NCBI GenBank assembly: GCA_937859535.1
Contig: CALLYL010000404.1
Span: 1-43,432 of the forward strand
Direction: 5' to 3'
Source of the DNA: an uncultured Myxococcales bacterium
Lineage (GTDB): Bacteria > Myxococcota_A > Polyangia > Palsa-1104 > JAEUJZ01
Length of the DNA: 43,432 nt
Shown here: positions 1 through 43,432 of the stretch, piece after piece
Layout of the letters: each line of letters starts with the position of its first letter
How positions within the stretch are numbered: the first letter of the stretch is position 1
Translations under genes and position numbers: made by a program
The notes under the pieces: model-generated
The model's database searches: none
Told to the model about the DNA's origin: nothing
Seen by the model: only the letters and a program-made list of their open reading frames with translations

Positions 1-249
1 AGCTTTGGCAGCGGCCACGATCTCAACAACGGATTCCTGATGCTATCACCGATGGTGAAGGGCAACACCATCTTGGGCGGAGTCGATCCACTGACCACGC
101 TCACCTACGGCTTTGATGCTCGTACCGGTGCGGCCCAGCCCGGAAAGCTACTCACCAATGAGCCGGACATTTTCTCGGGTGTACTCACCGCGATGGGTGC
201 AAACCTGAGCGGAAGTGGACTCCCTGACGCCAGCGCGTTCAAGAGCTAA
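1..249 (+). CDS. 3' end of a CDS entering from the left edge (last ~82 aa). Product unknown, with a faint resemblance to C-termini of DUF1501/sulfatase-fold proteins.
   Basis: Frame 1 is open from nt 1 to the TAA at 247-249. The ORF track only starts it at the first Met (nt 40). No motif I can name with certainty. Confidence 0.4.
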   Translation, partial: SFGSGHDLNNGFLMLSPMVKGNTILGGVDPLTTLTYGFDARTGAAQPGKLLTNEPDIFSGVLTAMGANLSGSGLPDASAFKS

Positions 250-263
250 TACAGAGGATTTCC

Positions 264-2249
264 TTGCCTGTGCGGTACCTAACCACCCTCCTGAAGACCG
301 TCCTAGTTCCTTCCCTACTCTGTGCACTCACTGCCACCGCAGCGCCGACGCTGGAATCTCCCAAGTCAGGTGCCGACAAGCCGATCATTCCCGGTGAACT
401 CCATACCGACGAAGAGATCACGCGGGCACTGCGTGAGCACTACACCAAGCACGAGTTTCGCATTGCGATGCGAGATGGCGTCCGTCTGTTCACCCATGTT
501 TACGTTCCCAAAGATCGCTCACAGACCTATCCGATTCTGCTGATGCGAACCCCATATGGGATTGGGCCGTACGGAGTCGACAATTACCCTTCCACTCGCG
601 AGCCCCGCTGGATCCGCACCTTCTCACCGGCTCCGTCTCTGATCAGCCATGGGATGATCTTTGCGTTCCAAGACGTGCGCGGCAAGATGATGTCCGAAGG
701 GGCCTTCACAGACGTCACGCCCTACCTGCCGAGCAAGCGAAGCAAGAGCGATGTCGATCAGTCGAGCGACGCCTACGACACCATTGACTGGTTGGTCAAA
801 AACGTTCCAGGCAACAATGGGAAATTAGGCATCTGGGGGAATTCATATCCAGGCTTTTATGCCACCCAGGCTGCGATCGATGCGCATCCGGCCCTCAAGG
901 CAGTGTCCCCTCAGATGCCGGTGACAGAGTGGTTTCTCGGCGATGACTTCCACCACAATGGAGCGCTGTTTCTCGCCGACGCCTTTTTGTTCTATGCAAA
1001 CTTTGGCAAAGCCCGGCCAAAGCCGACCGCCAAAGGACGCTGGGACTTCGAGCACGATACGGGCGACATCTACGATTACTTTCTGCACCTTGGGCCTCTG
1101 TTCGATGCGGACACCCGCGTCGTAGGAGAATCGCTGCCGTTCTGGAAAGCCTGCGTCGAACATCAGTCTCGCGATGAATATTGGAAAGCGCGTGATCCTC
1201 GGCCCCATCTGCGCAACATCCGTCCGGCCGTGATGACGGTCGGTGGTCTGTATGATGCAGAGGACTTGTTTGGTGCCCTCGAAACCTACCGAGCCATTGA
1301 AAAGCAGAGTCCTGCCACCACCAGCACGCTCGTGCTCGGTCCCTGGAAGCACGGTGGACAGTACCGCAGCGACGGAGACGGACTGGGAGATCTGTCGTTT
1401 GGAGCCAAGACCTCGCGCTACTACCAAGACCACATTCTGGCTCCATTTTTCTTGCAGCATCTCAAGGGAATCAAGAGCGAAGCACCAGCCGAAGCGTGGG
1501 TGTTCGAGACCGGTTCCAATGAATGGCATCGCTATGGAACGTGGCCCCCTGCGGTCAAACAGACCACGTTCTACTTCTCTGCCCAGGGTCGGCTGTCGAA
1601 TGAGTCTGGGAAAGAGACTCCGCTCGCCATGGATAGCTATGTAAGTGACCCGAGCAAGCCGGTTCCGTACCGCGAGCGTCTGTCTGCGCAGCGCGAACCA
1701 GAATACATGGTGGAAGATCAGCGTTTCGCTTCGCGTCGACCCGATGTCCTGGTGTACGACGCGCCGCCGCTGGAGAGCGACACCACGGTGGCGGGCCCGA
1801 TCGAAGTGGATTTGTGGGTAGCCACCACGGGTAGCGATGCCGACTTTGTGGTCAAGCTGATCGATGTGTTCCCAGAGAACGCAGCGGACCCAGAGCCCAA
1901 TCCACGCGGCGTTCGGATGGGTGGCTATCAAGCGCTGGTCCGTGGAGAGGTGATGCGAAGTCGATTCCGGAACAGCTTTGAACAGCCAGAACCGATGACT
2001 CCCAACCAGCCAACCCGCGTGCGGTTCAAGCTGCCGGATGTCAATCACACCTTCCGGGTGGGACACCACATCATGGTTCAGGTGCAGAGCTCGTGGTTCC
2101 CACTGGTCGATCGCAACCCGCAAAAGTTTGTCGACATTTACCGGGCCAACCCGAGCGACTTCCAGGTCGCAACCCACAAGCTGTACCGAGGGGGAGACAA
2201 GCGTTCCTCGATTACGCTGCCACTGCTCACGGGCCGCTCGACCCCCTAA
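264..2249 (+). CDS. CocE/NonD family hydrolase (S15 X-Pro dipeptidyl-peptidase-like), secreted
   Basis: N-terminal hydrophobic signal (LVPSLLCALTATAAP). 'LLMRTPYG' family motif, 'GNSYPGF' serine nucleophile elbow (GxSxxG), and a long C-terminal beta-sandwich region typical of the family. Start is TTG 264 or GTG 270. Confidence 0.85.
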   Translation: MPVRYLTTLLKTVLVPSLLCALTATAAPTLESPKSGADKPIIPGELHTDEEITRALREHYTKHEFRIAMRDGVRLFTHVYVPKDRSQTYPILLMRTPYGIGPYGVDNYPSTREPRWIRTFSPAPSLISHGMIFAFQDVRGKMMSEGAFTDVTPYLPSKRSKSDVDQSSDAYDTIDWLVKNVPGNNGKLGIWGNSYPGFYATQAAIDAHPALKAVSPQMPVTEWFLGDDFHHNGALFLADAFLFYANFGKARPKPTAKGRWDFEHDTGDIYDYFLHLGPLFDADTRVVGESLPFWKACVEHQSRDEYWKARDPRPHLRNIRPAVMTVGGLYDAEDLFGALETYRAIEKQSPATTSTLVLGPWKHGGQYRSDGDGLGDLSFGAKTSRYYQDHILAPFFLQHLKGIKSEAPAEAWVFETGSNEWHRYGTWPPAVKQTTFYFSAQGRLSNESGKETPLAMDSYVSDPSKPVPYRERLSAQREPEYMVEDQRFASRRPDVLVYDAPPLESDTTVAGPIEVDLWVATTGSDADFVVKLIDVFPENAADPEPNPRGVRMGGYQALVRGEVMRSRFRNSFEQPEPMTPNQPTRVRFKLPDVNHTFRVGHHIMVQVQSSWFPLVDRNPQKFVDIYRANPSDFQVATHKLYRGGDKRSSITLPLLTGRSTP

Positions 2250-2271
2250 CAAGTGAAGTCGCCGCCGTAGG

Positions 2272-3438
2272 CTAGTTCGGGCCGAGTCTGCGGACTCTCT
2301 CTTCTAGCACCTTGAGCTTGTCGACAATCGGTGCACCACCACCGAGGAATCGCTGCTTCATCTGCTCGATTCGATTGAGCAGACGGACGCCGCGTTGGTG
2401 CTGTAGTTCCTCAATCTCTGAAACCACCGCAGCCAGCTCTCCGCCCAGTCCTTCGCCTCGACGCTTGCGCGCATGATCGGTCATCGCGCCGAGCAGCGAT
2501 TGACGCATCAGCTCACCGACTCGCTCCACAGAATAGAACTTCTTCATGTAGGAGCGGGTATCGACCCGCCGTGGCTGCCGGAGCAGTTGCGCCATCATTC
2601 GAGCCAGCTCTTCCGGGTTGTCCTGCGGACACAGGTTCAGCGGCTCTTCATGGCCACGATCAACCGCCAGCCGATTGAAGTCGCGCATTCCTTCCAGATC
2701 CGAACAGAGCACCGGAATGTTAGAGGAAAGCGCCTCCAAAATCGCCACCGGCATGCCTTCGAGCCGCGATGGAACCACGTACAGGGCATACTCAGGAAGA
2801 TGCGGCGCAGCCTCGGGAACAGGTCCACGCAGCTCCGCTCTCTGGAGGCCCACTGCGACCTTTTGTAGCTTGTCGAAATCCTCCCCCAGTCCATAACAGC
2901 GCAGTGAATATTCAGGAAGCTTGTCTTGGACTCTTTCCCAGCCTGCCAGCAGAACGTCGACTCCCTTGGCCCAATAGTACGTGGTCAGACAGCCCACCGC
3001 ATGACCGGGATTCGGACTACTTTGCAAGTCTGGGAATCGCTCGACATCGAGCATCAGCGGCACCACTGCACAGGGCCGACGAAACGTCTCGATCACATAG
3101 TCTGCCAGAAACGGTGAGTGGGTTATTAGGCGAGTCGGAACACTCTTATCGCAGTCCGCAGTGTCGGTTCGATGCACATACTCCACCGAAGCAATGCCAC
3201 TGCGCCGAATCGCCGACACCGCCCATGGAGGGGGCCAGTGATAGAGCACCACATCAAAGCCGCGCAGCTTGCTGATAAGATCCAGCTCGCCGGTCACGTA
3301 CTCATAGGTGAACGGCGGATTGTCGGTCTTTGCGCCCCCGGCCACAAACACCGGCGCATCAAACAGAAGCTGCTGAAGTCGGATCTGGGTCTCGACTCCG
3401 CCGTGCACCGCATTCTTGGTAACGATTGCAACCTTCAT
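2272..3438 (-). CDS. Glycosyltransferase family 4 (GT-B fold) with a C-terminal coiled-coil tail
   Basis: 'MKVAIVTKNAVHGGVETQ' N-terminus and 'PSRLEGMPVAILEALSSNIPVLCSD' (E-x7-E GT4 motif). Start moved to ATG 3438, which has a GGAG 7 nt upstream and sits 22 nt below the upstream stop. The longer ORF (to 3486) would overlap the neighbour. Confidence 0.85.
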   Translation of the reverse strand: MKVAIVTKNAVHGGVETQIRLQQLLFDAPVFVAGGAKTDNPPFTYEYVTGELDLISKLRGFDVVLYHWPPPWAVSAIRRSGIASVEYVHRTDTADCDKSVPTRLITHSPFLADYVIETFRRPCAVVPLMLDVERFPDLQSSPNPGHAVGCLTTYYWAKGVDVLLAGWERVQDKLPEYSLRCYGLGEDFDKLQKVAVGLQRAELRGPVPEAAPHLPEYALYVVPSRLEGMPVAILEALSSNIPVLCSDLEGMRDFNRLAVDRGHEEPLNLCPQDNPEELARMMAQLLRQPRRVDTRSYMKKFYSVERVGELMRQSLLGAMTDHARKRRGEGLGGELAAVVSEIEELQHQRGVRLLNRIEQMKQRFLGGGAPIVDKLKVLEERVRRLGPN

Positions 3439-3460
3439 CGAAGCTCCGCACCGTAATGGT

Positions 3461-4870
3461 TCATAGCCAAAAGAGCGCATCTTCACTACGACCCGCTTCC
3501 GCAGGAATCCAGCCGAAGTGCGACAGCAAAGCCAACCACCGCTTCCGCCAACGCGTCACATCAAAGTGCTGGGCAGATTGGCGGGCCGCGAGCTGAAGTC
3601 GAGTCCGCTCCGCACTGTGTTCAATCAGGTAGTTGATCGCCCCAGAGATTGACTCTGGATTCGGGCTCACTAGCAGTCCGTTGCTGCCGGACTGGATGAT
3701 GTCCGACAATCCACCGATATGCGTCGCCACCGTCGCGCAGCCAGAGGCCAGGCTCTCGATGCAAGACAGACTGGTGCCCTCGCAGGCAATGGTTGGGATC
3801 ACACAGATGTCTGCGGAACGATAGTAGTCCGGCATCTGTTCAAAGCTCGCCTTCAGAAACTGGAGCCGGGAATCCTGCTGCGCCAGCGCTTCGATGATTC
3901 GATTGTCCGGTCCGTCCCCTTCGCCAATCCACAGAATGCGACAGCGGTGCGGAATCCGCGACAAGATATCGCCCAGGATGCGGCTACCACGGTTGACATG
4001 ACTGCGGCGCGGAAACAGAATGGTCAGATCCTCTGCTGAGCGCTGAGGAGTCGGCCACTCCACCTGTGGATGAAAGAGTTCGGTATCCGCAAAGTTGGGC
4101 AGATAGACCATCTTCGTGGCGAGTTCGGGCCACAGCGCACGCACCACGTTGATCGAGTTGGTATCGACACTCACCACCAAGCCGGGCTGCGCAAAGCAAC
4201 GATGCAGGTGACGGAACCAGTCCTCACTACGGATTCCGAGTCCTTCATAGTTGCGATGGTCAAACCAGATGCCGTGACACAGGAGCAGCGCATCACGGCG
4301 CATTCGATGGGCAGAGGCGTACTCCGGTAAATTGTAGATCACTCCGTCATAGGAGTGACTGATATCGAAAAAATTCTCAGAGATTCCGTAGTCAAACTCC
4401 GAAAAACGCTGATGGGAAGGTAGCCCAATCACCTTGAATCCCGCACACTCTCCTTGAAACGGCTGATGGGCCCCTTGATAGATGGTCACCGTGCAGCCAG
4501 ACTCCCGCAACAATCCCGCAAGGGTCAGGCAGACGCGCTCGCCTCCACCATAAGTCGGGGCAAGAGATTTCCAGTCCAGCACCTGATTGGTGAGCAGTGC
4601 CACCGACTTGACGGGCTGGCCCCGTCTTCCCATCTTTGCGTTCGGAACACAGTCCGTTGCAACCAGTCGCCGCAGCAAATCGGAAGGATGAGGTCGGGCG
4701 GGCCTCCTGGCCTTGCTAACAGGATTCCTACGCTCCGCCAGAGAGGTCTGGACATCGTCCACATAAGCCGAAAACCGAGAATAGAACCGATGCCGACCCT
4801 CTTCCCCGCCGAGGAGAAAGTCGTCTTTCAATGAAGAGAGCCCGTTTCGCAGAGCATCAGGAAGAGACAT
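3461..4870 (-). CDS. Glycosyltransferase family 4 (GT-B fold)
   Basis: 'SVALLTNQV...GGGERV' N-terminal GT4 start and 'IPTIACEGTSLSCIESLASGCATVATHIGGLSDII' (E-x7-E region). About 85 aa of N-terminal extension. An internal start at ATG 4633 cannot be excluded. Confidence 0.8.
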   Translation of the reverse strand: MSLPDALRNGLSSLKDDFLLGGEEGRHRFYSRFSAYVDDVQTSLAERRNPVSKARRPARPHPSDLLRRLVATDCVPNAKMGRRGQPVKSVALLTNQVLDWKSLAPTYGGGERVCLTLAGLLRESGCTVTIYQGAHQPFQGECAGFKVIGLPSHQRFSEFDYGISENFFDISHSYDGVIYNLPEYASAHRMRRDALLLCHGIWFDHRNYEGLGIRSEDWFRHLHRCFAQPGLVVSVDTNSINVVRALWPELATKMVYLPNFADTELFHPQVEWPTPQRSAEDLTILFPRRSHVNRGSRILGDILSRIPHRCRILWIGEGDGPDNRIIEALAQQDSRLQFLKASFEQMPDYYRSADICVIPTIACEGTSLSCIESLASGCATVATHIGGLSDIIQSGSNGLLVSPNPESISGAINYLIEHSAERTRLQLAARQSAQHFDVTRWRKRWLALLSHFGWIPAEAGRSEDALFWL

Positions 4871-4926
4871 CGCTGCGGCTGCGTGTACCGTAATTTAAGG
4901 AACAAAGTCAAGGCCCGCCCGGCCCG

Positions 4927-4956
4927 TTGACAGTCGTCGCGTGGTTGCGATATACG
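4927..4956 (+). promoter_or_regulatory. Candidate sigma70-type promoter (TTGACA, 17-18 nt spacer, ATATAC/TATACG) immediately upstream of the 4964 ATG
   Basis: Perfect -35 hexamer TTGACA at 4927-4932. TATACG at 4951-4956, only 7 nt before the ATG, which would imply a leaderless or near-leaderless mRNA. Sequence match only. Confidence 0.3.
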
Positions 4957-4963
4957 AGCCGTA

Positions 4964-7900
4964 ATGCAACCGCTTACCTGCATTTACTGTGGCTCCTCGA
5001 ACTTCTCCCACGCCTATCAACGCGCTGATGGAAGAGCCATTGTCGGTTGCCAGGACTGCGGGCTCCTCTTCATTTCGGACATCCCCGATAACATCGCAGA
5101 GCTGTATGGCACCGATTACTTTCACAAGACAGAGTCCGCTTCTGGCAACGGCTACTCCAACTATGATGGACTCGATCCGATAGCCTTTCGCTGGCAGCTT
5201 GCGCTGTCGCGACTATTTTCCGGACACACTGCGGATTGTGCGAAGACGATCCTTGATCTCGGCTGCGCCACCGGCCACTTCCTGAAGATGGCTGGCGCTG
5301 CTGGATTTCACTGTGCAGGCGTCGAGATCAGTCCGAGTGCAGCAGAGTCCGTCCGCCAGCAGGGATTCCCGGTGCTGGTATCGTCGTTTGAGTCTGCAAA
5401 TCCAGCACCGGTTGACCTTGTTACGGCCTGGGATTTTATCGAACACGTGGTTGATCTTCGTACAACCTTTGAAAAAGTACGGAGCACCCTACTCGATGGC
5501 GGAGTGTTCCTGTTTGCAACCCCAGATGGGGGATCGGCGCGTGCCCAGGAGCATGGTGAAAAGTGGATCTGCCTAAATAGCTCTTTTGAGCATATTACAT
5601 ATCTCACTATCCCATTTTTGGAAAGAGCGCTCCGCGAAACCTTCGGTTGCGAACCACTACTGCTCAGCTTCGACGTTGGCGAGTTCTGGACCAGCATCAT
5701 CGGTATGGTCCGTGTGGGAGGATTGACCGAACAAGATCGGCGAATCGGACAGCTACTGCGCAGCCAAGAGCAACCGTCGAGCGATGAAGAGATCACCAAG
5801 TTCGGCAGTGAACTTGGCTTTTTCTACGCCACGTTCATGCAGCTCGCGGCTCTGTCGCGGCTGATCGAACGAGCCGACGGGCTACTCCCTCCAGCGACGG
5901 TTGCAGCCCTGCATGGCGGACTCCTGTACTTGTCTGATCAGTTCCCAGAATCCATCCCATGGCTGCGCCAAGGTCTTTCCGCAGAGCCACTGTGTGCCGC
6001 TTGGCTTGCCACTGCAAACGCGCATACCCTCACCCTACGCGAGCAGAACCATCAGTCCCAGCTCGAACAGCAGAACCGCAGTGCCGCAGACCAAATCGCC
6101 CGGCTCCGCAACGAAATCAATCAGCTTCGCGAAGTCAACGATCAGATCATCCATTCGGTGACGTGGAAGGTAGGACGCAAGATTACGCAGCCGATTGAAA
6201 GCGTTCCGCACAGTCGCGCCGTCCTTTCAGGGCTTCAGCAATTCCGCGAGCGAGGCCCGCTTCGCTCTCTGCAAGCCGCTCACAGCTATGTCCAAGCCAT
6301 CACGGATTCCAGCAGCGCCAACCAGAGCAAAGCCCAGCGACTCGCAACCGCGAGCCTGAAAGTGACCGAATACGTCACCGAGCATGTACACCCTGGCCGA
6401 CTTCCCAATCTGCTGACCGCCTTCCTACAGGACAAGCTGCCACTTCTGCGAAGCAAACAGAGCCAAGAGCCGGCCTCCGCTGGATTGGGTCTACCCAGCG
6501 AGATCCCGCCTCGCGATACCGTGACGCACACCAGTACCAGTCCGCGAAATTCCGATTCCGCATCGGCTGTGCCCGCCTCTGTTTTGCTCAGCGATCCGGC
6601 GCTCGTTCGCCATCAGGGCCTGCCACTGGTGAGCGTGATTCTGCCGGTCTACAATCAAACCGATCTGCTGCGTTCCTCGGTTCTCAGCGTACTATCCCAA
6701 AGCTATCCCCATCTTGAGCTGATCATAGTGGATGATGGCTCACGCGAAGACGTTGCGGCGTCGCTCGAAGGGCTTCTCGATCTGCCCTCAGTGCATCTGT
6801 TCCGTCAGGTCAATCAGAAACTACCACGGGCTCTGAGTAACGCGTTTCAGTTTGCCAAAGGAGAGCTGCTCACCTGGACCTCTGCGGACAACTTGATGCA
6901 TCCGCATGCCATCGCCCGACTGGCGGAGTCTCTGTTCCGTCATCCTGAGGCGGTGCTGGCCTATGCCGACGTTGACATTATTGATGACAATGGCAAACCA
7001 ATCACCGACGGCTCCTATCGTGAACTGAACGTCGACCCGATCGCTCCTGAAGTGGTGCGACTGTGTCGCAGTGATGTTCCGCTGTCCGCAGAACGCGATA
7101 ACTATGTGAACGCCTGCTTCCTGTATCGCCGGAACGCAGCGGCATCCATGGGCCATGTCTATTCTGACTCCCTGCGCGGTGCAGAAGACTATGATTTCTG
7201 GCTCCGCCTGCGTCGCTGCGGTCGACTTCTGCATATTGGGAATCGTGAGCCACTGTATTCCTATCGAGTACATCAACGATCCATGAGTCACGATCTGCTG
7301 ACCCAGGAACGCAACGAGCATTATGCACGGGTCTCTCTGCTCATCGATCTGGAGGAACAACGACGCAGCTTTGCCCGTCAGCGCTGGGACGTGGTGCTCG
7401 ATCCCGCCCTGCCCTACCGCACCCGCACCACGCTACAAGAACAGCTTCAACAACTGCCCGTCAACCTGGCCGTACCCGGTGCACAGGATGCGGGCAGTGG
7501 ACGCAAGAACCTCTCGATCGTTCCAGAGGATGCCCAGCCCGCGCAGAGTCGCTCATGGCAGGTCTTTGCACGGGTACTCCCGGACTCCTATGAACTGGTC
7601 TGCCGACCCTCACCGAGCGCGGTCCAGTCAGGTGTAGAACGTCCTCCGCAGCGCGAGCGCGTCATGCCCCTGCTACGCGGCTGCACGAGCAGTTCACTCC
7701 TTATGAAGGCCCGCGACGTTCAGCACTCGGCCCGAGCGCTGCCACCCGCAGTTGCGGGTCGCCCGGTGTTCGCGATTCCGGTACCGCTGCAGCGAATCGG
7801 CATCGACCGCCTGCGTCAGATCATCACGGCCAATCCCTGGGCCTACTTCTTGTTCGTCAGCGTTGCCAGTCCCAGTGAGATGCTCCGGCTAGAAGGACTG

Positions 7901-9505
7901 TCGAATGCAGGTTTCGTGGAAAAGTTCTTGCTCGACTCTTCCTATGAAGTTTATGGAATGGTGAACTGGACGCTCGTTCCGCCCTGTGAACCGCCGCTGT
8001 CTCAAGGAGAGTATCTGCAACAGCTCGCGGATTCTTATTCGACGGGACATCCGCTCATTTTGAGCAGTGGCCAGCCATTGGTCATGGCCCCCTATCAGCT
8101 CTGTCTTGGGGATGATCCATCCTTGTCACTGTCTTTTGCGAAGCAGCTCCGCCGCGATATGATGCAGTTGGAAGTCCTCAATTCCTATCTGGAGGAATGG
8201 CAGCCCGAACGATGCCTGGCCAACCTGCTGCGGCATGCCAATACCTTCGCACAGGACTTTGCGGTACCGCAGCCCAATACCGGAATCACACCGCCCCCGT
8301 ACGCGGAACCACAGCCGGTGCAAGTGATCAGCGCGGGAGCGCAGCCGCTCCGTAACGTGATGCTGGTGGATTCGCTCGATGTGGGAGGGCTGGAGGAAGT
8401 CGTCGCGTTCCTGGTCCGCAACCTCCACCAACATGGGGTCCGGACAGCAGTGGCTTGCTTCCAGCGCGGTGGACAGGTGGCAGACAAGCTACGCGCCGAA
8501 GGACACGACATTGTGCTGGCAGAAGGAAACGAACAGAGACTTCACAGCCAGCTTCAACAGCTCGATCCACAGATCATCAATTCGCACTACGCCAGCTTGC
8601 CCGCGCTGCTTGCTGCCGAGAGACTGAGCAGACCAATCGTTGAGACGATTCACAACACCTATGTCTGGCTAAGCCCAGAGCAGTGGAAGATCGAAGCAGA
8701 GCGGAGCCGCCGTTTTGCCAAAGGTCTGGCGGTGAGCGGCCTGGTAAAACGCTACTATCACGCGCACAATCCCACGCTGCCCACAGATCGAGTGATCGTG
8801 GTGGGAAATGCAATTGATCCGGAGCGGATTACCGCCGTTTCACGCGACGAGGCCAGGCGTGCTCTGGGGATTCCCGATTCAGCCACTCTCTTCCTGTGTC
8901 TCGGTCGCTACTGTTCGCAGAAGAACCAGATCGGAATCGTCCATGCGTTCGCGCAACTCGCAGCGCGTGATCCGCAGGCCATTTTGCTCTGCATGGGCAA
9001 CGTCCCACCAGAGGAGAGAGCTTACTATCAACAGCTTCAAGCGCTGTGCGAGAGCCTGCCTTGCCGCGATAGGATTCGGCTCGACAGCTATCACCCAAGC
9101 GTCTCTACCGTGCTCTCGGCCGCTGATGCCATGGTGATGAATTCCTTCTTTGAAGGCTGGAGCCTGGCCGCCACCGAAGCACTACTGACCGGAACACCGC
9201 TGATTCACAGCTTGTGCGGCAGCGCCGAGGAGTTGTGTGGAGCAAGCGCGGAGCGTGGCTTTGTGATTCCCAACCCCGGAGGAGACATTATGCAGCTCCA
9301 GATTGGGGCCCTGGTCGACATAGCCTCCCGCGCTGAACAACCGAATCAAACAGAGCTTATCCGCGCCATGGATCGCGTCGTGGCTGAGCGAGACAGACTC
9401 CGCTCCGATCGCGACGCCATCAGTGCTTATGCCCGGCGGGTCTTTCATCCGACCGCGATTCTATCGCGCTATACCCAGACCTTCCGTGCCCTTACGAGGA
9501 ATTGA
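4964..9505 (+). CDS. 1513-aa multidomain glycan-assembly enzyme: Zn-ribbon + class I SAM methyltransferase / coiled coil / GT2 / uncharacterised ~330-aa module / GT4
   Basis: CxxC...CxxC (aa 6-32). SAM motif I 'ILDLGCATGHF' (aa ~96). Heptad-rich 'LREQNHQSQLEQQNRSAADQIARLRNEINQLREVNDQI' (aa ~358-396). GT2 'VSVILPVYNQTDLLRSSVLSVLSQSYPHLELIIVDDGS' plus 'LTWTSADN' and 'EDYDFWLR' (aa ~555-785). GT4 'VMLVDSLDVGGLEEVV...FFEGWSLAATEALLTGTPLIHS' (aa ~1130-1513). Confidence 0.85.
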   Translation: MQPLTCIYCGSSNFSHAYQRADGRAIVGCQDCGLLFISDIPDNIAELYGTDYFHKTESASGNGYSNYDGLDPIAFRWQLALSRLFSGHTADCAKTILDLGCATGHFLKMAGAAGFHCAGVEISPSAAESVRQQGFPVLVSSFESANPAPVDLVTAWDFIEHVVDLRTTFEKVRSTLLDGGVFLFATPDGGSARAQEHGEKWICLNSSFEHITYLTIPFLERALRETFGCEPLLLSFDVGEFWTSIIGMVRVGGLTEQDRRIGQLLRSQEQPSSDEEITKFGSELGFFYATFMQLAALSRLIERADGLLPPATVAALHGGLLYLSDQFPESIPWLRQGLSAEPLCAAWLATANAHTLTLREQNHQSQLEQQNRSAADQIARLRNEINQLREVNDQIIHSVTWKVGRKITQPIESVPHSRAVLSGLQQFRERGPLRSLQAAHSYVQAITDSSSANQSKAQRLATASLKVTEYVTEHVHPGRLPNLLTAFLQDKLPLLRSKQSQEPASAGLGLPSEIPPRDTVTHTSTSPRNSDSASAVPASVLLSDPALVRHQGLPLVSVILPVYNQTDLLRSSVLSVLSQSYPHLELIIVDDGSREDVAASLEGLLDLPSVHLFRQVNQKLPRALSNAFQFAKGELLTWTSADNLMHPHAIARLAESLFRHPEAVLAYADVDIIDDNGKPITDGSYRELNVDPIAPEVVRLCRSDVPLSAERDNYVNACFLYRRNAAASMGHVYSDSLRGAEDYDFWLRLRRCGRLLHIGNREPLYSYRVHQRSMSHDLLTQERNEHYARVSLLIDLEEQRRSFARQRWDVVLDPALPYRTRTTLQEQLQQLPVNLAVPGAQDAGSGRKNLSIVPEDAQPAQSRSWQVFARVLPDSYELVCRPSPSAVQSGVERPPQRERVMPLLRGCTSSSLLMKARDVQHSARALPPAVAGRPVFAIPVPLQRIGIDRLRQIITANPWAYFLFVSVASPSEMLRLEGLSNAGFVEKFLLDSSYEVYGMVNWTLVPPCEPPLSQGEYLQQLADSYSTGHPLILSSGQPLVMAPYQLCLGDDPSLSLSFAKQLRRDMMQLEVLNSYLEEWQPERCLANLLRHANTFAQDFAVPQPNTGITPPPYAEPQPVQVISAGAQPLRNVMLVDSLDVGGLEEVVAFLVRNLHQHGVRTAVACFQRGGQVADKLRAEGHDIVLAEGNEQRLHSQLQQLDPQIINSHYASLPALLAAERLSRPIVETIHNTYVWLSPEQWKIEAERSRRFAKGLAVSGLVKRYYHAHNPTLPTDRVIVVGNAIDPERITAVSRDEARRALGIPDSATLFLCLGRYCSQKNQIGIVHAFAQLAARDPQAILLCMGNVPPEERAYYQQLQALCESLPCRDRIRLDSYHPSVSTVLSAADAMVMNSFFEGWSLAATEALLTGTPLIHSLCGSAEELCGASAERGFVIPNPGGDIMQLQIGALVDIASRAEQPNQTELIRAMDRVVAERDRLRSDRDAISAYARRVFHPTAILSRYTQTFRALTRN

Positions 9506-9507
9506 CC

Positions 9508-10689
9508 ATGCATGTTCTGCTTGCGATTGGAACGCGACCGGAAGCGATCAAAGTTGCGCCTCTTTACCATGCGCTCCGCAGCGATCCGTTCTTTCGGGTC
9601 ACCACTTGTATTACCTCCCAGCATCGGGAATTGCTCCAGCAGATGCTGTCATTTTTCGATGTCCGTCCAGACGTCGATTTGCAGGTAATGCAGCCTCGGC
9701 AAACGCTGGCTGACTTGACCTGCAATGTGCTGAACGGAGCCGATCGATTGCTCAGCGAGACCCGCCCCGATCTGGTGGTCGTTCAAGGCGATACCACCAC
9801 TGCATTCACGGTCGGTTTGGCAGCGCTATATCAGCGAATCAAGGTCGCACATGTCGAGGCAGGACTGCGCTCGTTCGATCTCCAGCAGCCCTTCCCAGAA
9901 GAGGCGAATCGACGGCTGGTAGATGTTTTTTCGGACTATCTGTTCGCACCAACAGAAGGTGCTGCGGACAACCTGCGCCGGGAAGGCTATCAGGATGTCT
10001 CTATCTTTGTGACAGGGAATACCGGCATTGATGCGCTGCTCATGGCGACCGAGATCGTGCGCCGCCAAGGACATCCGCTGCCGATCAACCTGCCCGCAGG
10101 CTCCAAGTTGGCACTCCTTACCGCGCATCGCCGCGAGTCGTTTGGCGATGGCTTGGTGAGAATCTGTCAAGCCGTCCTATCACTCCTTGAGCGGCACCCC
10201 AACCTGTACATCCTGTATCCGGTGCATCCCAACCCCAACGTACAGGAAGCCGCACACAAGTATCTGGCTGCACATCCGCGAATCTACTTGTGCGCTCCGC
10301 TGGAGTATCCCGGATTTGTATCGGCACTCGCTGCGGCGGATCTGATCTTGACCGACTCTGGGGGCGTGCAAGAGGAAGCGCCAGCGCTCGGCAAGCGCGT
10401 TCTGGTACTCCGCGAAACCACCGAGCGGCCCGAGGGCATTGAGGCCGGAGTGGCCGAACTGGTCGGAACAGATGTCGACCAGATTGTAGCCCGTGCCACC
10501 GCGCTTCTTTCTGGAAGCGATGCCCTTGGTCCCGTTGTAAGTCCCTATGGCGATGGTCGATCCTCCGCTCGAATCGTAGAGGTACTCAAAACCGGAGCAC
10601 TCCGCGATTCATTCCGGACCTCCGGTTCCTCGCCCCAAACAGCAATCCCGGCACCATCGAAGCAGAAGCGCGCCGGCAGTGGACGCTGA
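9508..10689 (+). CDS. wecB: UDP-N-acetylglucosamine 2-epimerase (non-hydrolysing)
   Basis: 'MHVLLAIGTRPEAIKVAPL', 'VAHVEAGLRS', 'DSGGVQEEAPALGKRVLVLRETTERPEG'. ATG 9508 preferred over TTG 9502. It lies 2 nt after the upstream TGA (9503-9505). Confidence 0.9.
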   Translation: MHVLLAIGTRPEAIKVAPLYHALRSDPFFRVTTCITSQHRELLQQMLSFFDVRPDVDLQVMQPRQTLADLTCNVLNGADRLLSETRPDLVVVQGDTTTAFTVGLAALYQRIKVAHVEAGLRSFDLQQPFPEEANRRLVDVFSDYLFAPTEGAADNLRREGYQDVSIFVTGNTGIDALLMATEIVRRQGHPLPINLPAGSKLALLTAHRRESFGDGLVRICQAVLSLLERHPNLYILYPVHPNPNVQEAAHKYLAAHPRIYLCAPLEYPGFVSALAAADLILTDSGGVQEEAPALGKRVLVLRETTERPEGIEAGVAELVGTDVDQIVARATALLSGSDALGPVVSPYGDGRSSARIVEVLKTGALRDSFRTSGSSPQTAIPAPSKQKRAGSGR

Positions 10690-10694
10690 TTCCC

Positions 10695-12347
10695 ATGGCG
10701 ACGACTCCTACAGGCTCTGCGGAACGCTTCGGACTGCTGCTTCTTGGATTCCTATTCTCTGTGGCAGTTTGTGGACAGATCCAGCTATTGTGCCACTTAC
10801 GCTTGGGAGTTGTGCCACCGATCTTCGCGGCCGTAGTGTCTCTGCTCATCGCAAGGAAGCTCAGCAAAACCCCGCTGCTCGATGTCGTGGGACTGCTGAC
10901 TGGTCTAGCAGCGCTCGGCCTTGTCTGTGGTCGTATCTACGATCTGTCTTGGGATGGACAAACCTATCATCAAGAGGCGGTGTTTCAGATTGCCCACGGC
11001 TGGAATCCGATCTGGGATGCACCACTGCCACTATGGCACGGAGACATTGCCTGGTGTAACTACTATCCAAAAGGAATCTGGGTGGCCCAGGCCGCTTTGT
11101 ATCGTTTGAGCGGCAACATCGAGAGCGCCAAACTGCTCGGCCCGGTCTTGCTGGTTGCGGCCTTCCTCCTATCGCTCTCGGCTTGTCAGTCCCTGTCTCT
11201 CAAGCGCGGAATGAGCGTGCTCATGGCAGGCTTGGCCGCAGCCAACCCGGTCGCACTCGCTCAGCTCACTACGTTCTATGTCGATGGTCTGCTTGCTTCT
11301 CTGCTCACGATCCTGACCGCTGTGGCAGTGCTGTATGTTCGCCGGCCCGCCCCTCGTTACTTGCTTGCAATGACTGCGGCCATGGCGCTTTTGTGCGTCA
11401 CCAAGTTTACGGGTGTGGTGTATGCGGTCTTTTATGCCGGCGGACTCCTGCTGTTCGCTCTGTACCGACGACGTTCGCAGCTCTCCGCGTTGCTTCTGAC
11501 CCAAGCGATGGGAATGCTAGCGGGTGTGGTGCTGCTCGGATTTCAACCGTATCTCACCAACCTTTTTGCCCATCTTCACCCCTTTCATCCACTCGCCGGG
11601 TCTCACAAAGTCGACTTCCTTCCTTCGCAACTGGGTCCAAAGTTTGGGGCACAGCCACGAGTGTTGGCGCTCACTGAATCGATCTTTTCGGTATCGACCA
11701 ATGATCGGGAGTGGCCCAGATGGAAAATTCCCTTTTCGGTCACCCAGAAAGAGCTGGGCGAGTTTGCGATTCCTGACATCCGGATTGGCGGCTTTGGGCC
11801 CTGGTTTGGTGGCATCGCGCTCCTCACCACCATCAGCCTGGTGGTTCTGTTCATCCAGCAGCGGCGCACTCCAAAACTGCCCTCTTCTCGACGACAGAAA
11901 CCTACCCCAGGCCGTGAGTCCTTGGCCGCTGGGATATTCCTCATGCTGGTGATCTTGGCTTCCTGTCTGGTCAACCCCGGGGTCTGGTGGGCGCGCTACG
12001 TACCGCAGATGTGGCTGATTCCGGTAGTCATGGTCGGTCTGCTCCGCCTGCACGATAGTCGCTGGGTGTGGCCGCTTTCTACCGCGCTGATCCTCAACGT
12101 CGCGCTGGTCCAATGTGGTTCCATCCATGGACAGCTTGAGTTACAGCGCAGCACTCGCGCTGAACTTGAGATGCTCCGTTTCCAGAAGGTCGATGTGAAG
12201 TGGAACACCTTTGCGGGTGCCCGCTTCCGCTTGCAACGGAGTGGCGTTGATTTCCGAGAGGCCACCCTTACCTGTTCCCAACCGATCACACTCATCCGCA
12301 CCAATGTTGAGCTCTGCCCACGTCAAGTTGCGTCAGGCCGGCCATGA
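10695..12347 (+). CDS. Polytopic inner-membrane protein (about 11-13 TM segments); possible GT-C-fold glycosyltransferase or glycan polymerase
   Basis: Successive hydrophobic helices throughout. First predicted loop carries an acidic 'YDLSWDGQTYHQE' motif. The stop overlaps the next gene's start (ATGA at 12344-12347). Function inferred from context only. Confidence 0.6.
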   Translation: MATTPTGSAERFGLLLLGFLFSVAVCGQIQLLCHLRLGVVPPIFAAVVSLLIARKLSKTPLLDVVGLLTGLAALGLVCGRIYDLSWDGQTYHQEAVFQIAHGWNPIWDAPLPLWHGDIAWCNYYPKGIWVAQAALYRLSGNIESAKLLGPVLLVAAFLLSLSACQSLSLKRGMSVLMAGLAAANPVALAQLTTFYVDGLLASLLTILTAVAVLYVRRPAPRYLLAMTAAMALLCVTKFTGVVYAVFYAGGLLLFALYRRRSQLSALLLTQAMGMLAGVVLLGFQPYLTNLFAHLHPFHPLAGSHKVDFLPSQLGPKFGAQPRVLALTESIFSVSTNDREWPRWKIPFSVTQKELGEFAIPDIRIGGFGPWFGGIALLTTISLVVLFIQQRRTPKLPSSRRQKPTPGRESLAAGIFLMLVILASCLVNPGVWWARYVPQMWLIPVVMVGLLRLHDSRWVWPLSTALILNVALVQCGSIHGQLELQRSTRAELEMLRFQKVDVKWNTFAGARFRLQRSGVDFREATLTCSQPITLIRTNVELCPRQVASGRP

Positions 12348-14353
12348 CGGTGCGAACCAGAATCGAGCGTATGGCCAGTGAGTGCCTGCGCCGGGCTCGG
12401 ATCCAGTGGTTGGCGGCACGCTTTCGTGGGTTCCGTCGTCTTCGACAGCAGCGCTTCGGAACCGATTTAACAGGCCTCTGTTGTCCTGTGACTCCGTCGC
12501 TGGTATCGATTGTCCTACCGGTCTACAATGGAGCCAGTCTCATCGCCTCTGCGATCGAATCGATCCTGGCGCAGGACTATCCGCAGTGGGAACTCATTCT
12601 CATCAATGATGGTTCCCAGGACAACACAGCTCGCATCATCGATGAGTACGCAGCGCGTGATGAACGCATTCGCGTCGTTCACCAAGAAAATCGTAAGATT
12701 CCGAAGACCCTGTCGCGTGGGTTTCGAATGGCACGCGGTCAGTATCTCACCTGGACCTCTGCGGACAATCGACTGCTGCCTTCGTTTCTACGACTCCTTG
12801 TATCCAGCTTAGAGCGACATCCCGACTGGGATCTGGTGTACGCCAACCAGGACATCATCGATGAAGACGGTACGCCGCTGCGGGGCAGCAGCTACTTTGC
12901 TGATCTCCAAACACCACCGGGTAGCGAACACCTGCATCTTCCGAGTCGGACAGACATCCTGCATGCAGGAGAGAATTTTGTCGGCGCGGCGTTCATGTAT
13001 CGCAGCCGCGTCGCACATCTACTTGGAGACTACAGCAATCAGCGTTTCACCGTTGAAGACTATGACTATTGGCTGCGCTGTAATAGCCTCCTCAATGTCC
13101 ATCATGTCGACTTCTCAGAGCCGGTCTACGAGTACCGATTTCATAGCGGCTCACTGACGGCACACGCCAAGGAACTGCGCATTGCCGAGTCACGAGAACA
13201 ACTCCTGGTTTTTGACGGATTCCGTCAGGAGTTTTGTCTCAAGCCTCTGCTGTGGATCTGCGAAGGGACAGTAACCACTGTGGGCTCACCGCTTGTGCGG
13301 GCTCTTCAAGAACAGATTGCGTCCCTGGGACACACCCGCATTACAAGGGAACAGCTCTCTTCACTCACCCTGCCCCGCTACTTTTTGCCAGCCGTCTATG
13401 TACAGCTCGGAAGTCACATAGAGAGTCTCAAGCCACCGCCCGCCGATCTGCCACCTTTTGTGCTGACGGTGTTGCTGCTAAGCGATTCTGCGGTGCCTGA
13501 CTCAGTACATCCTCGCTGGGATCTGGTCACGGCCATCGGCCCTGGTGCAACTCCCAGATTCACGGCAGAATCCTATCAAGGACTCCTTCGCACAGATGGT
13601 CTGAGCACGCTCGTGCGCGCAATCGACTGTCGATGTCGGGCGGAGGCGCTCCGGCAACTGGAGCAACTCAGCGCAGCACCAACACAGCCGCAGCGTCTGT
13701 CCATCATCCTAGATGCCGACGGCCCAGCGTCGCAGCTTCGCGCCATTGTCCATTCCCTGCTGCTACAAGATCTGAATGGACACGAATCCGCGCAGCTTGA
13801 GGTCCTCTTTGTGCGGCGAGATCCCAAGCGGTGTCGAGCCGAAGAAGCGATGACCGCATTCAGGACGCTCGAACAAAGCAATAGACCGCCCATACTGCGG
13901 ATGCTGGATTGTCCCGCGACGAATGAGCTGGCGAGCTGGAATCTCAATGCCGCCATTGCAGAGACAAGTGGCGAGGTCATCTATGCTTTGACTGAGCCAC
14001 TTGGGAATCCTCACTGCTTGACCGATCTCTTCGCGTTGTTTGCGCAGCATCCCAAGCTTGCGCTGGTCCGAAAGCCGAATTCAACCAGGATGCCTGTGTC
14101 ACGATCGCGTTCTTTTGCCGCACGCCGCAACCCGCTACTACTTGCCGGGGGAATCCAGAACGGACGACGCTCGTTGGTTCCCAGCTCAGCAGCAGAGCAA
14201 CTAATCACCAGTCAACTTCAGCGCCTCGGCTTTGAAGTCGCAGAGTGTGAAACCCTGTTTCGCGCTCGCAGTGTAGCGACCGCACTCCGCGTTCTGCCGA
14301 CCAAGTTGCGCGCTGTCCGTGAAGTGATTGCCCAGAGCTTACAAGCTCGCTAG
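12344..14353 (+). CDS. Glycosyltransferase family 2 with a long C-terminal extension containing a second, degenerate GT2-like half
   Basis: 'VSIVLPVYNGASLIASAIESILAQDYPQWELILINDGSQDNT', 'LTWTSADN', 'EDYDYWLR', paralogous to the GT2 module of the 4964 gene. The C-terminal half begins 'LSIILDADGPASQLRAIVHSLLLQD'. Confidence 0.85.
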   Translation: MTVRTRIERMASECLRRARIQWLAARFRGFRRLRQQRFGTDLTGLCCPVTPSLVSIVLPVYNGASLIASAIESILAQDYPQWELILINDGSQDNTARIIDEYAARDERIRVVHQENRKIPKTLSRGFRMARGQYLTWTSADNRLLPSFLRLLVSSLERHPDWDLVYANQDIIDEDGTPLRGSSYFADLQTPPGSEHLHLPSRTDILHAGENFVGAAFMYRSRVAHLLGDYSNQRFTVEDYDYWLRCNSLLNVHHVDFSEPVYEYRFHSGSLTAHAKELRIAESREQLLVFDGFRQEFCLKPLLWICEGTVTTVGSPLVRALQEQIASLGHTRITREQLSSLTLPRYFLPAVYVQLGSHIESLKPPPADLPPFVLTVLLLSDSAVPDSVHPRWDLVTAIGPGATPRFTAESYQGLLRTDGLSTLVRAIDCRCRAEALRQLEQLSAAPTQPQRLSIILDADGPASQLRAIVHSLLLQDLNGHESAQLEVLFVRRDPKRCRAEEAMTAFRTLEQSNRPPILRMLDCPATNELASWNLNAAIAETSGEVIYALTEPLGNPHCLTDLFALFAQHPKLALVRKPNSTRMPVSRSRSFAARRNPLLLAGGIQNGRRSLVPSSAAEQLITSQLQRLGFEVAECETLFRARSVATALRVLPTKLRAVREVIAQSLQAR

Positions 14354-14365
14354 AAACGCCTCCGT

Positions 14366-15340
14366 TTAGGAACCGCCAATGCAAAATGGCTCCAGGGCCT
14401 GCATCCCACCGACGGGAAGCTTGCCTCCAGCGTTTGGCACACAGGCCAGCAGTCCCTTGTCACAGATGTATAGTCCAGCATTGCGTCCGGCCCCCGACTT
14501 CGCACAGTCCAGATCGGTCTGACAGCTCTGCAAGTAGTATCCTTTGACATCCATGGGCGTCAGTCCGTACTTGGGAACGCCGTAATAGGAGGCCTTACTC
14601 GGACGACAGACCGTGCTGGCAGAGTCCGCCACCGCGCAGTAACCAGTCGGCCACGGCACGTCGGTCTCACGCAGACAGACTCCGTTTGTTCCGCAACCGC
14701 CGTCTACCTTGCAGCTTGTTCCTAACTTGACCCCACAATTTGTCGGATCATTTCCCGGCGTCACTTGAACGTCACAGCGCTGCGGTAGCGCGATCGGATA
14801 GATGCCCGCAGGGAGCACTCCGCCGGTTGGAGTAGCCCACGCGGGCAGCTCTGCCGGGACATACAGAAAGACTCGATTGGGAAGGACTCCCATGAACGCA
14901 TCGCCCGAGGAATAGCGACCATCCTGGTCATTGTCCAGATAGGCCAGGATTCGCCCCGCCGCGAAGCCACGGCTCAATCCGGATGGGGTCCGCGCAATAT
15001 GCTCCGCCCCCGGATATTCATACATGTTGAGCAAGAAGGGCGTGGATGCCAGTCCAACCAGGCCGCTACTCAACTGCTCCACATATTGAGTGGGATCGGT
15101 GCCGGTGTCTCCCTGCGGGTTCCAAAACATCGCGATCCGTAGTTCGGTTGAGCTGGTCAGCTTGGGGTCGCTGATCTCCAGCCCACCGGAAAACTGCCAC
15201 AGCGACTTTCCGCGAAACTGCTGATCGACCAGTGGCTCACCACAGGCACTGAGCGCAAGCAACAGACCCAGCGCCAGCCCGCTTTTCGCGACTCCCATCC
15301 CTACACTGTGTACCATTGGTAGGTTTGTTAGAAACGCCAT
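14366..15340 (-). CDS. Lipoprotein with a DxDxDG-type loop and a Cys-rich C-terminal domain
   Basis: Start set at ATG 15340 (GGAGGGGGAAT-ATG Shine-Dalgarno), 13 nt inside the upstream gene's end. Lipobox 'LLLALSAC'. 'DNDQDGRYSSGD' loop. About 14 Cys in the last 130 aa. Confidence 0.7.
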   Translation of the reverse strand: MAFLTNLPMVHSVGMGVAKSGLALGLLLALSACGEPLVDQQFRGKSLWQFSGGLEISDPKLTSSTELRIAMFWNPQGDTGTDPTQYVEQLSSGLVGLASTPFLLNMYEYPGAEHIARTPSGLSRGFAAGRILAYLDNDQDGRYSSGDAFMGVLPNRVFLYVPAELPAWATPTGGVLPAGIYPIALPQRCDVQVTPGNDPTNCGVKLGTSCKVDGGCGTNGVCLRETDVPWPTGYCAVADSASTVCRPSKASYYGVPKYGLTPMDVKGYYLQSCQTDLDCAKSGAGRNAGLYICDKGLLACVPNAGGKLPVGGMQALEPFCIGGS

Positions 15341-16968
15341 ATTCCCCCTCCAGCCAGCCACCACGTGAACACCGAGCGAGTCTGCGCAGTTTGCTCCGCA
15401 CCGTTCATGAGCACCGCCTGATTCAACAGACTCGCGCTCGGCCCGCCTTCCAAGCGCATGCCGACTCCACGAAACATTTGTCGCTCCAACGCAAACAGCG
15501 CCGAAAATCCGATGCCGAAGGAATTGCGCGACTGCACCTGGCGGAGTGTCGGAGCAAAGCGCTGGGCATACCAAGTTCCTTCGATCGTCACTCCGAATGC
15601 CAAGCTAAACCACGGCAAGTCGACATAGCGTTGCAGAACGGCCGCCAGACCGAGTTCATACTGTCGCGAAGCAAGACCGCCATCGATAGACATCAGCGAT
15701 GCAGTGCTTCCTCGCAATCTCGCCCCTACGGTCAACCAGGGCAGGTCCGCAGCGTACCCAAGCAGCACATTGGGGGTCGGTCCTTGACCCGCCAGGATCT
15801 CTCCCCGTCCACCAAACAGCAGGTTCAGACCATGTACGGAAGTACGCGTTCCTCCCCGCTTGCGTACCAGTTGATCGTAACGAACGGAGCGATACGGCAA
15901 TGATGCCAGATCGACCTCTTGGCCCGGCACAAGCTCGATTTGATACTCTCTGAATTCGTAACTCCCTCGTCGCTGAATGAAGTATTTTCCACGCGGTAGC
16001 GCGATCACTCCCTGGTTGCGTGTGGTGGTTAGTTCCGCAACCACGGCACCACTTTCGCGCTCCTCCGTAACCAGATACATGCTGGCATCGGCCAGTCGCA
16101 AGCGACCCAGATTGTGTTCGGCACCAGTCAGCGTAGTCAGGACCAGATCACCACTTCCTTTGACATCGTACGCATAGGTTGGGTGTTGGAGCTGAAGCGT
16201 CTGTCCGCTCGATCGCAGAGTCTGCGCATAGCTATAGGCATATGCTTCCGAGAGGGTCACCCTTCCATCGCCGTTGCGATCTGCCGCGCCCCGCAGCGCG
16301 TTGACCAGGTGATGCGAAAAGAACGAAGCGCGCAGCCGATCGGACTCCTGACTGGACTCCCCCGCCGTGCTGGAAGAGATCATCGCGGTGCCTTCTGCTT
16401 CGACCCGATCCTCCAGCTTGATCGCAAACTCAGGGACACTGCGAACCCCTTTTACGCGAGTCACAGCCCCTGAACGACAGGCATCAACCACCAGCAGTCT
16501 CATCGTTGCGGGCGAGCCAGATACCAGTCCTCGTAGCTCTTCAATGGGAAGCCTGGTGCCGCGCAGGTGAAGTGATTCCGCATCCGCGTGACCCGAGTAG
16601 AACACCAGCAGCGCAGTGGTTTTGCCATCCGCAGACCTGGCCCGTAGTCCAGCGTTTACATTGACCAGCGCACGACGAACGGTCTCGGCACTCTCATCGA
16701 TGAGAATCCGAACTCGGTCGGATGCAATGTTGCCTTGGGTGCGCAGAACTTCGGCGAATTCTCTGGCATCGCGCTCCCCGTATAGCAACTGTATCTCGTC
16801 GGCATCCCCCCGGTTATTGCCCACCACAATCAGCCAGCTTTCATCAGGGAGTGCATGGACCCGCATTCCCCAAAGCAGGATTATCAGACCTGCGAGCAGA
16901 GAAAGCGAATGACGCATGTTGCGACTGATTCTGTGGCCGATTTTCTTATGTAGCAGAGCACGCTTCAT
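15328..16968 (-). CDS. Secreted caspase-family (peptidase C14) protein with a C-terminal outer-membrane beta-barrel-like domain
   Basis: Signal peptide 'LSLLAGLIILLWGMRVHA'. Catalytic dyad contexts 'LLVFYSGHA' (His) and 'LLVVDACRSGA' (Cys). Canonical EF-hand loop 'DRNGDGRVTLSE'. The last ~190 aa show an alternating amphipathic strand pattern ending 'GGGIWRF' (terminal Phe). The start ATG overlaps the upstream stop (ATGA at 16965-16968). Confidence 0.8.
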   Translation of the reverse strand: MKRALLHKKIGHRISRNMRHSLSLLAGLIILLWGMRVHALPDESWLIVVGNNRGDADEIQLLYGERDAREFAEVLRTQGNIASDRVRILIDESAETVRRALVNVNAGLRARSADGKTTALLVFYSGHADAESLHLRGTRLPIEELRGLVSGSPATMRLLVVDACRSGAVTRVKGVRSVPEFAIKLEDRVEAEGTAMISSSTAGESSQESDRLRASFFSHHLVNALRGAADRNGDGRVTLSEAYAYSYAQTLRSSGQTLQLQHPTYAYDVKGSGDLVLTTLTGAEHNLGRLRLADASMYLVTEERESGAVVAELTTTRNQGVIALPRGKYFIQRRGSYEFREYQIELVPGQEVDLASLPYRSVRYDQLVRKRGGTRTSVHGLNLLFGGRGEILAGQGPTPNVLLGYAADLPWLTVGARLRGSTASLMSIDGGLASRQYELGLAAVLQRYVDLPWFSLAFGVTIEGTWYAQRFAPTLRQVQSRNSFGIGFSALFALERQMFRGVGMRLEGGPSASLLNQAVLMNGAEQTAQTRSVFTWWLAGGGIWRF

Positions 16969-19220
16969 GGCTTCAGAAACTCATCGACAGAGACACTTCC
17001 AAGGCGACCGGCAGCTCCGGCATTATACAAGGAGACATGCGAACCAGCGATGCGAAGATAGACCTCGGTATAGAGTGAGGACAGCATGGGAACCGGTGAC
17101 TTGCTCATCAGGTTCACCACCTGATTCGAGAACGCATCATTGACCCACGAGCCCACCTCGGCATCGTAGGCCCCTGCGTAGGACACCTCTCGACTGTGCG
17201 CGGCACTGAGGAGAACCGTTCCGGCCAGCGGTGTCATCGCTCCGCTCGCCCCGCAGCCTAGCTCGATACCGCCATAGGAAGCGTCCCCGAACGCTCCACC
17301 GTAGCAGCTCTCGACAACGACCAGCGCCCGACGCAGACGGCCTTCGGTTTGCAGCACACACAGAGCTTCGCGAAGATGTTTCGGAGAAAACGTCGAGCCA
17401 CTCGCCTTGAGTCCCTCCGCTGGAGAGCTGGCTGCAATCGGGATTCCTTGGTTGCCACCATGGCCCACCAGATAGATGTACAGGTTGCTCGCCGATGTAG
17501 TACGGATGACTTGTGGAGTGCGATCTGAAACCTGCCCGGTGATGATGCTGGTCAGATCGGTCGGGTTCACCAGCAGGTTATAGTCACGCACCACCCCACG
17601 ATAGAGATTCGGCCCACCGGGTTCGTTCCGCACCGTGCCTGCCAAGGGATTGCGGATTGAAGTGGCCAGATCATCCGCCATGATGAGCACGATGTGATCG
17701 TCTTCAAAGCCCTGGGCCCGCAGGAGCTGATACTGACGGAGCGCATCGGCTTGATGCCGGTAGTTGCTCCATCCTGAAGACAACGCGGCAATCACCGCCC
17801 AGGAGTCTCCCTTATCCACCTTGGGAGTCCAGGCGCTGCCACCGAGATCGCTTTGGAACGCTCGATTGGGAGGCACAAACACTCCGCTGCTGCTCAGAAA
17901 AGCCGGATCTCCGGTGAAGTAGCGGCGGTCTGTTTGCGGTCCCTGCGGAGTCATTCGCCAGTGTGTCAGCGTTGATGATGACAGATCCACATAGAGTCCC
18001 GGTTCGAACTGAAGCGGCCCCGTTGCACCCGGAATTCGCGGTCGGTGCCCCTGTGCAAGCAAAGACAGTGCGCTCGCAATTCCTGCTTGATCCCAACCAC
18101 TCACCCCATCCTCTCGACCATCCACCACTGACTTCAGGGCGTCGACCAGCACCTGTCCTCCTTGCCCTCCCGAAGCGGCCAGTCCGTACGCAAGAAGGAG
18201 TATCGCGTCATACTCATTGGGACCATGCGGAGCAAGGCGCGCACCACCAAAGCGGCTGTGGAAGGCTTGCTCGAACTGCTCCGTCCCCGCGCCGCTGAGT
18301 CCTTCGATTCGCATGGCTTCTGGACCCAACTTGGTCAGGCTATTGGTATCAAGTCCGGTGTCCGCAAGCATCACCCGTGGACCAGGATTTTGCGCCAGCT
18401 TATGAAGGATGCAGTCCTGTTCCTGAGTTGCACCGGCAGCGATGAAAACGATATCTGGAGCACTGCTCACGGCGGACTGCACCGCAAGGTCACACGCCTC
18501 TCCTTTGGCAAAGGCAGAGATCGAAATTGCATCATCTGCGTAGCCCAGCTCTTTGGCGAAAAACCCGAACCAGGAAAAGAAAGTGTATCCGCCGTTATCG
18601 AGGGTGCTGATCAATGCCAGCCGTTTCAATCCCTCCTGTTTGGCCATACGAACCAGCAGCTCTGTCTGCGCGATGTCAGACTGCCTTGTCCGCCAGATCA
18701 CGCCTTTGCCGCCATACGCACGGAGGATCTCAGCAGCCGCAGAAGTCGTCGACACCAGCGGCTTGTTCGCAGCCAGATAGGAGTCCGCCACCGCTGCCAA
18801 CATCTCCGAACCAGGAGGGGCAATTGCCGCAACATAGCGATCATTGGAAGCGACTCCTTGGCTGATCTCGATGATTGCGCTGAGGTCTTTGCCGGTAAAG
18901 TCGAAGTATTCTAGCTTCAGCGGGCGACCGGCCACTCCTCCTGCCGCGTTCACCAGTTCCGCAGCCCAGTCCATGTTCGGATGTGCGAGTGGAGTCGCTC
19001 CGGCAGACCCCATGCTCATATTCATGCCCGGGGGCGGGTCGGTTGCGCCCATGGTTGAAGGGGCAGCAATTCCCATCAGCACCGCAATGCGCAGCGGCTC
19101 GGTACCCGAACCACAGGCCGAAAGGACACAGGTCATCATGGACCAGGCCAATAGCAAGAAACAGTGTTCGACAATCACTGACAGAGGTCTATTCGCACAG
19201 CGGGTCCAGGTGGCTGACAT
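16965..19220 (-). CDS. Lipoprotein fusing a type-I periplasmic binding protein domain (Leu/Ile/Val-binding / ANF-receptor-like) to a legumain-type (peptidase C13) domain
   Basis: Start at ATG 19220 (GAGGAG 5 nt upstream). Lipobox 'VLSAC'. PBP-like 'LRIAVLMG...AAELVNAAGGVAGRPLKLEYFD'. Legumain motifs 'WAVIAALSSGWSNYRHQAD', 'IVLIMADD', 'LYRGVVRDY', 'YLVGHGG' (His), 'VVVESCYGG' (Cys). Confidence 0.8.
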   Translation of the reverse strand: MSATWTRCANRPLSVIVEHCFLLLAWSMMTCVLSACGSGTEPLRIAVLMGIAAPSTMGATDPPPGMNMSMGSAGATPLAHPNMDWAAELVNAAGGVAGRPLKLEYFDFTGKDLSAIIEISQGVASNDRYVAAIAPPGSEMLAAVADSYLAANKPLVSTTSAAAEILRAYGGKGVIWRTRQSDIAQTELLVRMAKQEGLKRLALISTLDNGGYTFFSWFGFFAKELGYADDAISISAFAKGEACDLAVQSAVSSAPDIVFIAAGATQEQDCILHKLAQNPGPRVMLADTGLDTNSLTKLGPEAMRIEGLSGAGTEQFEQAFHSRFGGARLAPHGPNEYDAILLLAYGLAASGGQGGQVLVDALKSVVDGREDGVSGWDQAGIASALSLLAQGHRPRIPGATGPLQFEPGLYVDLSSSTLTHWRMTPQGPQTDRRYFTGDPAFLSSSGVFVPPNRAFQSDLGGSAWTPKVDKGDSWAVIAALSSGWSNYRHQADALRQYQLLRAQGFEDDHIVLIMADDLATSIRNPLAGTVRNEPGGPNLYRGVVRDYNLLVNPTDLTSIITGQVSDRTPQVIRTTSASNLYIYLVGHGGNQGIPIAASSPAEGLKASGSTFSPKHLREALCVLQTEGRLRRALVVVESCYGGAFGDASYGGIELGCGASGAMTPLAGTVLLSAAHSREVSYAGAYDAEVGSWVNDAFSNQVVNLMSKSPVPMLSSLYTEVYLRIAGSHVSLYNAGAAGRLGSVSVDEFLKP

Positions 19221-19360
19221 GGTGACTCCTCTCACAGCGGACGACCTCTTAGCGTATCGTGAATCGGCAGTACGTAAGACCCCCATCGACACGATTTGGG
19301 CAAGCACAGGCTGGCGCAAAACCCCACGGTGCGCGCCCTGGCTGCTGCTACAGTAGCGGC

Positions 19361-20659
19361 ATGCACAGTTCAAAGGTGGCGGCGGGTGAAACCGCAACGT
19401 CAAGCAAGCCGCTCGCCGGTAAACGCGTCGTTCTCGGTATCTCGGGCGGAATTGCTGCGTACAAAGCCGCCGAGCTAACGCGCCTGCTTCGCCAGGCTGG
19501 CGCAACGGTTCACGTGGTGATGACCCATGCGGCCCAAGCGTTCATTCCACCGCTGACGCTCCAGACCTTATCGGGCAACCCGGTGGCGACAGAGCTGTTT
19601 GATCTGACGCAAGAATCCGAGATTGGTCACATCACGTTGGCCGATTCGGCGGACCTGCTGGTGATCGCACCGGCGACGGCAGACATTCTGGCAAGGCTAT
19701 CACTGGGGCTCGCCAGCGACTTGCTCACCACGGTTGCGCTGGCCTGTCAGGCACCGCTCCTGCTGTGTCCAGCGATGAACGTCAACATGTGGAACAAACC
19801 TCAGGTGCAGCAGCACGTGGCCCAGCTTGTCGCTTGGGGAGCGCACATCGTGGGTCCGGCTTCCGGAGAACTGGCCTGTGGCTGGATCGGTACCGGTCGA
19901 CTGGTCGAACCGACTGAAATCGTTGCGGCTGCCGAATCGGTGTTGGTGGCATCACAGCAGCATCAAGACCTACGTGGTCGCTGGGTAGTCATCACCGCCG
20001 GCCCGACCTACGAGGCGATTGATCCGGTGCGCTTTATCGGCAACCGTTCGTCGGGAAAAATGGGGTTTGCGCTCGCAGCGGATGCGGCGCAGCGGGGTGC
20101 CGAGGTTACTCTGGTCGCCGGTCCGGTCGCGCTGGAGACGCCGCCGGGGGTGCACCGCATCAACGTCGAAAGCGCCAGGGAGATGTCGCAAGCTGTGCTG
20201 CCACTCCTCGATCGAACCCGAGCGCCGGATTGTATTGTGATGGCCGCTGCCGTTGCTGATCACCGACCGAGCGAGGTCGCCCCACGCAAGCGCAAGAAAC
20301 AGGACTTGGGGCCACATCCGACCATCGCGCTCACCGAAAACCCCGACATCCTGCGATCCCTCGGACAGAAGCGGCGCAGCGGCCTGCCTTTGCTGGTCGG
20401 TTTTGCCGCCGAGACGCATGAGGTCGAAGCCTATGCCCGTCGCAAGATCTTGGAAAAAGGCTGTGATGTGATCATCGCCAACAACGTCGCCGAAGACGGT
20501 AGCGGCTTTGGCACCGACACCAACCGGGTCACCATCTTGACCCGACACGCCGGTGATTCCATCGATGTCCTGGCGCTACCGCTGCTCAGCAAGAGTGCGG
20601 TCGCCGACAAAATCTGGAGTCATATCGTCCCGCTGCTCCCGAGTAGTGTTCCCCAGTAA
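19361..20659 (+). CDS. coaBC: Bifunctional phosphopantothenoylcysteine decarboxylase / phosphopantothenate-cysteine ligase
   Basis: 'KRVVLGISGGIAAYKAAELTRLL', 'CPAMNVNMW', 'RFIGNRSSGKMG'. Start at ATG 19361. The longer ORF from 19259 adds an implausible Arg/Pro-rich leader. Confidence 0.9.
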   Translation: MHSSKVAAGETATSSKPLAGKRVVLGISGGIAAYKAAELTRLLRQAGATVHVVMTHAAQAFIPPLTLQTLSGNPVATELFDLTQESEIGHITLADSADLLVIAPATADILARLSLGLASDLLTTVALACQAPLLLCPAMNVNMWNKPQVQQHVAQLVAWGAHIVGPASGELACGWIGTGRLVEPTEIVAAAESVLVASQQHQDLRGRWVVITAGPTYEAIDPVRFIGNRSSGKMGFALAADAAQRGAEVTLVAGPVALETPPGVHRINVESAREMSQAVLPLLDRTRAPDCIVMAAAVADHRPSEVAPRKRKKQDLGPHPTIALTENPDILRSLGQKRRSGLPLLVGFAAETHEVEAYARRKILEKGCDVIIANNVAEDGSGFGTDTNRVTILTRHAGDSIDVLALPLLSKSAVADKIWSHIVPLLPSSVPQ

Positions 20660-20700
20660 GTGAGGGTCCGCGTCTCCCGACACTGCGGTCCGCGCCCCCC

Positions 20701-23262
20701 TTACGCCTTGTCTTCCGAGCTCACCGCCTCCAGCAGCGAAATCTCAGCAGTCGAGTACTGTCGCCACTCACCGAACGGAATCACCACATCGAAGCAGGTC
20801 CGATCTCCGCGTCGCTCCGCCACGATTTCCCAACCGTGGGCACGTACCAGTCGGTGCGTAATCGCGAGCCCCAGCCCAGTGCCTTGGGCTTTGGTCGTAA
20901 ACCACGGCTCGAATATCTTTGCCACCGGGGCCGAAAACCCCGGACCCTCGTCCCACACAACCAGCCGCAGTACACCTTCCGGGTCAATCACAGAGTGGAG
21001 CCCGACGCTGCCATCCGGGGGGCTCGCATCGATCGCGTTCGCCAACAGGTTGAGCAGCACCTGAATCAGCGCATCGGGATCGGCCAGCACCTCGATGCCG
21101 TCCTGCATCTCCATCTTGAGTGAGTGTCGGATCAACCGATCGGCAAGCAGCAGTCGCACGTGATCCGCCACCGAGCGCAGCGATACCGGACGAGGCTGAA
21201 CGGTCCGAGACAGCGCCATCTTGCGCAGTCGATCGGCCATTCGCTCCAGACGCGACACTTCCTCGCGGCCAATATCGAGGTCTTCAGCCCAGTCGGTCTC
21301 ACTCAGTGGCTTGCCTTGATGCAGCGTCCGTTCCTGTCGTTCAACGAGCATGCGGAAGAAGTTGATGGGAAAACGGATCTCGTGGGCAATCTCGGCAGCA
21401 ATCGTCGAGATGGCGCGATCGAGTCGCTCGCGATGAGCACTGTGCTCGGCCCGCCGCAGCTCATCGAGTTCTTCAAGTGCAATGGCGTTCGCGAGCGCCA
21501 ACGCCGCTTGGTGCGCAATCGTCAGCAGCAGCTCTTGATCAAGGCTGGTGAACAGCTTGCCACGCAGCTTTGGGGACACCACCAGCACCCCAATCACCTG
21601 CTCGCGAAACCGAACCGGCACCAGCAGCCAAGCCCACAGCCCCGGGCTGCTCTTGCGAATCGAGCGCTCTGACTCGACAAACACCAAGTTGCCATTGCAC
21701 AGCGCATCGATCTGTTCAGGACGCAGGTTGTCGACGCCAGCCCCGCGTAGCGCCCGCCGAATCGCCCGCTGCGTCAGCCGAAACAAGGTGCGGCCTGACT
21801 CTGCGCCGGTGTCTGCTATGGTCAGGAGCGGCACGTTGGAACTCTGTCCGGGATCTAACGGCGCGCTCGGTGGTCCCTCCGGTCGCGACGATGGACCATT
21901 TTCCATCGCTCCATCTCGATGGCGGACTCGACGAGGTGAGCTAACTGCCACGAGCTTCGCACGCGAACAAGCACAGACCGTCGTCACCGTCTTTTCCACC
22001 GTTTCGATCACCGACAACCGGGTTCTCAGATCGGTAAAACGCACGATCAGCTCATCGACGGTGGTGCGATACAGCGCCTCGGCTGGGAACAGCCGTGCTG
22101 TCAGCCAACTGCCAAAGAAGCCGTGCGCAGGCCCCGCCACGCTGATGACCGTCAGCAGCAGCACGATCTGCACCGGGAGCGGCAGACCAGCCATCAACCG
22201 CCAGACCATCACCGCCCACAGTCCTCCCATGAAGCTGAGGATGGCAATCACCAGCGTTCGCAGCCCCGTGCCAGGAACCACAAGCTCGCTGTCCCACAGG
22301 TCGTGTCGCACCATGGCTACGATCAAACACAGTGCACACAGCAATCCCACCGGCAACGCCAACATGAGCAGAGGAGGTCCACACAACTGTGGCATCCGCA
22401 CCGTCACCGCAAACAGAAGGTGCATCGGCAACACCGCCACCGCCCCGAAAATCGCTTGGGCTCGTCGCCGCTGACGCAGACGAATGACCCGCCAGATGAT
22501 CGCCGCCAGTGCCAGTCCCAAGATGACCGGTGCCGAGTCCTCCACCGCGTGACGACACAACACGGCCCACGGTCCATCGAGCGACAGCGCCCCAACCACC
22601 AGCAGCAGCAAGACACCGTCCATCCCGCGCAGCATCCCGTGCAGCCACGGCCACCTCACCAATATCGGAACGCGAACCGGAAAGAACAGCACAAACTCCA
22701 GCAGCGCGGACTGCATCAGCGCATAGGCCAAAAAGTAGGCCGGCAGGAGACGACGGGACGTGTGAAAATCGCAGATGGTAATGAGAAGCGTCGCGACCAG
22801 TGCAGCCCATCGTGCAAAGGCGCGGGCGGCAATTCCATCGGTTCGCACCACGTAAGCAAGTCCGGCGGTCAGGAGCCAGACCCAACCCAGCAGAAGGCTA
22901 CTCCCAAACAACAACAGAACGGACACAGAGCGCGATCGCACCGTCACTTGCCCAGACCAAGCATCCCCCTTCGGATCTACGCCGGCCACCGCCTGATCCA
23001 GGGTGACAGAAGCCGTTTGCGCGGCCAGTTCACCAGGAGAGGAGGCAGAGGCGAGTACGATCATCGTCCACGCCACGAACACAAAGAATGCAACCCACAT
23101 TGCAGGAAAGGGACTCTCCAAACGGAGTTGGGGAAACCGGCTCCCAGACTGCGTGGCACTCCCCAATGAGCTCGAAAGGGAGTTCGGCAAGGAACCCGAT
23201 AGCGAACTCGAAAGAGAGCCAGACACGGAACGGGGCAACGTGCGAGGCAGCGTGTCAGACAT
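20701..23262 (-). CDS. Sensor histidine kinase: polytopic (~9-10 TM) N-terminal sensor, GAF-like domain, HisKA, HATPase_c
   Basis: H-box 'AAEIAHEIRFPINF'. N-box 'LLNLLANAIDA'. G-boxes 'DEGPGF' and 'GTGLGLAI'. GAF-like 'VIGVLVV...LLLTIAHQAALALANA'. Start uncertain (ATG 23262 or ATG 23100). No response regulator is adjacent. Confidence 0.8.
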   Translation of the reverse strand: MSDTLPRTLPRSVSGSLSSSLSGSLPNSLSSSLGSATQSGSRFPQLRLESPFPAMWVAFFVFVAWTMIVLASASSPGELAAQTASVTLDQAVAGVDPKGDAWSGQVTVRSRSVSVLLLFGSSLLLGWVWLLTAGLAYVVRTDGIAARAFARWAALVATLLITICDFHTSRRLLPAYFLAYALMQSALLEFVLFFPVRVPILVRWPWLHGMLRGMDGVLLLLVVGALSLDGPWAVLCRHAVEDSAPVILGLALAAIIWRVIRLRQRRRAQAIFGAVAVLPMHLLFAVTVRMPQLCGPPLLMLALPVGLLCALCLIVAMVRHDLWDSELVVPGTGLRTLVIAILSFMGGLWAVMVWRLMAGLPLPVQIVLLLTVISVAGPAHGFFGSWLTARLFPAEALYRTTVDELIVRFTDLRTRLSVIETVEKTVTTVCACSRAKLVAVSSPRRVRHRDGAMENGPSSRPEGPPSAPLDPGQSSNVPLLTIADTGAESGRTLFRLTQRAIRRALRGAGVDNLRPEQIDALCNGNLVFVESERSIRKSSPGLWAWLLVPVRFREQVIGVLVVSPKLRGKLFTSLDQELLLTIAHQAALALANAIALEELDELRRAEHSAHRERLDRAISTIAAEIAHEIRFPINFFRMLVERQERTLHQGKPLSETDWAEDLDIGREEVSRLERMADRLRKMALSRTVQPRPVSLRSVADHVRLLLADRLIRHSLKMEMQDGIEVLADPDALIQVLLNLLANAIDASPPDGSVGLHSVIDPEGVLRLVVWDEGPGFSAPVAKIFEPWFTTKAQGTGLGLAITHRLVRAHGWEIVAERRGDRTCFDVVIPFGEWRQYSTAEISLLEAVSSEDKA

Positions 23263-23359
23263 CGCTAAACGTACGAGAGAACAGCGTATCACCGCTCGCT
23301 TGACACAGGCTACGCAAAGTCGATACGCTGCGCAGTCGTTTGAAAATTGATTTGAGCGA

Positions 23360-23515
23360 GCAGGTGTTCGGGAAGCCAGAACCAAGCTGGCGCCGCCCCC
23401 GCGACTGTATCGGACGACGGACCTTGACGGGATAGCCCGTAGGACCACTGGCAAGACCATCTTGCTGGGAAGGTTTCAAGGTTCGAAGGACTCCGAAGCC
23501 AGGAGACCGGCCTGC
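23360..23515 (+). promoter_or_regulatory. Cobalamin (B12) riboswitch, Rfam RF00174 class
   Basis: Conserved blocks read directly: 'GGGAAG-CCAG..CTGG-CGCCGCCCCCGCGACTGTA' (23370-23409); 'CCACTGG-CAAGACCATCTTGC-TGGGAAGG' (23445-23473); B12 box 'GAAGCCAGGAGACCGGCC' (23495-23512). P1 pairs GCAGG 23360-23364 with CCTGC 23511-23515. The block order matches the E. coli btuB leader. It lies 5' of a TonB-receptor gene. Confidence 0.85.
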
Positions 23516-23548
23516 ACGCAGCAAAAACCTTTCGGGAGGAAGGGTCCG

Positions 23549-25642
23549 TTGCGTTCGCGAGCGCTTTGCACACGTCTATCTTTGGTTTCCGGTTGGCTGC
23601 CAGTCTTGGTAGTCGTCTGGCTCGTCGCTTGGCACTCGGTCCATGCGCAGAGCATGGGCACGACGGTCCGCGGGGATGCACTCCTTGGCCAAACGGACAG
23701 CCCGACCTCCGTCACAACGATTGAGGTGGGTCTGCCCGGGCAAGCCAGTGCGCCCAACGCCTATCGCCTTTCGGTGGCAGAGCTGCTCGTCGGTCAGCCT
23801 GGTGTCCAGGTGCGACGGAGCGGCGGTCTGGGGCAATGGAGCGGAGCCAGCTTACGTGGAGCAGCCCCTGGACAAGTAGCGGTCTTTCTGGACGGAGTTC
23901 CGCTATCGCGAGGCAGCCAAGCGGCGGTTGATCTGTCGCTGCTCCCACTCGATGGATTGGAACGAGTCGAGGTCTACCGTGGCGTACCACCACTCGCACT
24001 CGGCAGCGAAACGCTTGGTGGAGCCATCAACCTTGTCACTCGCCGAGGAAAAGGCCCGCAGACTGCATGGGCCAGCCTCGGCAGCGGGTCATTCGGACTC
24101 AAGCGCGTAAGCCTTGGCTATAAGACGCCCTGGCCGAAGGCGATGGTCACGATCGGCTACCAAGGTGCCGACGGAGACTTTCCGTACTACTTCAACGAGG
24201 GACTTCGCTACGAGCACGATCAACTGGCCGAGCTGCGTCGTCGCAACGATGACTTTGCCCAAGTCAGCGCCGATGCTCGGCTGCAAAGCGAAGGAACTTT
24301 TGGTTCAGTATTCCTACATGGCAGCGGGCTGCTACGTCGCCAGGGTGTCGCAGGGATCGGCCAACCATCCTCGCTGCCAGGACAACCCACGCTTCAGACT
24401 GGGCGTGCGCTCTTCGATGGCGGAGCCCGATTGCGTACCCCGTCCCCTCGTATCGCAATCGATTTGGACGGACATCTGCTCGTCGAACGGACTCAGTCCA
24501 AAGACCTAGTGGCCTTACCCGCAACCCTGACCGAACAACTCGTCGAGCAAGCGGGCCTGCGGTCACTGCTGCGGGTGCTTACCGGGCCCGGTGCCGAAAA
24601 TGCCCGGAGCCAGCTACTCGCCATCACCGAGTTCCGCTATGAGCGAATGCAACAGCGCGATCTGTGTCCAGCCCCGCGCCTCGACTGTGATCGATTGACT
24701 GCGGCCAGCAGTGAACGGCTGCGCGGAGCCATGGCACTCGGTGGTGAACTGTACCTCGCGGACCAACGGGTTCTTGTCGAACCGGGATTGCACCTGCTGC
24801 TCGCAAAATCGACCTACGAGAGCCTCGGTGATCGCGGCAATGAGCGTGTTCCACCGACGTTCGATGCCCTGCCGTCACCACGAGCGGCGGCACGAGTGCT
24901 GCTCAAACCATGGCTGCTGCTACGCATGAGCTGTGGTCGATTCGTGCGACTGCCGACCTTTCTGGAACTCTTTGGCGACGGTGCCTTCTTCCGCAAGAGC
25001 CTTGGTCTACGGCCCGAATCGGCCTGGACTGGTGAGCTAGGAATCGAAGCTCACGGCCAACTGTTCTCTCGGCTCAGCACTGCGTTGAGCCTGCACGCGT
25101 TCGGTAGAACCATCGACGACCTGATCGACATCGTCCGCGATGGTCCGACCCTGCGCGCCCGCAACGTCGGCCAGGCTACCACTGCCGGTGTCGAACTAGC
25201 GAGCGCCGCCCATTTCGGTGAGCTGCTCCACGTCGAGTTAAATTATGCGTTCCTCGACAGTCGTGACCGCACCGATCAGCCGGGACGCTCGGGCAACCTG
25301 CTACCCGGTCGACCACAGCACACGGTGTTTCTGCGCAGCGAGGCGGCCTACCGCACCGCGCACCTGTTCTACGAGCTAGACCACGCGAGCGCCGTCTACT
25401 TAGACCCGGCCAACTTGGTCTTGCGTCCGCCCCGAACCCTGCATGCCATCGGGGTCGCGTTGGGGCCACTCGGTCCGCTCAAGTTGTCACTGCGCATCGA
25501 GCTACGCAACCTGCTCGATACGCGCCTGGTCGACGTCACGCTGCCGCTGATGACCCGAGCGGTGCCGGTGCCGCTCACCGACTTTTTTGACTACCCGCTG
25601 CCGGGCCGGGCGCTCTACGCGACGCTGGCAGGACGGCTGTAA
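23549..25642 (+). CDS. btuB: TonB-dependent outer-membrane receptor, BtuB-like (cobalamin/corrinoid uptake inferred from the riboswitch)
   Basis: Plug-domain motifs closely parallel E. coli BtuB: 'QPGVQVRRSGGLGQWSGASLRGAAPGQVAVFLDGVPL' and 'ERVEVYRGVPPLALGSETLGGAINLVTRR'. Start placed at TTG 23549 (GGGAGGA 8 nt upstream; gives signal peptide 'RSRALC...WLVAWHSVHA'), because the ORF's first 29 codons lie inside or just downstream of the riboswitch. Confidence 0.8.
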   Translation: MRSRALCTRLSLVSGWLPVLVVVWLVAWHSVHAQSMGTTVRGDALLGQTDSPTSVTTIEVGLPGQASAPNAYRLSVAELLVGQPGVQVRRSGGLGQWSGASLRGAAPGQVAVFLDGVPLSRGSQAAVDLSLLPLDGLERVEVYRGVPPLALGSETLGGAINLVTRRGKGPQTAWASLGSGSFGLKRVSLGYKTPWPKAMVTIGYQGADGDFPYYFNEGLRYEHDQLAELRRRNDDFAQVSADARLQSEGTFGSVFLHGSGLLRRQGVAGIGQPSSLPGQPTLQTGRALFDGGARLRTPSPRIAIDLDGHLLVERTQSKDLVALPATLTEQLVEQAGLRSLLRVLTGPGAENARSQLLAITEFRYERMQQRDLCPAPRLDCDRLTAASSERLRGAMALGGELYLADQRVLVEPGLHLLLAKSTYESLGDRGNERVPPTFDALPSPRAAARVLLKPWLLLRMSCGRFVRLPTFLELFGDGAFFRKSLGLRPESAWTGELGIEAHGQLFSRLSTALSLHAFGRTIDDLIDIVRDGPTLRARNVGQATTAGVELASAAHFGELLHVELNYAFLDSRDRTDQPGRSGNLLPGRPQHTVFLRSEAAYRTAHLFYELDHASAVYLDPANLVLRPPRTLHAIGVALGPLGPLKLSLRIELRNLLDTRLVDVTLPLMTRAVPVPLTDFFDYPLPGRALYATLAGRL

Positions 25643-25682
25643 CCACTGACGAGGATCACCGTCTTCGTCCCTAGGAGTATTC

Positions 25683-26864
25683 ATGCGCAAGTACCTTCCA
25701 TTTGTCTCCCCTTTTGTCTCGCTCATCACGTTCGGCTGCGACTCCACCACCTCGCAGATGATGCCGATCCCGACAGCGCCGACGTATCTGGCGGTCACCG
25801 CGAGCGACTACGTGGCTGGTTCGGGAACACTGTCGCTGCTCGACCCAGAAACGCTACAGCTTCAGAAGGCGGTCGATCAAATCGATCCCAGTTCGTCGGT
25901 GCATGCCTTTGACAAAAAGCTCTATCTACTCGACAGCAGCCACGGCACCCTGCGTGTCTACGACGCCGTCGACAACTTTAAGACCCCCAAGGACTATCCG
26001 ATCCGTAAGACCGGCATAGTCGATGGAACGCAGGCCAACCCTCACGACATTTACGTCGACAGCCAGCACGGCAAGGCCTATGTGACGCTCTACGGATCGT
26101 TTGGATCGACACAGGTGAAGGCGACCACGGCACTTGGTGTGCTGGACCTTAGCAACCTGGCCGCTGGCATCGGCTCCTTCATAACGCTCAACGTCGGAGC
26201 CAGTGACACCGATGGCAACCCTGATGCCAGCCAGCTTGTGGGCTGTGGCGACAACCTGTACGTGCTGCTTCAAGACCTGGATCGCAACAACAACTACAAG
26301 CCCGCCGGAAGCGGCCGACTCGCCAAGCTCAGCCTCGCCAATCCCACCACCACCAGCTACATCGCACTGGCCGGTGAAAACCCAACGACCATGTCGATCT
26401 ACGCAAACTGCGAGGAAGCCATCATCGGCTCGGCGGGCGATCAACTCGGCGGCACCCTCCTGGGCAAAAGCGGCATCGAACGGGTCGATCTGAAGACCGG
26501 GAAAACCCTGGGGCTGGCCATCACTGACTCGGCACTCGGTGGCAACGTGAGTACCCTCGATGCCATCGACGCCCAGCATGTCTTCGTCGACGTCTCAGCC
26601 AAAGCAACCGGCGGCTACAACAACACCGTCTATGCCGTTGATGCGATCGCGAAGACCAAAGGCCAGGCGATCCTCGGACCCATGAGCTATGTCCCAACCG
26701 TGGACATTTTGGGCAGCCAATTGGTCGTGCTATCGGGCAGCAAGGCCGGTACCGGTCAGCTTAAGCCCGGTCTGTACCTAGGTGCAGCGACGGGAATAGC
26801 CTTGCCGACCGAGCCGATCGACTTCGGCCTGCCGCCAGGCTCTGTGGCCCTTGTCTCACGGTGA
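25683..26864 (+). CDS. Lipoprotein, beta-propeller-like; co-oriented 40 nt downstream of the BtuB-like receptor
   Basis: AGGAG 7 nt upstream of the ATG. Lipobox 'LITFGC'. Repeated beta-rich segments of the 'G.L.V.D' type ('HGTLRVYDAV', 'GKAYVTLYGS', 'DNLYVLLQDLD', 'NTVYAVDAI'). Fold is a guess from the sequence pattern. Confidence 0.65.
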   Translation: MRKYLPFVSPFVSLITFGCDSTTSQMMPIPTAPTYLAVTASDYVAGSGTLSLLDPETLQLQKAVDQIDPSSSVHAFDKKLYLLDSSHGTLRVYDAVDNFKTPKDYPIRKTGIVDGTQANPHDIYVDSQHGKAYVTLYGSFGSTQVKATTALGVLDLSNLAAGIGSFITLNVGASDTDGNPDASQLVGCGDNLYVLLQDLDRNNNYKPAGSGRLAKLSLANPTTTSYIALAGENPTTMSIYANCEEAIIGSAGDQLGGTLLGKSGIERVDLKTGKTLGLAITDSALGGNVSTLDAIDAQHVFVDVSAKATGGYNNTVYAVDAIAKTKGQAILGPMSYVPTVDILGSQLVVLSGSKAGTGQLKPGLYLGAATGIALPTEPIDFGLPPGSVALVSR

Positions 26865-26891
26865 TTTGGCCTATACCCTTCAGGCCTAGAC

Positions 26892-27799
<908 letters not shown>

Positions 27800-27803
<4 letters not shown>

Positions 27804-29212
27804 CCCGACTCGACTACTCCCAGACGCTGCGCTACCTGGCAGCGCTCTCCCCACTGGGCATTCAGCCCGGCCTCGAACGGATCGCCGAGGTGCTGCGTCG
27901 ACTGGATTCCCCCGAGAAGCGATTTCCCGCCGTTCACATCGCCGGTACCAATGGCAAAGGCTCGACAGCAGCCTACGCAGCGACGATCGCCCAGGTAGCC
28001 GCCCGTCGCGCCGAGACGAGCCATGGTCGCCCGTTCACCATCGGACTGTATACCTCGCCACACCTTCACCGGCTGACCGAGCGAATCCAATTTTCGCAGT
28101 CGGGACAACTTGGTGAATGCCCCCCCGACCGGCTTGCCGAGGCAGTCTGTGCCGTCCGCGACGCCGCCGAGTCGGCCCCCAGCGTGTCGTTGACCTTCTT
28201 CGAGGTGCTAACGGCCGCCGCCCTGCTCCTGTTCGCTCGATCCCACGTCGACTTGGCGATCATCGAAACGGGACTTGGCGGACGGCTCGATGCAACGCGG
28301 CTGTGTTGTGCACAAGCCACGGTGGTGACCAGCATTGGACTGGACCACATGGACTGGCTCGGACCGACGTTGTCCGATATCGCTGCCGAAAAAGCTGGTA
28401 TTTTTCGAAAAAATGTGCCTGCACTCTGCTCCTGTCTCGACGAATCCGCCCGGCTGGTGCTATCGCAGCATGCGCGTCGAGTGGGAGCGCCGCTGTGGCT
28501 GCATCCCTTCCACGACGAGCCGGAAATCCAGCCGCTCCCACCACTTACGGACCAGTTGGCGCAGGCACTGCCGCTTCTCGGCACGCATCAGCATGGCAAC
28601 GCCGCTCTCGCCATCGCTGCGCTCAGCCATGTGGCTGGACCTCTCCATCCGTTTTTGACCGATCCCGAGATCCTCCGCGAAGGGCTTTTGCAGACTCGCT
28701 GGCCGGGCCGCATCGAGCGCATCTCAGCGACAGCGAAACGCTACTTGGACTTTGCTGACCGCGAGATCCTGATCGACGCAGCTCACAATCCCGAAGGGGC
28801 GGCGGCGCTCGCAAGTTGGCTCATGTCGACGGAGAAGCGACCGCTGACGGTGCTCTGTGGGGTTGTCATCGGCAAGCTGACCACCGGCATGGCAGAGCCG
28901 CTGCGCGACGCAGCCTCGGTAGTGCTCTGTAAACCCCCGACGCCTCGTGGTCTGTCCGCCACCGATCTGGCCCGACAGCCCGAATTTGGTGTTGGCGAGC
29001 CGATCGAGGACTGGCAAGCCGCGCTCCTCACCGCACTGCAGCGCACGCCCCCCGGTGGACGCCTGCTGGTCTACGGATCGATCTTTCTGATTGGTGCCGT
29101 AAGAGCCGCTCTGCTCGATGAATCGACCGACGAACTGCTGGTGCAAGATCCTGGTCGCCCCACTACGCCGCCGGCCGCGCCGCAGCCCCCAACGCCAGCA
29201 GTTCTCCCGTGA
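27800..29212 (+). CDS. folC: Bifunctional folylpolyglutamate synthase / dihydrofolate synthase
   Basis: 'VHIAGTNGKGST' P-loop, 'YTSPHL', 'ETGLGGRLDAT', 'DAAHNPEGA'. GTG start overlaps the accD stop (GTGA). accD-folC synteny as in E. coli. Confidence 0.9.
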
Positions 29213-29837
29213 CCTCGACGGCCTGAAGTAGTTGAACCTGTTCCGTGGGATCGCGAATCAGCTCTGCCGTCTGTTCCAGCAGTTTCTTCAGCTCGTGCGG
29301 ATCTTCCGACTCCCGCAGTAGCAACCAGCGCATCGCCTCGCGGGGAACACTGCCCACCGACAACAGTCGAACCACCGTCGAGCTTACTTCGGCAGCCACG
29401 CCAAACAGGGCCAGCATAACCCCCAGCATCGCATAGGGCCTTTCACCGCTCACGTTCGAGCAATATGCCCGCAGCGCCGCATCCCCCGAGGTCACCGGTC
29501 GCTCGGGCAGCTCATCCGAATAGCCGAGCCGTCTCAAATCGGACATCACAAGCTGGATGCGCGCTTTTTCCTCACGCTGGTGTGCCAGGAGCAACGCCGC
29601 CACCCTCGGATCCGCAACTCGCTCACCGGCGCGTCCCAGCACATCCTGAATCAGGTCGCTCTGCTGCGCAAAGTCGAGCAGAAACGCCGCATATTTGGCC
29701 CGCAGCGAGAGCGGTGGTCGCATCAGATAGCGTACCGTCGCCATTTTGTAGCTACGAGCAGAAGCAGTCACTCGGTTATTGAGAGCCTCGACCATCTGCA
29801 TCGGCGTCTTGGGCTGGCTAGGAGCCACTTTGGCCAT
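29163..29837 (-). CDS. Hypothetical all-alpha protein (possibly heme-oxygenase-like fold)
   Basis: 224-aa ORF with helical composition. No motif I can name. Its 3' end overlaps the folC 3' end by 50 nt (convergent). Confidence 0.5.
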   Translation of the reverse strand: MAKVAPSQPKTPMQMVEALNNRVTASARSYKMATVRYLMRPPLSLRAKYAAFLLDFAQQSDLIQDVLGRAGERVADPRVAALLLAHQREEKARIQLVMSDLRRLGYSDELPERPVTSGDAALRAYCSNVSGERPYAMLGVMLALFGVAAEVSSTVVRLLSVGSVPREAMRWLLLRESEDPHELKKLLEQTAELIRDPTEQVQLLQAVEVTGELLALGAAARPAA

Positions 29838-29935
29838 GGAGTTTCTACACTTCCTAGGGTAACTCCATTACCTTCGCCTTGCCACCTGACGTTGCAGCTT
29901 ATTATCGTCGGATAGTTGCCAGCGAGCGCTCCAAG

Positions 29936-30658
29936 TCATCGCAACTGGGCCAAAAACCGCTTCGCAAACAGGTAGGCATCGCCGGGCCAGCGAGCTGAGA
30001 TGTAAAAGTCACTCTCGACCACGAAGGCGGCCCGATCATCCGTCTCGCTGCCTCGCGACGTCAGCGTCAACGGACCACGCACAAAGTCTTCGGCACAGGA
30101 CAGTGCTGCTTTCACCTCATCCTCGACGTACGCTGGATAGGTTCGATAGTATTCTCCCAGCTTCCAGGCCGTCAAAAAGTAGGCCGTGCGCTCCATGTAC
30201 TTGGCGAGACAGGTCGTTCTGTGCCCACGCAGCACGTCCGCACGGGCAGCCACCAAGACCCCGTGGCAAATCGCGCCGACCGGACGACGTAGCGCAAAGA
30301 ACTGACGGACTTTGAGACGCAACGACTCGCTGCCCAGATACTGACGCATCCCCGGTGCGTGTCCTCCCGGAAGAATCAGTCCGTCATACGCCCCGACATC
30401 GATCGAGTCCCATGAGAGAGGACTCCTAAACTCGGCTGACTCCGTAAGTTGCCGATAGAATTCCTTGGGCTGCGGCTCTGCTCCAAGTTGGCCGAACAAA
30501 ACCCCGGTCAGTAGCAGCGGGTCAGCATTGGGAGGACTCCCTCCCTTTTCGGTCACAAAGGTCACGGAGTGCCCGGCTCGGGTGAGGAGTCGCCACGGAA
30601 CAGCTACCTCTGTCACATCAAAGTCGGTATCAGGAAGCGGTATCCAAACATGTGCCAT
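29936..30658 (-). CDS. DJ-1/PfpI family (type 1 glutamine amidotransferase-like) protein
   Basis: 'GLILPGGHAPG' and nucleophile elbow 'VGAICHGVLV'. Start ambiguous: ATG 30658, ATG 30676 or TTG 30727. Confidence 0.75.
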   Translation of the reverse strand: MAHVWIPLPDTDFDVTEVAVPWRLLTRAGHSVTFVTEKGGSPPNADPLLLTGVLFGQLGAEPQPKEFYRQLTESAEFRSPLSWDSIDVGAYDGLILPGGHAPGMRQYLGSESLRLKVRQFFALRRPVGAICHGVLVAARADVLRGHRTTCLAKYMERTAYFLTAWKLGEYYRTYPAYVEDEVKAALSCAEDFVRGPLTLTSRGSETDDRAAFVVESDFYISARWPGDAYLFAKRFLAQLR

Positions 30659-30810
30659 GGTGACCCTGAATTTCATCACCTTTGCACAGCGAGGGAAAGC
30701 AGGAACACATCCAATCCAATCGGACAATTCGGCGGGAAATCGAATAGACTCCTAGGCAAGGGTTGGTCAGGGCCATGGGGTGAGACTCTCTTGCTTCTAG
30801 GGGGATTCGG

Positions 30811-33800
30811 ATGGCTTCCGTTATGCAGGCTCCAGTTGTTGTTCGACTGCAGTGGCTGAGGCTCCTACTGGTGATCGTTGCCACAGGAGGAGTGAGTCCA
30901 GCGTACGCACAGGTCTTAAACGCTCAGATTCAGGGAGTCGTTCGCTCAGCAGAGACCGGAGAAGGACTAGCAGGGGTAACTGTCGCCGTGCAAAGTCCGG
31001 CGCTTCCCGATCTGCAAGCTGAAATCACCGATGCCAAGGGCCGCTACCTGATTACCGCACTGCCACCCGGTGATGACTACATAGTGAACTTTTACTTTGG
31101 GCCCTCCGACAAGCCCCTACTGGTTCGCACCGGCATTCGCTTGTCCGCTGCGAAAACAGTGGCGGTAGACGCACGGCTGTCCACAACAGCCCAGACACAG
31201 CGGGTTCAAGTGATCAGGGAAACCGCCCCCAACGTCGATGTCGCCAATGCCAACACCGGCGTCGAGATCAACCAGGAAATGCTGCGGCAGATCCCACTGC
31301 GTGGGCGGAGCTTTCAAGGAGCACTGTTTCTGGCACCGGGTGCTGCGGACGTCGCGGCGCGCAACTTCAACACGGTCGAAGGTTCGTTTGCCACACCGGG
31401 AGGAGACGTCGGCGTCTCCATTTCGGGCTCTACCGGATCAGAGAACGCCTACCTCATTGACGGCATCAACACCACCGATCCCGGTCTGGGCGTGGTCGGA
31501 GCGGAAGTGAGTCAGTACTTCCTGCGCGAGATCAACGTCCTAACCGGCGGCTATCAAGCGGAATACGGACGTGCTACCGGAGGCATCGTTTCGCTGGTCA
31601 CCAAGAGCGGCAGCAACGAGCTACATGGCGGTGTCTATGGATCGGTTGCGCCCTATCAGATTTCCGGACAAGGAGTGGCCCGGCTGGGTGAAGCACTGGT
31701 ACGCCGCACACGACCCGACATGGGAACCTGGGATCTTGGCTTTGATTTGGGCGGAGCGCTCATCAAAGACAGAATTTGGTTCTACACTGGCCTGGCGATC
31801 ACCAATGTCAACGTGCGAACAGAGCGACGTGGTCGGAGTCAAATCTTCGACGGAACCGGGGCTCGCGATCTAGCCGATTTTGTCTGCCCTTCCTACTTAT
31901 CGGATTCCCGTTATTGCGATGGGCCAAGCAAGTTGGCGAAGCAGACAGAAGAGCTAGACTACGTTCAGACTCAAGCTCAGACCCGCGCCATCTACAACGG
32001 AATCGCCAAGCTGCAATTCCACTTGGCCACCGACCAGGATCTGTTTCTCAGCTACATCGGCTCTCCCAACACCCGGGATACCTATTACGAGTACGGAACC
32101 GGCGATGAGGGATCTAAGTTTACGGAATCCAACCAGGTTCACGATCTCAGCTTGCGCTACCAGGGCAAAACCTTTGGCAAGAAACTACAGATCGACCTGA
32201 CCTATGCGATGCATTATCAGACTCAGGTGCAACAGCCGCGTCTGCCGAACCAGCCCTTTACCGCCTACACCGCAGATGCAGCGGATCCGTACTCCCTGGC
32301 TGACTTTGAATCGGTGGCAGCCTGCCGTCGAGATGCAGCATCTGGATTCAACCCCTGTCCGATCACCCGCTATGTGGTCGGTCTGGGATTCCACCGCTCT
32401 CAGGAATTGCAGCGACACCAAGCGCTGGCGGGATTCACTCTGTTCGTCAACGCACTCGGAGTCCACGCCATCAAGGCCGGTCTCGACTTCGAGTATCTTC
32501 GCAGCAATCTGACGAGTATCGCCACCGGACAGGACGGCTACCGAGCGACCTACAACTCCACCGCAGATGGCACCGACATCTTCTCTGGGTTCGGATTGGG
32601 CGGAAAAGTAAACGGAGTGGATACCCCTCTTAACAGTCTGACCACCGTGACCTCCACGCGCAACTATGCGGTCTATCTGCGCGATAGCTGGAGCGTGGCA
32701 TCCACGGGCCTCACCCTCAACATCGGTGGACGCTGGGAAGGACTCCAGATGATCGATGTCAACGGTGACACCCGACTGAGTGTCCTGGACAATTTCGCTC
32801 CACGGGTTGGCGCGGTTTGGGATTTTACGCGCCTTACCAAGCGACCGGGCCGGGGCAAGCTATTTGTGAACTATGGTCGCTTCTATGAATCCGTTGGGAC
32901 GGACCTAGGTGACCGGGCGTTCGGTGGTCAAGCGTTCTACTTTCGAGCTGCGGGAATGGCCCCTGCTGCCTGTCCGCAGATCAGTCGCCAACCGGGTGGC
33001 CGCCCTCTGCCAACCCCCGGTCCGGGATGTTCGTTTGATACCCAACTCCTGTTTGGCGGGAATCCCTATGATGTGGTGCCCGGAGCCAAACCGTCTTCGA
33101 TCGATGAGGTCACCGCAGGCATCAGCTACGACGTCGGATATGACATCGTGCTTTCTGCAAGCTACATCTACCGTGGCCTTAGCAATGTCCTTGAGGACTT
33201 CTCCACCGATGGTGGATCGACCTACTTCATTGGTACGCCCGGGCTCGCTCCTGATGCCGCGACCCTGCAAGCCGCGACGGATGAAGCAGCTCGCTTGAAT
33301 GCCATCGCGATGTCCCCTTCTGCAACCCAGGCCGATCAGGATGCCGCTGCGAAGGCGAAGACTCGACTCGATGCATTCTCAGGAATCGGTAACTATCCCC
33401 GTCCCACCCGGAACTATCACGCGATGGTTCTTTCGGCCTCCAAGAGACTGTCCAAGCGCTTCAGTTTCTTGGCTAGCTACACTTTTAGTCGGACCACCGG
33501 AAACTATCCGGGCACCTTCAACAGCACCAACGGGCAGCTCAATCCGCATACCTCAACCCAGTTTGACTTCCCGGAGCTGCTCCTGAACCGAGATGGACCC
33601 CTTCCCACCGACCGTCCGCACAACTTCAAGCTCAGTGGATTTTATCAGCAGCCGATTGGTGACAAGGGCGTCCTGACCGGTAGCCTGACCTTCACCGCGA
33701 TCTCTGGACGCCCGATCGAGGTGCTCGGCGCGCATCCCGCCTATGGTCCCAGCGAGGTCTTCATTCTACCCCGTGGAAGCGGCGGACGGACCCCCACGAT

Positions 33801-34086
33801 CACCCAGACCGACCTACACATTGGCTACGATCATCTGCTGACAGAAAGAGAGCGGATCGGGGTGTTCGTGGACCTGATCAACTTGTTTAATCAGCGCGAG
33901 ATCACCAACGTCGATGACAACTACACCTACTCTCCCGTGAAGGCGCTGGTCGACGAAGAAACCCAGAAGAAATTCCAAGTGGAAACCGTCGATGGGAGTC
34001 CGTTGGTCGCCAACAGCAACTATGGTCAGGCCACCGCCTACCAAGCCCCCTTATACCTTCGGCTGGGTGCTCGACTCACCTTCTGA
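30811..34086 (+). CDS. Oar-like giant TonB-dependent outer-membrane protein (CarboxypepD_reg-like N-domain + plug + large barrel)
   Basis: Signal peptide '...GGVSPAYAQ'. Carboxypeptidase-regulatory-like 'GVVRSAETGEGLAGVTVAVQS...TDAKGRYLITALPPGDDYIV'. Plug 'ENAYLIDGINTTD' and 'EINVLTGGYQAEYGRATGGIVSLVTKSG'. C-terminal 'YLRLGARLTF'. Confidence 0.8.
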   Translation: MASVMQAPVVVRLQWLRLLLVIVATGGVSPAYAQVLNAQIQGVVRSAETGEGLAGVTVAVQSPALPDLQAEITDAKGRYLITALPPGDDYIVNFYFGPSDKPLLVRTGIRLSAAKTVAVDARLSTTAQTQRVQVIRETAPNVDVANANTGVEINQEMLRQIPLRGRSFQGALFLAPGAADVAARNFNTVEGSFATPGGDVGVSISGSTGSENAYLIDGINTTDPGLGVVGAEVSQYFLREINVLTGGYQAEYGRATGGIVSLVTKSGSNELHGGVYGSVAPYQISGQGVARLGEALVRRTRPDMGTWDLGFDLGGALIKDRIWFYTGLAITNVNVRTERRGRSQIFDGTGARDLADFVCPSYLSDSRYCDGPSKLAKQTEELDYVQTQAQTRAIYNGIAKLQFHLATDQDLFLSYIGSPNTRDTYYEYGTGDEGSKFTESNQVHDLSLRYQGKTFGKKLQIDLTYAMHYQTQVQQPRLPNQPFTAYTADAADPYSLADFESVAACRRDAASGFNPCPITRYVVGLGFHRSQELQRHQALAGFTLFVNALGVHAIKAGLDFEYLRSNLTSIATGQDGYRATYNSTADGTDIFSGFGLGGKVNGVDTPLNSLTTVTSTRNYAVYLRDSWSVASTGLTLNIGGRWEGLQMIDVNGDTRLSVLDNFAPRVGAVWDFTRLTKRPGRGKLFVNYGRFYESVGTDLGDRAFGGQAFYFRAAGMAPAACPQISRQPGGRPLPTPGPGCSFDTQLLFGGNPYDVVPGAKPSSIDEVTAGISYDVGYDIVLSASYIYRGLSNVLEDFSTDGGSTYFIGTPGLAPDAATLQAATDEAARLNAIAMSPSATQADQDAAAKAKTRLDAFSGIGNYPRPTRNYHAMVLSASKRLSKRFSFLASYTFSRTTGNYPGTFNSTNGQLNPHTSTQFDFPELLLNRDGPLPTDRPHNFKLSGFYQQPIGDKGVLTGSLTFTAISGRPIEVLGAHPAYGPSEVFILPRGSGGRTPTITQTDLHIGYDHLLTERERIGVFVDLINLFNQREITNVDDNYTYSPVKALVDEETQKKFQVETVDGSPLVANSNYGQATAYQAPLYLRLGARLTF

Positions 34087-34119
34087 TCGGCCCCTGTCTG
34101 CTCTCTCCCTTGGGAACAA

Positions 34120-34524
34120 TCAAACTGCCCGCTCGAGGTGCGACATCGCCTTTCGAGTCTTGGTCAGCACCATTCCGATGTTCGCGCTCTTGCGACAAAC
34201 GAAACAGGCGACATGATTTTGGTTTGATCGCGCCCTCACGAACACGTGGAGCAGCGTATCGGAAAAGACAATCATCTCCTGAAAGTAATGCTGTCCATCG
34301 TCCTTCACACCACGGGTTCTACGGAACAGCTTCTCGATGGCAGTCACCGTGCTCCCTTGAATGAGCTCTGCCGTTGCCACCGCAACCAGCTCTAACACTT
34401 CGTGCGGATGGGAATCGATCGTCTTGACCGCCAACAATGCTCCTGTGGACATCTCCACATATCCCGCAGCGACACAGTCTGGAATGTCACGCATAGATTG
34501 TTGAATCACACTCTGAAGTTGCAT
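34120..34524 (-). CDS. Roadblock/LC7 (MglB-like) domain protein (tentative)
   Basis: 134 aa from ATG 34524. The pattern 'IPDCVAAGYVEMSTGALLAV...EMIVFSDTLLHVFVR...NIGMVLTKTRKAMSHL' fits the alpha-beta-alpha Roadblock layout. Motif-level call only. Confidence 0.45.
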   Translation of the reverse strand: MQLQSVIQQSMRDIPDCVAAGYVEMSTGALLAVKTIDSHPHEVLELVAVATAELIQGSTVTAIEKLFRRTRGVKDDGQHYFQEMIVFSDTLLHVFVRARSNQNHVACFVCRKSANIGMVLTKTRKAMSHLERAV

Positions 34525-34710
34525 GATGATGAGACGTTCCCTTGTTTCGACGTGAAGGGAGACAGGAATTATCATTCAACGGACTGAATCATGTCCTGCC
34601 GCGGAGGCACAGAGATAGCAGAAAACACGGAACTTACAATCAGAACTTATAGGTCATTATAATCATTAACAAAAATCGCCTACGCCACCATGGTTCGACC
34701 AACTGTGCCA

Positions 34711-34732
34711 ATTGAGAGCATATGCTCTCAAT
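34711..34732. promoter_or_regulatory. Perfect 22-bp palindrome ATTGAGAGCATATGCTCTCAAT, a candidate dimeric-regulator operator in a divergent intergenic region
   Basis: Reverse complement is identical. It lies in the ~40% GC spacer between the divergent genes starting at 34524 (-) and 34900 (+). An ATTATAAT (TATAAT readable on both strands) lies at 34656-34663. Confidence 0.45.
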
Positions 34733-34899
34733 CCGGTCACTTTCATTCACCACCGACGCACAGCCTCTGTATGAGAAAACCAGTGCAATATCAGCTTAAT
34801 ATGAATTAAGCGCTCAAAATTGCTCAATCAAATCCAACATTGATGTACTATACGATGCTGAGCTTCATGAAATAGGGGTCAGCGCAGCAGAGGTCGGCC

Positions 34900-36720
34900 A
34901 TGATCAACAAACCTCCCCATAGGTCAGTTTATTCATTTATTCATAAGATCCCCCATCTGGATGATGAAGAACTCACCACCGACTTCAATGTTACTGATGC
35001 CGACGAATTGCCCCCTATGCCTTCCTCTATCCCATCCGGAAGGTCATTTGACCCGCTTGGAACACTGTCGGAGCTTAACCATCAGGATGCATTTCGTGCT
35101 CTTCATGAACAGCCGGTCGATCCTGATCCATCGGTTCAAATCGCGGTATCCAGTCGCAGTGTAAACGATGAGTCGGTATCGACGCCTTGGGTCATAGGTG
35201 CCCCAGACCCGCAAGCGTCCAGTGAGTCGCTATCGATTCAGTTTACGCAAAGCAGTGCGTCGCCCCCTGACGTATCCAGCCCGGAGTCCGACATTTCCCT
35301 GGGATCGAGACAGAGTCTGCTCACGAATGACGAGGCCGAGTGTTCCGAAGACGACGCAGTATCCGGCACACAGCTCGGTACATCGGCAAAGTCGAGCAAG
35401 GAAGTCCTGTGGCAGACCCAGGAACCACTGCTGGCCCTTCGCAACATCACGCTGATGTATGGCGATCGACTACTCGTCAGAGAATTGGATCTGGACATTG
35501 GTAGCACGGGGCTCTACATCATCGTCTGCGCAGAGAGTTTCTGTCGCCGGTTGCTACCGATGATGCTGGCGGGAGTCATCAAGGGGGCCACCGTCCGCCT
35601 GGAAGGAAGCGTACTCTTTGCAGGAGAGAAGCTCGGTACCAAATCTCATCCTCAGCTTTGCACGATAAGCGCGAGCGAGCTGCTCATGACCTTGCGGGAG
35701 TTCTTCGGTCATGGTCAGGAAGATGACATCACCACGCGCATTCCCAAGCTCCTGTCTGGTACCGGGCTAGAGCACCTGAGCCAGCAGATGCATGAATGCA
35801 TTCACGGTCTCGATACGTATGCACGCCGCGCCGTGGCACTCATCCGAGCTGCCCTTGGTACAAGTCCCTTGCTGTGTCTCGATGGTCCGCTGGATGGACT
35901 TACTGATGAACCTTTACATTCGCTGGTCAGCCTCGTGCACCGGATCTCCGCAACTCGCGCGGTCCTGATTATGGAGTCTGAGCCAGGACCGTTCCTCACC
36001 ATGGCTCGCGGCGTGGCTTACTATCAAGACGGACGGATCGTGACCCAGTCCAACCCACAAGGCGTGGTCACAAGCTCTTCCAGGAAGGCACTGGGATCGC
36101 TCGCCGAGCCACTGTCACCCACCACGGTCCCTGCTCCACAGCAAATCCCTGCGCCATCGATGAGTGTTCACTCTGTACCTATTTCAGAACAGGAGCTGGA
36201 ACAACCACACCTGACGCCACGACCCACTGCGAATGGACAACAAGGCCCTCGCGGATTCCGTTGGTTGGTGCCAGGAAGTTTGGCGGGGACTCCCGAACCC
36301 GGCCTTCTGTTCGATATCGACTACGACTTGGCACTCCTCAAAGGAGCAGGGATCACCATGCTAGTCACCCTTACCGAACAGCCACTGCCAGAGTCTCTGC
36401 TCGAATCCCATGGACTCAAGAGTCTGTTCTTTCCGATCGTCGATATGAACGTGCCAAGCTGCCGCGCAACTGAGGATCTGTGCGCGTTGGTCGAAATGGC
36501 GCTCGAGCGGGGTGAAGTGATCGCATTCCACTGTAAGGCCGGCCTTGGTAGGACCGGTACGCTGCTCGTCTCCTACCTGATTTGGGAAGGCGCGCCCCCA
36601 GCCGAAGCACTACAAGTGGCCCGGTCGATCGAACCGGGCTGGGTACAGTCGCCAATCCAGGAGCAGTACTTGTTCGAGTTTGCTCAGTACTGCCAGCGTA
36701 AAACGCAGACTCGCTTGTAG
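34900..36720 (+). CDS. Three-part protein: acidic/Ser-rich disordered N-terminus, degenerate ABC-type ATPase (PstB-like) domain, Pro-rich linker, dual-specificity/PTP-like phosphatase domain
   Basis: ABC-like 'LALRNITLMYGDRLLVRELDLDI' but Walker A is 'CAESFCRRL' (vs GPSGCGKST), the signature is 'LDTYARR' (vs LSGGQQQR), and Walker B is 'LLCLDGP' (catalytic Glu replaced by Gly). Phosphatase P-loop 'HCKAGLGRTG' (CX5R) with upstream 'VDMNVP' general-acid Asp. GAGG 6 nt before ATG 34900. Confidence 0.75.
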   Translation: MINKPPHRSVYSFIHKIPHLDDEELTTDFNVTDADELPPMPSSIPSGRSFDPLGTLSELNHQDAFRALHEQPVDPDPSVQIAVSSRSVNDESVSTPWVIGAPDPQASSESLSIQFTQSSASPPDVSSPESDISLGSRQSLLTNDEAECSEDDAVSGTQLGTSAKSSKEVLWQTQEPLLALRNITLMYGDRLLVRELDLDIGSTGLYIIVCAESFCRRLLPMMLAGVIKGATVRLEGSVLFAGEKLGTKSHPQLCTISASELLMTLREFFGHGQEDDITTRIPKLLSGTGLEHLSQQMHECIHGLDTYARRAVALIRAALGTSPLLCLDGPLDGLTDEPLHSLVSLVHRISATRAVLIMESEPGPFLTMARGVAYYQDGRIVTQSNPQGVVTSSSRKALGSLAEPLSPTTVPAPQQIPAPSMSVHSVPISEQELEQPHLTPRPTANGQQGPRGFRWLVPGSLAGTPEPGLLFDIDYDLALLKGAGITMLVTLTEQPLPESLLESHGLKSLFFPIVDMNVPSCRATEDLCALVEMALERGEVIAFHCKAGLGRTGTLLVSYLIWEGAPPAEALQVARSIEPGWVQSPIQEQYLFEFAQYCQRKTQTRL

Positions 36721-36762
36721 TCTGCATCAAGTTTAGCAGTACCCACGCCATCGCCAGATCCA

Positions 36763-36800
36763 CAAAGAGAAAAGGCCCCGGATACGATACATCCAGAGCC
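36763..36800 (-). terminator. Rho-independent terminator for the repeat-protein gene
   Basis: Minus-strand RNA: GGCUCUGGAU-GUAUCGU-AUCCGGGGCC (10-bp stem including two G-U pairs) followed by UUUUCUCUUU, 64 nt after the stop at 36865. On the plus strand the same stem would carry C-A mismatches. Confidence 0.5.
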
Positions 36801-36864
36801 TTGCTCCGCGAAGCGTTCCTTTCGCCAATTCTGTCTAGACAGGAATCAGCTCAACAGGAAGTGC

Positions 36865-37242
36865 TTACTTGGCGGGCTTCTCGGCGGGCTTCTCGGCCTT
36901 CTTCTCGGCCTTGTCAGCGACCTTCTCACCCTTCGCTTCGAGCTTCTCGCCCTTCTTCTCCATCTTCTCGCCAGCCTTCTCCATCTTCTCTCCGGCCTTC
37001 TCCATCTTCTCGCCGGCCTTCTCCATCTTCTTGTCGCCAGCCTTCTCGCCGGCCTTTTCCATCTTCTCGCCCTTCTTCTCTAGTTTCTCGCCCTTCTTCT
37101 CCATCTTCTCGCCCTTCTTCTCCATCTTCTCGCCAGCCTTCTCCATCTTCTCTCCGGCCTTCTCACCCTTGTTGGCAAGAGCGGGAGCGATGTTTCCGAG
37201 AGCGAACGCGGCGGCAACGGCGAGGACAATCTGCTTGTTCAT
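36865..37242 (-). CDS. Small secreted Lys/Glu/Met-rich heptad-repeat protein
   Basis: AGGAGA 7 nt upstream of the ATG. Signal peptide 'MNKQIVLAVAAAFALGNIAPALA'. The mature part is ~12 copies of EKMEKAG/EKMEKKG/EKLEKKG, then 'AEKKAEKPAEKPAK'. Confidence 0.75.
   Translation of the reverse strand: MNKQIVLAVAAAFALGNIAPALANKGEKAGEKMEKAGEKMEKKGEKMEKKGEKLEKKGEKMEKAGEKAGDKKMEKAGEKMEKAGEKMEKAGEKMEKKGEKLEAKGEKVADKAEKKAEKPAEKPAK
36868..37173 (-). repeat. In-frame 21-bp tandem repeat array (unit about CTTCTCCATCTTCTCGCCGGC on the plus strand) encoding the heptads
   Basis: Visible 21-nt periodicity over ~300 nt. It leaves two of the three opposite-strand frames open as well, giving the spurious ORFs 36801-37244 and 36869-37387. 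Confidence 0.8.
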
Positions 37243-37538
37243 GATATTTCTCCTGGTTCTGTACGTTGGTGTTTTGAAAGACTTCGCAGCTCACAACTTC
37301 GTGAACCGTCGACTTGACCAAACACATGAGCACCCGCCGTGCCAGCGCAGGAATTGCCACGCCGAGGAGAAGGACCATCGTCGGTAGAATGTGCGATGCA
37401 CCAGTACGTGAAGTGGATCTCTGTAGCCTCCGCATGCCCCACTGGCCGCAACAACGCCCCTTGGCATGTGGCACTTTTGCAGTACGACCGATTTGCCCAT
37501 GACAAAACGGTCCTGCCGCAGCTCACCATGAACTATCA

Positions 37539-38495
37539 TTGAAGGGAATGAATCCGTCTGCAGCGCTTGATGCCCTCAGCGCCACCTTCACGCTGGCCTC
37601 TATCGAGACACTGATCCAGGAACTGACCCAAACGACGCCGAACACCGCTCTCCATCGTCTGGCAGCAGCCCGCGCACTCGCTGGGCGGGGAGCACTGCCC
37701 ACTCCGGCCCTCGTTGCACTAGCCAGTGCACTCGCGGACGTCGGCTCGGTCAACATGGAACCGGACATCATTCCGGATCCGTACATGACGCCGCCCGAAG
37801 CGATTCACTACGAAGCGGTTGCCGATGCCGCACTGGCCACCTTGGCAGGGCAAGCAGGCCGAGCGATTCCAGCAGTGTGTGACGCGTTTCTTCGACGGCA
37901 AGCATACTCCTATCAACTCCACAAGTTCCTGGCCTCTCTACAAGGTGAAGAGCTACTGGCTGTTCCCGAACCGGTCCTTTCTGATGCCATTGCGGTCATC
38001 CTGAGCGCGGATCGCCTACATCAGGGACAAGCATCCGTATCCATTCTGTCTTGGGCACGAACCGAGCAGCAGAATCCTGACCCGCTGCTGGCCCAGTTGG
38101 TCTGCCCGATCGGACAAGTCCGCGCCACTGCGGCCATCGCGCTCGCCACTCGTGATCGAGAAGCCGCCCTGCCCCACCTACTGCGCGCCGCCCAGGACAC
38201 CGATGCAGAGGCGGTCTGCGGAGTAGTGCGCGCACTTCATTCCTTGATCCAAGCACAAACGCCTCTCGATGATGGCGCGCTCAACACGCTGGAACGACTC
38301 GCGGCTACCCACAGCGCGGCAGCAGAGATGGTCAAGGTGTGCGAGATGTTCGAACGCTTAGGTACAAGGGCTCAGTTCGCAGCGACCACGCTGCAACTGT
38401 TGGCAGACCGGGCACCGCTGGATGTCTACGACACCCACACCAGAGCGGTTGGTCGCGCAGCAGCGCGGGCACTGCGTGCAATGACCACCAAGTAG
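37539..38495 (+). CDS. HEAT/ARM-like alpha-helical repeat protein (hypothetical)
   Basis: Ala/Leu-rich helical repeats, e.g. 'VRATAAIALATRDREAALPHLLRAAQDTDAEAVCGVVRALHSL' (HEAT_2-like). Start is TTG 37539 or ATG 37548. Confidence 0.5.
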   Translation: MKGMNPSAALDALSATFTLASIETLIQELTQTTPNTALHRLAAARALAGRGALPTPALVALASALADVGSVNMEPDIIPDPYMTPPEAIHYEAVADAALATLAGQAGRAIPAVCDAFLRRQAYSYQLHKFLASLQGEELLAVPEPVLSDAIAVILSADRLHQGQASVSILSWARTEQQNPDPLLAQLVCPIGQVRATAAIALATRDREAALPHLLRAAQDTDAEAVCGVVRALHSLIQAQTPLDDGALNTLERLAATHSAAAEMVKVCEMFERLGTRAQFAATTLQLLADRAPLDVYDTHTRAVGRAAARALRAMTTK

Positions 38496-38553
38496 GAATC
38501 TGTAAGTGTTCAAGCGCACGCAGAGTCTGCGGAGTCAGGCCAATGTCTAGTGC

Positions 38554-39246
38554 TCAGCGCTGGAAGTACAGGGTCAGATCGCTCCCCAACCAATCCACCA
38601 GTTCTGCGGCCACCTGCGGATTGACTCCAGCCCCATGTAGTCTGCGATGGATCTCTGCCAGGGGTGTCTCTTCAGGAAGACTGTGGGCTTTGAGTACCGC
38701 CAGTTGCTGCGCAGGAGTGTTCGGTGGCTGCGAAGTCAGGCCCGGCCAATAGGACACGAATCCGCGACGGGCCCCCACCGTAAGATAGTCTGTCAAAGAC
38801 TCGAACCGAGCGGGGTGATCGTACAGATGAAGCAGAACACTGCGATCGGGCAGGAGCGCAAACGTAGTACATTCCCCGTTCCAGCTCTCCGGTACATCAA
38901 AGAGGATCCAACTCTCCACCGCAGGAACAGAGCCGTCGACCTCCGGCACCCACTCGGGCTTTTCCAGCTCCCCCGGTCCCGCTAGTGCCGAGAGTGTGAC
39001 GCCACCCGTAATGGGAGTGCCATCACTGGCCTTTGGACCGGTGTAGGAACAAGTGAAGGAGGCCAGCTCGCGAGAGAACCGGCGAAAGTCATCCGGAATC
39101 CGCAGATCCCAGCTCGTTTGATCGGCCACTGATGGTAGTTCTGCCGTGCCAATCGTGAAGGTATCAAACTTCAGGTCTGCTCGCTGTCGCAACAGCGAAA
39201 ACAGGGTCCGCAGCCGCGTAGCCAAAGATGTGTTCACGGTAGCCAT
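38554..39246 (-). CDS. Hypothetical cytoplasmic protein (weak SMI1/KNR4-SUKH-like flavour)
   Basis: 230-aa ORF with ordinary composition. 'LRIPDDFRRFSRE' vaguely resembles the SUKH 'LPxDYxxF' motif. No firm family call. Confidence 0.5.
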   Translation of the reverse strand: MATVNTSLATRLRTLFSLLRQRADLKFDTFTIGTAELPSVADQTSWDLRIPDDFRRFSRELASFTCSYTGPKASDGTPITGGVTLSALAGPGELEKPEWVPEVDGSVPAVESWILFDVPESWNGECTTFALLPDRSVLLHLYDHPARFESLTDYLTVGARRGFVSYWPGLTSQPPNTPAQQLAVLKAHSLPEETPLAEIHRRLHGAGVNPQVAAELVDWLGSDLTLYFQR

Positions 39247-39476
39247 CTCCTACACTTCGAGTGTCGCTGGGCACCCAGCTAACGCCAATAGAGGTCTTCT
39301 GGTCCGTGCCAATCCTACCACGAAACCGCGACGGACTCACGGCCAACATGACGGTCAAACCCAGAGTAGCAGGATGGAGGAACCAGGCGGCAACCTCGAC
39401 GCGCAGCCTACGCCGAAAGGAGTGTGTCGCAACATATCCTGCTGGCGTCTCTCCTATCCTGCTGCGAATCCAGCCA

Positions 39477-40184
39477 TCAAAACTTCCCTCGCAAGACTAG
39501 CTGCGTTCCCATGGAGATAGGCGGTTGAGACACGGCGGGCGCGACGATCGGTGCAGCAGAAATCTGGAGACGCTCCAAGCTGTGATGGTACTGATTCGCT
39601 CTCTGCCCAGCGAAGACATCGAAGACCAGCAGACCCGCACTCTCTAGCGCAAGACCCAAACCGACCCCGGTAAGCGTCTCGTTGCGCGTGCCTCCACCCA
39701 CAGCGGCCAGGCCAACACCACCTGCCAGCAGCGTGACCTCGATGGCTTCAATCAGCGTGAACTGGAGATTGATCCGGCGCATCCGGCGTAGCTCGGTGGC
39801 ACGGGTGGCTTGCGGATCCTCCGCAAAGCCACGCTCTAACTGCCGCACCTGTCGCGGAGTGCGAGCAGAGAAGAGCAGTCCTCCAGCGAACTCCAATGCA
39901 CCAATGATCAGCACAGGATACGCAAAACCACGCCACAGAGCTCGGTCCTGTGCCAGCAACCCTCCTCCCAGCGCCACCGCAGGAGCCCCCATCGCCATCA
40001 GTACGAACCCACCGCGCATCTCTTTGTGAAGGTACTGGTGCATTTCATGCTGCAACTCCGGAAGCGACAACGGAGTGGCCAACACAGACGCAGCCGGTGG
40101 CTCGGCGCGAGCCTCAGCGAAACGAAGGAGGAAGGCCGTCACGAAGGTCAGAATGACCAGGATTCGGGCGCGAAGAGCTAGCAT
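39477..40184 (-). CDS. Membrane protein, signal/anchor plus ~4 TM segments (hypothetical)
   Basis: Start at ATG 40184 gives 'MLALRARILVILTFVTAFLLRFAEARA'. Gly/Ala-rich TM helices ('GFVLMAMGAPAVALGGGLL', 'YPVLIIGALEFAGGLLF', 'LLAGGVGLAAVGGG'). Confidence 0.6.
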   Translation of the reverse strand: MLALRARILVILTFVTAFLLRFAEARAEPPAASVLATPLSLPELQHEMHQYLHKEMRGGFVLMAMGAPAVALGGGLLAQDRALWRGFAYPVLIIGALEFAGGLLFSARTPRQVRQLERGFAEDPQATRATELRRMRRINLQFTLIEAIEVTLLAGGVGLAAVGGGTRNETLTGVGLGLALESAGLLVFDVFAGQRANQYHHSLERLQISAAPIVAPAVSQPPISMGTQLVLRGKF

Positions 40185-40327
40185 GTTCGCTCTTGTATCG
40201 CTTGACCCTCTGTCTAGGCAAGCGGTGTCACAAACTGCGCTGATACACAGCGAAGACAGAGCGAGACAGATACGCCGGGCTGACCCGGAAGACAACCAGC
40301 AGAGCAACCGTACTTTCCTACACTGGT

Positions 40328-41905
40328 TCAGTTGGTTCGATTGAGCAGCACGGTCAGCTTCGGACTACCAGAATGCACGACGGCCAGATCACGCTGTCCT
40401 TTGCCATCCAGATCCGCAATCACAATCGAACGAGGCTCTCGATCCACAGCGAGTCGGATCGGTGGATCAAAGGAGCCATCCCTCCGTCCGATCATCACGG
40501 CAATGGTCGGTAGCGTGGTGTCACAGACAGCCACATCCACGATTCCGTCCCCATTGACGTCGCCACTGGCAATGCAGGTTGGTCCATAGCCAGGGAGTCC
40601 GAACCGGTACTCATAGTCCGCCGGGCGGTCACTCACCGTCCCCGTTGAGCCACCAAACATTCCTTGGACAAATCCTTTGTTTAGGAATACCTGAAGCGAG
40701 CTACTCCGAGCACTCACCACCGCCAAATCCGGCTTCTGATCTCCATTGAAATCATCGGTGAGGATTCCGGTCGGCTCGTTCCCGGCCGTGAAGATGGAAG
40801 AGAGCGTGAACCCGCTCTCCTTGTCGCCTCCCAACAGAATGCTGACGTTGCCGATTCCTTCGGTGGTGCGAATCACTGCGACATCGGCCCGTCCATCGGA
40901 GTTAAAGTCCGCCACCGCCATCCGGGTAAGGGAGTCTCCCACTGCGAGCGGAGTAGGTCGTGGTGCGCTGTCCTTGGCCACAAACGCCGTGGAACTCGTT
41001 CCTAGCAGCAATGACACACAAGGTCGCGAACGAAGAGAAGCCGCAACATCAACCAATCCATCGCCATTAAAGTCTCCCACTGCGACGCTGTGCGTATCGC
41101 TGCCGCTCTGGCATTCACCACTCATCAGGCCGGTGCTGTTCACGATCTGTGTACGGTTTGTGAACTGACCACTGGCACCGTTCATGAACAGAGAAAGGGA
41201 ATCACCGGACCCACTGGTCAGTAAGTCCCGGCGGGTGTCGTTGTTTACATCGATGGCCTTCACCGACATCGCTTGGGTCGGAATGTCAAAGATTTGCGGA
41301 GCCCGATACGTACCGTCTCCCACGCCATAGAGCACACTCAGGACTCCACCGGTCGTGCTGCTCGCAGTGGCGGATTTTGGCGTTCCCACCACCGCCAGGT
41401 CGATCACCGAGTCCTCGTTCAAGTCCACCGCGATCAGGTCTGCACTGCTCGTTGTGAGCGTTACGTCGCGACGATTCACGCGAAGCCCGAGGGGCATGAC
41501 TTGCGTCGAATGCTCGTCCCCACCAAGACTCGTTTCTATGCTACCGCTCGCCTGTTCGCTGCCGTCGTCGCTAAGGCCGAGCACCCCGACGCTCCGCACG
41601 CTGTCGGCGGCCACACCAGGTGGTGGCAGGACACGAAAGGTGCGCGGCAGCTCTCCGCCCTGCTCGGTCGCACCCCGACGTAGAGCGGCGAGCGGCTCCT
41701 CTGATATGGAATAGCGCCATTCGATCTCGTAGCTGGTATAGCTGCCGGCACCTTCGACGCGCAGATCCAGACAGGCTCCATCGACTCCGCGACAGACTGG
41801 GGCGCAGGAACCCCCGACCGCCAGAACCGTCATGGCTAGTAGCGGACCAGCCAACAGTGAATAAGCACGCGAATAGGCCACGGATCTTCTCATCATGGAA
41901 GCCAA
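40328..41905 (-). CDS. Secreted FG-GAP/VCBS-repeat (integrin-alpha-type beta-propeller) protein
   Basis: Signal peptide, then seven Ca-binding-type repeats: 'DLNEDSVIDLAVVG', 'DVNNDTRRDLL', 'GDFNGDGLVDVA', 'ADFNSDGRADVAV', 'DDFNGDQKPDLAVV', 'GDVNGDGIVDVAV', 'ADLDGKGQRDLAVV'. Confidence 0.85.
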   Translation of the reverse strand: MASMMRRSVAYSRAYSLLAGPLLAMTVLAVGGSCAPVCRGVDGACLDLRVEGAGSYTSYEIEWRYSISEEPLAALRRGATEQGGELPRTFRVLPPPGVAADSVRSVGVLGLSDDGSEQASGSIETSLGGDEHSTQVMPLGLRVNRRDVTLTTSSADLIAVDLNEDSVIDLAVVGTPKSATASSTTGGVLSVLYGVGDGTYRAPQIFDIPTQAMSVKAIDVNNDTRRDLLTSGSGDSLSLFMNGASGQFTNRTQIVNSTGLMSGECQSGSDTHSVAVGDFNGDGLVDVAASLRSRPCVSLLLGTSSTAFVAKDSAPRPTPLAVGDSLTRMAVADFNSDGRADVAVIRTTEGIGNVSILLGGDKESGFTLSSIFTAGNEPTGILTDDFNGDQKPDLAVVSARSSSLQVFLNKGFVQGMFGGSTGTVSDRPADYEYRFGLPGYGPTCIASGDVNGDGIVDVAVCDTTLPTIAVMIGRRDGSFDPPIRLAVDREPRSIVIADLDGKGQRDLAVVHSGSPKLTVLLNRTN

Positions 41906-43314
41906 CCAACCTTGTCATGGGACATTGGGACCAAGCCAAGCACGAGGCCCGTCGCCACCGCCGCTGCCGCCACACCCACGCCAGTCCAGAGCCACCAGCG
42001 ACGATAGACGGGGATCTTCGGCTTCTCGGTTCGCACCACGGTCTGAGCCAGTGGCTCAAGTGATAGATCGAGGGTCAGAGTCTGGGTCGGCGGTAGCGTC
42101 ACCTCGGTATGCACAGGTCGATAGCCGGCAGCTCGCACGGTAAGCTGGATTGGCTCGGCCCATAACAGGCGCCGCAGTGGCGTCATACCCAGCCGCGATT
42201 TGCCCGACAGAACCTCAGCGGACACCGGCTGGGTCGTCACCGTCAAGGTACTGCTCTTCCGTTTGAGAGCACCAGAGAGCAGCGATGGCAACGTGCGTCC
42301 GAGCAGGTTCACAACCTCGGAGGGAGTGCAGCGCGGGCACTTGGTCTCGACCGCTGCCGCTGGATCGGTGATATCGCGATGCCGCACCGCCAGCTTCAGC
42401 GAGTAACCTTCCCCCTTGTCCATCCGCCGCAGCGACGCATGAAGGATGTACTCGACGTCTACTTTCTGCGCCAAGAGCTGCTGACAGTTGGCCTTGCCCG
42501 TGCAGTCTCGAAGATGCGGAGCCGACAGCAGCGCTTGATCCACCGGTAGTACAGTCTGCTCGACGGAGCGCACCGACTGCTCGATGGTCGTTGCCAGATC
42601 CGACTGAGCCTCGGGTAGCGTCGTGCCAAGGTCATTCACCGTCAGGATTGCCGGCAAGAGCGACACCAGCAGTGTGCCGGTGCCCCGGTCGAACCGAACC
42701 TCGAACTGCCGACCTGCGGAGATCGCCACCTGACCGCTCAAGCGCTTGTTGGGATACTCAATGACCAGTCGGTGATCGCCAGGAGACAGCAGCAGCGGCG
42801 ATGGCAAGGGCAGCACGCCCACCAGGCGCTCATCGACCGAGACCAGCGCACCGGGATCGGCCAGCACAATCACCCGCCCCGCCGGTGGCAATGGTCCGGC
42901 AATCACGCCCTGCACCAACTGCGCCATCGGTTCGTCAGGTTTGCGGGCTGGATCCAGAAGATAGCGTCTCAGCAAGTCCTGGGCTTCCAGATTCCGCTGC
43001 TCGACCGTCGCCAACCGTCCCAGGTGCAGCAGTCCTTCGGCGCTCGGTGCCAGCCGAAAAGCCTCGGACAGCGCAGCATAGGCCCGCGAGTAGTCCTTTT
43101 CCGTCAGCGCCTGCAATCCCTGCTCGGTGAGCTTCTCCGCAGGAGAAAGCTGCACCAGCGGTGGCTTGCGAGGCCTCGCCTCGCTGGGTTGAGGAGCAAG
43201 GCAAGCCGCCACCACCGCGATGATCGAGATGACCCGCGACACCACCTTCCAAAACTGACGGCGAGGTCCACCCTGTAAGCCCCCCCCTCGCCCGATCAAG
43301 TGCCGCGCAGACAT
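41893..43314 (-). CDS. PEGA-domain protein with an N-terminal signal/TPR-like helix pair and a C-terminal TM anchor
   Basis: PEGA-like segments 'VIVLADPGALVSVDERLVGVLPL...LSPGDHRLVIEY' and 'LTVTTQPVSAEVLSGKSRLGMTPL...LTVRAAGYRP'. C-terminal 'WWLWTGVGVAAAAVATGLVLGLV'. The stop overlaps the FG-GAP gene start by 13 nt. Confidence 0.7.
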   Translation of the reverse strand: MSARHLIGRGGGLQGGPRRQFWKVVSRVISIIAVVAACLAPQPSEARPRKPPLVQLSPAEKLTEQGLQALTEKDYSRAYAALSEAFRLAPSAEGLLHLGRLATVEQRNLEAQDLLRRYLLDPARKPDEPMAQLVQGVIAGPLPPAGRVIVLADPGALVSVDERLVGVLPLPSPLLLSPGDHRLVIEYPNKRLSGQVAISAGRQFEVRFDRGTGTLLVSLLPAILTVNDLGTTLPEAQSDLATTIEQSVRSVEQTVLPVDQALLSAPHLRDCTGKANCQQLLAQKVDVEYILHASLRRMDKGEGYSLKLAVRHRDITDPAAAVETKCPRCTPSEVVNLLGRTLPSLLSGALKRKSSTLTVTTQPVSAEVLSGKSRLGMTPLRRLLWAEPIQLTVRAAGYRPVHTEVTLPPTQTLTLDLSLEPLAQTVVRTEKPKIPVYRRWWLWTGVGVAAAAVATGLVLGLVPMSHDKVGWLP

Positions 43315-43432
43315 GGCTAGGCCGTCAGCTTACCACGACGGCTGGCGTATCCCGAAGCACCCAGGCCTAGCAAAGTTTGGCTTGTGCTACGGTGCTCCGC
43401 CATGGCCGTGCAAACACCTACTCCCGCCCCTA

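Follow-up and report, generated by a model that had tools for sequence, protein, structure and literature searches.

Three overlapping genes encode envelope-targeted proteins

The window, by which we mean the whole 43,432-nt stretch of DNA analyzed here, comes from a Polyangia (Myxococcota) bacterium and contains a block of three overlapping minus-strand genes, two of which encode proteases related to legumain and to caspases. The original prediction was that the two proteases could act as a cascade with a dedicated third component.

16965-19220, minus strand: g1, lipoprotein of 751 aa with periplasmic binding protein (PBP) and C13 domains
15328-16968, minus strand: g2, 546 aa, predicted outer-membrane-anchored C14 caspase-like protease
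14366-15340, minus strand: g3, Cys-rich lipoprotein of 324 aa, family uncharacterized
16965..16968, minus strand: ATGA overlap of g1 stop and g2 start (raw sequence, AAG CCA TGA over ATG AAG CGT)
15328..15340, minus strand: 13-nt dual-coded overlap of g2 stop and g3 start, ATGGCGTTTCTAA (raw sequence, GGA ATA TGG CGT TTC TAA over ATG GCG TTT CTA A)

Both overlaps on which the claim of a single operon had been based were confirmed in the raw sequence, and g1-g2-g3 is supported as one operon with three envelope-targeted products. The g1 start at 19220 is backed by a GAGAGGAG ribosome-binding site and by homologues of equal length, and the g3 start, which a GGAGG-like ribosome-binding site precedes at the 13-nt overlap, by a conserved N-terminus (M-A-x-L). 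No sigma-70-like promoter was found inside the three-gene block, and terminator-like matches within it were no more numerous than expected by chance. The export signals claimed for all three products also held, as a lipobox in g1 and g3 and a signal peptide in g2; they were judged from pattern and conservation only, and the envelope localization is a prediction from sequence patterns and the predicted fold.

g1 is a legumain-like lipoprotein and g2 a caspase-like protease with a predicted barrel

The profile search bore out the predicted domains of both proteases: Peripla_BP_6 (63.8 bits; cut-off, 31.7) and Peptidase_C13 (132.7 bits; cut-off, 22.8) in g1, and Peptidase_C14 (42.2 bits; cut-off, 21.4) in g2. 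The features of g1 are as follows.

19113-19115, minus strand: lipobox Cys36 (L-S-A-C36 pattern)
18126-18971, minus strand: type-I periplasmic binding protein domain, aa 84-365 (Pfam)
17022-17801, minus strand: legumain-like C13 peptidase domain, aa 474-733 (Pfam, PDB matches)
Key residues: Asn486, His587, and Cys639, invariant in the homologue alignment

The lipobox cysteine is kept in at least 90% of the family, a PBP-C13 fusion family of about 130 proteins, and the C13 motifs first noticed by eye, NYRH (486-489), GHGG (His587), and ESC (Cys639), show no variation across 24 aligned PBP-C13 proteins. The C-terminal domain is a strong PF01650 match, placing it with legumain, asparaginyl endopeptidase (AEP), and GPI8 (MEROPS C13), whose PDB sequences g1 matches at an E value of 1.6e-25; counterparts of legumain Asn42, His148, and Cys189 are retained, as are the S1-pocket residues Arg488, His489, Glu637, Ser680, and Asp695, with catalytic and pocket residues invariant in the 24 homologues. 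Unlike legumain, g1 is a bacterial lipoprotein with a type-I periplasmic binding protein domain joined N-terminally and an insertion of ~13 residues after the catalytic Cys, and it has neither the C-terminal LSAM prodomain nor an acidic compartment for pH activation.

The features of g2, which has more than 1,000 homologues in Myxococcota, are as follows.

Minus strand: signal peptide, aa 1-39 (hydrophobic N-terminus, then A-x-A|LP)
16159-16842, minus strand: C14 domain, aa 43-270 (Pfam)
16588-16590, minus strand: His127 (SGHA)
16477-16479, minus strand: Cys164 (DACRSG)
EF-hand-like loop, aa 229-241 (EF-hand match)
15880-16143, minus strand: beta-sandwich, aa 276-363
15334-15837, minus strand: 8-strand beta-barrel, OmpA/OmpX-like, aa 378-545 (AlphaFold and Foldseek)

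The C14 motifs SGHA and DACRSG, likewise among the initial observations, are invariant in 63 aligned g2 proteins and present in 120/120 family members, 98 of which share the hydrophobic N-terminus followed by A-x-A|LP. The C-terminal barrel was also recovered: in the AlphaFold model (pLDDT, 83.7), Foldseek matches it to OmpA, NspA, OmpX, and OmpW, and further matches are to caspase-6/-9, legumain, and metacaspase-9. We expect g2 to be exported via its signal peptide and anchored to the outer membrane through the C-terminal barrel, which would leave the protease and beta-sandwich domains on the periplasmic side.

g3 is a disulfide-rich candidate partner

The third product carries a lipobox and two dissimilar halves.

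15242-15244, minus strand: g3 lipobox Cys33 (L-S-A-C33 pattern)
N-terminal half of g3: beta-sandwich with a DxDxDG calcium-type loop, aa 136-147
C-terminal half of g3: 12 invariant cysteines

The cysteines would fit an oxidizing compartment. The family comprises 471 representative clusters in a library of 1.84 billion proteins; no match to g3 was obtained in Pfam, NCBIfam, PDB profiles, or Foldseek, the last with a poor structure model (pLDDT, 54.6).

g2 and g3 are a conserved pair to which g1 has probably been added

If the three genes formed one system, they should travel together, and in part they do. Among 80 genome loci carrying a g2 relative, g3 lies directly downstream in about 72, down to 24 to 30% identity, and in 57/86 loci a start codon lies at -13 and opens a reading frame of at least 250 codons, the C-terminal W-R-[F/L] of g2 sharing nucleotides with the N-terminal M-A-x-L of g3. 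For g1, the expectation of a conserved trio largely failed: it is present in only 2 of the 80. It adjoins g2 only in the closest relatives of the window (L004, L014, and L088-L091; about 71 to 100% g1 identity), and sister genomes (L005-L008) have CoaBC, g2 g3, and the glycosyltransferase cluster at the same syntenic site without it. Since g1 is absent from the other 78 loci, sister genomes included, g2 and g3 must work without it. The ATGA coupling is limited to relatives at least 88% identical (L004, L088, and L089), with a gap of ~70 nt in its place in L014, L090, and L091, and the overlap is evolutionarily recent. Approached from the other side, 0/5 PBP-C13 loci sampled without prior knowledge of their context had a C14 gene within 10 kb, and in 3 of the 5 the partner was instead a Cys-rich lipoprotein of ~380 aa; two metagenomic contigs (L084 and L085) have a PBP-C13 gene 1 to 4 kb from a complete sigma/anti-sigma/C14/lipoprotein module, and there may thus be a looser association between g1-type genes and the module.

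The comparison shows g2-g3 as an apparently ancient, translationally coupled core pair, widespread in myxobacteria and uncharacterized. At this unchanged syntenic position g1 has been either inserted or lost, and the legumain-like gene is best read as a recent add-on, recruited in one small Polyangia clade.

The pair usually belongs to an ECF sigma factor module

Directly upstream of the pair, on the same strand, about 58/80 loci encode an ECF sigma factor together with an anti-sigma factor of the zf-HC2/DUF4384 type; the operon of most Myxococcota thus runs ECF sigma, anti-sigma, g2, g3, with the pair as its distal half. Both were called as genes in L003, L084, and L085; the sigma factor passes the generic sigma70-ECF model only, and the L085 anti-sigma protein, with zf-HC2 and DUF4384 domains, scores 28.8 bits (cut-off, 27). 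DUF4384 recurs with caspase-like proteases. Genomes contain several paralogous modules (JAUHXC01, five loci; JACKDP01, four), most with their own sigma/anti-sigma genes.

De novo motif discovery ahead of the ECF sigma genes in homologous modules yielded a promoter-like motif, TTGCCC-N13-14-CGGGTC. In 51/89 loci, where about 9 were expected, the unit containing g2 has a copy at its head on the same strand, although many of the 51 are related Archangiaceae; for the strict pattern, the chance expectation is 0.38 per window. The copy is found wherever the unit begins: ahead of sigma, in the sigma/anti-sigma gap, immediately before g2 if the locus lacks sigma, and ahead of g1 in the clade of the window. 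The motif is unlike the common ECF consensus (GGAAC...CGTC).

19278..19303, minus strand: bipartite, promoter-like motif between coaBC and g1, TTGCCCAAATCGTGTCGATGGGGGTC (TTGCCC-N13-GGGGGTC), 58 nt ahead of the g1 start codon (ATG)

The 43-kb window contains neither a sigma nor an anti-sigma gene; in this lineage the two are missing from the locus, yet the module motif heads the unit. The putative ECF dependence of the window operon rests on this copy, whose second box departs from ACGGGTC at 2 positions; both boxes are conserved islands in aligned upstream regions (the window, L004, L089, L090, and L014). Upstream of PBP-C13 genes elsewhere, the motif was not found. The sigma/anti-sigma pair and the common motif, the main context of the locus, lay outside the earlier reading.

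A regulatory role for g2 and its alternatives

Taking these results together, we consider it probable that the block is an ECF-regulon envelope-protease operon in which g2-g3 is the core, g1 is recruited, and g2 is regulatory. An envelope signal would activate the ECF sigma factor and induce the operon. g2 may be a calcium-dependent protease cutting after Arg or Lys, as metacaspases do; this is proposed from Asp162 in D-A-C-R-S-G, from the EF-hand loop, and from R171/K173, which are conserved in the linker that follows the catalytic Cys. The target we favor is the DUF4384 domain on the periplasmic side of the cognate anti-sigma factor; g2 would then be the signal-sensing site-1 protease of the sigma pathway, and its place within the regulon would give positive feedback. 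g3 would bind g2 one-to-one as an adaptor or inhibitor. g1 would be a lineage-specific extra output or input, perhaps an endopeptidase or transpeptidase specific for Asn and switched by binding of a small ligand to its PBP domain. The several paralogous modules, the DUF4384 link, and the sigma-factor/metacaspase operons already on record support a regulatory role of g2.

Less probably, g2-g3 (here with g1) could be outputs of the ECF response instead of its regulators. They would be periplasmic proteases, tethered to the outer membrane, that act on damaged envelope proteins by degrading or processing them or that remodel the envelope; g3 would be the substrate adaptor, much as in the lipoprotein-protease pairs NlpI-Prc and LbcA-CtpA. 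The pair stays behind the motif where no sigma/anti-sigma is adjacent (L001, L006, L008, L023, L024, and the clade of the window), and in that clade a regulatory role fits no better than an effector one; moreover, a second envelope protease has joined the same transcription unit, and the conserved coupling of translation points to a stoichiometric complex of protease and partner. However, multiple paralogous modules per genome, most with a private sigma/anti-sigma pair, look like signaling units and not like housekeeping effectors, the anti-sigma factor bears the very domain that recurs with caspase-like proteases, and g3 does not resemble adaptors of the TPR type such as NlpI or LbcA.

An unlikely sub-variant, compatible with either role of g2, is that g3 is a disulfide-knotted inhibitor keeping g2 latent until a signal such as calcium or envelope damage arrives, comparable to co-transcribed staphopain-staphostatin. 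The one-to-one coupling and the compact, cysteine-rich C-terminal half of g3 are consistent with this, as are weak sub-threshold matches in the g3 family, where three proteins match the Squash inhibitor model (best E, 0.0096) and two the WAP four-disulfide-core model (best E, 0.054), but these fall below any significance threshold and may reflect cysteine spacing only, and g3 has no structural match and a poor model.

The cascade originally proposed, with g1 activating or activated by g2 and g3 as substrate, inhibitor, or scaffold, is improbable, and as a conserved system it was not supported. The ATGA coupling in the window, L004, L088, and L089, the single compartment predicted for all three products, the intact active sites of g1 and g2, the differently arranged co-localization in L084 and L085, and the position of g1 behind the module's motif in its clade all speak for it. 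Against it are the lineage-limited distribution of g1, the recent origin of the ATGA overlap, the 0/5 PBP-C13 loci, their separate lipoprotein partners, and the lack of the motif ahead of PBP-C13 genes elsewhere. Legumain cuts after Asn; the g2 loop 165-215, the counterpart of the caspase activation linker, contains no Asn, and its invariant Arg/Lys would fit self-processing.

Cell death or antiphage defense, as in gasdermin-activating proteases, CHAT/Craspase, and metacaspase programmed cell death, is very improbable: prokaryotic metacaspases, those of Myxococcus included, have been proposed as cell-death effectors (PMC3501461) and there is a weak match to NCBIfam caspase_w_EACC1 (64.9 bits; cut-off, 140), but all three proteins carry predicted export signals, g2 is a predicted outer membrane protein, PADLOC gives no matches, gasdermin, NTPase, TPR-CHAT, and CRISPR genes are absent nearby, the flanking genes are housekeeping ones (CoaBC, a glycosyltransferase cluster), and related genomes keep the locus in stable synteny.

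Comparison with known systems

With metacaspases and orthocaspases (C14B, e.g., the cyanobacterial orthocaspases), g2 shares the caspase-hemoglobinase fold and the His/Cys dyad, the catalytic Cys being preceded by Asp (D-x-C-[HR]-S-G) and followed by a linker with a basic residue, as well as a likely calcium site; it differs in its predicted Sec export, its covalent fusion to an OmpA/OmpX-like transmembrane barrel, characterized metacaspases being cytoplasmic, and its obligate lipoprotein neighbor. In RpoE-RseA-RseB/DegS, the operon order is sigma, anti-sigma, and periplasmic accessory proteins, and the protease senses an outer-membrane-related signal; in NlpI-Prc and LbcA-CtpA, an outer membrane lipoprotein is paired with a periplasmic protease. 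The present module resembles both in operon logic and lipoprotein-protease pairing, but g2 is a caspase-fold cysteine protease anchored by its own predicted barrel, whereas DegS, Prc, and CtpA are serine proteases, and g3 is unrelated to RseB, NlpI, and LbcA.

A survey by Asplund-Samuelsson et al. 2012 (PMC3501461) recorded sigma-factor/metacaspase operons in Myxococcus (M. xanthus) and other Deltaproteobacteria, namely Anaeromyxobacter, Haliangium, and Sorangium, and gave them no function. As here, a caspase homologue is co-transcribed with a sigma-70-family (ECF) sigma factor, recurrently in Myxococcota and in several copies per genome; that survey reports co-occurrence only, without the DUF4384 anti-sigma factor, the C-terminal barrel, the coupled Cys-rich lipoprotein, or the promoter motif, and the window copy differs in having a C13 gene in place of the adjacent sigma gene. 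The genes of Craspase (type III-E CRISPR) likewise link a clan-CD protease to a sigma-binding protein and an ECF sigma factor: Csx30 is an RpoE-binding substrate of caspase-like Csx29, and some Csx30 C-terminal domains are DUF4384 (bioRxiv 10.1101/2022.08.17.504292), the domain found here on the anti-sigma factor. Unlike Craspase, the module has no Cas7-11, TPR-CHAT, Csx31, or CRISPR array, its protease is predicted to be periplasmic and outer membrane bound rather than cytoplasmic, and anti-sigma cleavage is hypothesized.

Gingipains (C25) and clostripain-like C11 enzymes belong to different families from g2, use T9SS/A-LPS or free secretion for export and anchoring, and have neither a beta-barrel fusion nor a sigma-factor linkage; they are nevertheless bacterial clan-CD cysteine proteases working outside the cytoplasm (PMC4357240), and envelope or secreted caspase-fold proteases are therefore not unprecedented.

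Three overlapping genes encode two clan-CD protease homologues and a Cys-rich lipoprotein

The window, with a G+C content of about 58-62%, is a Myxococcota contig; metagenome contig WBZP01000479.1 (L088) is 100% identical to it, and its nearest genome relative is a Polyangia metagenome-assembled genome (MAG; L004) at 89% protein identity. The block analyzed here consists of three genes, which we refer to as g1, g2, and g3.

Genes of the block
16965-19220, minus: g1, 751 aa, periplasmic-binding-protein (PBP) plus legumain-like C13 lipoprotein; ATG at 19220 with GAGAGGAG ribosome-binding site
15328-16968, minus: g2, 546 aa, C14 caspase-like protease with a barrel
14366-15340, minus: g3, 324 aa, Cys-rich lipoprotein

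An ATGA is common to the g1 stop and the g2 start, and the g2 stop and g3 start share a 13-nt overlap (15328-15340), with a GGAGG-like site upstream of g3. A divergent coaBC borders the block on one side; on the other lies a glycosyltransferase/epimerase cluster, convergent with it, whose end is 12 nt away from the stop of g3. A consensus scan within the block returned no sigma-70-like promoters and terminator-like matches at or below chance. The original prediction had read g1 and g3 as lipoproteins, which agrees with the lipoboxes V-L-S-A-C36 in g1 and L-S-A-C33 in g3, called by pattern (a hydrophobic stretch, then [LVI][ASTVI][GAS]C); the Cys shows at least 90% conservation both in the g3 family and among proteins with the domain fusion of g1 (PBP-C13 proteins). 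The block is an operon of three proteins, all of them predicted by sequence pattern to be exported, and the active sites of the two protease homologues are intact.

g1 is a fusion of a binding-protein domain and a C13 peptidase

Both domains foreseen for g1 were recovered: aa 84-365 match Peripla_BP_6 (PF13458, type-I periplasmic binding protein) at 63.8 bits (cut-off, 31.7), and aa 474-733 match Peptidase_C13 (PF01650) at 132.7 bits (cut-off, 22.8) and align to legumain, plant asparaginyl endopeptidases/ligases, and GPI8 (phmmer against legumain PDB chains, E 1.6e-25). Across 24 aligned PBP-C13 proteins, the catalytic and oxyanion residues N486, H587-G588, and C639 are invariant, as are R488, H489, S680, and D695 of the S1 pocket, with E637 nearly so; NYRH occurs in 120/120 family members and [IVL]E[SATG]C in 114/120. 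HMMER splits the alignment of g1 to PDB sequences around the Cys on account of a ~13-aa insertion, so C639 was assigned from the Pfam envelope together with the conserved strand V-V-V-E-S-C. Legumain is held latent by a C-terminal LSAM prodomain until acid activation; this prodomain was not found in g1, whose C13 domain stops at aa 733 of 751 with no further domain in Pfam, and g1 is therefore a member of the C13 family and not a legumain in the zymogen sense.

PBP-C13 fusions amount to about 130 proteins from Nannocystaceae, Polyangiaceae, Plesiocystis, and a few Acidimicrobiia, and constitute a separate uncharacterized bacterial C13 family. g1 may cleave or transpeptidate after Asn under the control of ligand binding to its PBP domain; the fusion hints at periplasmic proteolysis or ligation that is specific for Asn and gated by a ligand.

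g2 joins a caspase fold to a predicted outer-membrane barrel

The C14 peptidase and the barrel that had been proposed for g2 were likewise confirmed. The protein matches Peptidase_C14 (PF00656) at 42.2 bits (cut-off, 21.4), and in an AlphaFold model built from a 63-sequence alignment (pLDDT 83.7) a signal peptide is followed by a caspase fold at aa 43-270, a beta-sandwich at aa 276-363, and finally eight long strands at aa 378-545. In a Foldseek search the N-terminal half resembles caspase-6/-9, metacaspase-9, and legumain (probability 1.00, target-normalized TM-scores 0.5-0.68). The H127, C164 dyad is invariant in the 63 sequences, and 120/120 family members have both motifs. As in metacaspases, an Asp (Asp162) stands ahead of the catalytic Cys; a disordered loop after Cys164 carries an invariant R171-V-K173-G-V and contains no Asn; and aa 229-241 (ADRNGDGRVTLSE, window about 16244-16284) make up a canonical EF-hand loop whose ligand positions are invariant. 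These residues suggest that, like metacaspases, g2 cuts after Arg/Lys and needs calcium.

The eight strands of aa 378-545 are antiparallel and close into a barrel, modeled with pLDDT mostly >90, and Foldseek aligned it to the OmpA transmembrane domain, NspA, OmpX, OmpW, and Ail (E 2e-6 to 1e-4). No Pfam or NCBIfam model matches aa 378-546, and the likeness to outer-membrane proteins is one of fold only. In outer-membrane barrels with an even number of strands, both termini face the periplasm; in the modeled topology the protease domain would thus be suspended beneath the outer membrane, on its periplasmic side. The window protein ends W-R-F; across the family (n=120), the last residues include L (49), F (27), W (5), I (3), and M (2), along with R (21) and Q (9). 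An aromatic or hydrophobic BAM-signal residue is hard to read here, since the overlapping g3 start constrains this position as well. Separately, we considered whether the g2 sandwich (aa 268-372) is itself a DUF4384 domain and rejected this, as it has no Pfam match and profile-profile comparison with the anti-sigma domain (hhalign) gave a probability of 0.2%.

g3 belongs to an orphan family of disulfide-rich lipoproteins

No match to g3 was found in Pfam or NCBIfam; a 20-sequence profile found nothing among PDB sequences at E up to 1, and family members scanned singly against Pfam gave sub-threshold Squash/WAP/EF-hand matches only. Its C-terminal half holds 12 invariant cysteines. The N-terminal beta-sandwich is moderately confident in AlphaFold, the model as a whole being unreliable (pLDDT 54.6), and a Foldseek search with this model returned generic beta-sandwiches only (E >0.02). 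The g3 profile finds 471 representative clusters in a library of 1.84 billion proteins.

A DxDxDG loop lies at aa 136-147 of g3 (DNDQDGRYSSGD, window about 14900-14935), so that g2 and g3 each bear one conserved calcium loop of the EF-hand/DxDxDG type. EF-hand loops usually pair, which makes it conceivable that those of g2 and g3 pair between the two proteins. We suggest that g3 binds g2 one-to-one, as an adaptor or inhibitor.

The conserved unit is the g2-g3 pair

The g2 family exceeds 1,000 proteins. A g2 profile scan of collections with one genome per species yielded 402 stretches with g2 relatives, from which 80 loci were kept. A g3 relative lies directly downstream of g2 in about 72 of the 80 loci, at identities down to 24-30% (tblastn), and g1 adjoins g2 in only two of them (L004 and L014; tblastn). 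The conserved unit is therefore the pair g2-g3 and not the trio: of the three-gene synteny raised originally, the g2-g3 half stood and the link to g1 largely did not.

The 13-nt g2-g3 overlap is of ancient origin. In 57/86 loci a start codon stands at -13 and begins a long open reading frame (ORF), and the same nucleotides, (A/G)TGGCG..., encode the conserved g2 end W-R-[F/L]-stop and the conserved g3 start M-A-x-L, which explains the near-invariance of both protein ends; more distant loci have TGATG-type overlaps at this junction.

On the other side of g2, the order CoaBC / g1 g2 g3 / glycosyltransferases is confined to the window and loci L004, L014, and L088-L091. L005 and L007 have CoaBC / g2 g3 / glycosyltransferases without g1, and in L006 and L008 CoaBC adjoins g2-g3 directly, with no glycosyltransferase match detected. 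The ATGA overlap of g1 and g2 occurs only in relatives of at least 88% identity, and a gap of about 70 nt takes its place in L014, L090, and L091. Our scan of a metagenome collection for g1 was run with a single sequence and returned six loci, all close relatives except for one weak 27% match; the neighborhood statistics on the g1 side consequently cover seven loci only.

None of five PBP-C13 homologues chosen blind to context has a C14 gene within 10 kb. In L084 and L085, which were picked because they match contigs with g2 homologues in length, a PBP-C13 gene lies 1-4 kb from a full module (ECF sigma, anti-sigma, g2, and g3) and convergent with it, so a loose association exists and is not the rule. 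In L084, a MazE/PemK toxin-antitoxin (7126-7748) sits between the PBP-C13 group and the sigma/anti-sigma/C14/lipoprotein module. Five of the seven PBP-C13 loci examined adjoin a gene for a ~380-aa Cys-rich predicted lipoprotein that BLAST does not relate to g3, that matches no Pfam or NCBIfam model, and that was not found in the window.

Genes for the ~380-aa Cys-rich predicted lipoprotein next to PBP-C13
L084: 4627-5805
L085: 3539-4669
L086: 8363-9904
L087: 6857-8014
L095: 3742-4887

This looks like a second, independent pairing of a clan-CD protease with a disulfide-rich lipoprotein.

An ECF sigma/anti-sigma pair and a promoter-like motif head most modules

In about 58/80 loci, g2 is immediately preceded, on its own strand, by an ECF sigma gene and a gene for an anti-sigma of ~250-280 aa. 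The sigma passes the generic sigma70-ECF model only; the anti-sigma combines a zf-HC2 motif and a single transmembrane segment with a DUF4384 domain in the periplasm, the L085 protein scoring above the Pfam threshold. The window is without any sigma or anti-sigma gene. Such modules also occur in multiple copies: one MAG, JAUHXC01, has five paralogous C14-barrel/lipoprotein modules (L045, L047, L052, L055, and L064, of which L045 and L055 are about 15 kb apart on the same contig), and JACKDP01 has four (L049, L053, L065, and L080). Most of these paralogues retain their own sigma/anti-sigma.

Enumeration of bipartite words upstream of sigma genes identified a promoter-like motif, TTGCC(C)-N-CGGGTC, in which the spacer N is 13-14 nt. 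A relaxed scan placed it on the same strand within 2.8 kb upstream of g2 in 51/89 loci, against about 9 expected, many of these loci being interrelated. The motif shifts along with the start of the transcription unit.

Position of the motif
Upstream of sigma: about 1.5 kb from g2
Between sigma and anti-sigma: about 0.9 kb from g2
Loci without sigma: 120-233 nt upstream of g2
Clade of the window: upstream of g1
19303-19278, minus (window): TTGCCC-N13-GGGGGTC, 58 nt upstream of the g1 start

L004, L089, and L090 have orthologous copies ahead of g1, with 0-1 mismatches, and the two boxes stand out as conserved islands in the aligned upstream regions of five relatives; the strict pattern has 0.38 chance occurrences expected per window. 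The motif was not found upstream of the PBP-C13 genes in L084-L087, L092, and L094-L096. We read g1-g2-g3 as one transcription unit under the module promoter, with the sigma encoded elsewhere. ECF sigma operons are autoregulated, and the position of the motif upstream of them suggests that it depends on the ECF sigma of the module.

In L010 (about 1550), L012 (about 1926), and 11 other loci, the motif is between sigma and anti-sigma and not upstream of sigma; the regulated unit there would be anti-sigma/g2/g3. A second relaxed match in the window, TTGCTCTGCTGGTTGTCTTCCGGGTC at 40307-40282 (minus), has one mismatch per box and starts at the TTG listed as the start codon of ORF 39477-40307; this match is probably due to chance.

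Role of g2 in the module

With modest confidence, we favor the view that g2 acts as a regulator in the ancestral module, where it would cleave the periplasmic domain of the anti-sigma. Three observations argue for this: a genome can hold up to five paralogous modules, most with their own sigma/anti-sigma; DUF4384 recurs with caspase-like proteases; and type III-E CRISPR offers a precedent, in which the caspase-like Csx29 cleaves Csx30, a binder of the ECF sigma RpoE, with DUF4384 as the C-terminal domain in some Csx30 (bioRxiv 10.1101/2022.08.17.504292). The likeness to Craspase-Csx30-RpoE is by analogy only, g2 and the anti-sigma being what would be a periplasmic counterpart; none of the type III-E Craspase genes (Cas7-11, TPR-CHAT Csx29, Csx30, and Csx31) is present in the window or related loci.

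The main rival to anti-sigma cleavage is that g2 and g3 are effectors of the ECF response, the output of the sigma and not its trigger, and it draws support from the persistence of g2-g3 behind the promoter without an adjacent anti-sigma, the window included; the retention of a separate sigma/anti-sigma by most paralogous modules is among our reasons for favoring the regulatory role. The conserved two-protease cascade of the original prediction, in which the C13 and C14 enzymes would act together in the envelope with a dedicated third component, was mostly not borne out. It is weakened by the conservation pattern, by the lack of Asn in the activation-type linker of g2, by the independent partner of the g1 family, and by the finding that the other PBP-C13 genes examined are not preceded by the motif; a C13-C14 cascade as a clade-specific innovation is possible. 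In its fullest form, g2-g3 would be a trans-envelope signaling device with g2 as site-1 protease on the anti-sigma DUF4384, to which the lineage of the window would have added a ligand-gated PBP-C13 upstream, giving a small-molecule-triggered, two-step clan-CD cascade in the periplasm; we regard this combined scheme as improbable. A defense-system reading was rejected, as PADLOC gave no matches; g2 scores 64.9 bits against NCBIfam NF047832 (EACC1-associated caspase, conflict systems), below the cut-off of 140.

Relation to known systems

Bacterial caspase-fold proteases are seen mainly as cytoplasmic death or defense effectors. The g2 family departs from this picture in being exported by prediction, barrel-fused, coupled to an orphan lipoprotein, and usually ECF-linked. 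Extracytoplasmic clan-CD proteases such as gingipains and clostripain are known (PMC4357240), so envelope localization alone is not new, and a 2012 survey listed, with no function assigned, sigma-factor/metacaspase operons in Myxococcus, Anaeromyxobacter, Haliangium, and Sorangium (PMC3501461). The finding falls within ECF signaling modules and clan-CD proteases, kinds already known. Our literature search found no paper on the outer-membrane barrel fusion of g2 or its coupled lipoprotein family, on a DUF4384 anti-sigma with a caspase homologue, on the motif, or on bacterial PBP-C13 fusions; queries on ECF plus Peptidase_C14, bacterial legumain plus PBP, and Myxococcus metacaspase plus ECF sigma likewise found nothing, and the main text of the ECF re-classification paper does not mention caspases. 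If g2 is the signal-sensing protease of the pathway, this would be a new class of ECF activation, DUF4384 would gain a function, and periplasmic signaling would be tied to the logic of Craspase-Csx30-RpoE.

Other features of the window

G+C dips to 0.494 at 34001-35000, against about 0.58 around it, between ORFs 30811-34086 and 34900-36720; no tRNA or Rfam match was found in this interval. A cobalamin riboswitch (Rfam RF00174, 82.7 bits) at 23345-23529 (plus) immediately precedes a TonB-dependent receptor ORF (23462-25642) and in part overlaps its listed start; the receptor is probably a BtuB-like protein for B12 uptake. A minus-strand GAF histidine-kinase ORF (20701-23460) has a far N-terminal extension that the riboswitch overlaps as well, indicating that the true start of this ORF is further downstream. 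At 4964-9505 (plus), a single 1,513-aa ORF combines methyltransferase, GT2, and GT4/GT1 glycosyltransferase domains and heads a polysaccharide-type cluster (epimerase, membrane protein, and GT2) that is syntenic across the clade.

Follow-up and report, generated by a model that had tools for sequence, protein, structure and literature searches.

The window analyzed here, a 43,432-nucleotide stretch of DNA from an uncultured Myxococcales bacterium, contains a gene that raises the question of what a type-I periplasmic binding protein (PBP) and a legumain-type protease do in one polypeptide. A sequence-only reading of the locus had described such a lipoprotein, suggested ligand-gated proteolysis, and knew of no characterized protein of this architecture. 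Is the fusion real, are both domains intact, and what could the protein do?

A Single Gene Encodes the PBP–Legumain Lipoprotein

The coding sequence is a single uninterrupted open reading frame (ORF) of 751 amino acids, with its ATG at 19220–19218 and its stop codon at 16965–16967 (table 1). A longer, TTG-started ORF that extends up to 19505 is unsupported as the true start because close homologs are also 751 amino acids long. The lipobox is preceded by a hydrophobic stretch, and the sequence-only reading was right to call the product a lipoprotein; essentially all full-length homologs have a lipobox or something close to one. Cys36, the predicted lipidated N-terminus, is kept in 199 of 224 homologs. 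Column statistics across these homologs also identified two strictly covarying cysteine pairs, 243–270 and 621–656, the first of which would form a disulfide within the PBP domain. Judged from the lipobox and the two pairs, the product is a lipid-anchored, extracytoplasmic, two-domain protein.

Table 1. Features of the PBP–legumain locus (positions in the window)
Feature	Position	Strand	Basis
PBP–legumain lipoprotein CDS, complete (751 aa + stop)	16965..19220	-	ORF, translation; equal-length homologs
Shine-Dalgarno-like GAGAGGAG, spacer of 5 nt to the ATG	19226..19233	-	Read directly in sequence
Lipoprotein signal peptide, residues 1–36, lipobox L33-S34-A35-C36	19113..19220	-	Sequence; homolog conservation
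Type-I PBP domain (cluster B, LivJ-like), residues 38–440	17901..19109	-	Pfam PF13458, AlphaFold2, Foldseek, profile vs PDB, column statistics
Met/Gly/Pro-rich insertion loop in PBP domain, residues 52–75, lineage-specific	18996..19067	-	Alignment gaps, pLDDT
Interdomain linker, residues 441–470	17811..17900	-	Alignment, pLDDT comparison
Peptidase_C13 domain (legumain-like, clan CD), residues 471–751	16968..17810	-	Pfam PF01650, PDB phmmer, Foldseek
Asn486-Tyr-Arg488-His489	17754..17765	-	Legumain alignment
Catalytic His587 codon (human legumain His148), in LVGHGG	17460..17462	-	Legumain alignment; codon checked
Catalytic Cys639 codon (human legumain Cys189), in VVESCYGG	17304..17306	-	Codon checked
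Downstream gene: signal peptide, Peptidase_C14 caspase domain (His127, Cys164), C-terminal region ending ...GIWRF	15328..16968	-	Pfam PF00656; sequence
Third gene of apparent operon, Cys-rich lipoprotein, lipobox LLALSAC	14366..15340	-	Sequence

The Fusion Is Conserved across Phyla

An assembly, frameshift, or read-through artifact that joins two separate genes can be rejected as an explanation of the architecture, and nothing was found in its favor. The ORF is continuous, pLDDT is high across the junction, and the exact protein is found on nine independent contigs. The same colinear arrangement of ∼700–750 amino acids recurs in 128 protein clusters and 451 genomic hits, the latter from five or more phyla, including Myxococcota, Bacteroidota, Actinomycetota, and Chloroflexota, as well as one archaeal MAG. 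Carriers amount to hundreds of species and include the cultured isolates Plesiocystis pacifica SIR-1, Flexivirga alba, and Leekyejoonella antrihumi. The best 150 of 163 C13-domain relatives at E ≤ 1e-30 are nearly all ∼700 amino acids long with the C13 domain at ∼440–710. We regard the PBP–C13 fusion, as the sequence-only reading had it, as confirmed. A few apparently standalone C13 lipoproteins of the same clade lack a PBP (P0126, P0180, and P0167), which indicates that a PBP is not strictly required by the protease.

The architecture is neither rare nor unseen, being already in public databases. UniProt A6GET6 (WP_006975226.1) of P. pacifica SIR-1, for example, is an orthologous member with 47% identity at 97% coverage and the same two Pfam domains. 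Names given to the family are automatic only: A6GET6 is annotated as "Legumain" or "C13 family peptidase" and other members as "ABC transporter substrate-binding protein." We know of no characterization of, or experimental data for, the family, A6GET6 included, consistent with the earlier view that the architecture is uncharacterized. To our knowledge, there is also no characterized example of a PBP paired with a protease.

The C-Terminal Domain Has a Complete Legumain Active Site

Pfam Peptidase_C13 (PF01650) matches residues 474–733 (E = 2.2e-38; score 132.7 bits, cut-off 22.8). A phmmer search of the PDB matched legumain at E = 1.6e-25, with the mouse and human enzymes both at about 1e-25, and the motifs on which the sequence-only reading had based its motif-for-motif match are present in these alignments. 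The domain has the caspase-like fold of mammalian legumain (MEROPS C13; 4aw9, 7fqk, 4noj), the model having a Foldseek TM score of 0.88 to human 7fqk, and shares its Asn/His/Cys catalytic residues and Arg-His/Glu-Ser-Asp S1 pocket. His587 is present in all 224 homologs and Cys639, the one cysteine of the mature protein that belongs to neither covarying pair, in 223. Asn486, the oxyanion or triad Asn (human Asn42), is found in 216, whereas Arg488 and His489, which make up the basic side of the S1 pocket (Arg44 and His45 in human legumain), are found in 224 and 221, respectively. At the other pocket columns, 222 homologs have Ser680, 212 have Glu637 (Asp in 12), and 184 have Asp695 (Asn in 40). 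Conservation of the catalytic residues and the Asn-specific pocket is 82–100% (n = 224). By alignment, then, the domain is a C13, clan CD cysteine peptidase in which both the catalytic set (Asn486/His587/Cys639) and an S1 pocket of the Asn/Asp type (Arg488, His489, Glu637, Ser680, and Asp695) are complete. Because these residues are shared with legumain, Asn-P1 specificity is predicted.

Several features set the protein apart from legumain. The C-terminal LSAM-type prodomain is absent, as read from sequence and Pfam, and there is instead an N-terminal PBP and a lipid anchor. Extra insertions follow the catalytic His and Cys, the latter insertion stapled by a predicted Cys621–Cys656 disulfide. 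Eukaryotic legumains require acidic pH and reside in an acidic lysosome or vacuole, whereas the setting here is the bacterial envelope. The residue before His587 is Gly in 217 of 224 homologs (GHGG), where legumain has a succinimide-forming Asp. The catalytic subunit of GPI transamidase, GPI8/PIGK (7w72_K, 7wld_K), is a membrane-associated C13 enzyme of the same family and fold that is active outside the cytosol and has this same GHGG form. When the His motif alone was used in a search, GPI transamidases were the only C13 matches, with non-significant E values. Similarity to GPI8 is nevertheless lower than that to legumain (67.8 vs. 92.7 bits; TM about 0.70), the C-terminal transmembrane helix of GPI8 is absent, and we know of no GPI transamidase partner subunits in bacteria that carry the PBP–legumain protein.

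The N-Terminal Domain Is a LivJ-Like PBP

Pfam Peripla_BP_6 (PF13458) matches residues 84–365 (E = 2.9e-17; score 63.8 bits, cut-off 31.7); the ANF_receptor score fell short of its cut-off. The AlphaFold2 model of the domain alone (pLDDT 89) has an intact fold with both lobes, and its Foldseek matches include 4q6b, 3td9, and 4n0q (TM 0.75–0.80), among them Leu-, aromatic-acid-, and urea-binding proteins (E about 1e-17). The family profile matches the Leu-binding protein of D. hafniense (4mlc/4q6b, Leu complex) across both lobes at E = 4e-32; this is the nearest structure of the LivJ/LivK type (cluster B), and 3td9, 4gnr, 4n0q, and 1z15 are others. Profiles and models agree with the sequence-only reading that this is a type-I PBP; it is LivJ-like and intact, and its nearest relative is a genuine Leu-binding protein.

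Residues equivalent to the ligand clamp are Ser138, Ala161, Gly210/Tyr212, and Asp287. The clamp Ser and acidic residue of LivJ/LivK-type proteins are kept: the equivalent of LivJ Ser79 (Ser138) is conserved in 88% and that of Glu226 (Asp287) in 96% of the 224 homologs. The clamp Thr and Tyr, by contrast, are replaced. The position of LivJ Thr102 is Thr or Ser in 82% of homologs but Ala161 in the window protein, and that of Tyr150 is Gly210, with Tyr212 two residues on. The pattern differs among subclades, with STYD in only 64 of 224 homologs, which could reflect either a range of different ligands or weaker constraint. Further differences from LivJ/LivK are the fusion to a protease, the lack of a nearby ABC transporter, and an unusual, hydrophobic, near-invariant aromatic helix, TFF(S/D)WFGFF, in which F214 is present in 211 and W217 in 210 of 224 homologs. 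The insertion loop at residues 52–75 corresponds to gap columns in most homologs and is predicted to be disordered (pLDDT <60).

The Two Domains Are Predicted to Pack Rigidly

The full-length AlphaFold2 model (pLDDT 91, pTM 0.88) is confident across the domain junction. The linker is variable in sequence and has no universally conserved Asn or Asp across the family alignment; in the window clade, Asn/Asp residues lie just ahead of the domain start (...PKVDKGD-SW). Linker pLDDT is 83–92 in the full-length model versus 44–74 in the PBP-only model. Since it is ordered only with the C13 domain present, the linker probably lies against the protease, according to the models. Rigid packing of the PBP and C13 domains on each other is predicted with confidence. 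The conserved architecture, the pTM, and the C13-dependent order of the linker suggest that the fused PBP–C13 is a fixed functional unit.

Genomic Neighborhoods Vary by Lineage

An ABC ATPase-like ORF is lacking within 6 kb of the gene in 77 of 79 loci, and no Liv-type genes occur in two neighborhoods with Pfam-annotated called genes; from these loci, we infer a nontransport role for the PBP. No neighbor conserved family-wide that would point to a substrate was found in the loci examined. In the window, the downstream C14 gene overlaps the PBP–legumain gene by ATGA, and the C-terminal region of its product is a putative outer-membrane barrel. The C14 gene adjoins the PBP–legumain gene only in the window clade (L001 and L002), is 2–4 kb away in L083 and L084, and is local context rather than a family-wide partner. 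The third gene, which starts at ATG 15340 or ATG 15316, accompanies the C14 gene in other genomes. Lineage-specific lipoproteins encoded beside the PBP–legumain gene are Bmp-like in 18 of 79 loci and Cys-rich in 10.

Possible Functions of the Fused Protein

We tentatively favor, at somewhat less than even confidence, an extracytoplasmic, lipid-anchored, Asn-specific protease that is controlled or targeted by an orphan PBP that binds an amino-acid-like ligand. There are precedents for a type-I PBP domain that gates an effector: natriuretic-peptide receptors (guanylyl cyclases), class C GPCRs (mGluR and taste receptors), and AmiC/AmiR. Both mGluR and T1R were matched by the PBP domain in the profile and Foldseek comparisons. 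By analogy, the PBP–legumain protein may work in the same way, with cleft closure on a small ligand controlling the effector, although here the effector is a protease. Clan CD also includes a small-molecule-gated protease, the InsP6-activated C80 CPD of MARTX and Clostridioides difficile TcdA/TcdB toxins, which is caspase-like with a switch at a site separate from the active site. It is a mechanistic precedent only: the PBP–legumain protease is C13, whereas the C80 ligand site is a basic cleft inside the protease domain instead of a separate PBP, and its context is toxin autoprocessing.

The PBP might instead be a degenerate, passive scaffold, spacer, or protein-interaction module that binds no small molecule and holds the protease clear of the membrane or serves as a dock for partner lipoproteins. 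Clamp residues vary, with two of four canonical positions changed in the window protein, the aromatic helix suggests a buried protein–protein or interdomain interface, and the adjoining Bmp-like and Cys-rich lipoproteins could be docking partners. We nevertheless consider this unlikely, as Ser138 and Asp287 are conserved with no obvious structural role beyond ligand contact in LivJ-type proteins, and the two-lobed fold is confidently predicted to be complete. Such conservation would be unexpected in a mere plug, which argues against the PBP being a latency or folding domain that stands in for the missing LSAM prodomain until autoprocessing or displacement, with ligand binding irrelevant. In favor of latency, the legumains of eukaryotes are zymogens whose prodomain is missing here, the linker of the window protein is predicted to be packed on the protease, and the window-clade linker has Asn/Asp before the domain start. 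However, those residues are not conserved family-wide, standalone C13 lipoproteins occur in the clade, and the PBP is N-terminal, like caspase recruitment prodomains, rather than a C-terminal active-site cap, all of which makes latency quite unlikely.

The C13 family includes true transamidases, and GPI8 and plant peptide asparaginyl ligases are significant PDB matches. The protein could therefore be an Asn-directed transpeptidase whose PBP holds the incoming amine nucleophile by the thioester intermediate, so that protein C-termini are modified or attached rather than degraded. The Gly before the catalytic His, which is the GPI8 form, and the PBP residues that bind α-ammonium and carboxylate are consistent with this, the motif-only matches being non-significant. 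But the domain is nearer to legumain than to GPI8 by both bit score and TM, candidate acceptor or substrate genes are not conserved, and plant-defined ligase determinants are not confidently transferable; we judge transpeptidation very unlikely. Nutrient capture, in which the protease makes nutrients locally and the PBP passes amino acids on to an ABC importer whose genes lie elsewhere, accords with the nearest solved relatives being transport receptors, with the automatic annotation as an ABC transporter substrate-binding protein, and with the lifestyles of hosts such as Myxococcota and Bacteroidota, which are predators and degraders that break down protein. It is highly improbable given the scarcity of nearby ABC ATPases; moreover, cleavage by an Asn-specific endopeptidase yields no free amino acids, and a rigidly packed 280-residue domain would probably hinder permease docking.

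The ligand-gated proteolysis that the sequence-only reading suggested is thus compatible with the PBP fold, Ser138 and Asp287, the lack of an ABC partner, and the predicted rigid packing; gating is what we infer from these, and they leave room for other PBP roles. Under the favored reading of a PBP-controlled protease, the orphan PBP would bind a small ligand bearing an amine and a carboxylate, an amino acid or similar, via Ser138 and Asp287. Whether it is open or closed would be relayed to the protease by way of the ordered linker and the rigid interface between the domains, and protease activity or substrate access would change accordingly, so the PBP is proposed to be a sensor or regulator and not a transport receptor. 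The C13 enzyme would cut envelope or secreted proteins after Asn and possibly Asp. The secreted lipoproteins encoded alongside, which differ by lineage, may be its substrates; the candidates in the window are the C14 caspase-like protein, whose gene is translationally coupled, and the Cys-rich lipoprotein.

An Extracytoplasmic Fusion Protein Inherited as a Unit

The 751-residue product of positions 16965–19220 (−) is a lipid-anchored, extracytoplasmic protein in which a catalytically complete legumain-type domain (Peptidase_C13, or C13; residues 471–751) is joined by a linker (441–470) to a structurally complete LivJ-type periplasmic-binding-protein domain (PBP; ∼38–440). Its gene is a single uninterrupted open reading frame (ORF). 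The Shine–Dalgarno-like GAGAGGAG preceding the ATG at 19220, together with close-to-identical homologs in independent assemblies that are likewise 751 aa long, sets its length at 751 codons, and on these grounds the TTG start at 19505, the mechanical limit of the ORF, was rejected. ORFs in other frames or on the opposite strand within the gene are unsupported, ordinary by-products of a GC content of ∼59%. Searches found no second copy in the window, and no NCBIfam model matched the protein.

The architecture is widespread. A word-indexed search returned 128 clusters, nearly all of 670–800 aa with both Pfam domains, and a scan of GTDB r232 (one genome per species) gave 451 encoding stretches from at least five phyla. 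The sequence-only reading had proposed a binding domain and a legumain protease fused in one ORF; this observation is confirmed, with both Pfam domains above their cut-offs, and an assembly or frameshift artifact is effectively excluded by the recurrence of the fusion across these clusters and stretches. The best 79 of the 451 loci include members of Myxococcota (Polyangia, Nannocystaceae, and Plesiocystis pacifica SIR-1), Bacteroidota (Draconibacterium and Tangfeifania), Actinomycetota (Acidimicrobiia, Flexivirga alba, and Leekyejoonella antrihumi), and Chloroflexota, as well as one Methanoregula metagenome-assembled genome (MAG). A Polyangia MAG of a membrane bioreactor has the closest locus (89% identity), and the window is thus in all likelihood part of a Polyangia chromosome. 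The Methanoregula copy (L076; JBAZQF010000003.1) has 31% identity and lies with a Bmp-like neighbor on a 320-kb contig that is assigned to a methanogenic archaeon; either the gene was transferred horizontally from Bacteroidota-like bacteria or the contig was binned wrongly.

The two domains are inherited together. With only the C13 domain as query, an exhaustive HMMER search yielded 163 representatives at E ≤ 1e-30, in a clade of about 160 clusters at 50% identity. Nearly all of the best 150 of the 163 have a length of ∼700 aa and carry C13 at ∼440–710, so the fused form is the norm of this C13 clade, and most of the shorter representatives are fragments. Three proteins of the same clade, P0126 (378 aa), P0180 (281 aa), and P0167 (326 aa), have a signal or lipobox followed by C13 and lack the PBP domain; they apparently are genuine, complete standalone lipoproteins and offer useful natural controls for the contribution of the PBP domain. 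The fusion as such is no discovery because the architecture is already in public databases under automatic names, among them "Legumain" (UniProt A6GET6, P. pacifica SIR-1), "C13 family peptidase," "ABC transporter substrate-binding protein," and, in IMG, "GPI8/ABC-type branched-chain amino acid transport." We know of no experimental characterization of the family.

The N-terminus has the n- and h-regions of a lipoprotein signal followed by a match to [LVI][ASTG][GA]C (...FLLLAWSMMTCVLSA-C36, or L33-S34-A35-C36), which bears out the earlier lipoprotein call. The lipobox Cys is kept in 199 of 224 full-length homologs used for residue counts, the remainder being mostly N-terminally truncated, and a strict lipobox is found in 89 of 117 full-length homologs, with near-lipobox variants in most others that have an intact N-terminus. 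Two pairs of cysteines co-occur in the alignment: 243–270 (both present in 157 homologs, one only in 3) and 621–656 (both in 106, one only in 3). This is the pattern expected of disulfides, and such putative bonds would fit an oxidizing, extracytoplasmic compartment. In the mature protein, Cys639 is the sole Cys outside of these pairs.

A C13 Domain with a Complete Legumain-Type Active Site

All tests that could be applied place the C-terminal domain in family C13 (clan CD). Residues 474–733 match Peptidase_C13 (PF01650) with E = 2.2e-38 and 132.7 bits against a cut-off of 22.8. The full-length AlphaFold2 model, built with 58 homologs, has a mean pLDDT of 91.4 and a pTM of 0.88, and in Foldseek its C-terminal part superposes on human legumain (7fqk, 4awb) with a TM of 0.88, an rmsd of 2.3–2.7 Å, and E ∼1e-19. 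Functional residues were placed by alignment to mouse and human legumain; their roles are those of the published legumain structures. The catalytic order His-Gly...Ala/Ser-Cys and the Asn42 equivalent are present, the zwitterionic S1 pocket for Asn is complete, and the catalytic Cys and His align with those of legumain, as had been read from the sequence. Read from the alignment, this conservation is the signature of a C13 enzyme that is predicted to be active, specific for Asn (or Asp), and under strong purifying selection.

Conservation of functional residues in 224 full-length homologs (C13 residues numbered as in human legumain; PBP residues as in LivJ)
Role	Reference residue	Residue in window protein	Conservation
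C13, triad/oxyanion	Asn42	Asn486	216/224
C13, S1 pocket, basic	Arg44	Arg488	224/224 (100%)
C13, S1 pocket, basic	His45	His489	221/224 (99%)
C13, catalytic	His148	His587	224/224
C13, S1 pocket, acidic	Glu187	Glu637	212/224 (95%) + 12 Asp (5%)
C13, catalytic	Cys189	Cys639	223/224
C13, S1 pocket	Ser215	Ser680	222/224 (99%)
C13, S1 pocket, acidic	Asp231	Asp695	184/224 (82%) + 40 Asn (18%)
PBP, clamp	Ser79	Ser138	188 Ser + 9 Thr of 224 (about 88%)
PBP, clamp	Thr102	Ala161	Thr 151, Ser 33, Ala 34 of 224
PBP, clamp	Tyr150	Gly210 (Tyr212 two residues further)	Tyr 114/224
PBP, clamp	Glu226	Asp287	216/224 (96%)

Strictly speaking, the domain falls short of being a legumain: both the C-terminal legumain prodomain (LSAM) and the Asp-His motif are missing. 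In contrast to the zymogen organization of eukaryotic legumain, the protein ends 18 residues past the C13 profile match; LSAM is needed only for strict legumain and not for C13 membership. Where Asp precedes the catalytic His in the eukaryotic enzyme, the family has Gly586 (217 of 224), and there are extra insertions between His and Cys and after the Cys. Three homologs of ∼830–843 aa (P0095, P0105, and P0140) carry one or two DUF7151 (PF23657) modules inside C13 after the catalytic Cys, in the loop that bears the Cys656 insertion in the window protein. Membership in the GPI8/PIGK transamidase subfamily was rejected: legumain scores higher than GPI8 (92.7 vs. 67.8 bits; TM of 0.88 vs. ∼0.70), and the C-terminus (...SVDEFLKP) has no hydrophobic segment corresponding to the transmembrane anchor of GPI8/PIGK. 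A search of the PDB with the short peptide GHGG returned mostly designed "Pizza" repeat proteins, with GPI transamidases only at E ∼1, and was discarded as evidence for a GPI8-like motif.

A LivJ-Like Binding-Protein Domain with an Apparently Diversified Cleft

The N-terminal domain belongs to the cluster-B (LivJ-like) PBP family. Peripla_BP_6 (PF13458) matches residues 84–365 with E = 2.9e-17 and 63.8 bits (cut-off 31.7), while the ANF_receptor profile stays under its Pfam threshold. Residues 38–466 modeled alone have a pLDDT of 89.2 and match, in Foldseek, cluster-B type-I proteins that bind Leu, aromatic acids, urea, and others (E ∼1e-17, TM 0.72–0.80), the best being 3td9, 4q6b, and 3ipc at 0.79–0.80. 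The expectation that this half scores and folds as a PBP therefore held. Ligand-bound structures (4q6b, 0.79; 3ipc, 0.80) resemble the model slightly more than do apo or open ones (4mlc, 0.75; super-open LivJ 1z15, 0.64). A profile built from 26 of the family's PBP domains hit the Leu-binding protein of Desulfitobacterium hafniense (4mlc/4q6b) over both lobes with E = 4e-32, followed by 3td9, 4gnr, 4n0q, LivJ, and even the ligand-binding domains of mGluR. A Met/Gly/Pro/Ser-rich insertion in the first lobe, APSTMGATDPPPGMNMSMGSAGAT, is missing from most homologs.

The α-amino-acid clamp, consisting of Ser79, Thr102, Tyr150, and Glu226 in LivJ, was mapped with PDB sequences and a LivJ sequence whose numbering reproduces the known Tyr18, Ser79, Thr102, Tyr150, Tyr202, and Glu226. 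The full S-T-Y-D clamp is found in 64 of 224 homologs; the subclade of the window protein has S-A-G-D, with two of the four canonical positions altered. The near-universal Ser138 and Asp287 would hold the carboxylate and ammonium group of a ligand, and we read the alignment as suggesting a cleft that has been kept but diversified. The family also has a near-invariant aromatic helix, TFF(S/D)WFGFF (F214, W217), which is unusual among PBPs of this kind and possibly forms an interface. The 30-residue linker has a pLDDT of 83–92 in the full model versus 44–74 when modeled without the protease, and prediction supports the two domains forming one rigid body (whole-chain pTM of 0.88).

Genomic Neighborhood

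Neighbors of the gene are lineage specific: the C14 operon, a Bmp-like PBP, and Cys-rich lipoproteins. Neither tblastn of the window neighbors against the 79 loci nor de novo clustering of flanking ORFs identified a family-wide neighbor. In the window, the gene is followed by those of a secreted caspase-like protein (Peptidase_C14) and a Cys-rich lipoprotein. No terminator-like site was found between the three genes, and promoter and terminator scans within the operon gave nothing above chance. The C14 protein has a signal peptide and a C-terminal region of ∼300 aa, the end of which (...GIWRF) looks like an outer-membrane β-barrel signature. The Cys-rich lipoprotein has no Pfam match and is always behind the C14 gene, also in L001, L002, L083, and L084 (37–39% identity). 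Its start is ambiguous between ATG 15340, which overlaps the C14 stop, and ATG 15316.

Adjacency of C14 and the fusion gene recurs only in L001 and L002 among the 79 loci; in two more distant Polyangia-type contigs, the C14 operon lies 2–4 kb away and is convergent. The C14 family has more than 1,000 matches, the named ones being from Myxococcota ("caspase family protein"; 52% identity in Archangium/Pyxidicoccus), and has an operon of its own that encodes an ECF sigma factor, DUF4384, C14, and a Cys-rich lipoprotein of ∼320 aa. The NCBIfam model caspase_w_EACC1 was rejected for the C14 neighbor, which scores far below its cut-off (64.9 vs. 140), and PADLOC returned no anti-phage defense match for the three operon proteins. 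The apparent operon encodes two proteases of clan CD, which may act in a processing cascade.

A different Cys-rich lipoprotein of ∼385 aa, absent from the window, directly adjoins the fusion gene in 10 loci of Nannocystaceae, Plesiocystis, and related Polyangia. It is up- or downstream on the same strand, its family has no Pfam match, and within its subclade it may be a partner or a substrate. In 18 of 79 loci, from Bacteroidota, some "delta" MAGs, and the Methanoregula MAG, a Bmp/PnrA-like (PF02608) PBP lipoprotein abuts the fusion gene with a gap of 0–5 bp. No ABC transporter is nearby, so the operon encodes two orphan binding proteins, the second being the Bmp-like one.

Other genes of the window are ordinary (coaBC, accD-like, folC-like, glycosyltransferases, TonB receptor, and histidine kinase). 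A 1513-aa polypeptide lies in a larger polysaccharide-type cluster (2272–14353) with a UDP-GlcNAc 2-epimerase. A 606-aa protein matches phosphatase domains of the type reported from polymorphic toxin and "Swiss Army Knife" systems.

Coordinates of features in the window and in homologous loci (L numbers)
Feature	Position	Strand	Details
Shine–Dalgarno-like GAGAGGAG	5-nt spacer to ATG at 19220	−	Read from sequence
Insertion APSTMGATDPPPGMNMSMGSAGAT, residues 52–75	18996–19067	−	Predicted disordered
Peptidase_C14 caspase-like protein	15328–16968	−	His127, Cys164; overlaps stop of fusion gene by ATGA
Cys-rich lipoprotein	14366–15340	−	Lipobox LLALSAC; ∼14 Cys in C-terminal half
1513-aa single polypeptide	4964–9505	+	Methyltransferase, GT2, and GT4 glycosyltransferase domains
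606-aa protein	34900–36720	+	C-terminus matches DSP-PTPase phosphatase domains PF22785, PF22784
∼385-aa Cys-rich lipoprotein	L003:8611–9846; L080:6746–7903; L083:3539–4669; L084:4627–5805		Also in 6 other loci
Bmp-like lipoprotein	L022:9018–9992; L039:11938–12933; L076:11932–12939		Also in 15 other loci

Possible Roles of the Binding Domain

The earlier interpretation of ligand-gated proteolysis in the periplasm is partly supported. We tentatively favor, at somewhat less than even probability, a PBP domain that acts as sensor or regulator of the protease. The enzyme would cleave after Asn in envelope or secreted proteins. An amino-acid-like ligand would bind to the PBP domain, whose conformational state would modulate the activity, substrate access, or oligomeric state of the protease. 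The logic resembles that of natriuretic-peptide receptors, class C GPCRs, and AmiC/AmiR, in which type-I PBP domains control effectors, and InsP6-activated toxin CPDs offer a precedent, being clan CD proteases that a small molecule switches on. A PBP domain that is a passive scaffold or docking domain is unlikely; were that so, the protein would be an ordinary, unstudied envelope protease. Somewhat less likely again is a latency domain that substitutes for the missing prodomain, a role weakened by the alignment, in which no Asn or Asp of the linker is kept across the family as a conserved autoprocessing site.

It is also conceivable, though improbable, that the protein is an Asn-directed transpeptidase, its PBP cleft holding an amino acid or amine as nucleophile for the thioester of the legumain domain. 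Such an enzyme would tag or attach envelope proteins at a C-terminal Asn. With its own acceptor-binding domain built in, it would parallel GPI8 and the asparaginyl ligases of plants on the prokaryotic side, and it could serve as a ligase tool that would work at neutral pH and could be expressed in E. coli. In a milder version, closure of the PBP domain on an amino acid may allosterically switch the clan CD protease. Of these roles, we give least credence to a transport receptor that still serves a distant ABC importer. The cognate importer of a PBP is usually encoded adjacently, and none was found around the gene in the window or in L080 and L082. An ABC-ATPase-like ORF is within 6 kb in only 2 of 79 loci and Liv-type genes are absent from two neighborhoods in which called genes were annotated with Pfam, so the domain is an orphan with respect to transport.

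Implications for the Family

Nearly all that is known of legumains comes from eukaryotes, in which they serve antigen processing in lysosomes, processing in plant vacuoles, the cyclization and ligation of peptides, and GPI anchoring. The proteins described here form a coherent and deeply conserved prokaryotic clade that keeps the legumain active site in full and in which a lipid anchor and a domain of small-molecule-binding type replace the eukaryotic prodomain. Cultured carriers exist and thus the family is experimentally tractable. To protein engineers, a bacterial Asn-specific protease or ligase that is stabilized by disulfides and possibly works at neutral pH would be of interest. The origin of eukaryotic legumain and GPI8 is a further question on which the family has a bearing. 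If the PBP domain gates or feeds the protease, the fusion would represent a new coupling of metabolite sensing to envelope proteolysis and a new regulatory solution for clan CD proteases.

Follow-up and report, generated by a model that had tools for sequence, protein, structure and literature searches.

A phosphatase fused to a degenerate ABC-type nucleotide-binding domain and encoded beside a predicted Roadblock-fold protein in an uncultured myxobacterium

The locus and its genes

The window analysed here is a 43,432-nucleotide stretch of DNA from an uncultured Myxococcales bacterium (contig CALLYL010000404.1 of assembly GCA_937859535.1). Its forward strand carries, at 34900..36720, a gene for a 606-aa fusion of a pseudo nucleotide-binding domain (pseudo-NBD) with a dual-specificity phosphatase, which we assign to class C of a family of NBD-phosphatase (NBD-PTP) proteins. 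The open reading frame lies where the preliminary description had put it, begins with ATG, and contains the peptides quoted there; its orthologues fall into 10 clusters, with Met1 conserved in all. Residues 1–168 (34900..35403) are predicted to be disordered (AF2 pLDDT 26–41) and are rich in Ser, Pro, and acidic residues; short conserved motifs can be seen there in alignment (FDDEE.T.DFNV, DELPP.P, RSFD.LGSL, QDAFRALH, SLSIEI, and SLGSRQSL). Next come the pseudo-NBD (residues 169–388, 35404..36063), with a predicted ABC ATPase fold and degenerate ATP-site motifs, a Pro-rich disordered linker (residues 389–446, 36064..36237; pLDDT <50 for residues 384–470) that is poorly conserved and of variable length, and a DUSP23/Cdc14-like Cys-based phosphatase domain (residues 447–598, 36238..36693; D515, C545, and R551), all on the forward strand. 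The full-length AF2 model (pTM 0.42) has a pLDDT of 54–82 in the PTP domain and no confident inter-domain packing. The analysis supports the architecture first proposed for this gene, namely an NBD-fold domain devoid of ATP-site motifs that is joined through a Pro-rich linker to an apparently intact CX5R phosphatase.

Transcribed divergently from the fusion gene, on the reverse strand, is a gene for a 134-aa partner protein of predicted Roadblock/LC7 fold (34123..34524), whose true start is Met18 of a 151-aa open reading frame at 34120–34575. The two genes share the intergenic region 34525..34899. Alignment of five orthologous regions brings out two features in it: a perfect 20-bp palindrome, TTGAGAGCATATGCTCTCAA (34712–34731), which is present as a single copy in the window (0 expected by chance) and is kept in L001–L004 and L019, and a conserved block with AGAGATA at about 34603–34624. 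The locus adjoins accD and folC, and this chromosomal context is stable. A TonB-type outer-membrane protein is encoded upstream in the window. Another window gene, of 224 aa (29163–29837), was compared with the gene, also of 224 aa, that opens the Wenzhouxiangella operon discussed below, and the two proved unrelated.

Fold of the middle domain

The middle domain gives no match to the Pfam model ABC_tran (PF00005) at E ≤ 1, so its assignment to the ABC class needed NCBIfam models, a family profile, and the predicted fold. About 25 NCBIfam ABC-NBD models match it weakly, the best being PotG (5.8e-6, residues 172–389); the hmmscan check suggested in the preliminary description thus came out negative for ABC_tran itself and weakly positive for these relatives. 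A profile built from the middle domains of the family matches 146 distinct PDB sequences at E ≤ 0.01 (best 1.4e-7), with ABC-type NBDs, CydDC among them, making up 60 of the 60 matches listed; the same profile retrieves 7,975 proteins from a library of 1.84 billion. AF2 models residues 170–385 confidently (pLDDT 80–93) from a 10-sequence alignment. With this model as query, Foldseek lists ABC NBDs in 50 of 50 matches, headed by Escherichia coli PstB (9k3s_C, E 3.3e-11, TM 0.67) and with MlaFB structures among the top ones; the RecA-like plus helical-subdomain fold is shared with PstB, MlaF (6xbd), HrtA (7w7a), and CbiO (5x40) at E of about 1e-10 to 1e-11 and TM of 0.6–0.75. Profile and fold evidence together confirm an ABC nucleotide-binding-domain fold with a RecA-like core and a helical subdomain, as had been claimed for the middle domain.

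The proposed affinity to PstB also holds. For intact relatives the best-scoring model is TIGR00972 (2.9e-38), PstB heads the fold matches, and the pseudo-NBD keeps the motif positions of PstB and other transporter NBDs in the same order and spacing. TIGR00972 is not among the best NCBIfam matches of the window protein. Even the intact relatives differ from PstB, lacking the signature motif and reaching 131.6 bits (in L011) against a model cut-off of 343.2. No pstSCA genes lie near the fusion gene.

Loss of the ATP-site motifs

The motif changes reported earlier were checked by alignment with intact relatives. The Walker A change is confirmed: the window protein has VCAESFCRRLL where intact relatives have GPGGxGKST. 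The degenerate motif VCAESFCRRL (residues 209–217) departs from the consensus GxxGxGK[ST] in having neither Gly nor Lys, as is the case in 11 of 11 class-C clusters, and an invariant Arg stands where the Walker A Lys was. Residues C210, E212, R216, L218, and L219 are invariant in 10 sequences. The Q-loop Gln is lost, LCTISASE aligning with VxQ of intact relatives, as is the H-loop His, which the preliminary description had rightly recorded as missing (IMESEP, residues 357–362, in the place of VTHNQ).

Two of the earlier motif claims need qualification. LDTYA (residues 304–308) does replace the LSGGQ signature, but the loss is ancestral: no NBD in the wider NBD-PTP family has the signature, not even the intact ones, and its absence therefore does not single out the window protein. 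Similarly, the Walker B motif of the window (LLCLDG, residues 324–329) does end in Gly, but this is a private one-base variant rather than a feature of the class. Gly329 is encoded by GGT, whereas P0001 (GAT), which differs from the window protein at only three residues, has Asp, as do L019 and all other relatives. The other class-C members read LLCxDD, with the Asp kept and the Glu lost.

The pseudo-NBD therefore stands apart from transporter NBDs in lacking Walker A, the Q-loop Gln, LSGGQ, the catalytic Glu, and the H-loop His, and the protein as a whole does so in having a fused phosphatase, no permease partner, and no ABC_tran match. Judged by its motifs, the domain probably does not bind nucleotide. 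The exchange of the Walker A Lys for an invariant Arg makes the binding of a non-canonical ligand conceivable, and the middle domain could be a ligand sensor in which a remodelled pocket with Cys210, Glu212, and Arg216 exerts allosteric control over the phosphatase by binding some other small molecule, be it phosphate, polyphosphate, a nucleotide derivative, or, via the cysteines, a redox signal. The Arg would keep the positive charge of the Lys, the sequence replacing Walker A is conserved with the five invariant residues named above, the domain is under purifying selection, and its PstB-like lineage is linked to phosphate sensing. Yet the canonical phosphate-binding loop cannot form, because all of the P-loop glycines are gone, and the residue conservation would fit a structural or interface role equally well; we consider such a sensor doubtful.

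The phosphatase domain

The C-terminal domain matches the Pfam models PF22785 (69.6 bits, 3.9e-19) and PF22784 (61.8 bits, 1e-16), both with cut-offs of 27, and stays below the cut-off of the classical DSPc model PF00782 (26.5 bits versus 33.5). Its PDB matches include 25xa (1.8e-22), DUSP23 (2img, 2.8e-17), and Cdc14 (1e-9). The HCX5R(S/T) P-loop is present as HCKAGLGRT (residues 544–552), which does not vary within the class and matches the P-loop of DUSP23 in alignment; the longer string HCKAGLGRTG is identical to the P-loop of Cdc14. The general-acid position is likewise invariant: D515, within PIVDMNVP, lines up with the Asp that DUSP23 has in its IPDFCPP loop. HCKAGLGRTG and the Asp of VDMNVP, the two motifs picked out in the preliminary description, thus correspond to the catalytic Cys/Arg and the general acid of DUSP23 (2img), and by its sequence the phosphatase appears to be competent. 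The domain is 88–97% identical across class C. It resembles DUSP23/VHZ, Cdc14, and the archaeal SsoPTP in its HCX5R(T) P-loop, general-acid Asp loop, and length of ∼150 aa, and differs from them in being bacterial, C-terminal in a multidomain protein, and always encoded beside a Roadblock-fold gene. We infer that its substrate is a protein.

Family, classes, and descent

The combination of NBD and phosphatase, for which the preliminary description knew of no described example, is not unique. At least 680 clusters of fusions between an intact PstB-like NBD and a phosphatase occur in Myxococcota and Proteobacteria, and cultured carriers of the module include Ahniella affigens and a Wenzhouxiangella assembly. 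In A. affigens (CP027860.1, locus L020) an intact class-A pair occupies 3609–4979 and 5001–5408. An architecture both widespread and already characterised had been named as a ground for refutation, and half of this applies: the architecture is widespread, while full-text searches, with most subscription journals outside their coverage, found no publication on an ABC-NBD/DSP fusion or on its partner. The window protein belongs to this family in that its C-terminal PTP is preceded by an NBD-fold domain, and the NBD profile links the classes. Class A proteins have a single NBD with Walker A, Walker B, and H-loop intact; those of class B have an N-terminal domain followed by an intact NBD1 and a degenerate NBD2; and class C, to which the window protein belongs, has a degenerate NBD only, with no NBD in which Walker A, Walker B, and H-loop are intact. 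Because its class has only the degenerate NBD, the window protein is a reduced variant of the module. Its PTP is 62–65% identical to those of class B and 42–55% to those of class A. A profile search for the origin of the disordered N-terminus, run without filters on 150+ class-A and class-B proteins, retrieved no homologue.

Decay of the Walker A motif is graded, from GPGGxGKST in class A and NBD1 through xPDGxxKRLL in NBD2 to CxExxCRRLL in class C. Among the tandem proteins the motif is present in NBD1 of 19/19 and in NBD2 of 0/19, and Pfam ABC_tran never matches class-B NBD2. The class-C profile scores 79–117 bits on NBD2 compared to 40–72 bits on NBD1, and the class-C domain has a (V/I)LW N-terminal extension in common with NBD2 only. 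These comparisons, along with the higher identity of both PTP and partner to class B than to class A, show that the window domain descends from the already degenerate NBD2 of tandem-NBD relatives. Reduction of a tandem-NBD paralogue accounts for the window protein better than a de novo fusion of pseudo-NBD and phosphatase does.

Degenerate, non-catalytic NBD sites are familiar from asymmetric ABC proteins such as CFTR NBD1, TAP1, and CydDC. Class B conforms to this pattern, since it pairs a consensus NBD1 with a degenerate NBD2 in cis, and the window domain derives from such an NBD2. It departs from the pattern in that the degenerate NBD is alone, its consensus counterpart gone, and in being more degenerate, with neither the P-loop glycines nor the Lys.

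Selection on the domains

The pseudo-NBD is under purifying selection. Its dN/dS is about 0.2 (0.17–0.28 in less saturated comparisons), as compared to 0.05–0.10 for the PTP and 0.28–0.68 for the disordered parts (N-terminus 0.28–0.55, linker 0.38–0.64); in the least diverged comparison, that of the window with L019, the disordered segments on either side have clearly higher values. Such selection fits a non-catalytic docking or regulatory role. One might instead take the middle domain for a decaying relic, a spacer left behind after the loss of an active NBD: its catalytic motifs are all lost, the window has the private Walker B change from Asp to Gly, and the domain evolves much faster than the PTP. 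A relic would hardly keep a dN/dS of 0.17–0.28 below that of its disordered flanks, nor 30 invariant positions in sequences only 34% identical; moreover, AF2 folds the domain confidently from the 10-sequence alignment, and it is full length in every member. We regard decay as highly improbable.

The Roadblock-fold neighbour

AF2 predicts for the partner (pLDDT 84) the alpha-beta-beta-alpha-beta-beta-beta-alpha topology of the Roadblock fold, and its top Foldseek matches are the MglB structures 1j3w and 3t1r (TM 0.70–0.72, E 3.7e-7), followed by LAMTOR and MglC. The earlier naming of this neighbour as a Roadblock protein is thereby confirmed at the level of fold. By sequence, it matches neither Pfam Robl_LC7 (PF03259) nor any Roadblock protein in PDB phmmer and PDB profile searches, so the assignment comes entirely from the predicted fold. 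One UniRef entry is named “Roadblock/LAMTOR2 domain-containing”. Roadblock/LC7 proteins are established or predicted regulators of NTPases (PMC4316618).

In all 23 sequences studied, namely the window and 22 other loci, a partner gene adjoins the NBD-PTP gene; three of these loci were reached from the partner side. Partner genes encode 134–137 aa; they lie directly downstream of the NBD-PTP gene in classes A and B and are divergent in the window. MAGs with both class-B and class-C genes have one partner copy beside each (L004 with L009, L006 with L008). The window partner is 67–69% identical to those of class B and 55–59% to those of class A (L011 and L016–L018; E 1e-63 for L016), the latter identity holding between phyla. 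Class-C synteny reflects a narrow clade (∼11 clusters of Polyangia-like MAGs), and within-class adjacency is accordingly weak evidence; adjacency across phyla carries the argument. We infer that partner and fusion protein bind each other. The partner could bind the phosphatase instead of the NBD; it and the PTP are the two slowest-evolving parts. Relationship of the partner to the class-B N-terminal domain or to the gene upstream in L011 was considered and rejected for lack of any similarity; these last two are related to each other (E 1e-6).

The adjacency data bear on an earlier suggestion, that the pseudo-NBD brings the phosphatase to a transporter by docking onto the membrane domains of an ABC transporter or onto a second NBD. 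The fold is indeed that of a transporter NBD of PstB-like lineage, a TonB-type outer-membrane protein is encoded upstream in the window, and an NBD partner in trans exists in the related MAGs that hold class-B together with class-C genes, with NBD1 of that genome's class-B paralogue as one candidate. No ABC permease gene, however, lies next to the NBD-PTP gene in any of the same 23 sequences, in which the constant partner is the Roadblock-fold protein; the outer-membrane protein is missing from the orthologous loci L012–L015; the Q-loop Gln, which couples NBDs to membrane domains, is lost; Walker A and signature, the dimer-interface motifs, are both degenerate; and class B is already supplied with an NBD2 in cis. 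Docking onto a transporter thus finds no support at these loci, and we consider the suggestion unlikely.

The same data, with those on selection, weigh against a toxin-immunity or defence pair in which the C-terminal phosphatase would be the toxin and the small neighbour its immunity protein or antitoxin. That reading could appeal to nomenclature, since the best Pfam match, PF22785 (Tc-R-P), bears the name “polymorphic toxin system” and NCBI calls some relatives “phosphatase domain-containing putative toxin”, to the position of the small gene in classes A and B, where it directly follows the C-terminal enzyme domain, and to the occurrence of ABC ATPases in defence systems. But the window protein has no secretion or trafficking domain, PADLOC is negative for it and its partner (relatives give generic ABC-ATPase matches only), and the chromosomal context beside accD and folC is stable. 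The partner, for its part, is exceptionally conserved (55–59% between window and class A), unlike fast-evolving immunity proteins, and has a fold typical of NTPase regulators, while purifying selection on the PTP is very strong (dN/dS of about 0.05). A toxin function seems to us very unlikely.

Proposed role of the module

Several known systems offer partial parallels. As in MglA/MglB, the Streptomyces conservon proteins CvnB/CvnD, and LAMTOR/Rag, a Roadblock-fold partner is encoded beside a protein of P-loop NTPase fold; here, however, the NTPase-fold domain next door belongs to the ABC class rather than to the Ras-like GTPases and is dead in class C, and the partner has no Robl_LC7 match. 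In Gammaproteobacteria the likeness extends to genes for a small Ras-like GTPase and a canonical Robl_LC7 protein in the same operon. Genes for a small GTPase and a Robl_LC7 protein occur in the module operon of Ahniella, Wenzhouxiangella, and L017, and an Arf-family GTPase is encoded at L022; to date, four class-A loci (L016, L017, L020, and L022) are the only ones with the GTPase link. In the myxobacterial loci, by contrast, no GTPase gene was found, homologues of the small GTPase, Robl_LC7, and upstream genes all being absent from them at E < 1e-4. MlaF–MlaB offers another analogy, in which a small cytoplasmic alpha/beta protein encoded beside an NBD is the binding partner of that NBD, as might be the case here; MlaB, though, has a STAS rather than a Roadblock fold, and MlaF is an active transporter ATPase.

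We lean, with modest confidence, towards a model in which the window gene specifies a phosphatase with a disabled ancestral nucleotide switch, which is now retained as a scaffold acting together with the Roadblock partner. The model builds on established points, namely the domain anatomy, motif loss, evolutionary derivation, purifying selection, and obligate gene adjacency. The gene product would be a cytoplasmic, catalytically competent Cys-based (DUSP23/Cdc14-like) protein phosphatase, flexibly tethered to an ABC-NBD-fold domain without ATP motifs, and the gene is a reduced, class-C member of a widespread two-gene module composed of a PstB-like NBD-phosphatase and an adjacent 134-aa protein of Roadblock/MglB fold. 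In the ancestral classes A and B the NBD is probably a nucleotide-dependent switch gating the phosphatase; how such a switch would work is itself uncertain, because even the intact NBDs have no LSGGQ signature. By analogy with MglB–MglA, conservon CvnB–CvnD, and LAMTOR–Rag, the Roadblock-fold protein may act as a regulator of, or platform for, the NBD. The window lineage started from the class-B layout: the N-terminal domain and the active NBD1 disappeared, the already degenerate NBD2 was retained, and a Ser-rich disordered N-terminus was gained. As only the degenerate NBD2 survives, the pseudo-NBD is most likely a non-catalytic scaffold, one that would present the phosphatase to substrates while keeping it in a complex with the Roadblock-fold protein encoded beside it. 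Control may have shifted from nucleotide turnover to expression, through the shared divergent promoter and its palindromic operator-like site, and perhaps also to phosphorylation of the disordered N-terminus.

More tentatively, the NBD-phosphatase and its obligate Roadblock neighbour may constitute an unrecognised type of bacterial switch, with an ABC-type NBD instead of a Ras-like GTPase as the Roadblock-regulated, nucleotide-gated element and protein dephosphorylation as its output, class C being a naturally “locked” version. If so, the frozen class-C switch would show contact between Roadblock protein and NBD, and not ATP turnover, to be the indispensable core. Regulation of NTPases by Roadblock proteins would, if the model is true, extend from Ras-like GTPases to ABC-class ATPases. 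The ABC NBD and the Cys-based phosphatase are both textbook domains, here in what would be a new role, a soluble NBD wired to a phosphatase and always paired with a Roadblock-fold protein, and the combination is apparently unstudied. Class C may serve as a natural dissection of the module, in which fold, partner, and phosphatase survive the loss of nucleotide chemistry, and as a clean bacterial example of a pseudo-enzyme domain held under selection. The names “putative toxin” and “ABC transporter ATP-binding protein” given to family members are probably misleading. The module would represent a new kind of regulated bacterial Tyr/Ser/Thr phosphatase and would bear on the kinase-rich signalling networks of myxobacteria; in one family member, P0016, a Ser/Thr kinase is fused to the module.

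Domain structure of the fusion protein

The fusion gene lies exactly where the preliminary description placed it (34900–36720, + strand; 606 aa), and its start codon is sound because Met1 is conserved among its orthologues, which in public data form ten clusters, every one of them recovered from Polyangia/Myxococcales metagenomes or MAGs (class C, to which the window protein belongs). The AF2 model and the orthologue alignment distinguish four parts: a disordered N-terminus (residues 1–166; pLDDT 26–41) with a few short conserved motifs and no detectable homologue, a folded middle domain (residues ∼169–388; pLDDT 80–93), a Pro-rich disordered linker (residues 384–470), and a C-terminal Cys-based phosphatase domain (PTP). 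The PTP is intact, as it had first appeared: PF22785 (69.6 bits) and PF22784 (61.8 bits) each clear their 27-bit cut-off, and the catalytic residues align (C545 and R551 in HCKAGLGRTG, D515 in VDMNVP). Its nearest solved structures are 25xa (1.8e-22) and human DUSP23 (2.8e-17), with Cdc14 and PRL more distant in the PDB search. It is 88–97% identical among orthologues with saturated synonymous sites, and its dN/dS is 0.05–0.10.

The middle domain had been described as ABC-like with every catalytic motif altered, and both points stand. Pfam ABC_tran, the model proposed for checking this, gives no match to the fusion protein even at E ≤ 1; the assignment comes from NCBIfam, a family profile, and Foldseek. 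About 25 NCBIfam NBD models match weakly (top, PotG, 5.8e-6, residues 172–389), and the matches of a single-sequence PDB search are almost all NBDs (best 3e-4). At E ≤ 0.01, a profile from nine family members matches 146 distinct PDB sequences (best 1.4e-7), every one of the 60 listed being an ABC-type NBD; ‘LETHE’ aligns with the signature and ‘LLCxDDP’ with Walker B. This profile also matches 7,975 proteins in a 1.84-billion-protein library. The top Foldseek match is E. coli PstB (9k3s_C; E 3.3e-11, TM 0.67), and the 50 matches listed are NBDs without exception. Its fold and descent make the middle domain an ABC NBD, but its chemistry does not: alignment with intact relatives places VCAESFCRRL at Walker A (GPGGxGKST in the relatives), LDTYA at the signature position, LLCLDG at Walker B, and IMESEP at the H-loop (VTHNQ in the relatives), and the Q-loop Gln is absent. 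The Gly reported at the former catalytic position of Walker B is present in the window (codon 329, 35884–35886, GGT) but private to it, the orthologous locus L019, the near-identical relative P0001, and all other members and orthologues having Asp (GAT) at residue 329. The window protein differs from P0001 at three residues in all (Gly329, I2V, and R605L), and Gly329 may reflect strain variation or a mistake in sequencing or assembly.

Nei–Gojobori dN/dS values for the window against L019 (dS ∼0.16) and against L001, another orthologous locus (dS 0.6–0.9), are respectively 0.21 and 0.27 for the pseudo-NBD, 0.10 and 0.05 for the PTP, 0.55 and 0.28 for the N-terminal disordered region, and 0.64 and 0.38 for the linker; the pseudo-NBD reaches 0.32–0.47 in the two most diverged pairs, where synonymous sites are near saturation. 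These values, together with the invariance among orthologues of C210, E212, and R216, which replace Walker A residues, indicate that the pseudo-NBD is maintained by selection and is no decaying relic; that it is functionless is contradicted by this selection and by the fold confidence, and is extremely unlikely. Remodelling of the pseudo-NBD into a ligand sensor has a minor but real chance of being right, since the residues substituted in the pocket do not vary. The earlier proposal that the pseudo-NBD docks the phosphatase onto a transporter found no support and is rather improbable, as permease genes are absent from every locus examined, conservation across loci does not extend to the TonB-type outer-membrane protein encoded upstream, and the coupling Q-loop is lost.

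A wider NBD–phosphatase family

The architecture, for which the preliminary description knew of no described example, is widespread. A scan of genomes for relatives brought up longer paralogues; an exhaustive profile search found the same phosphatase domain in ∼85 of the best 150 representatives (our own count), and a single-NBD relative used as query retrieved at least 680 clusters, from Myxococcota, Gamma- and Betaproteobacteria, and Persicimonas. Family names are generic only (‘ATP-binding cassette domain-containing protein’, ‘atypical dual specificity phosphatase’, ‘phosphatase domain-containing putative toxin’). Class A has one intact PstB-like NBD and a PTP (∼430–480 aa; best NCBIfam model TIGR00972, 2.9e-38, at 131.6 bits far under the 343.2-bit cut-off). 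Class B begins with an N-terminal domain, followed by NBD1 (intact), NBD2 (degenerate), and a PTP.

The motif losses differ in age. LSGGQ occurs in 0 of 140 aligned NBDs, which indicates that the signature was lost before the family radiated; its absence, correctly noted for the window, is no mark of this protein. Among tandem proteins, Walker A is present in NBD1 in 19/19 and in NBD2 in 0/19, and its decay is graded, from GPGGxGKST through xPDGxxKRLL (NBD2) to CxExxCRRLL (class C). Judged by sequence, class C is a descendant of NBD2: the class-C profile scores 79–117 bits on NBD2 versus 40–72 bits on NBD1, a (V/I)LW N-terminal extension is common to class C and NBD2 only, and the class-C PTP and the class-C partner (a small neighboring gene product, described below) are both nearest to their class-B counterparts. 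The window protein is thus a reduced class-B-like protein, minus the N-terminal domain and active NBD1, plus a disordered N-terminus.

Non-canonical Walker A motifs also occur in single-NBD fusions outside class C (P0034, P0035, P0039, P0040, P0059, and P0103; e.g. IMPDGPEKRFL, LGAKGSGRTTL, and TCGSEQARSML), some of which may be truncated gene calls; the family may have lost its nucleotide site several times independently. One metagenomic class-B relative (P0016, 1456 aa) carries a full Ser/Thr protein kinase in place of the N-terminal domain (order Pkinase, NBD1, NBD2, PTP), the NBD pair lying between kinase and phosphatase in one polypeptide. The class-B N-terminal domain (∼330 aa; 6669–7700 of locus L005) has no Pfam match; its homologue at locus L011 (E 1e-6) is a gene of its own (6729–7979), directly upstream of a single-NBD class-A gene, a fusion/fission link that points to a third module component in Myxococcota.

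A Roadblock-fold partner

The partner gene (34123–34524, − strand) was started at Met18 of a 151-aa ORF because the resulting 134 aa match the 134–136-aa orthologues. All class-C loci carry it adjacent to the fusion gene, and a same-size protein follows the intact NBD–PTP gene at class-A loci L016 (a Wenzhouxiangella assembly), L017 (protein name derived from Thiohalophilus thiocyanatoxydans), and L018 (a 7.5-Mb genome), with 54–57% identity to the window partner (E ∼1e-63). By tblastn, the partner is adjacent in 20/20 sequences (19 loci and the window). In classes A and B it lies downstream, on the strand of the fusion gene, whereas in class C it is divergent and upstream. Where a MAG has a class-B as well as a class-C gene, it has two partner copies, one per gene (L004 with L009, L006 with L008). 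In a reverse search, all three partner homologues picked blind to context had an NBD–PTP gene immediately upstream, bringing adjacency to 23/23 sequences. The partner family comprises at least 330 clusters, all of 134–137 aa and almost all without a name.

The partner has no match in Pfam or among PDB sequences. AF2 models it with confidence (pLDDT 84), and Foldseek ranks MglB first (TM 0.71, E 3.7e-7), with further Roadblock, LAMTOR, and MglC structures next; the ‘Roadblock’ label applied to it in passing was correct by fold. That the two genes form a toxin–immunity or defence pair is very improbable, given the extreme conservation of both partner and PTP, a fusion protein without a trafficking domain, a negative PADLOC result, and a housekeeping neighborhood beside accD and folC.

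Roadblock/LC7 proteins are established or predicted NTPase regulators and platforms, e.g. MglB–MglA and conservon CvnB–CvnD (PMC4316618). By analogy, the Roadblock-fold protein would most likely be a regulator or dimeric platform of the NBD, which in classes A and B may act as a nucleotide-dependent switch over the tethered phosphatase. In class C, with nucleotide binding presumably lost, the switch would be disabled and the NBD fold retained as a docking surface for partner, substrates, or both. The kinase fusion in P0016 and the DUSP23/Cdc14-like active site point to proteins in Ser/Thr/Tyr kinase networks as the phosphatase substrates.

Three class-A operons also encode a Ras-like small GTPase (ATP_bind_1) and a Robl_LC7 protein of the canonical type, and locus L022 encodes an Arf-family GTPase; no small GTPase of this kind was found in the myxobacterial loci. 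These operons (L016 4767–9891; L020, Ahniella affigens, 2317–7391; L017 4282–8877) are conserved and run unknown protein, ATP_bind_1 GTPase, NBD–PTP, partner, Robl_LC7, and globin/ferredoxin-reductase fusion (or globin), with GGDEF/EAL genes flanking the first two and a GGDEF gene near the third; the context hints that redox or gas sensing feeds the switch.

The constituent domains are known, as are non-transport NBDs and degenerate NBD sites. What appears to be new is the fusion of a phosphatase to a dead NBD that stands alone, together with the obligate Roadblock-fold partner. We found no description of an NBD–phosphatase fusion or module in a full-text library of incomplete coverage, and a myxobacterial phosphatome survey lists PTPs by COG, with no reference to ABC domains (PMC2887360). 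The module revealed here holds more interest than the single window protein.

Intergenic region and other genes

The divergent fusion and partner genes share a 375-bp intergenic region (34525–34899). Within it, positions 34712–34731 form a perfect 20-bp palindrome, TTGAGAGCATATGCTCTCAA, which has no second copy in the window, is conserved at the orthologous loci L001–L004 and L019 as TGAGARC-N4-GYTCTCA, and looks like a putative operator. An invariant AGAGATA-containing block (∼34603–34624) lies ∼100 bp from the palindrome. Together, these features suggest transcriptional co-regulation of both genes.

Downstream, a 125-aa gene (36865–37242, − strand) encodes a signal-peptide-like N-terminus and then ∼10 copies of a Lys/Glu-rich heptad, GEKMEKA/K, from 21/42-nt tandem repeats (36943–37164). 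The other class-C loci (L001–L003, L012–L015, and L019) have a positional counterpart, a gene of 68–142 aa on the opposite strand downstream of the fusion gene. Elsewhere in the window (15328–19505, − strand), a Peptidase_C14 caspase-family protease (546 aa) adjoins an 846-aa protein with a periplasmic-binding-protein domain and a legumain-like Peptidase_C13 domain, an unusual gene pairing.
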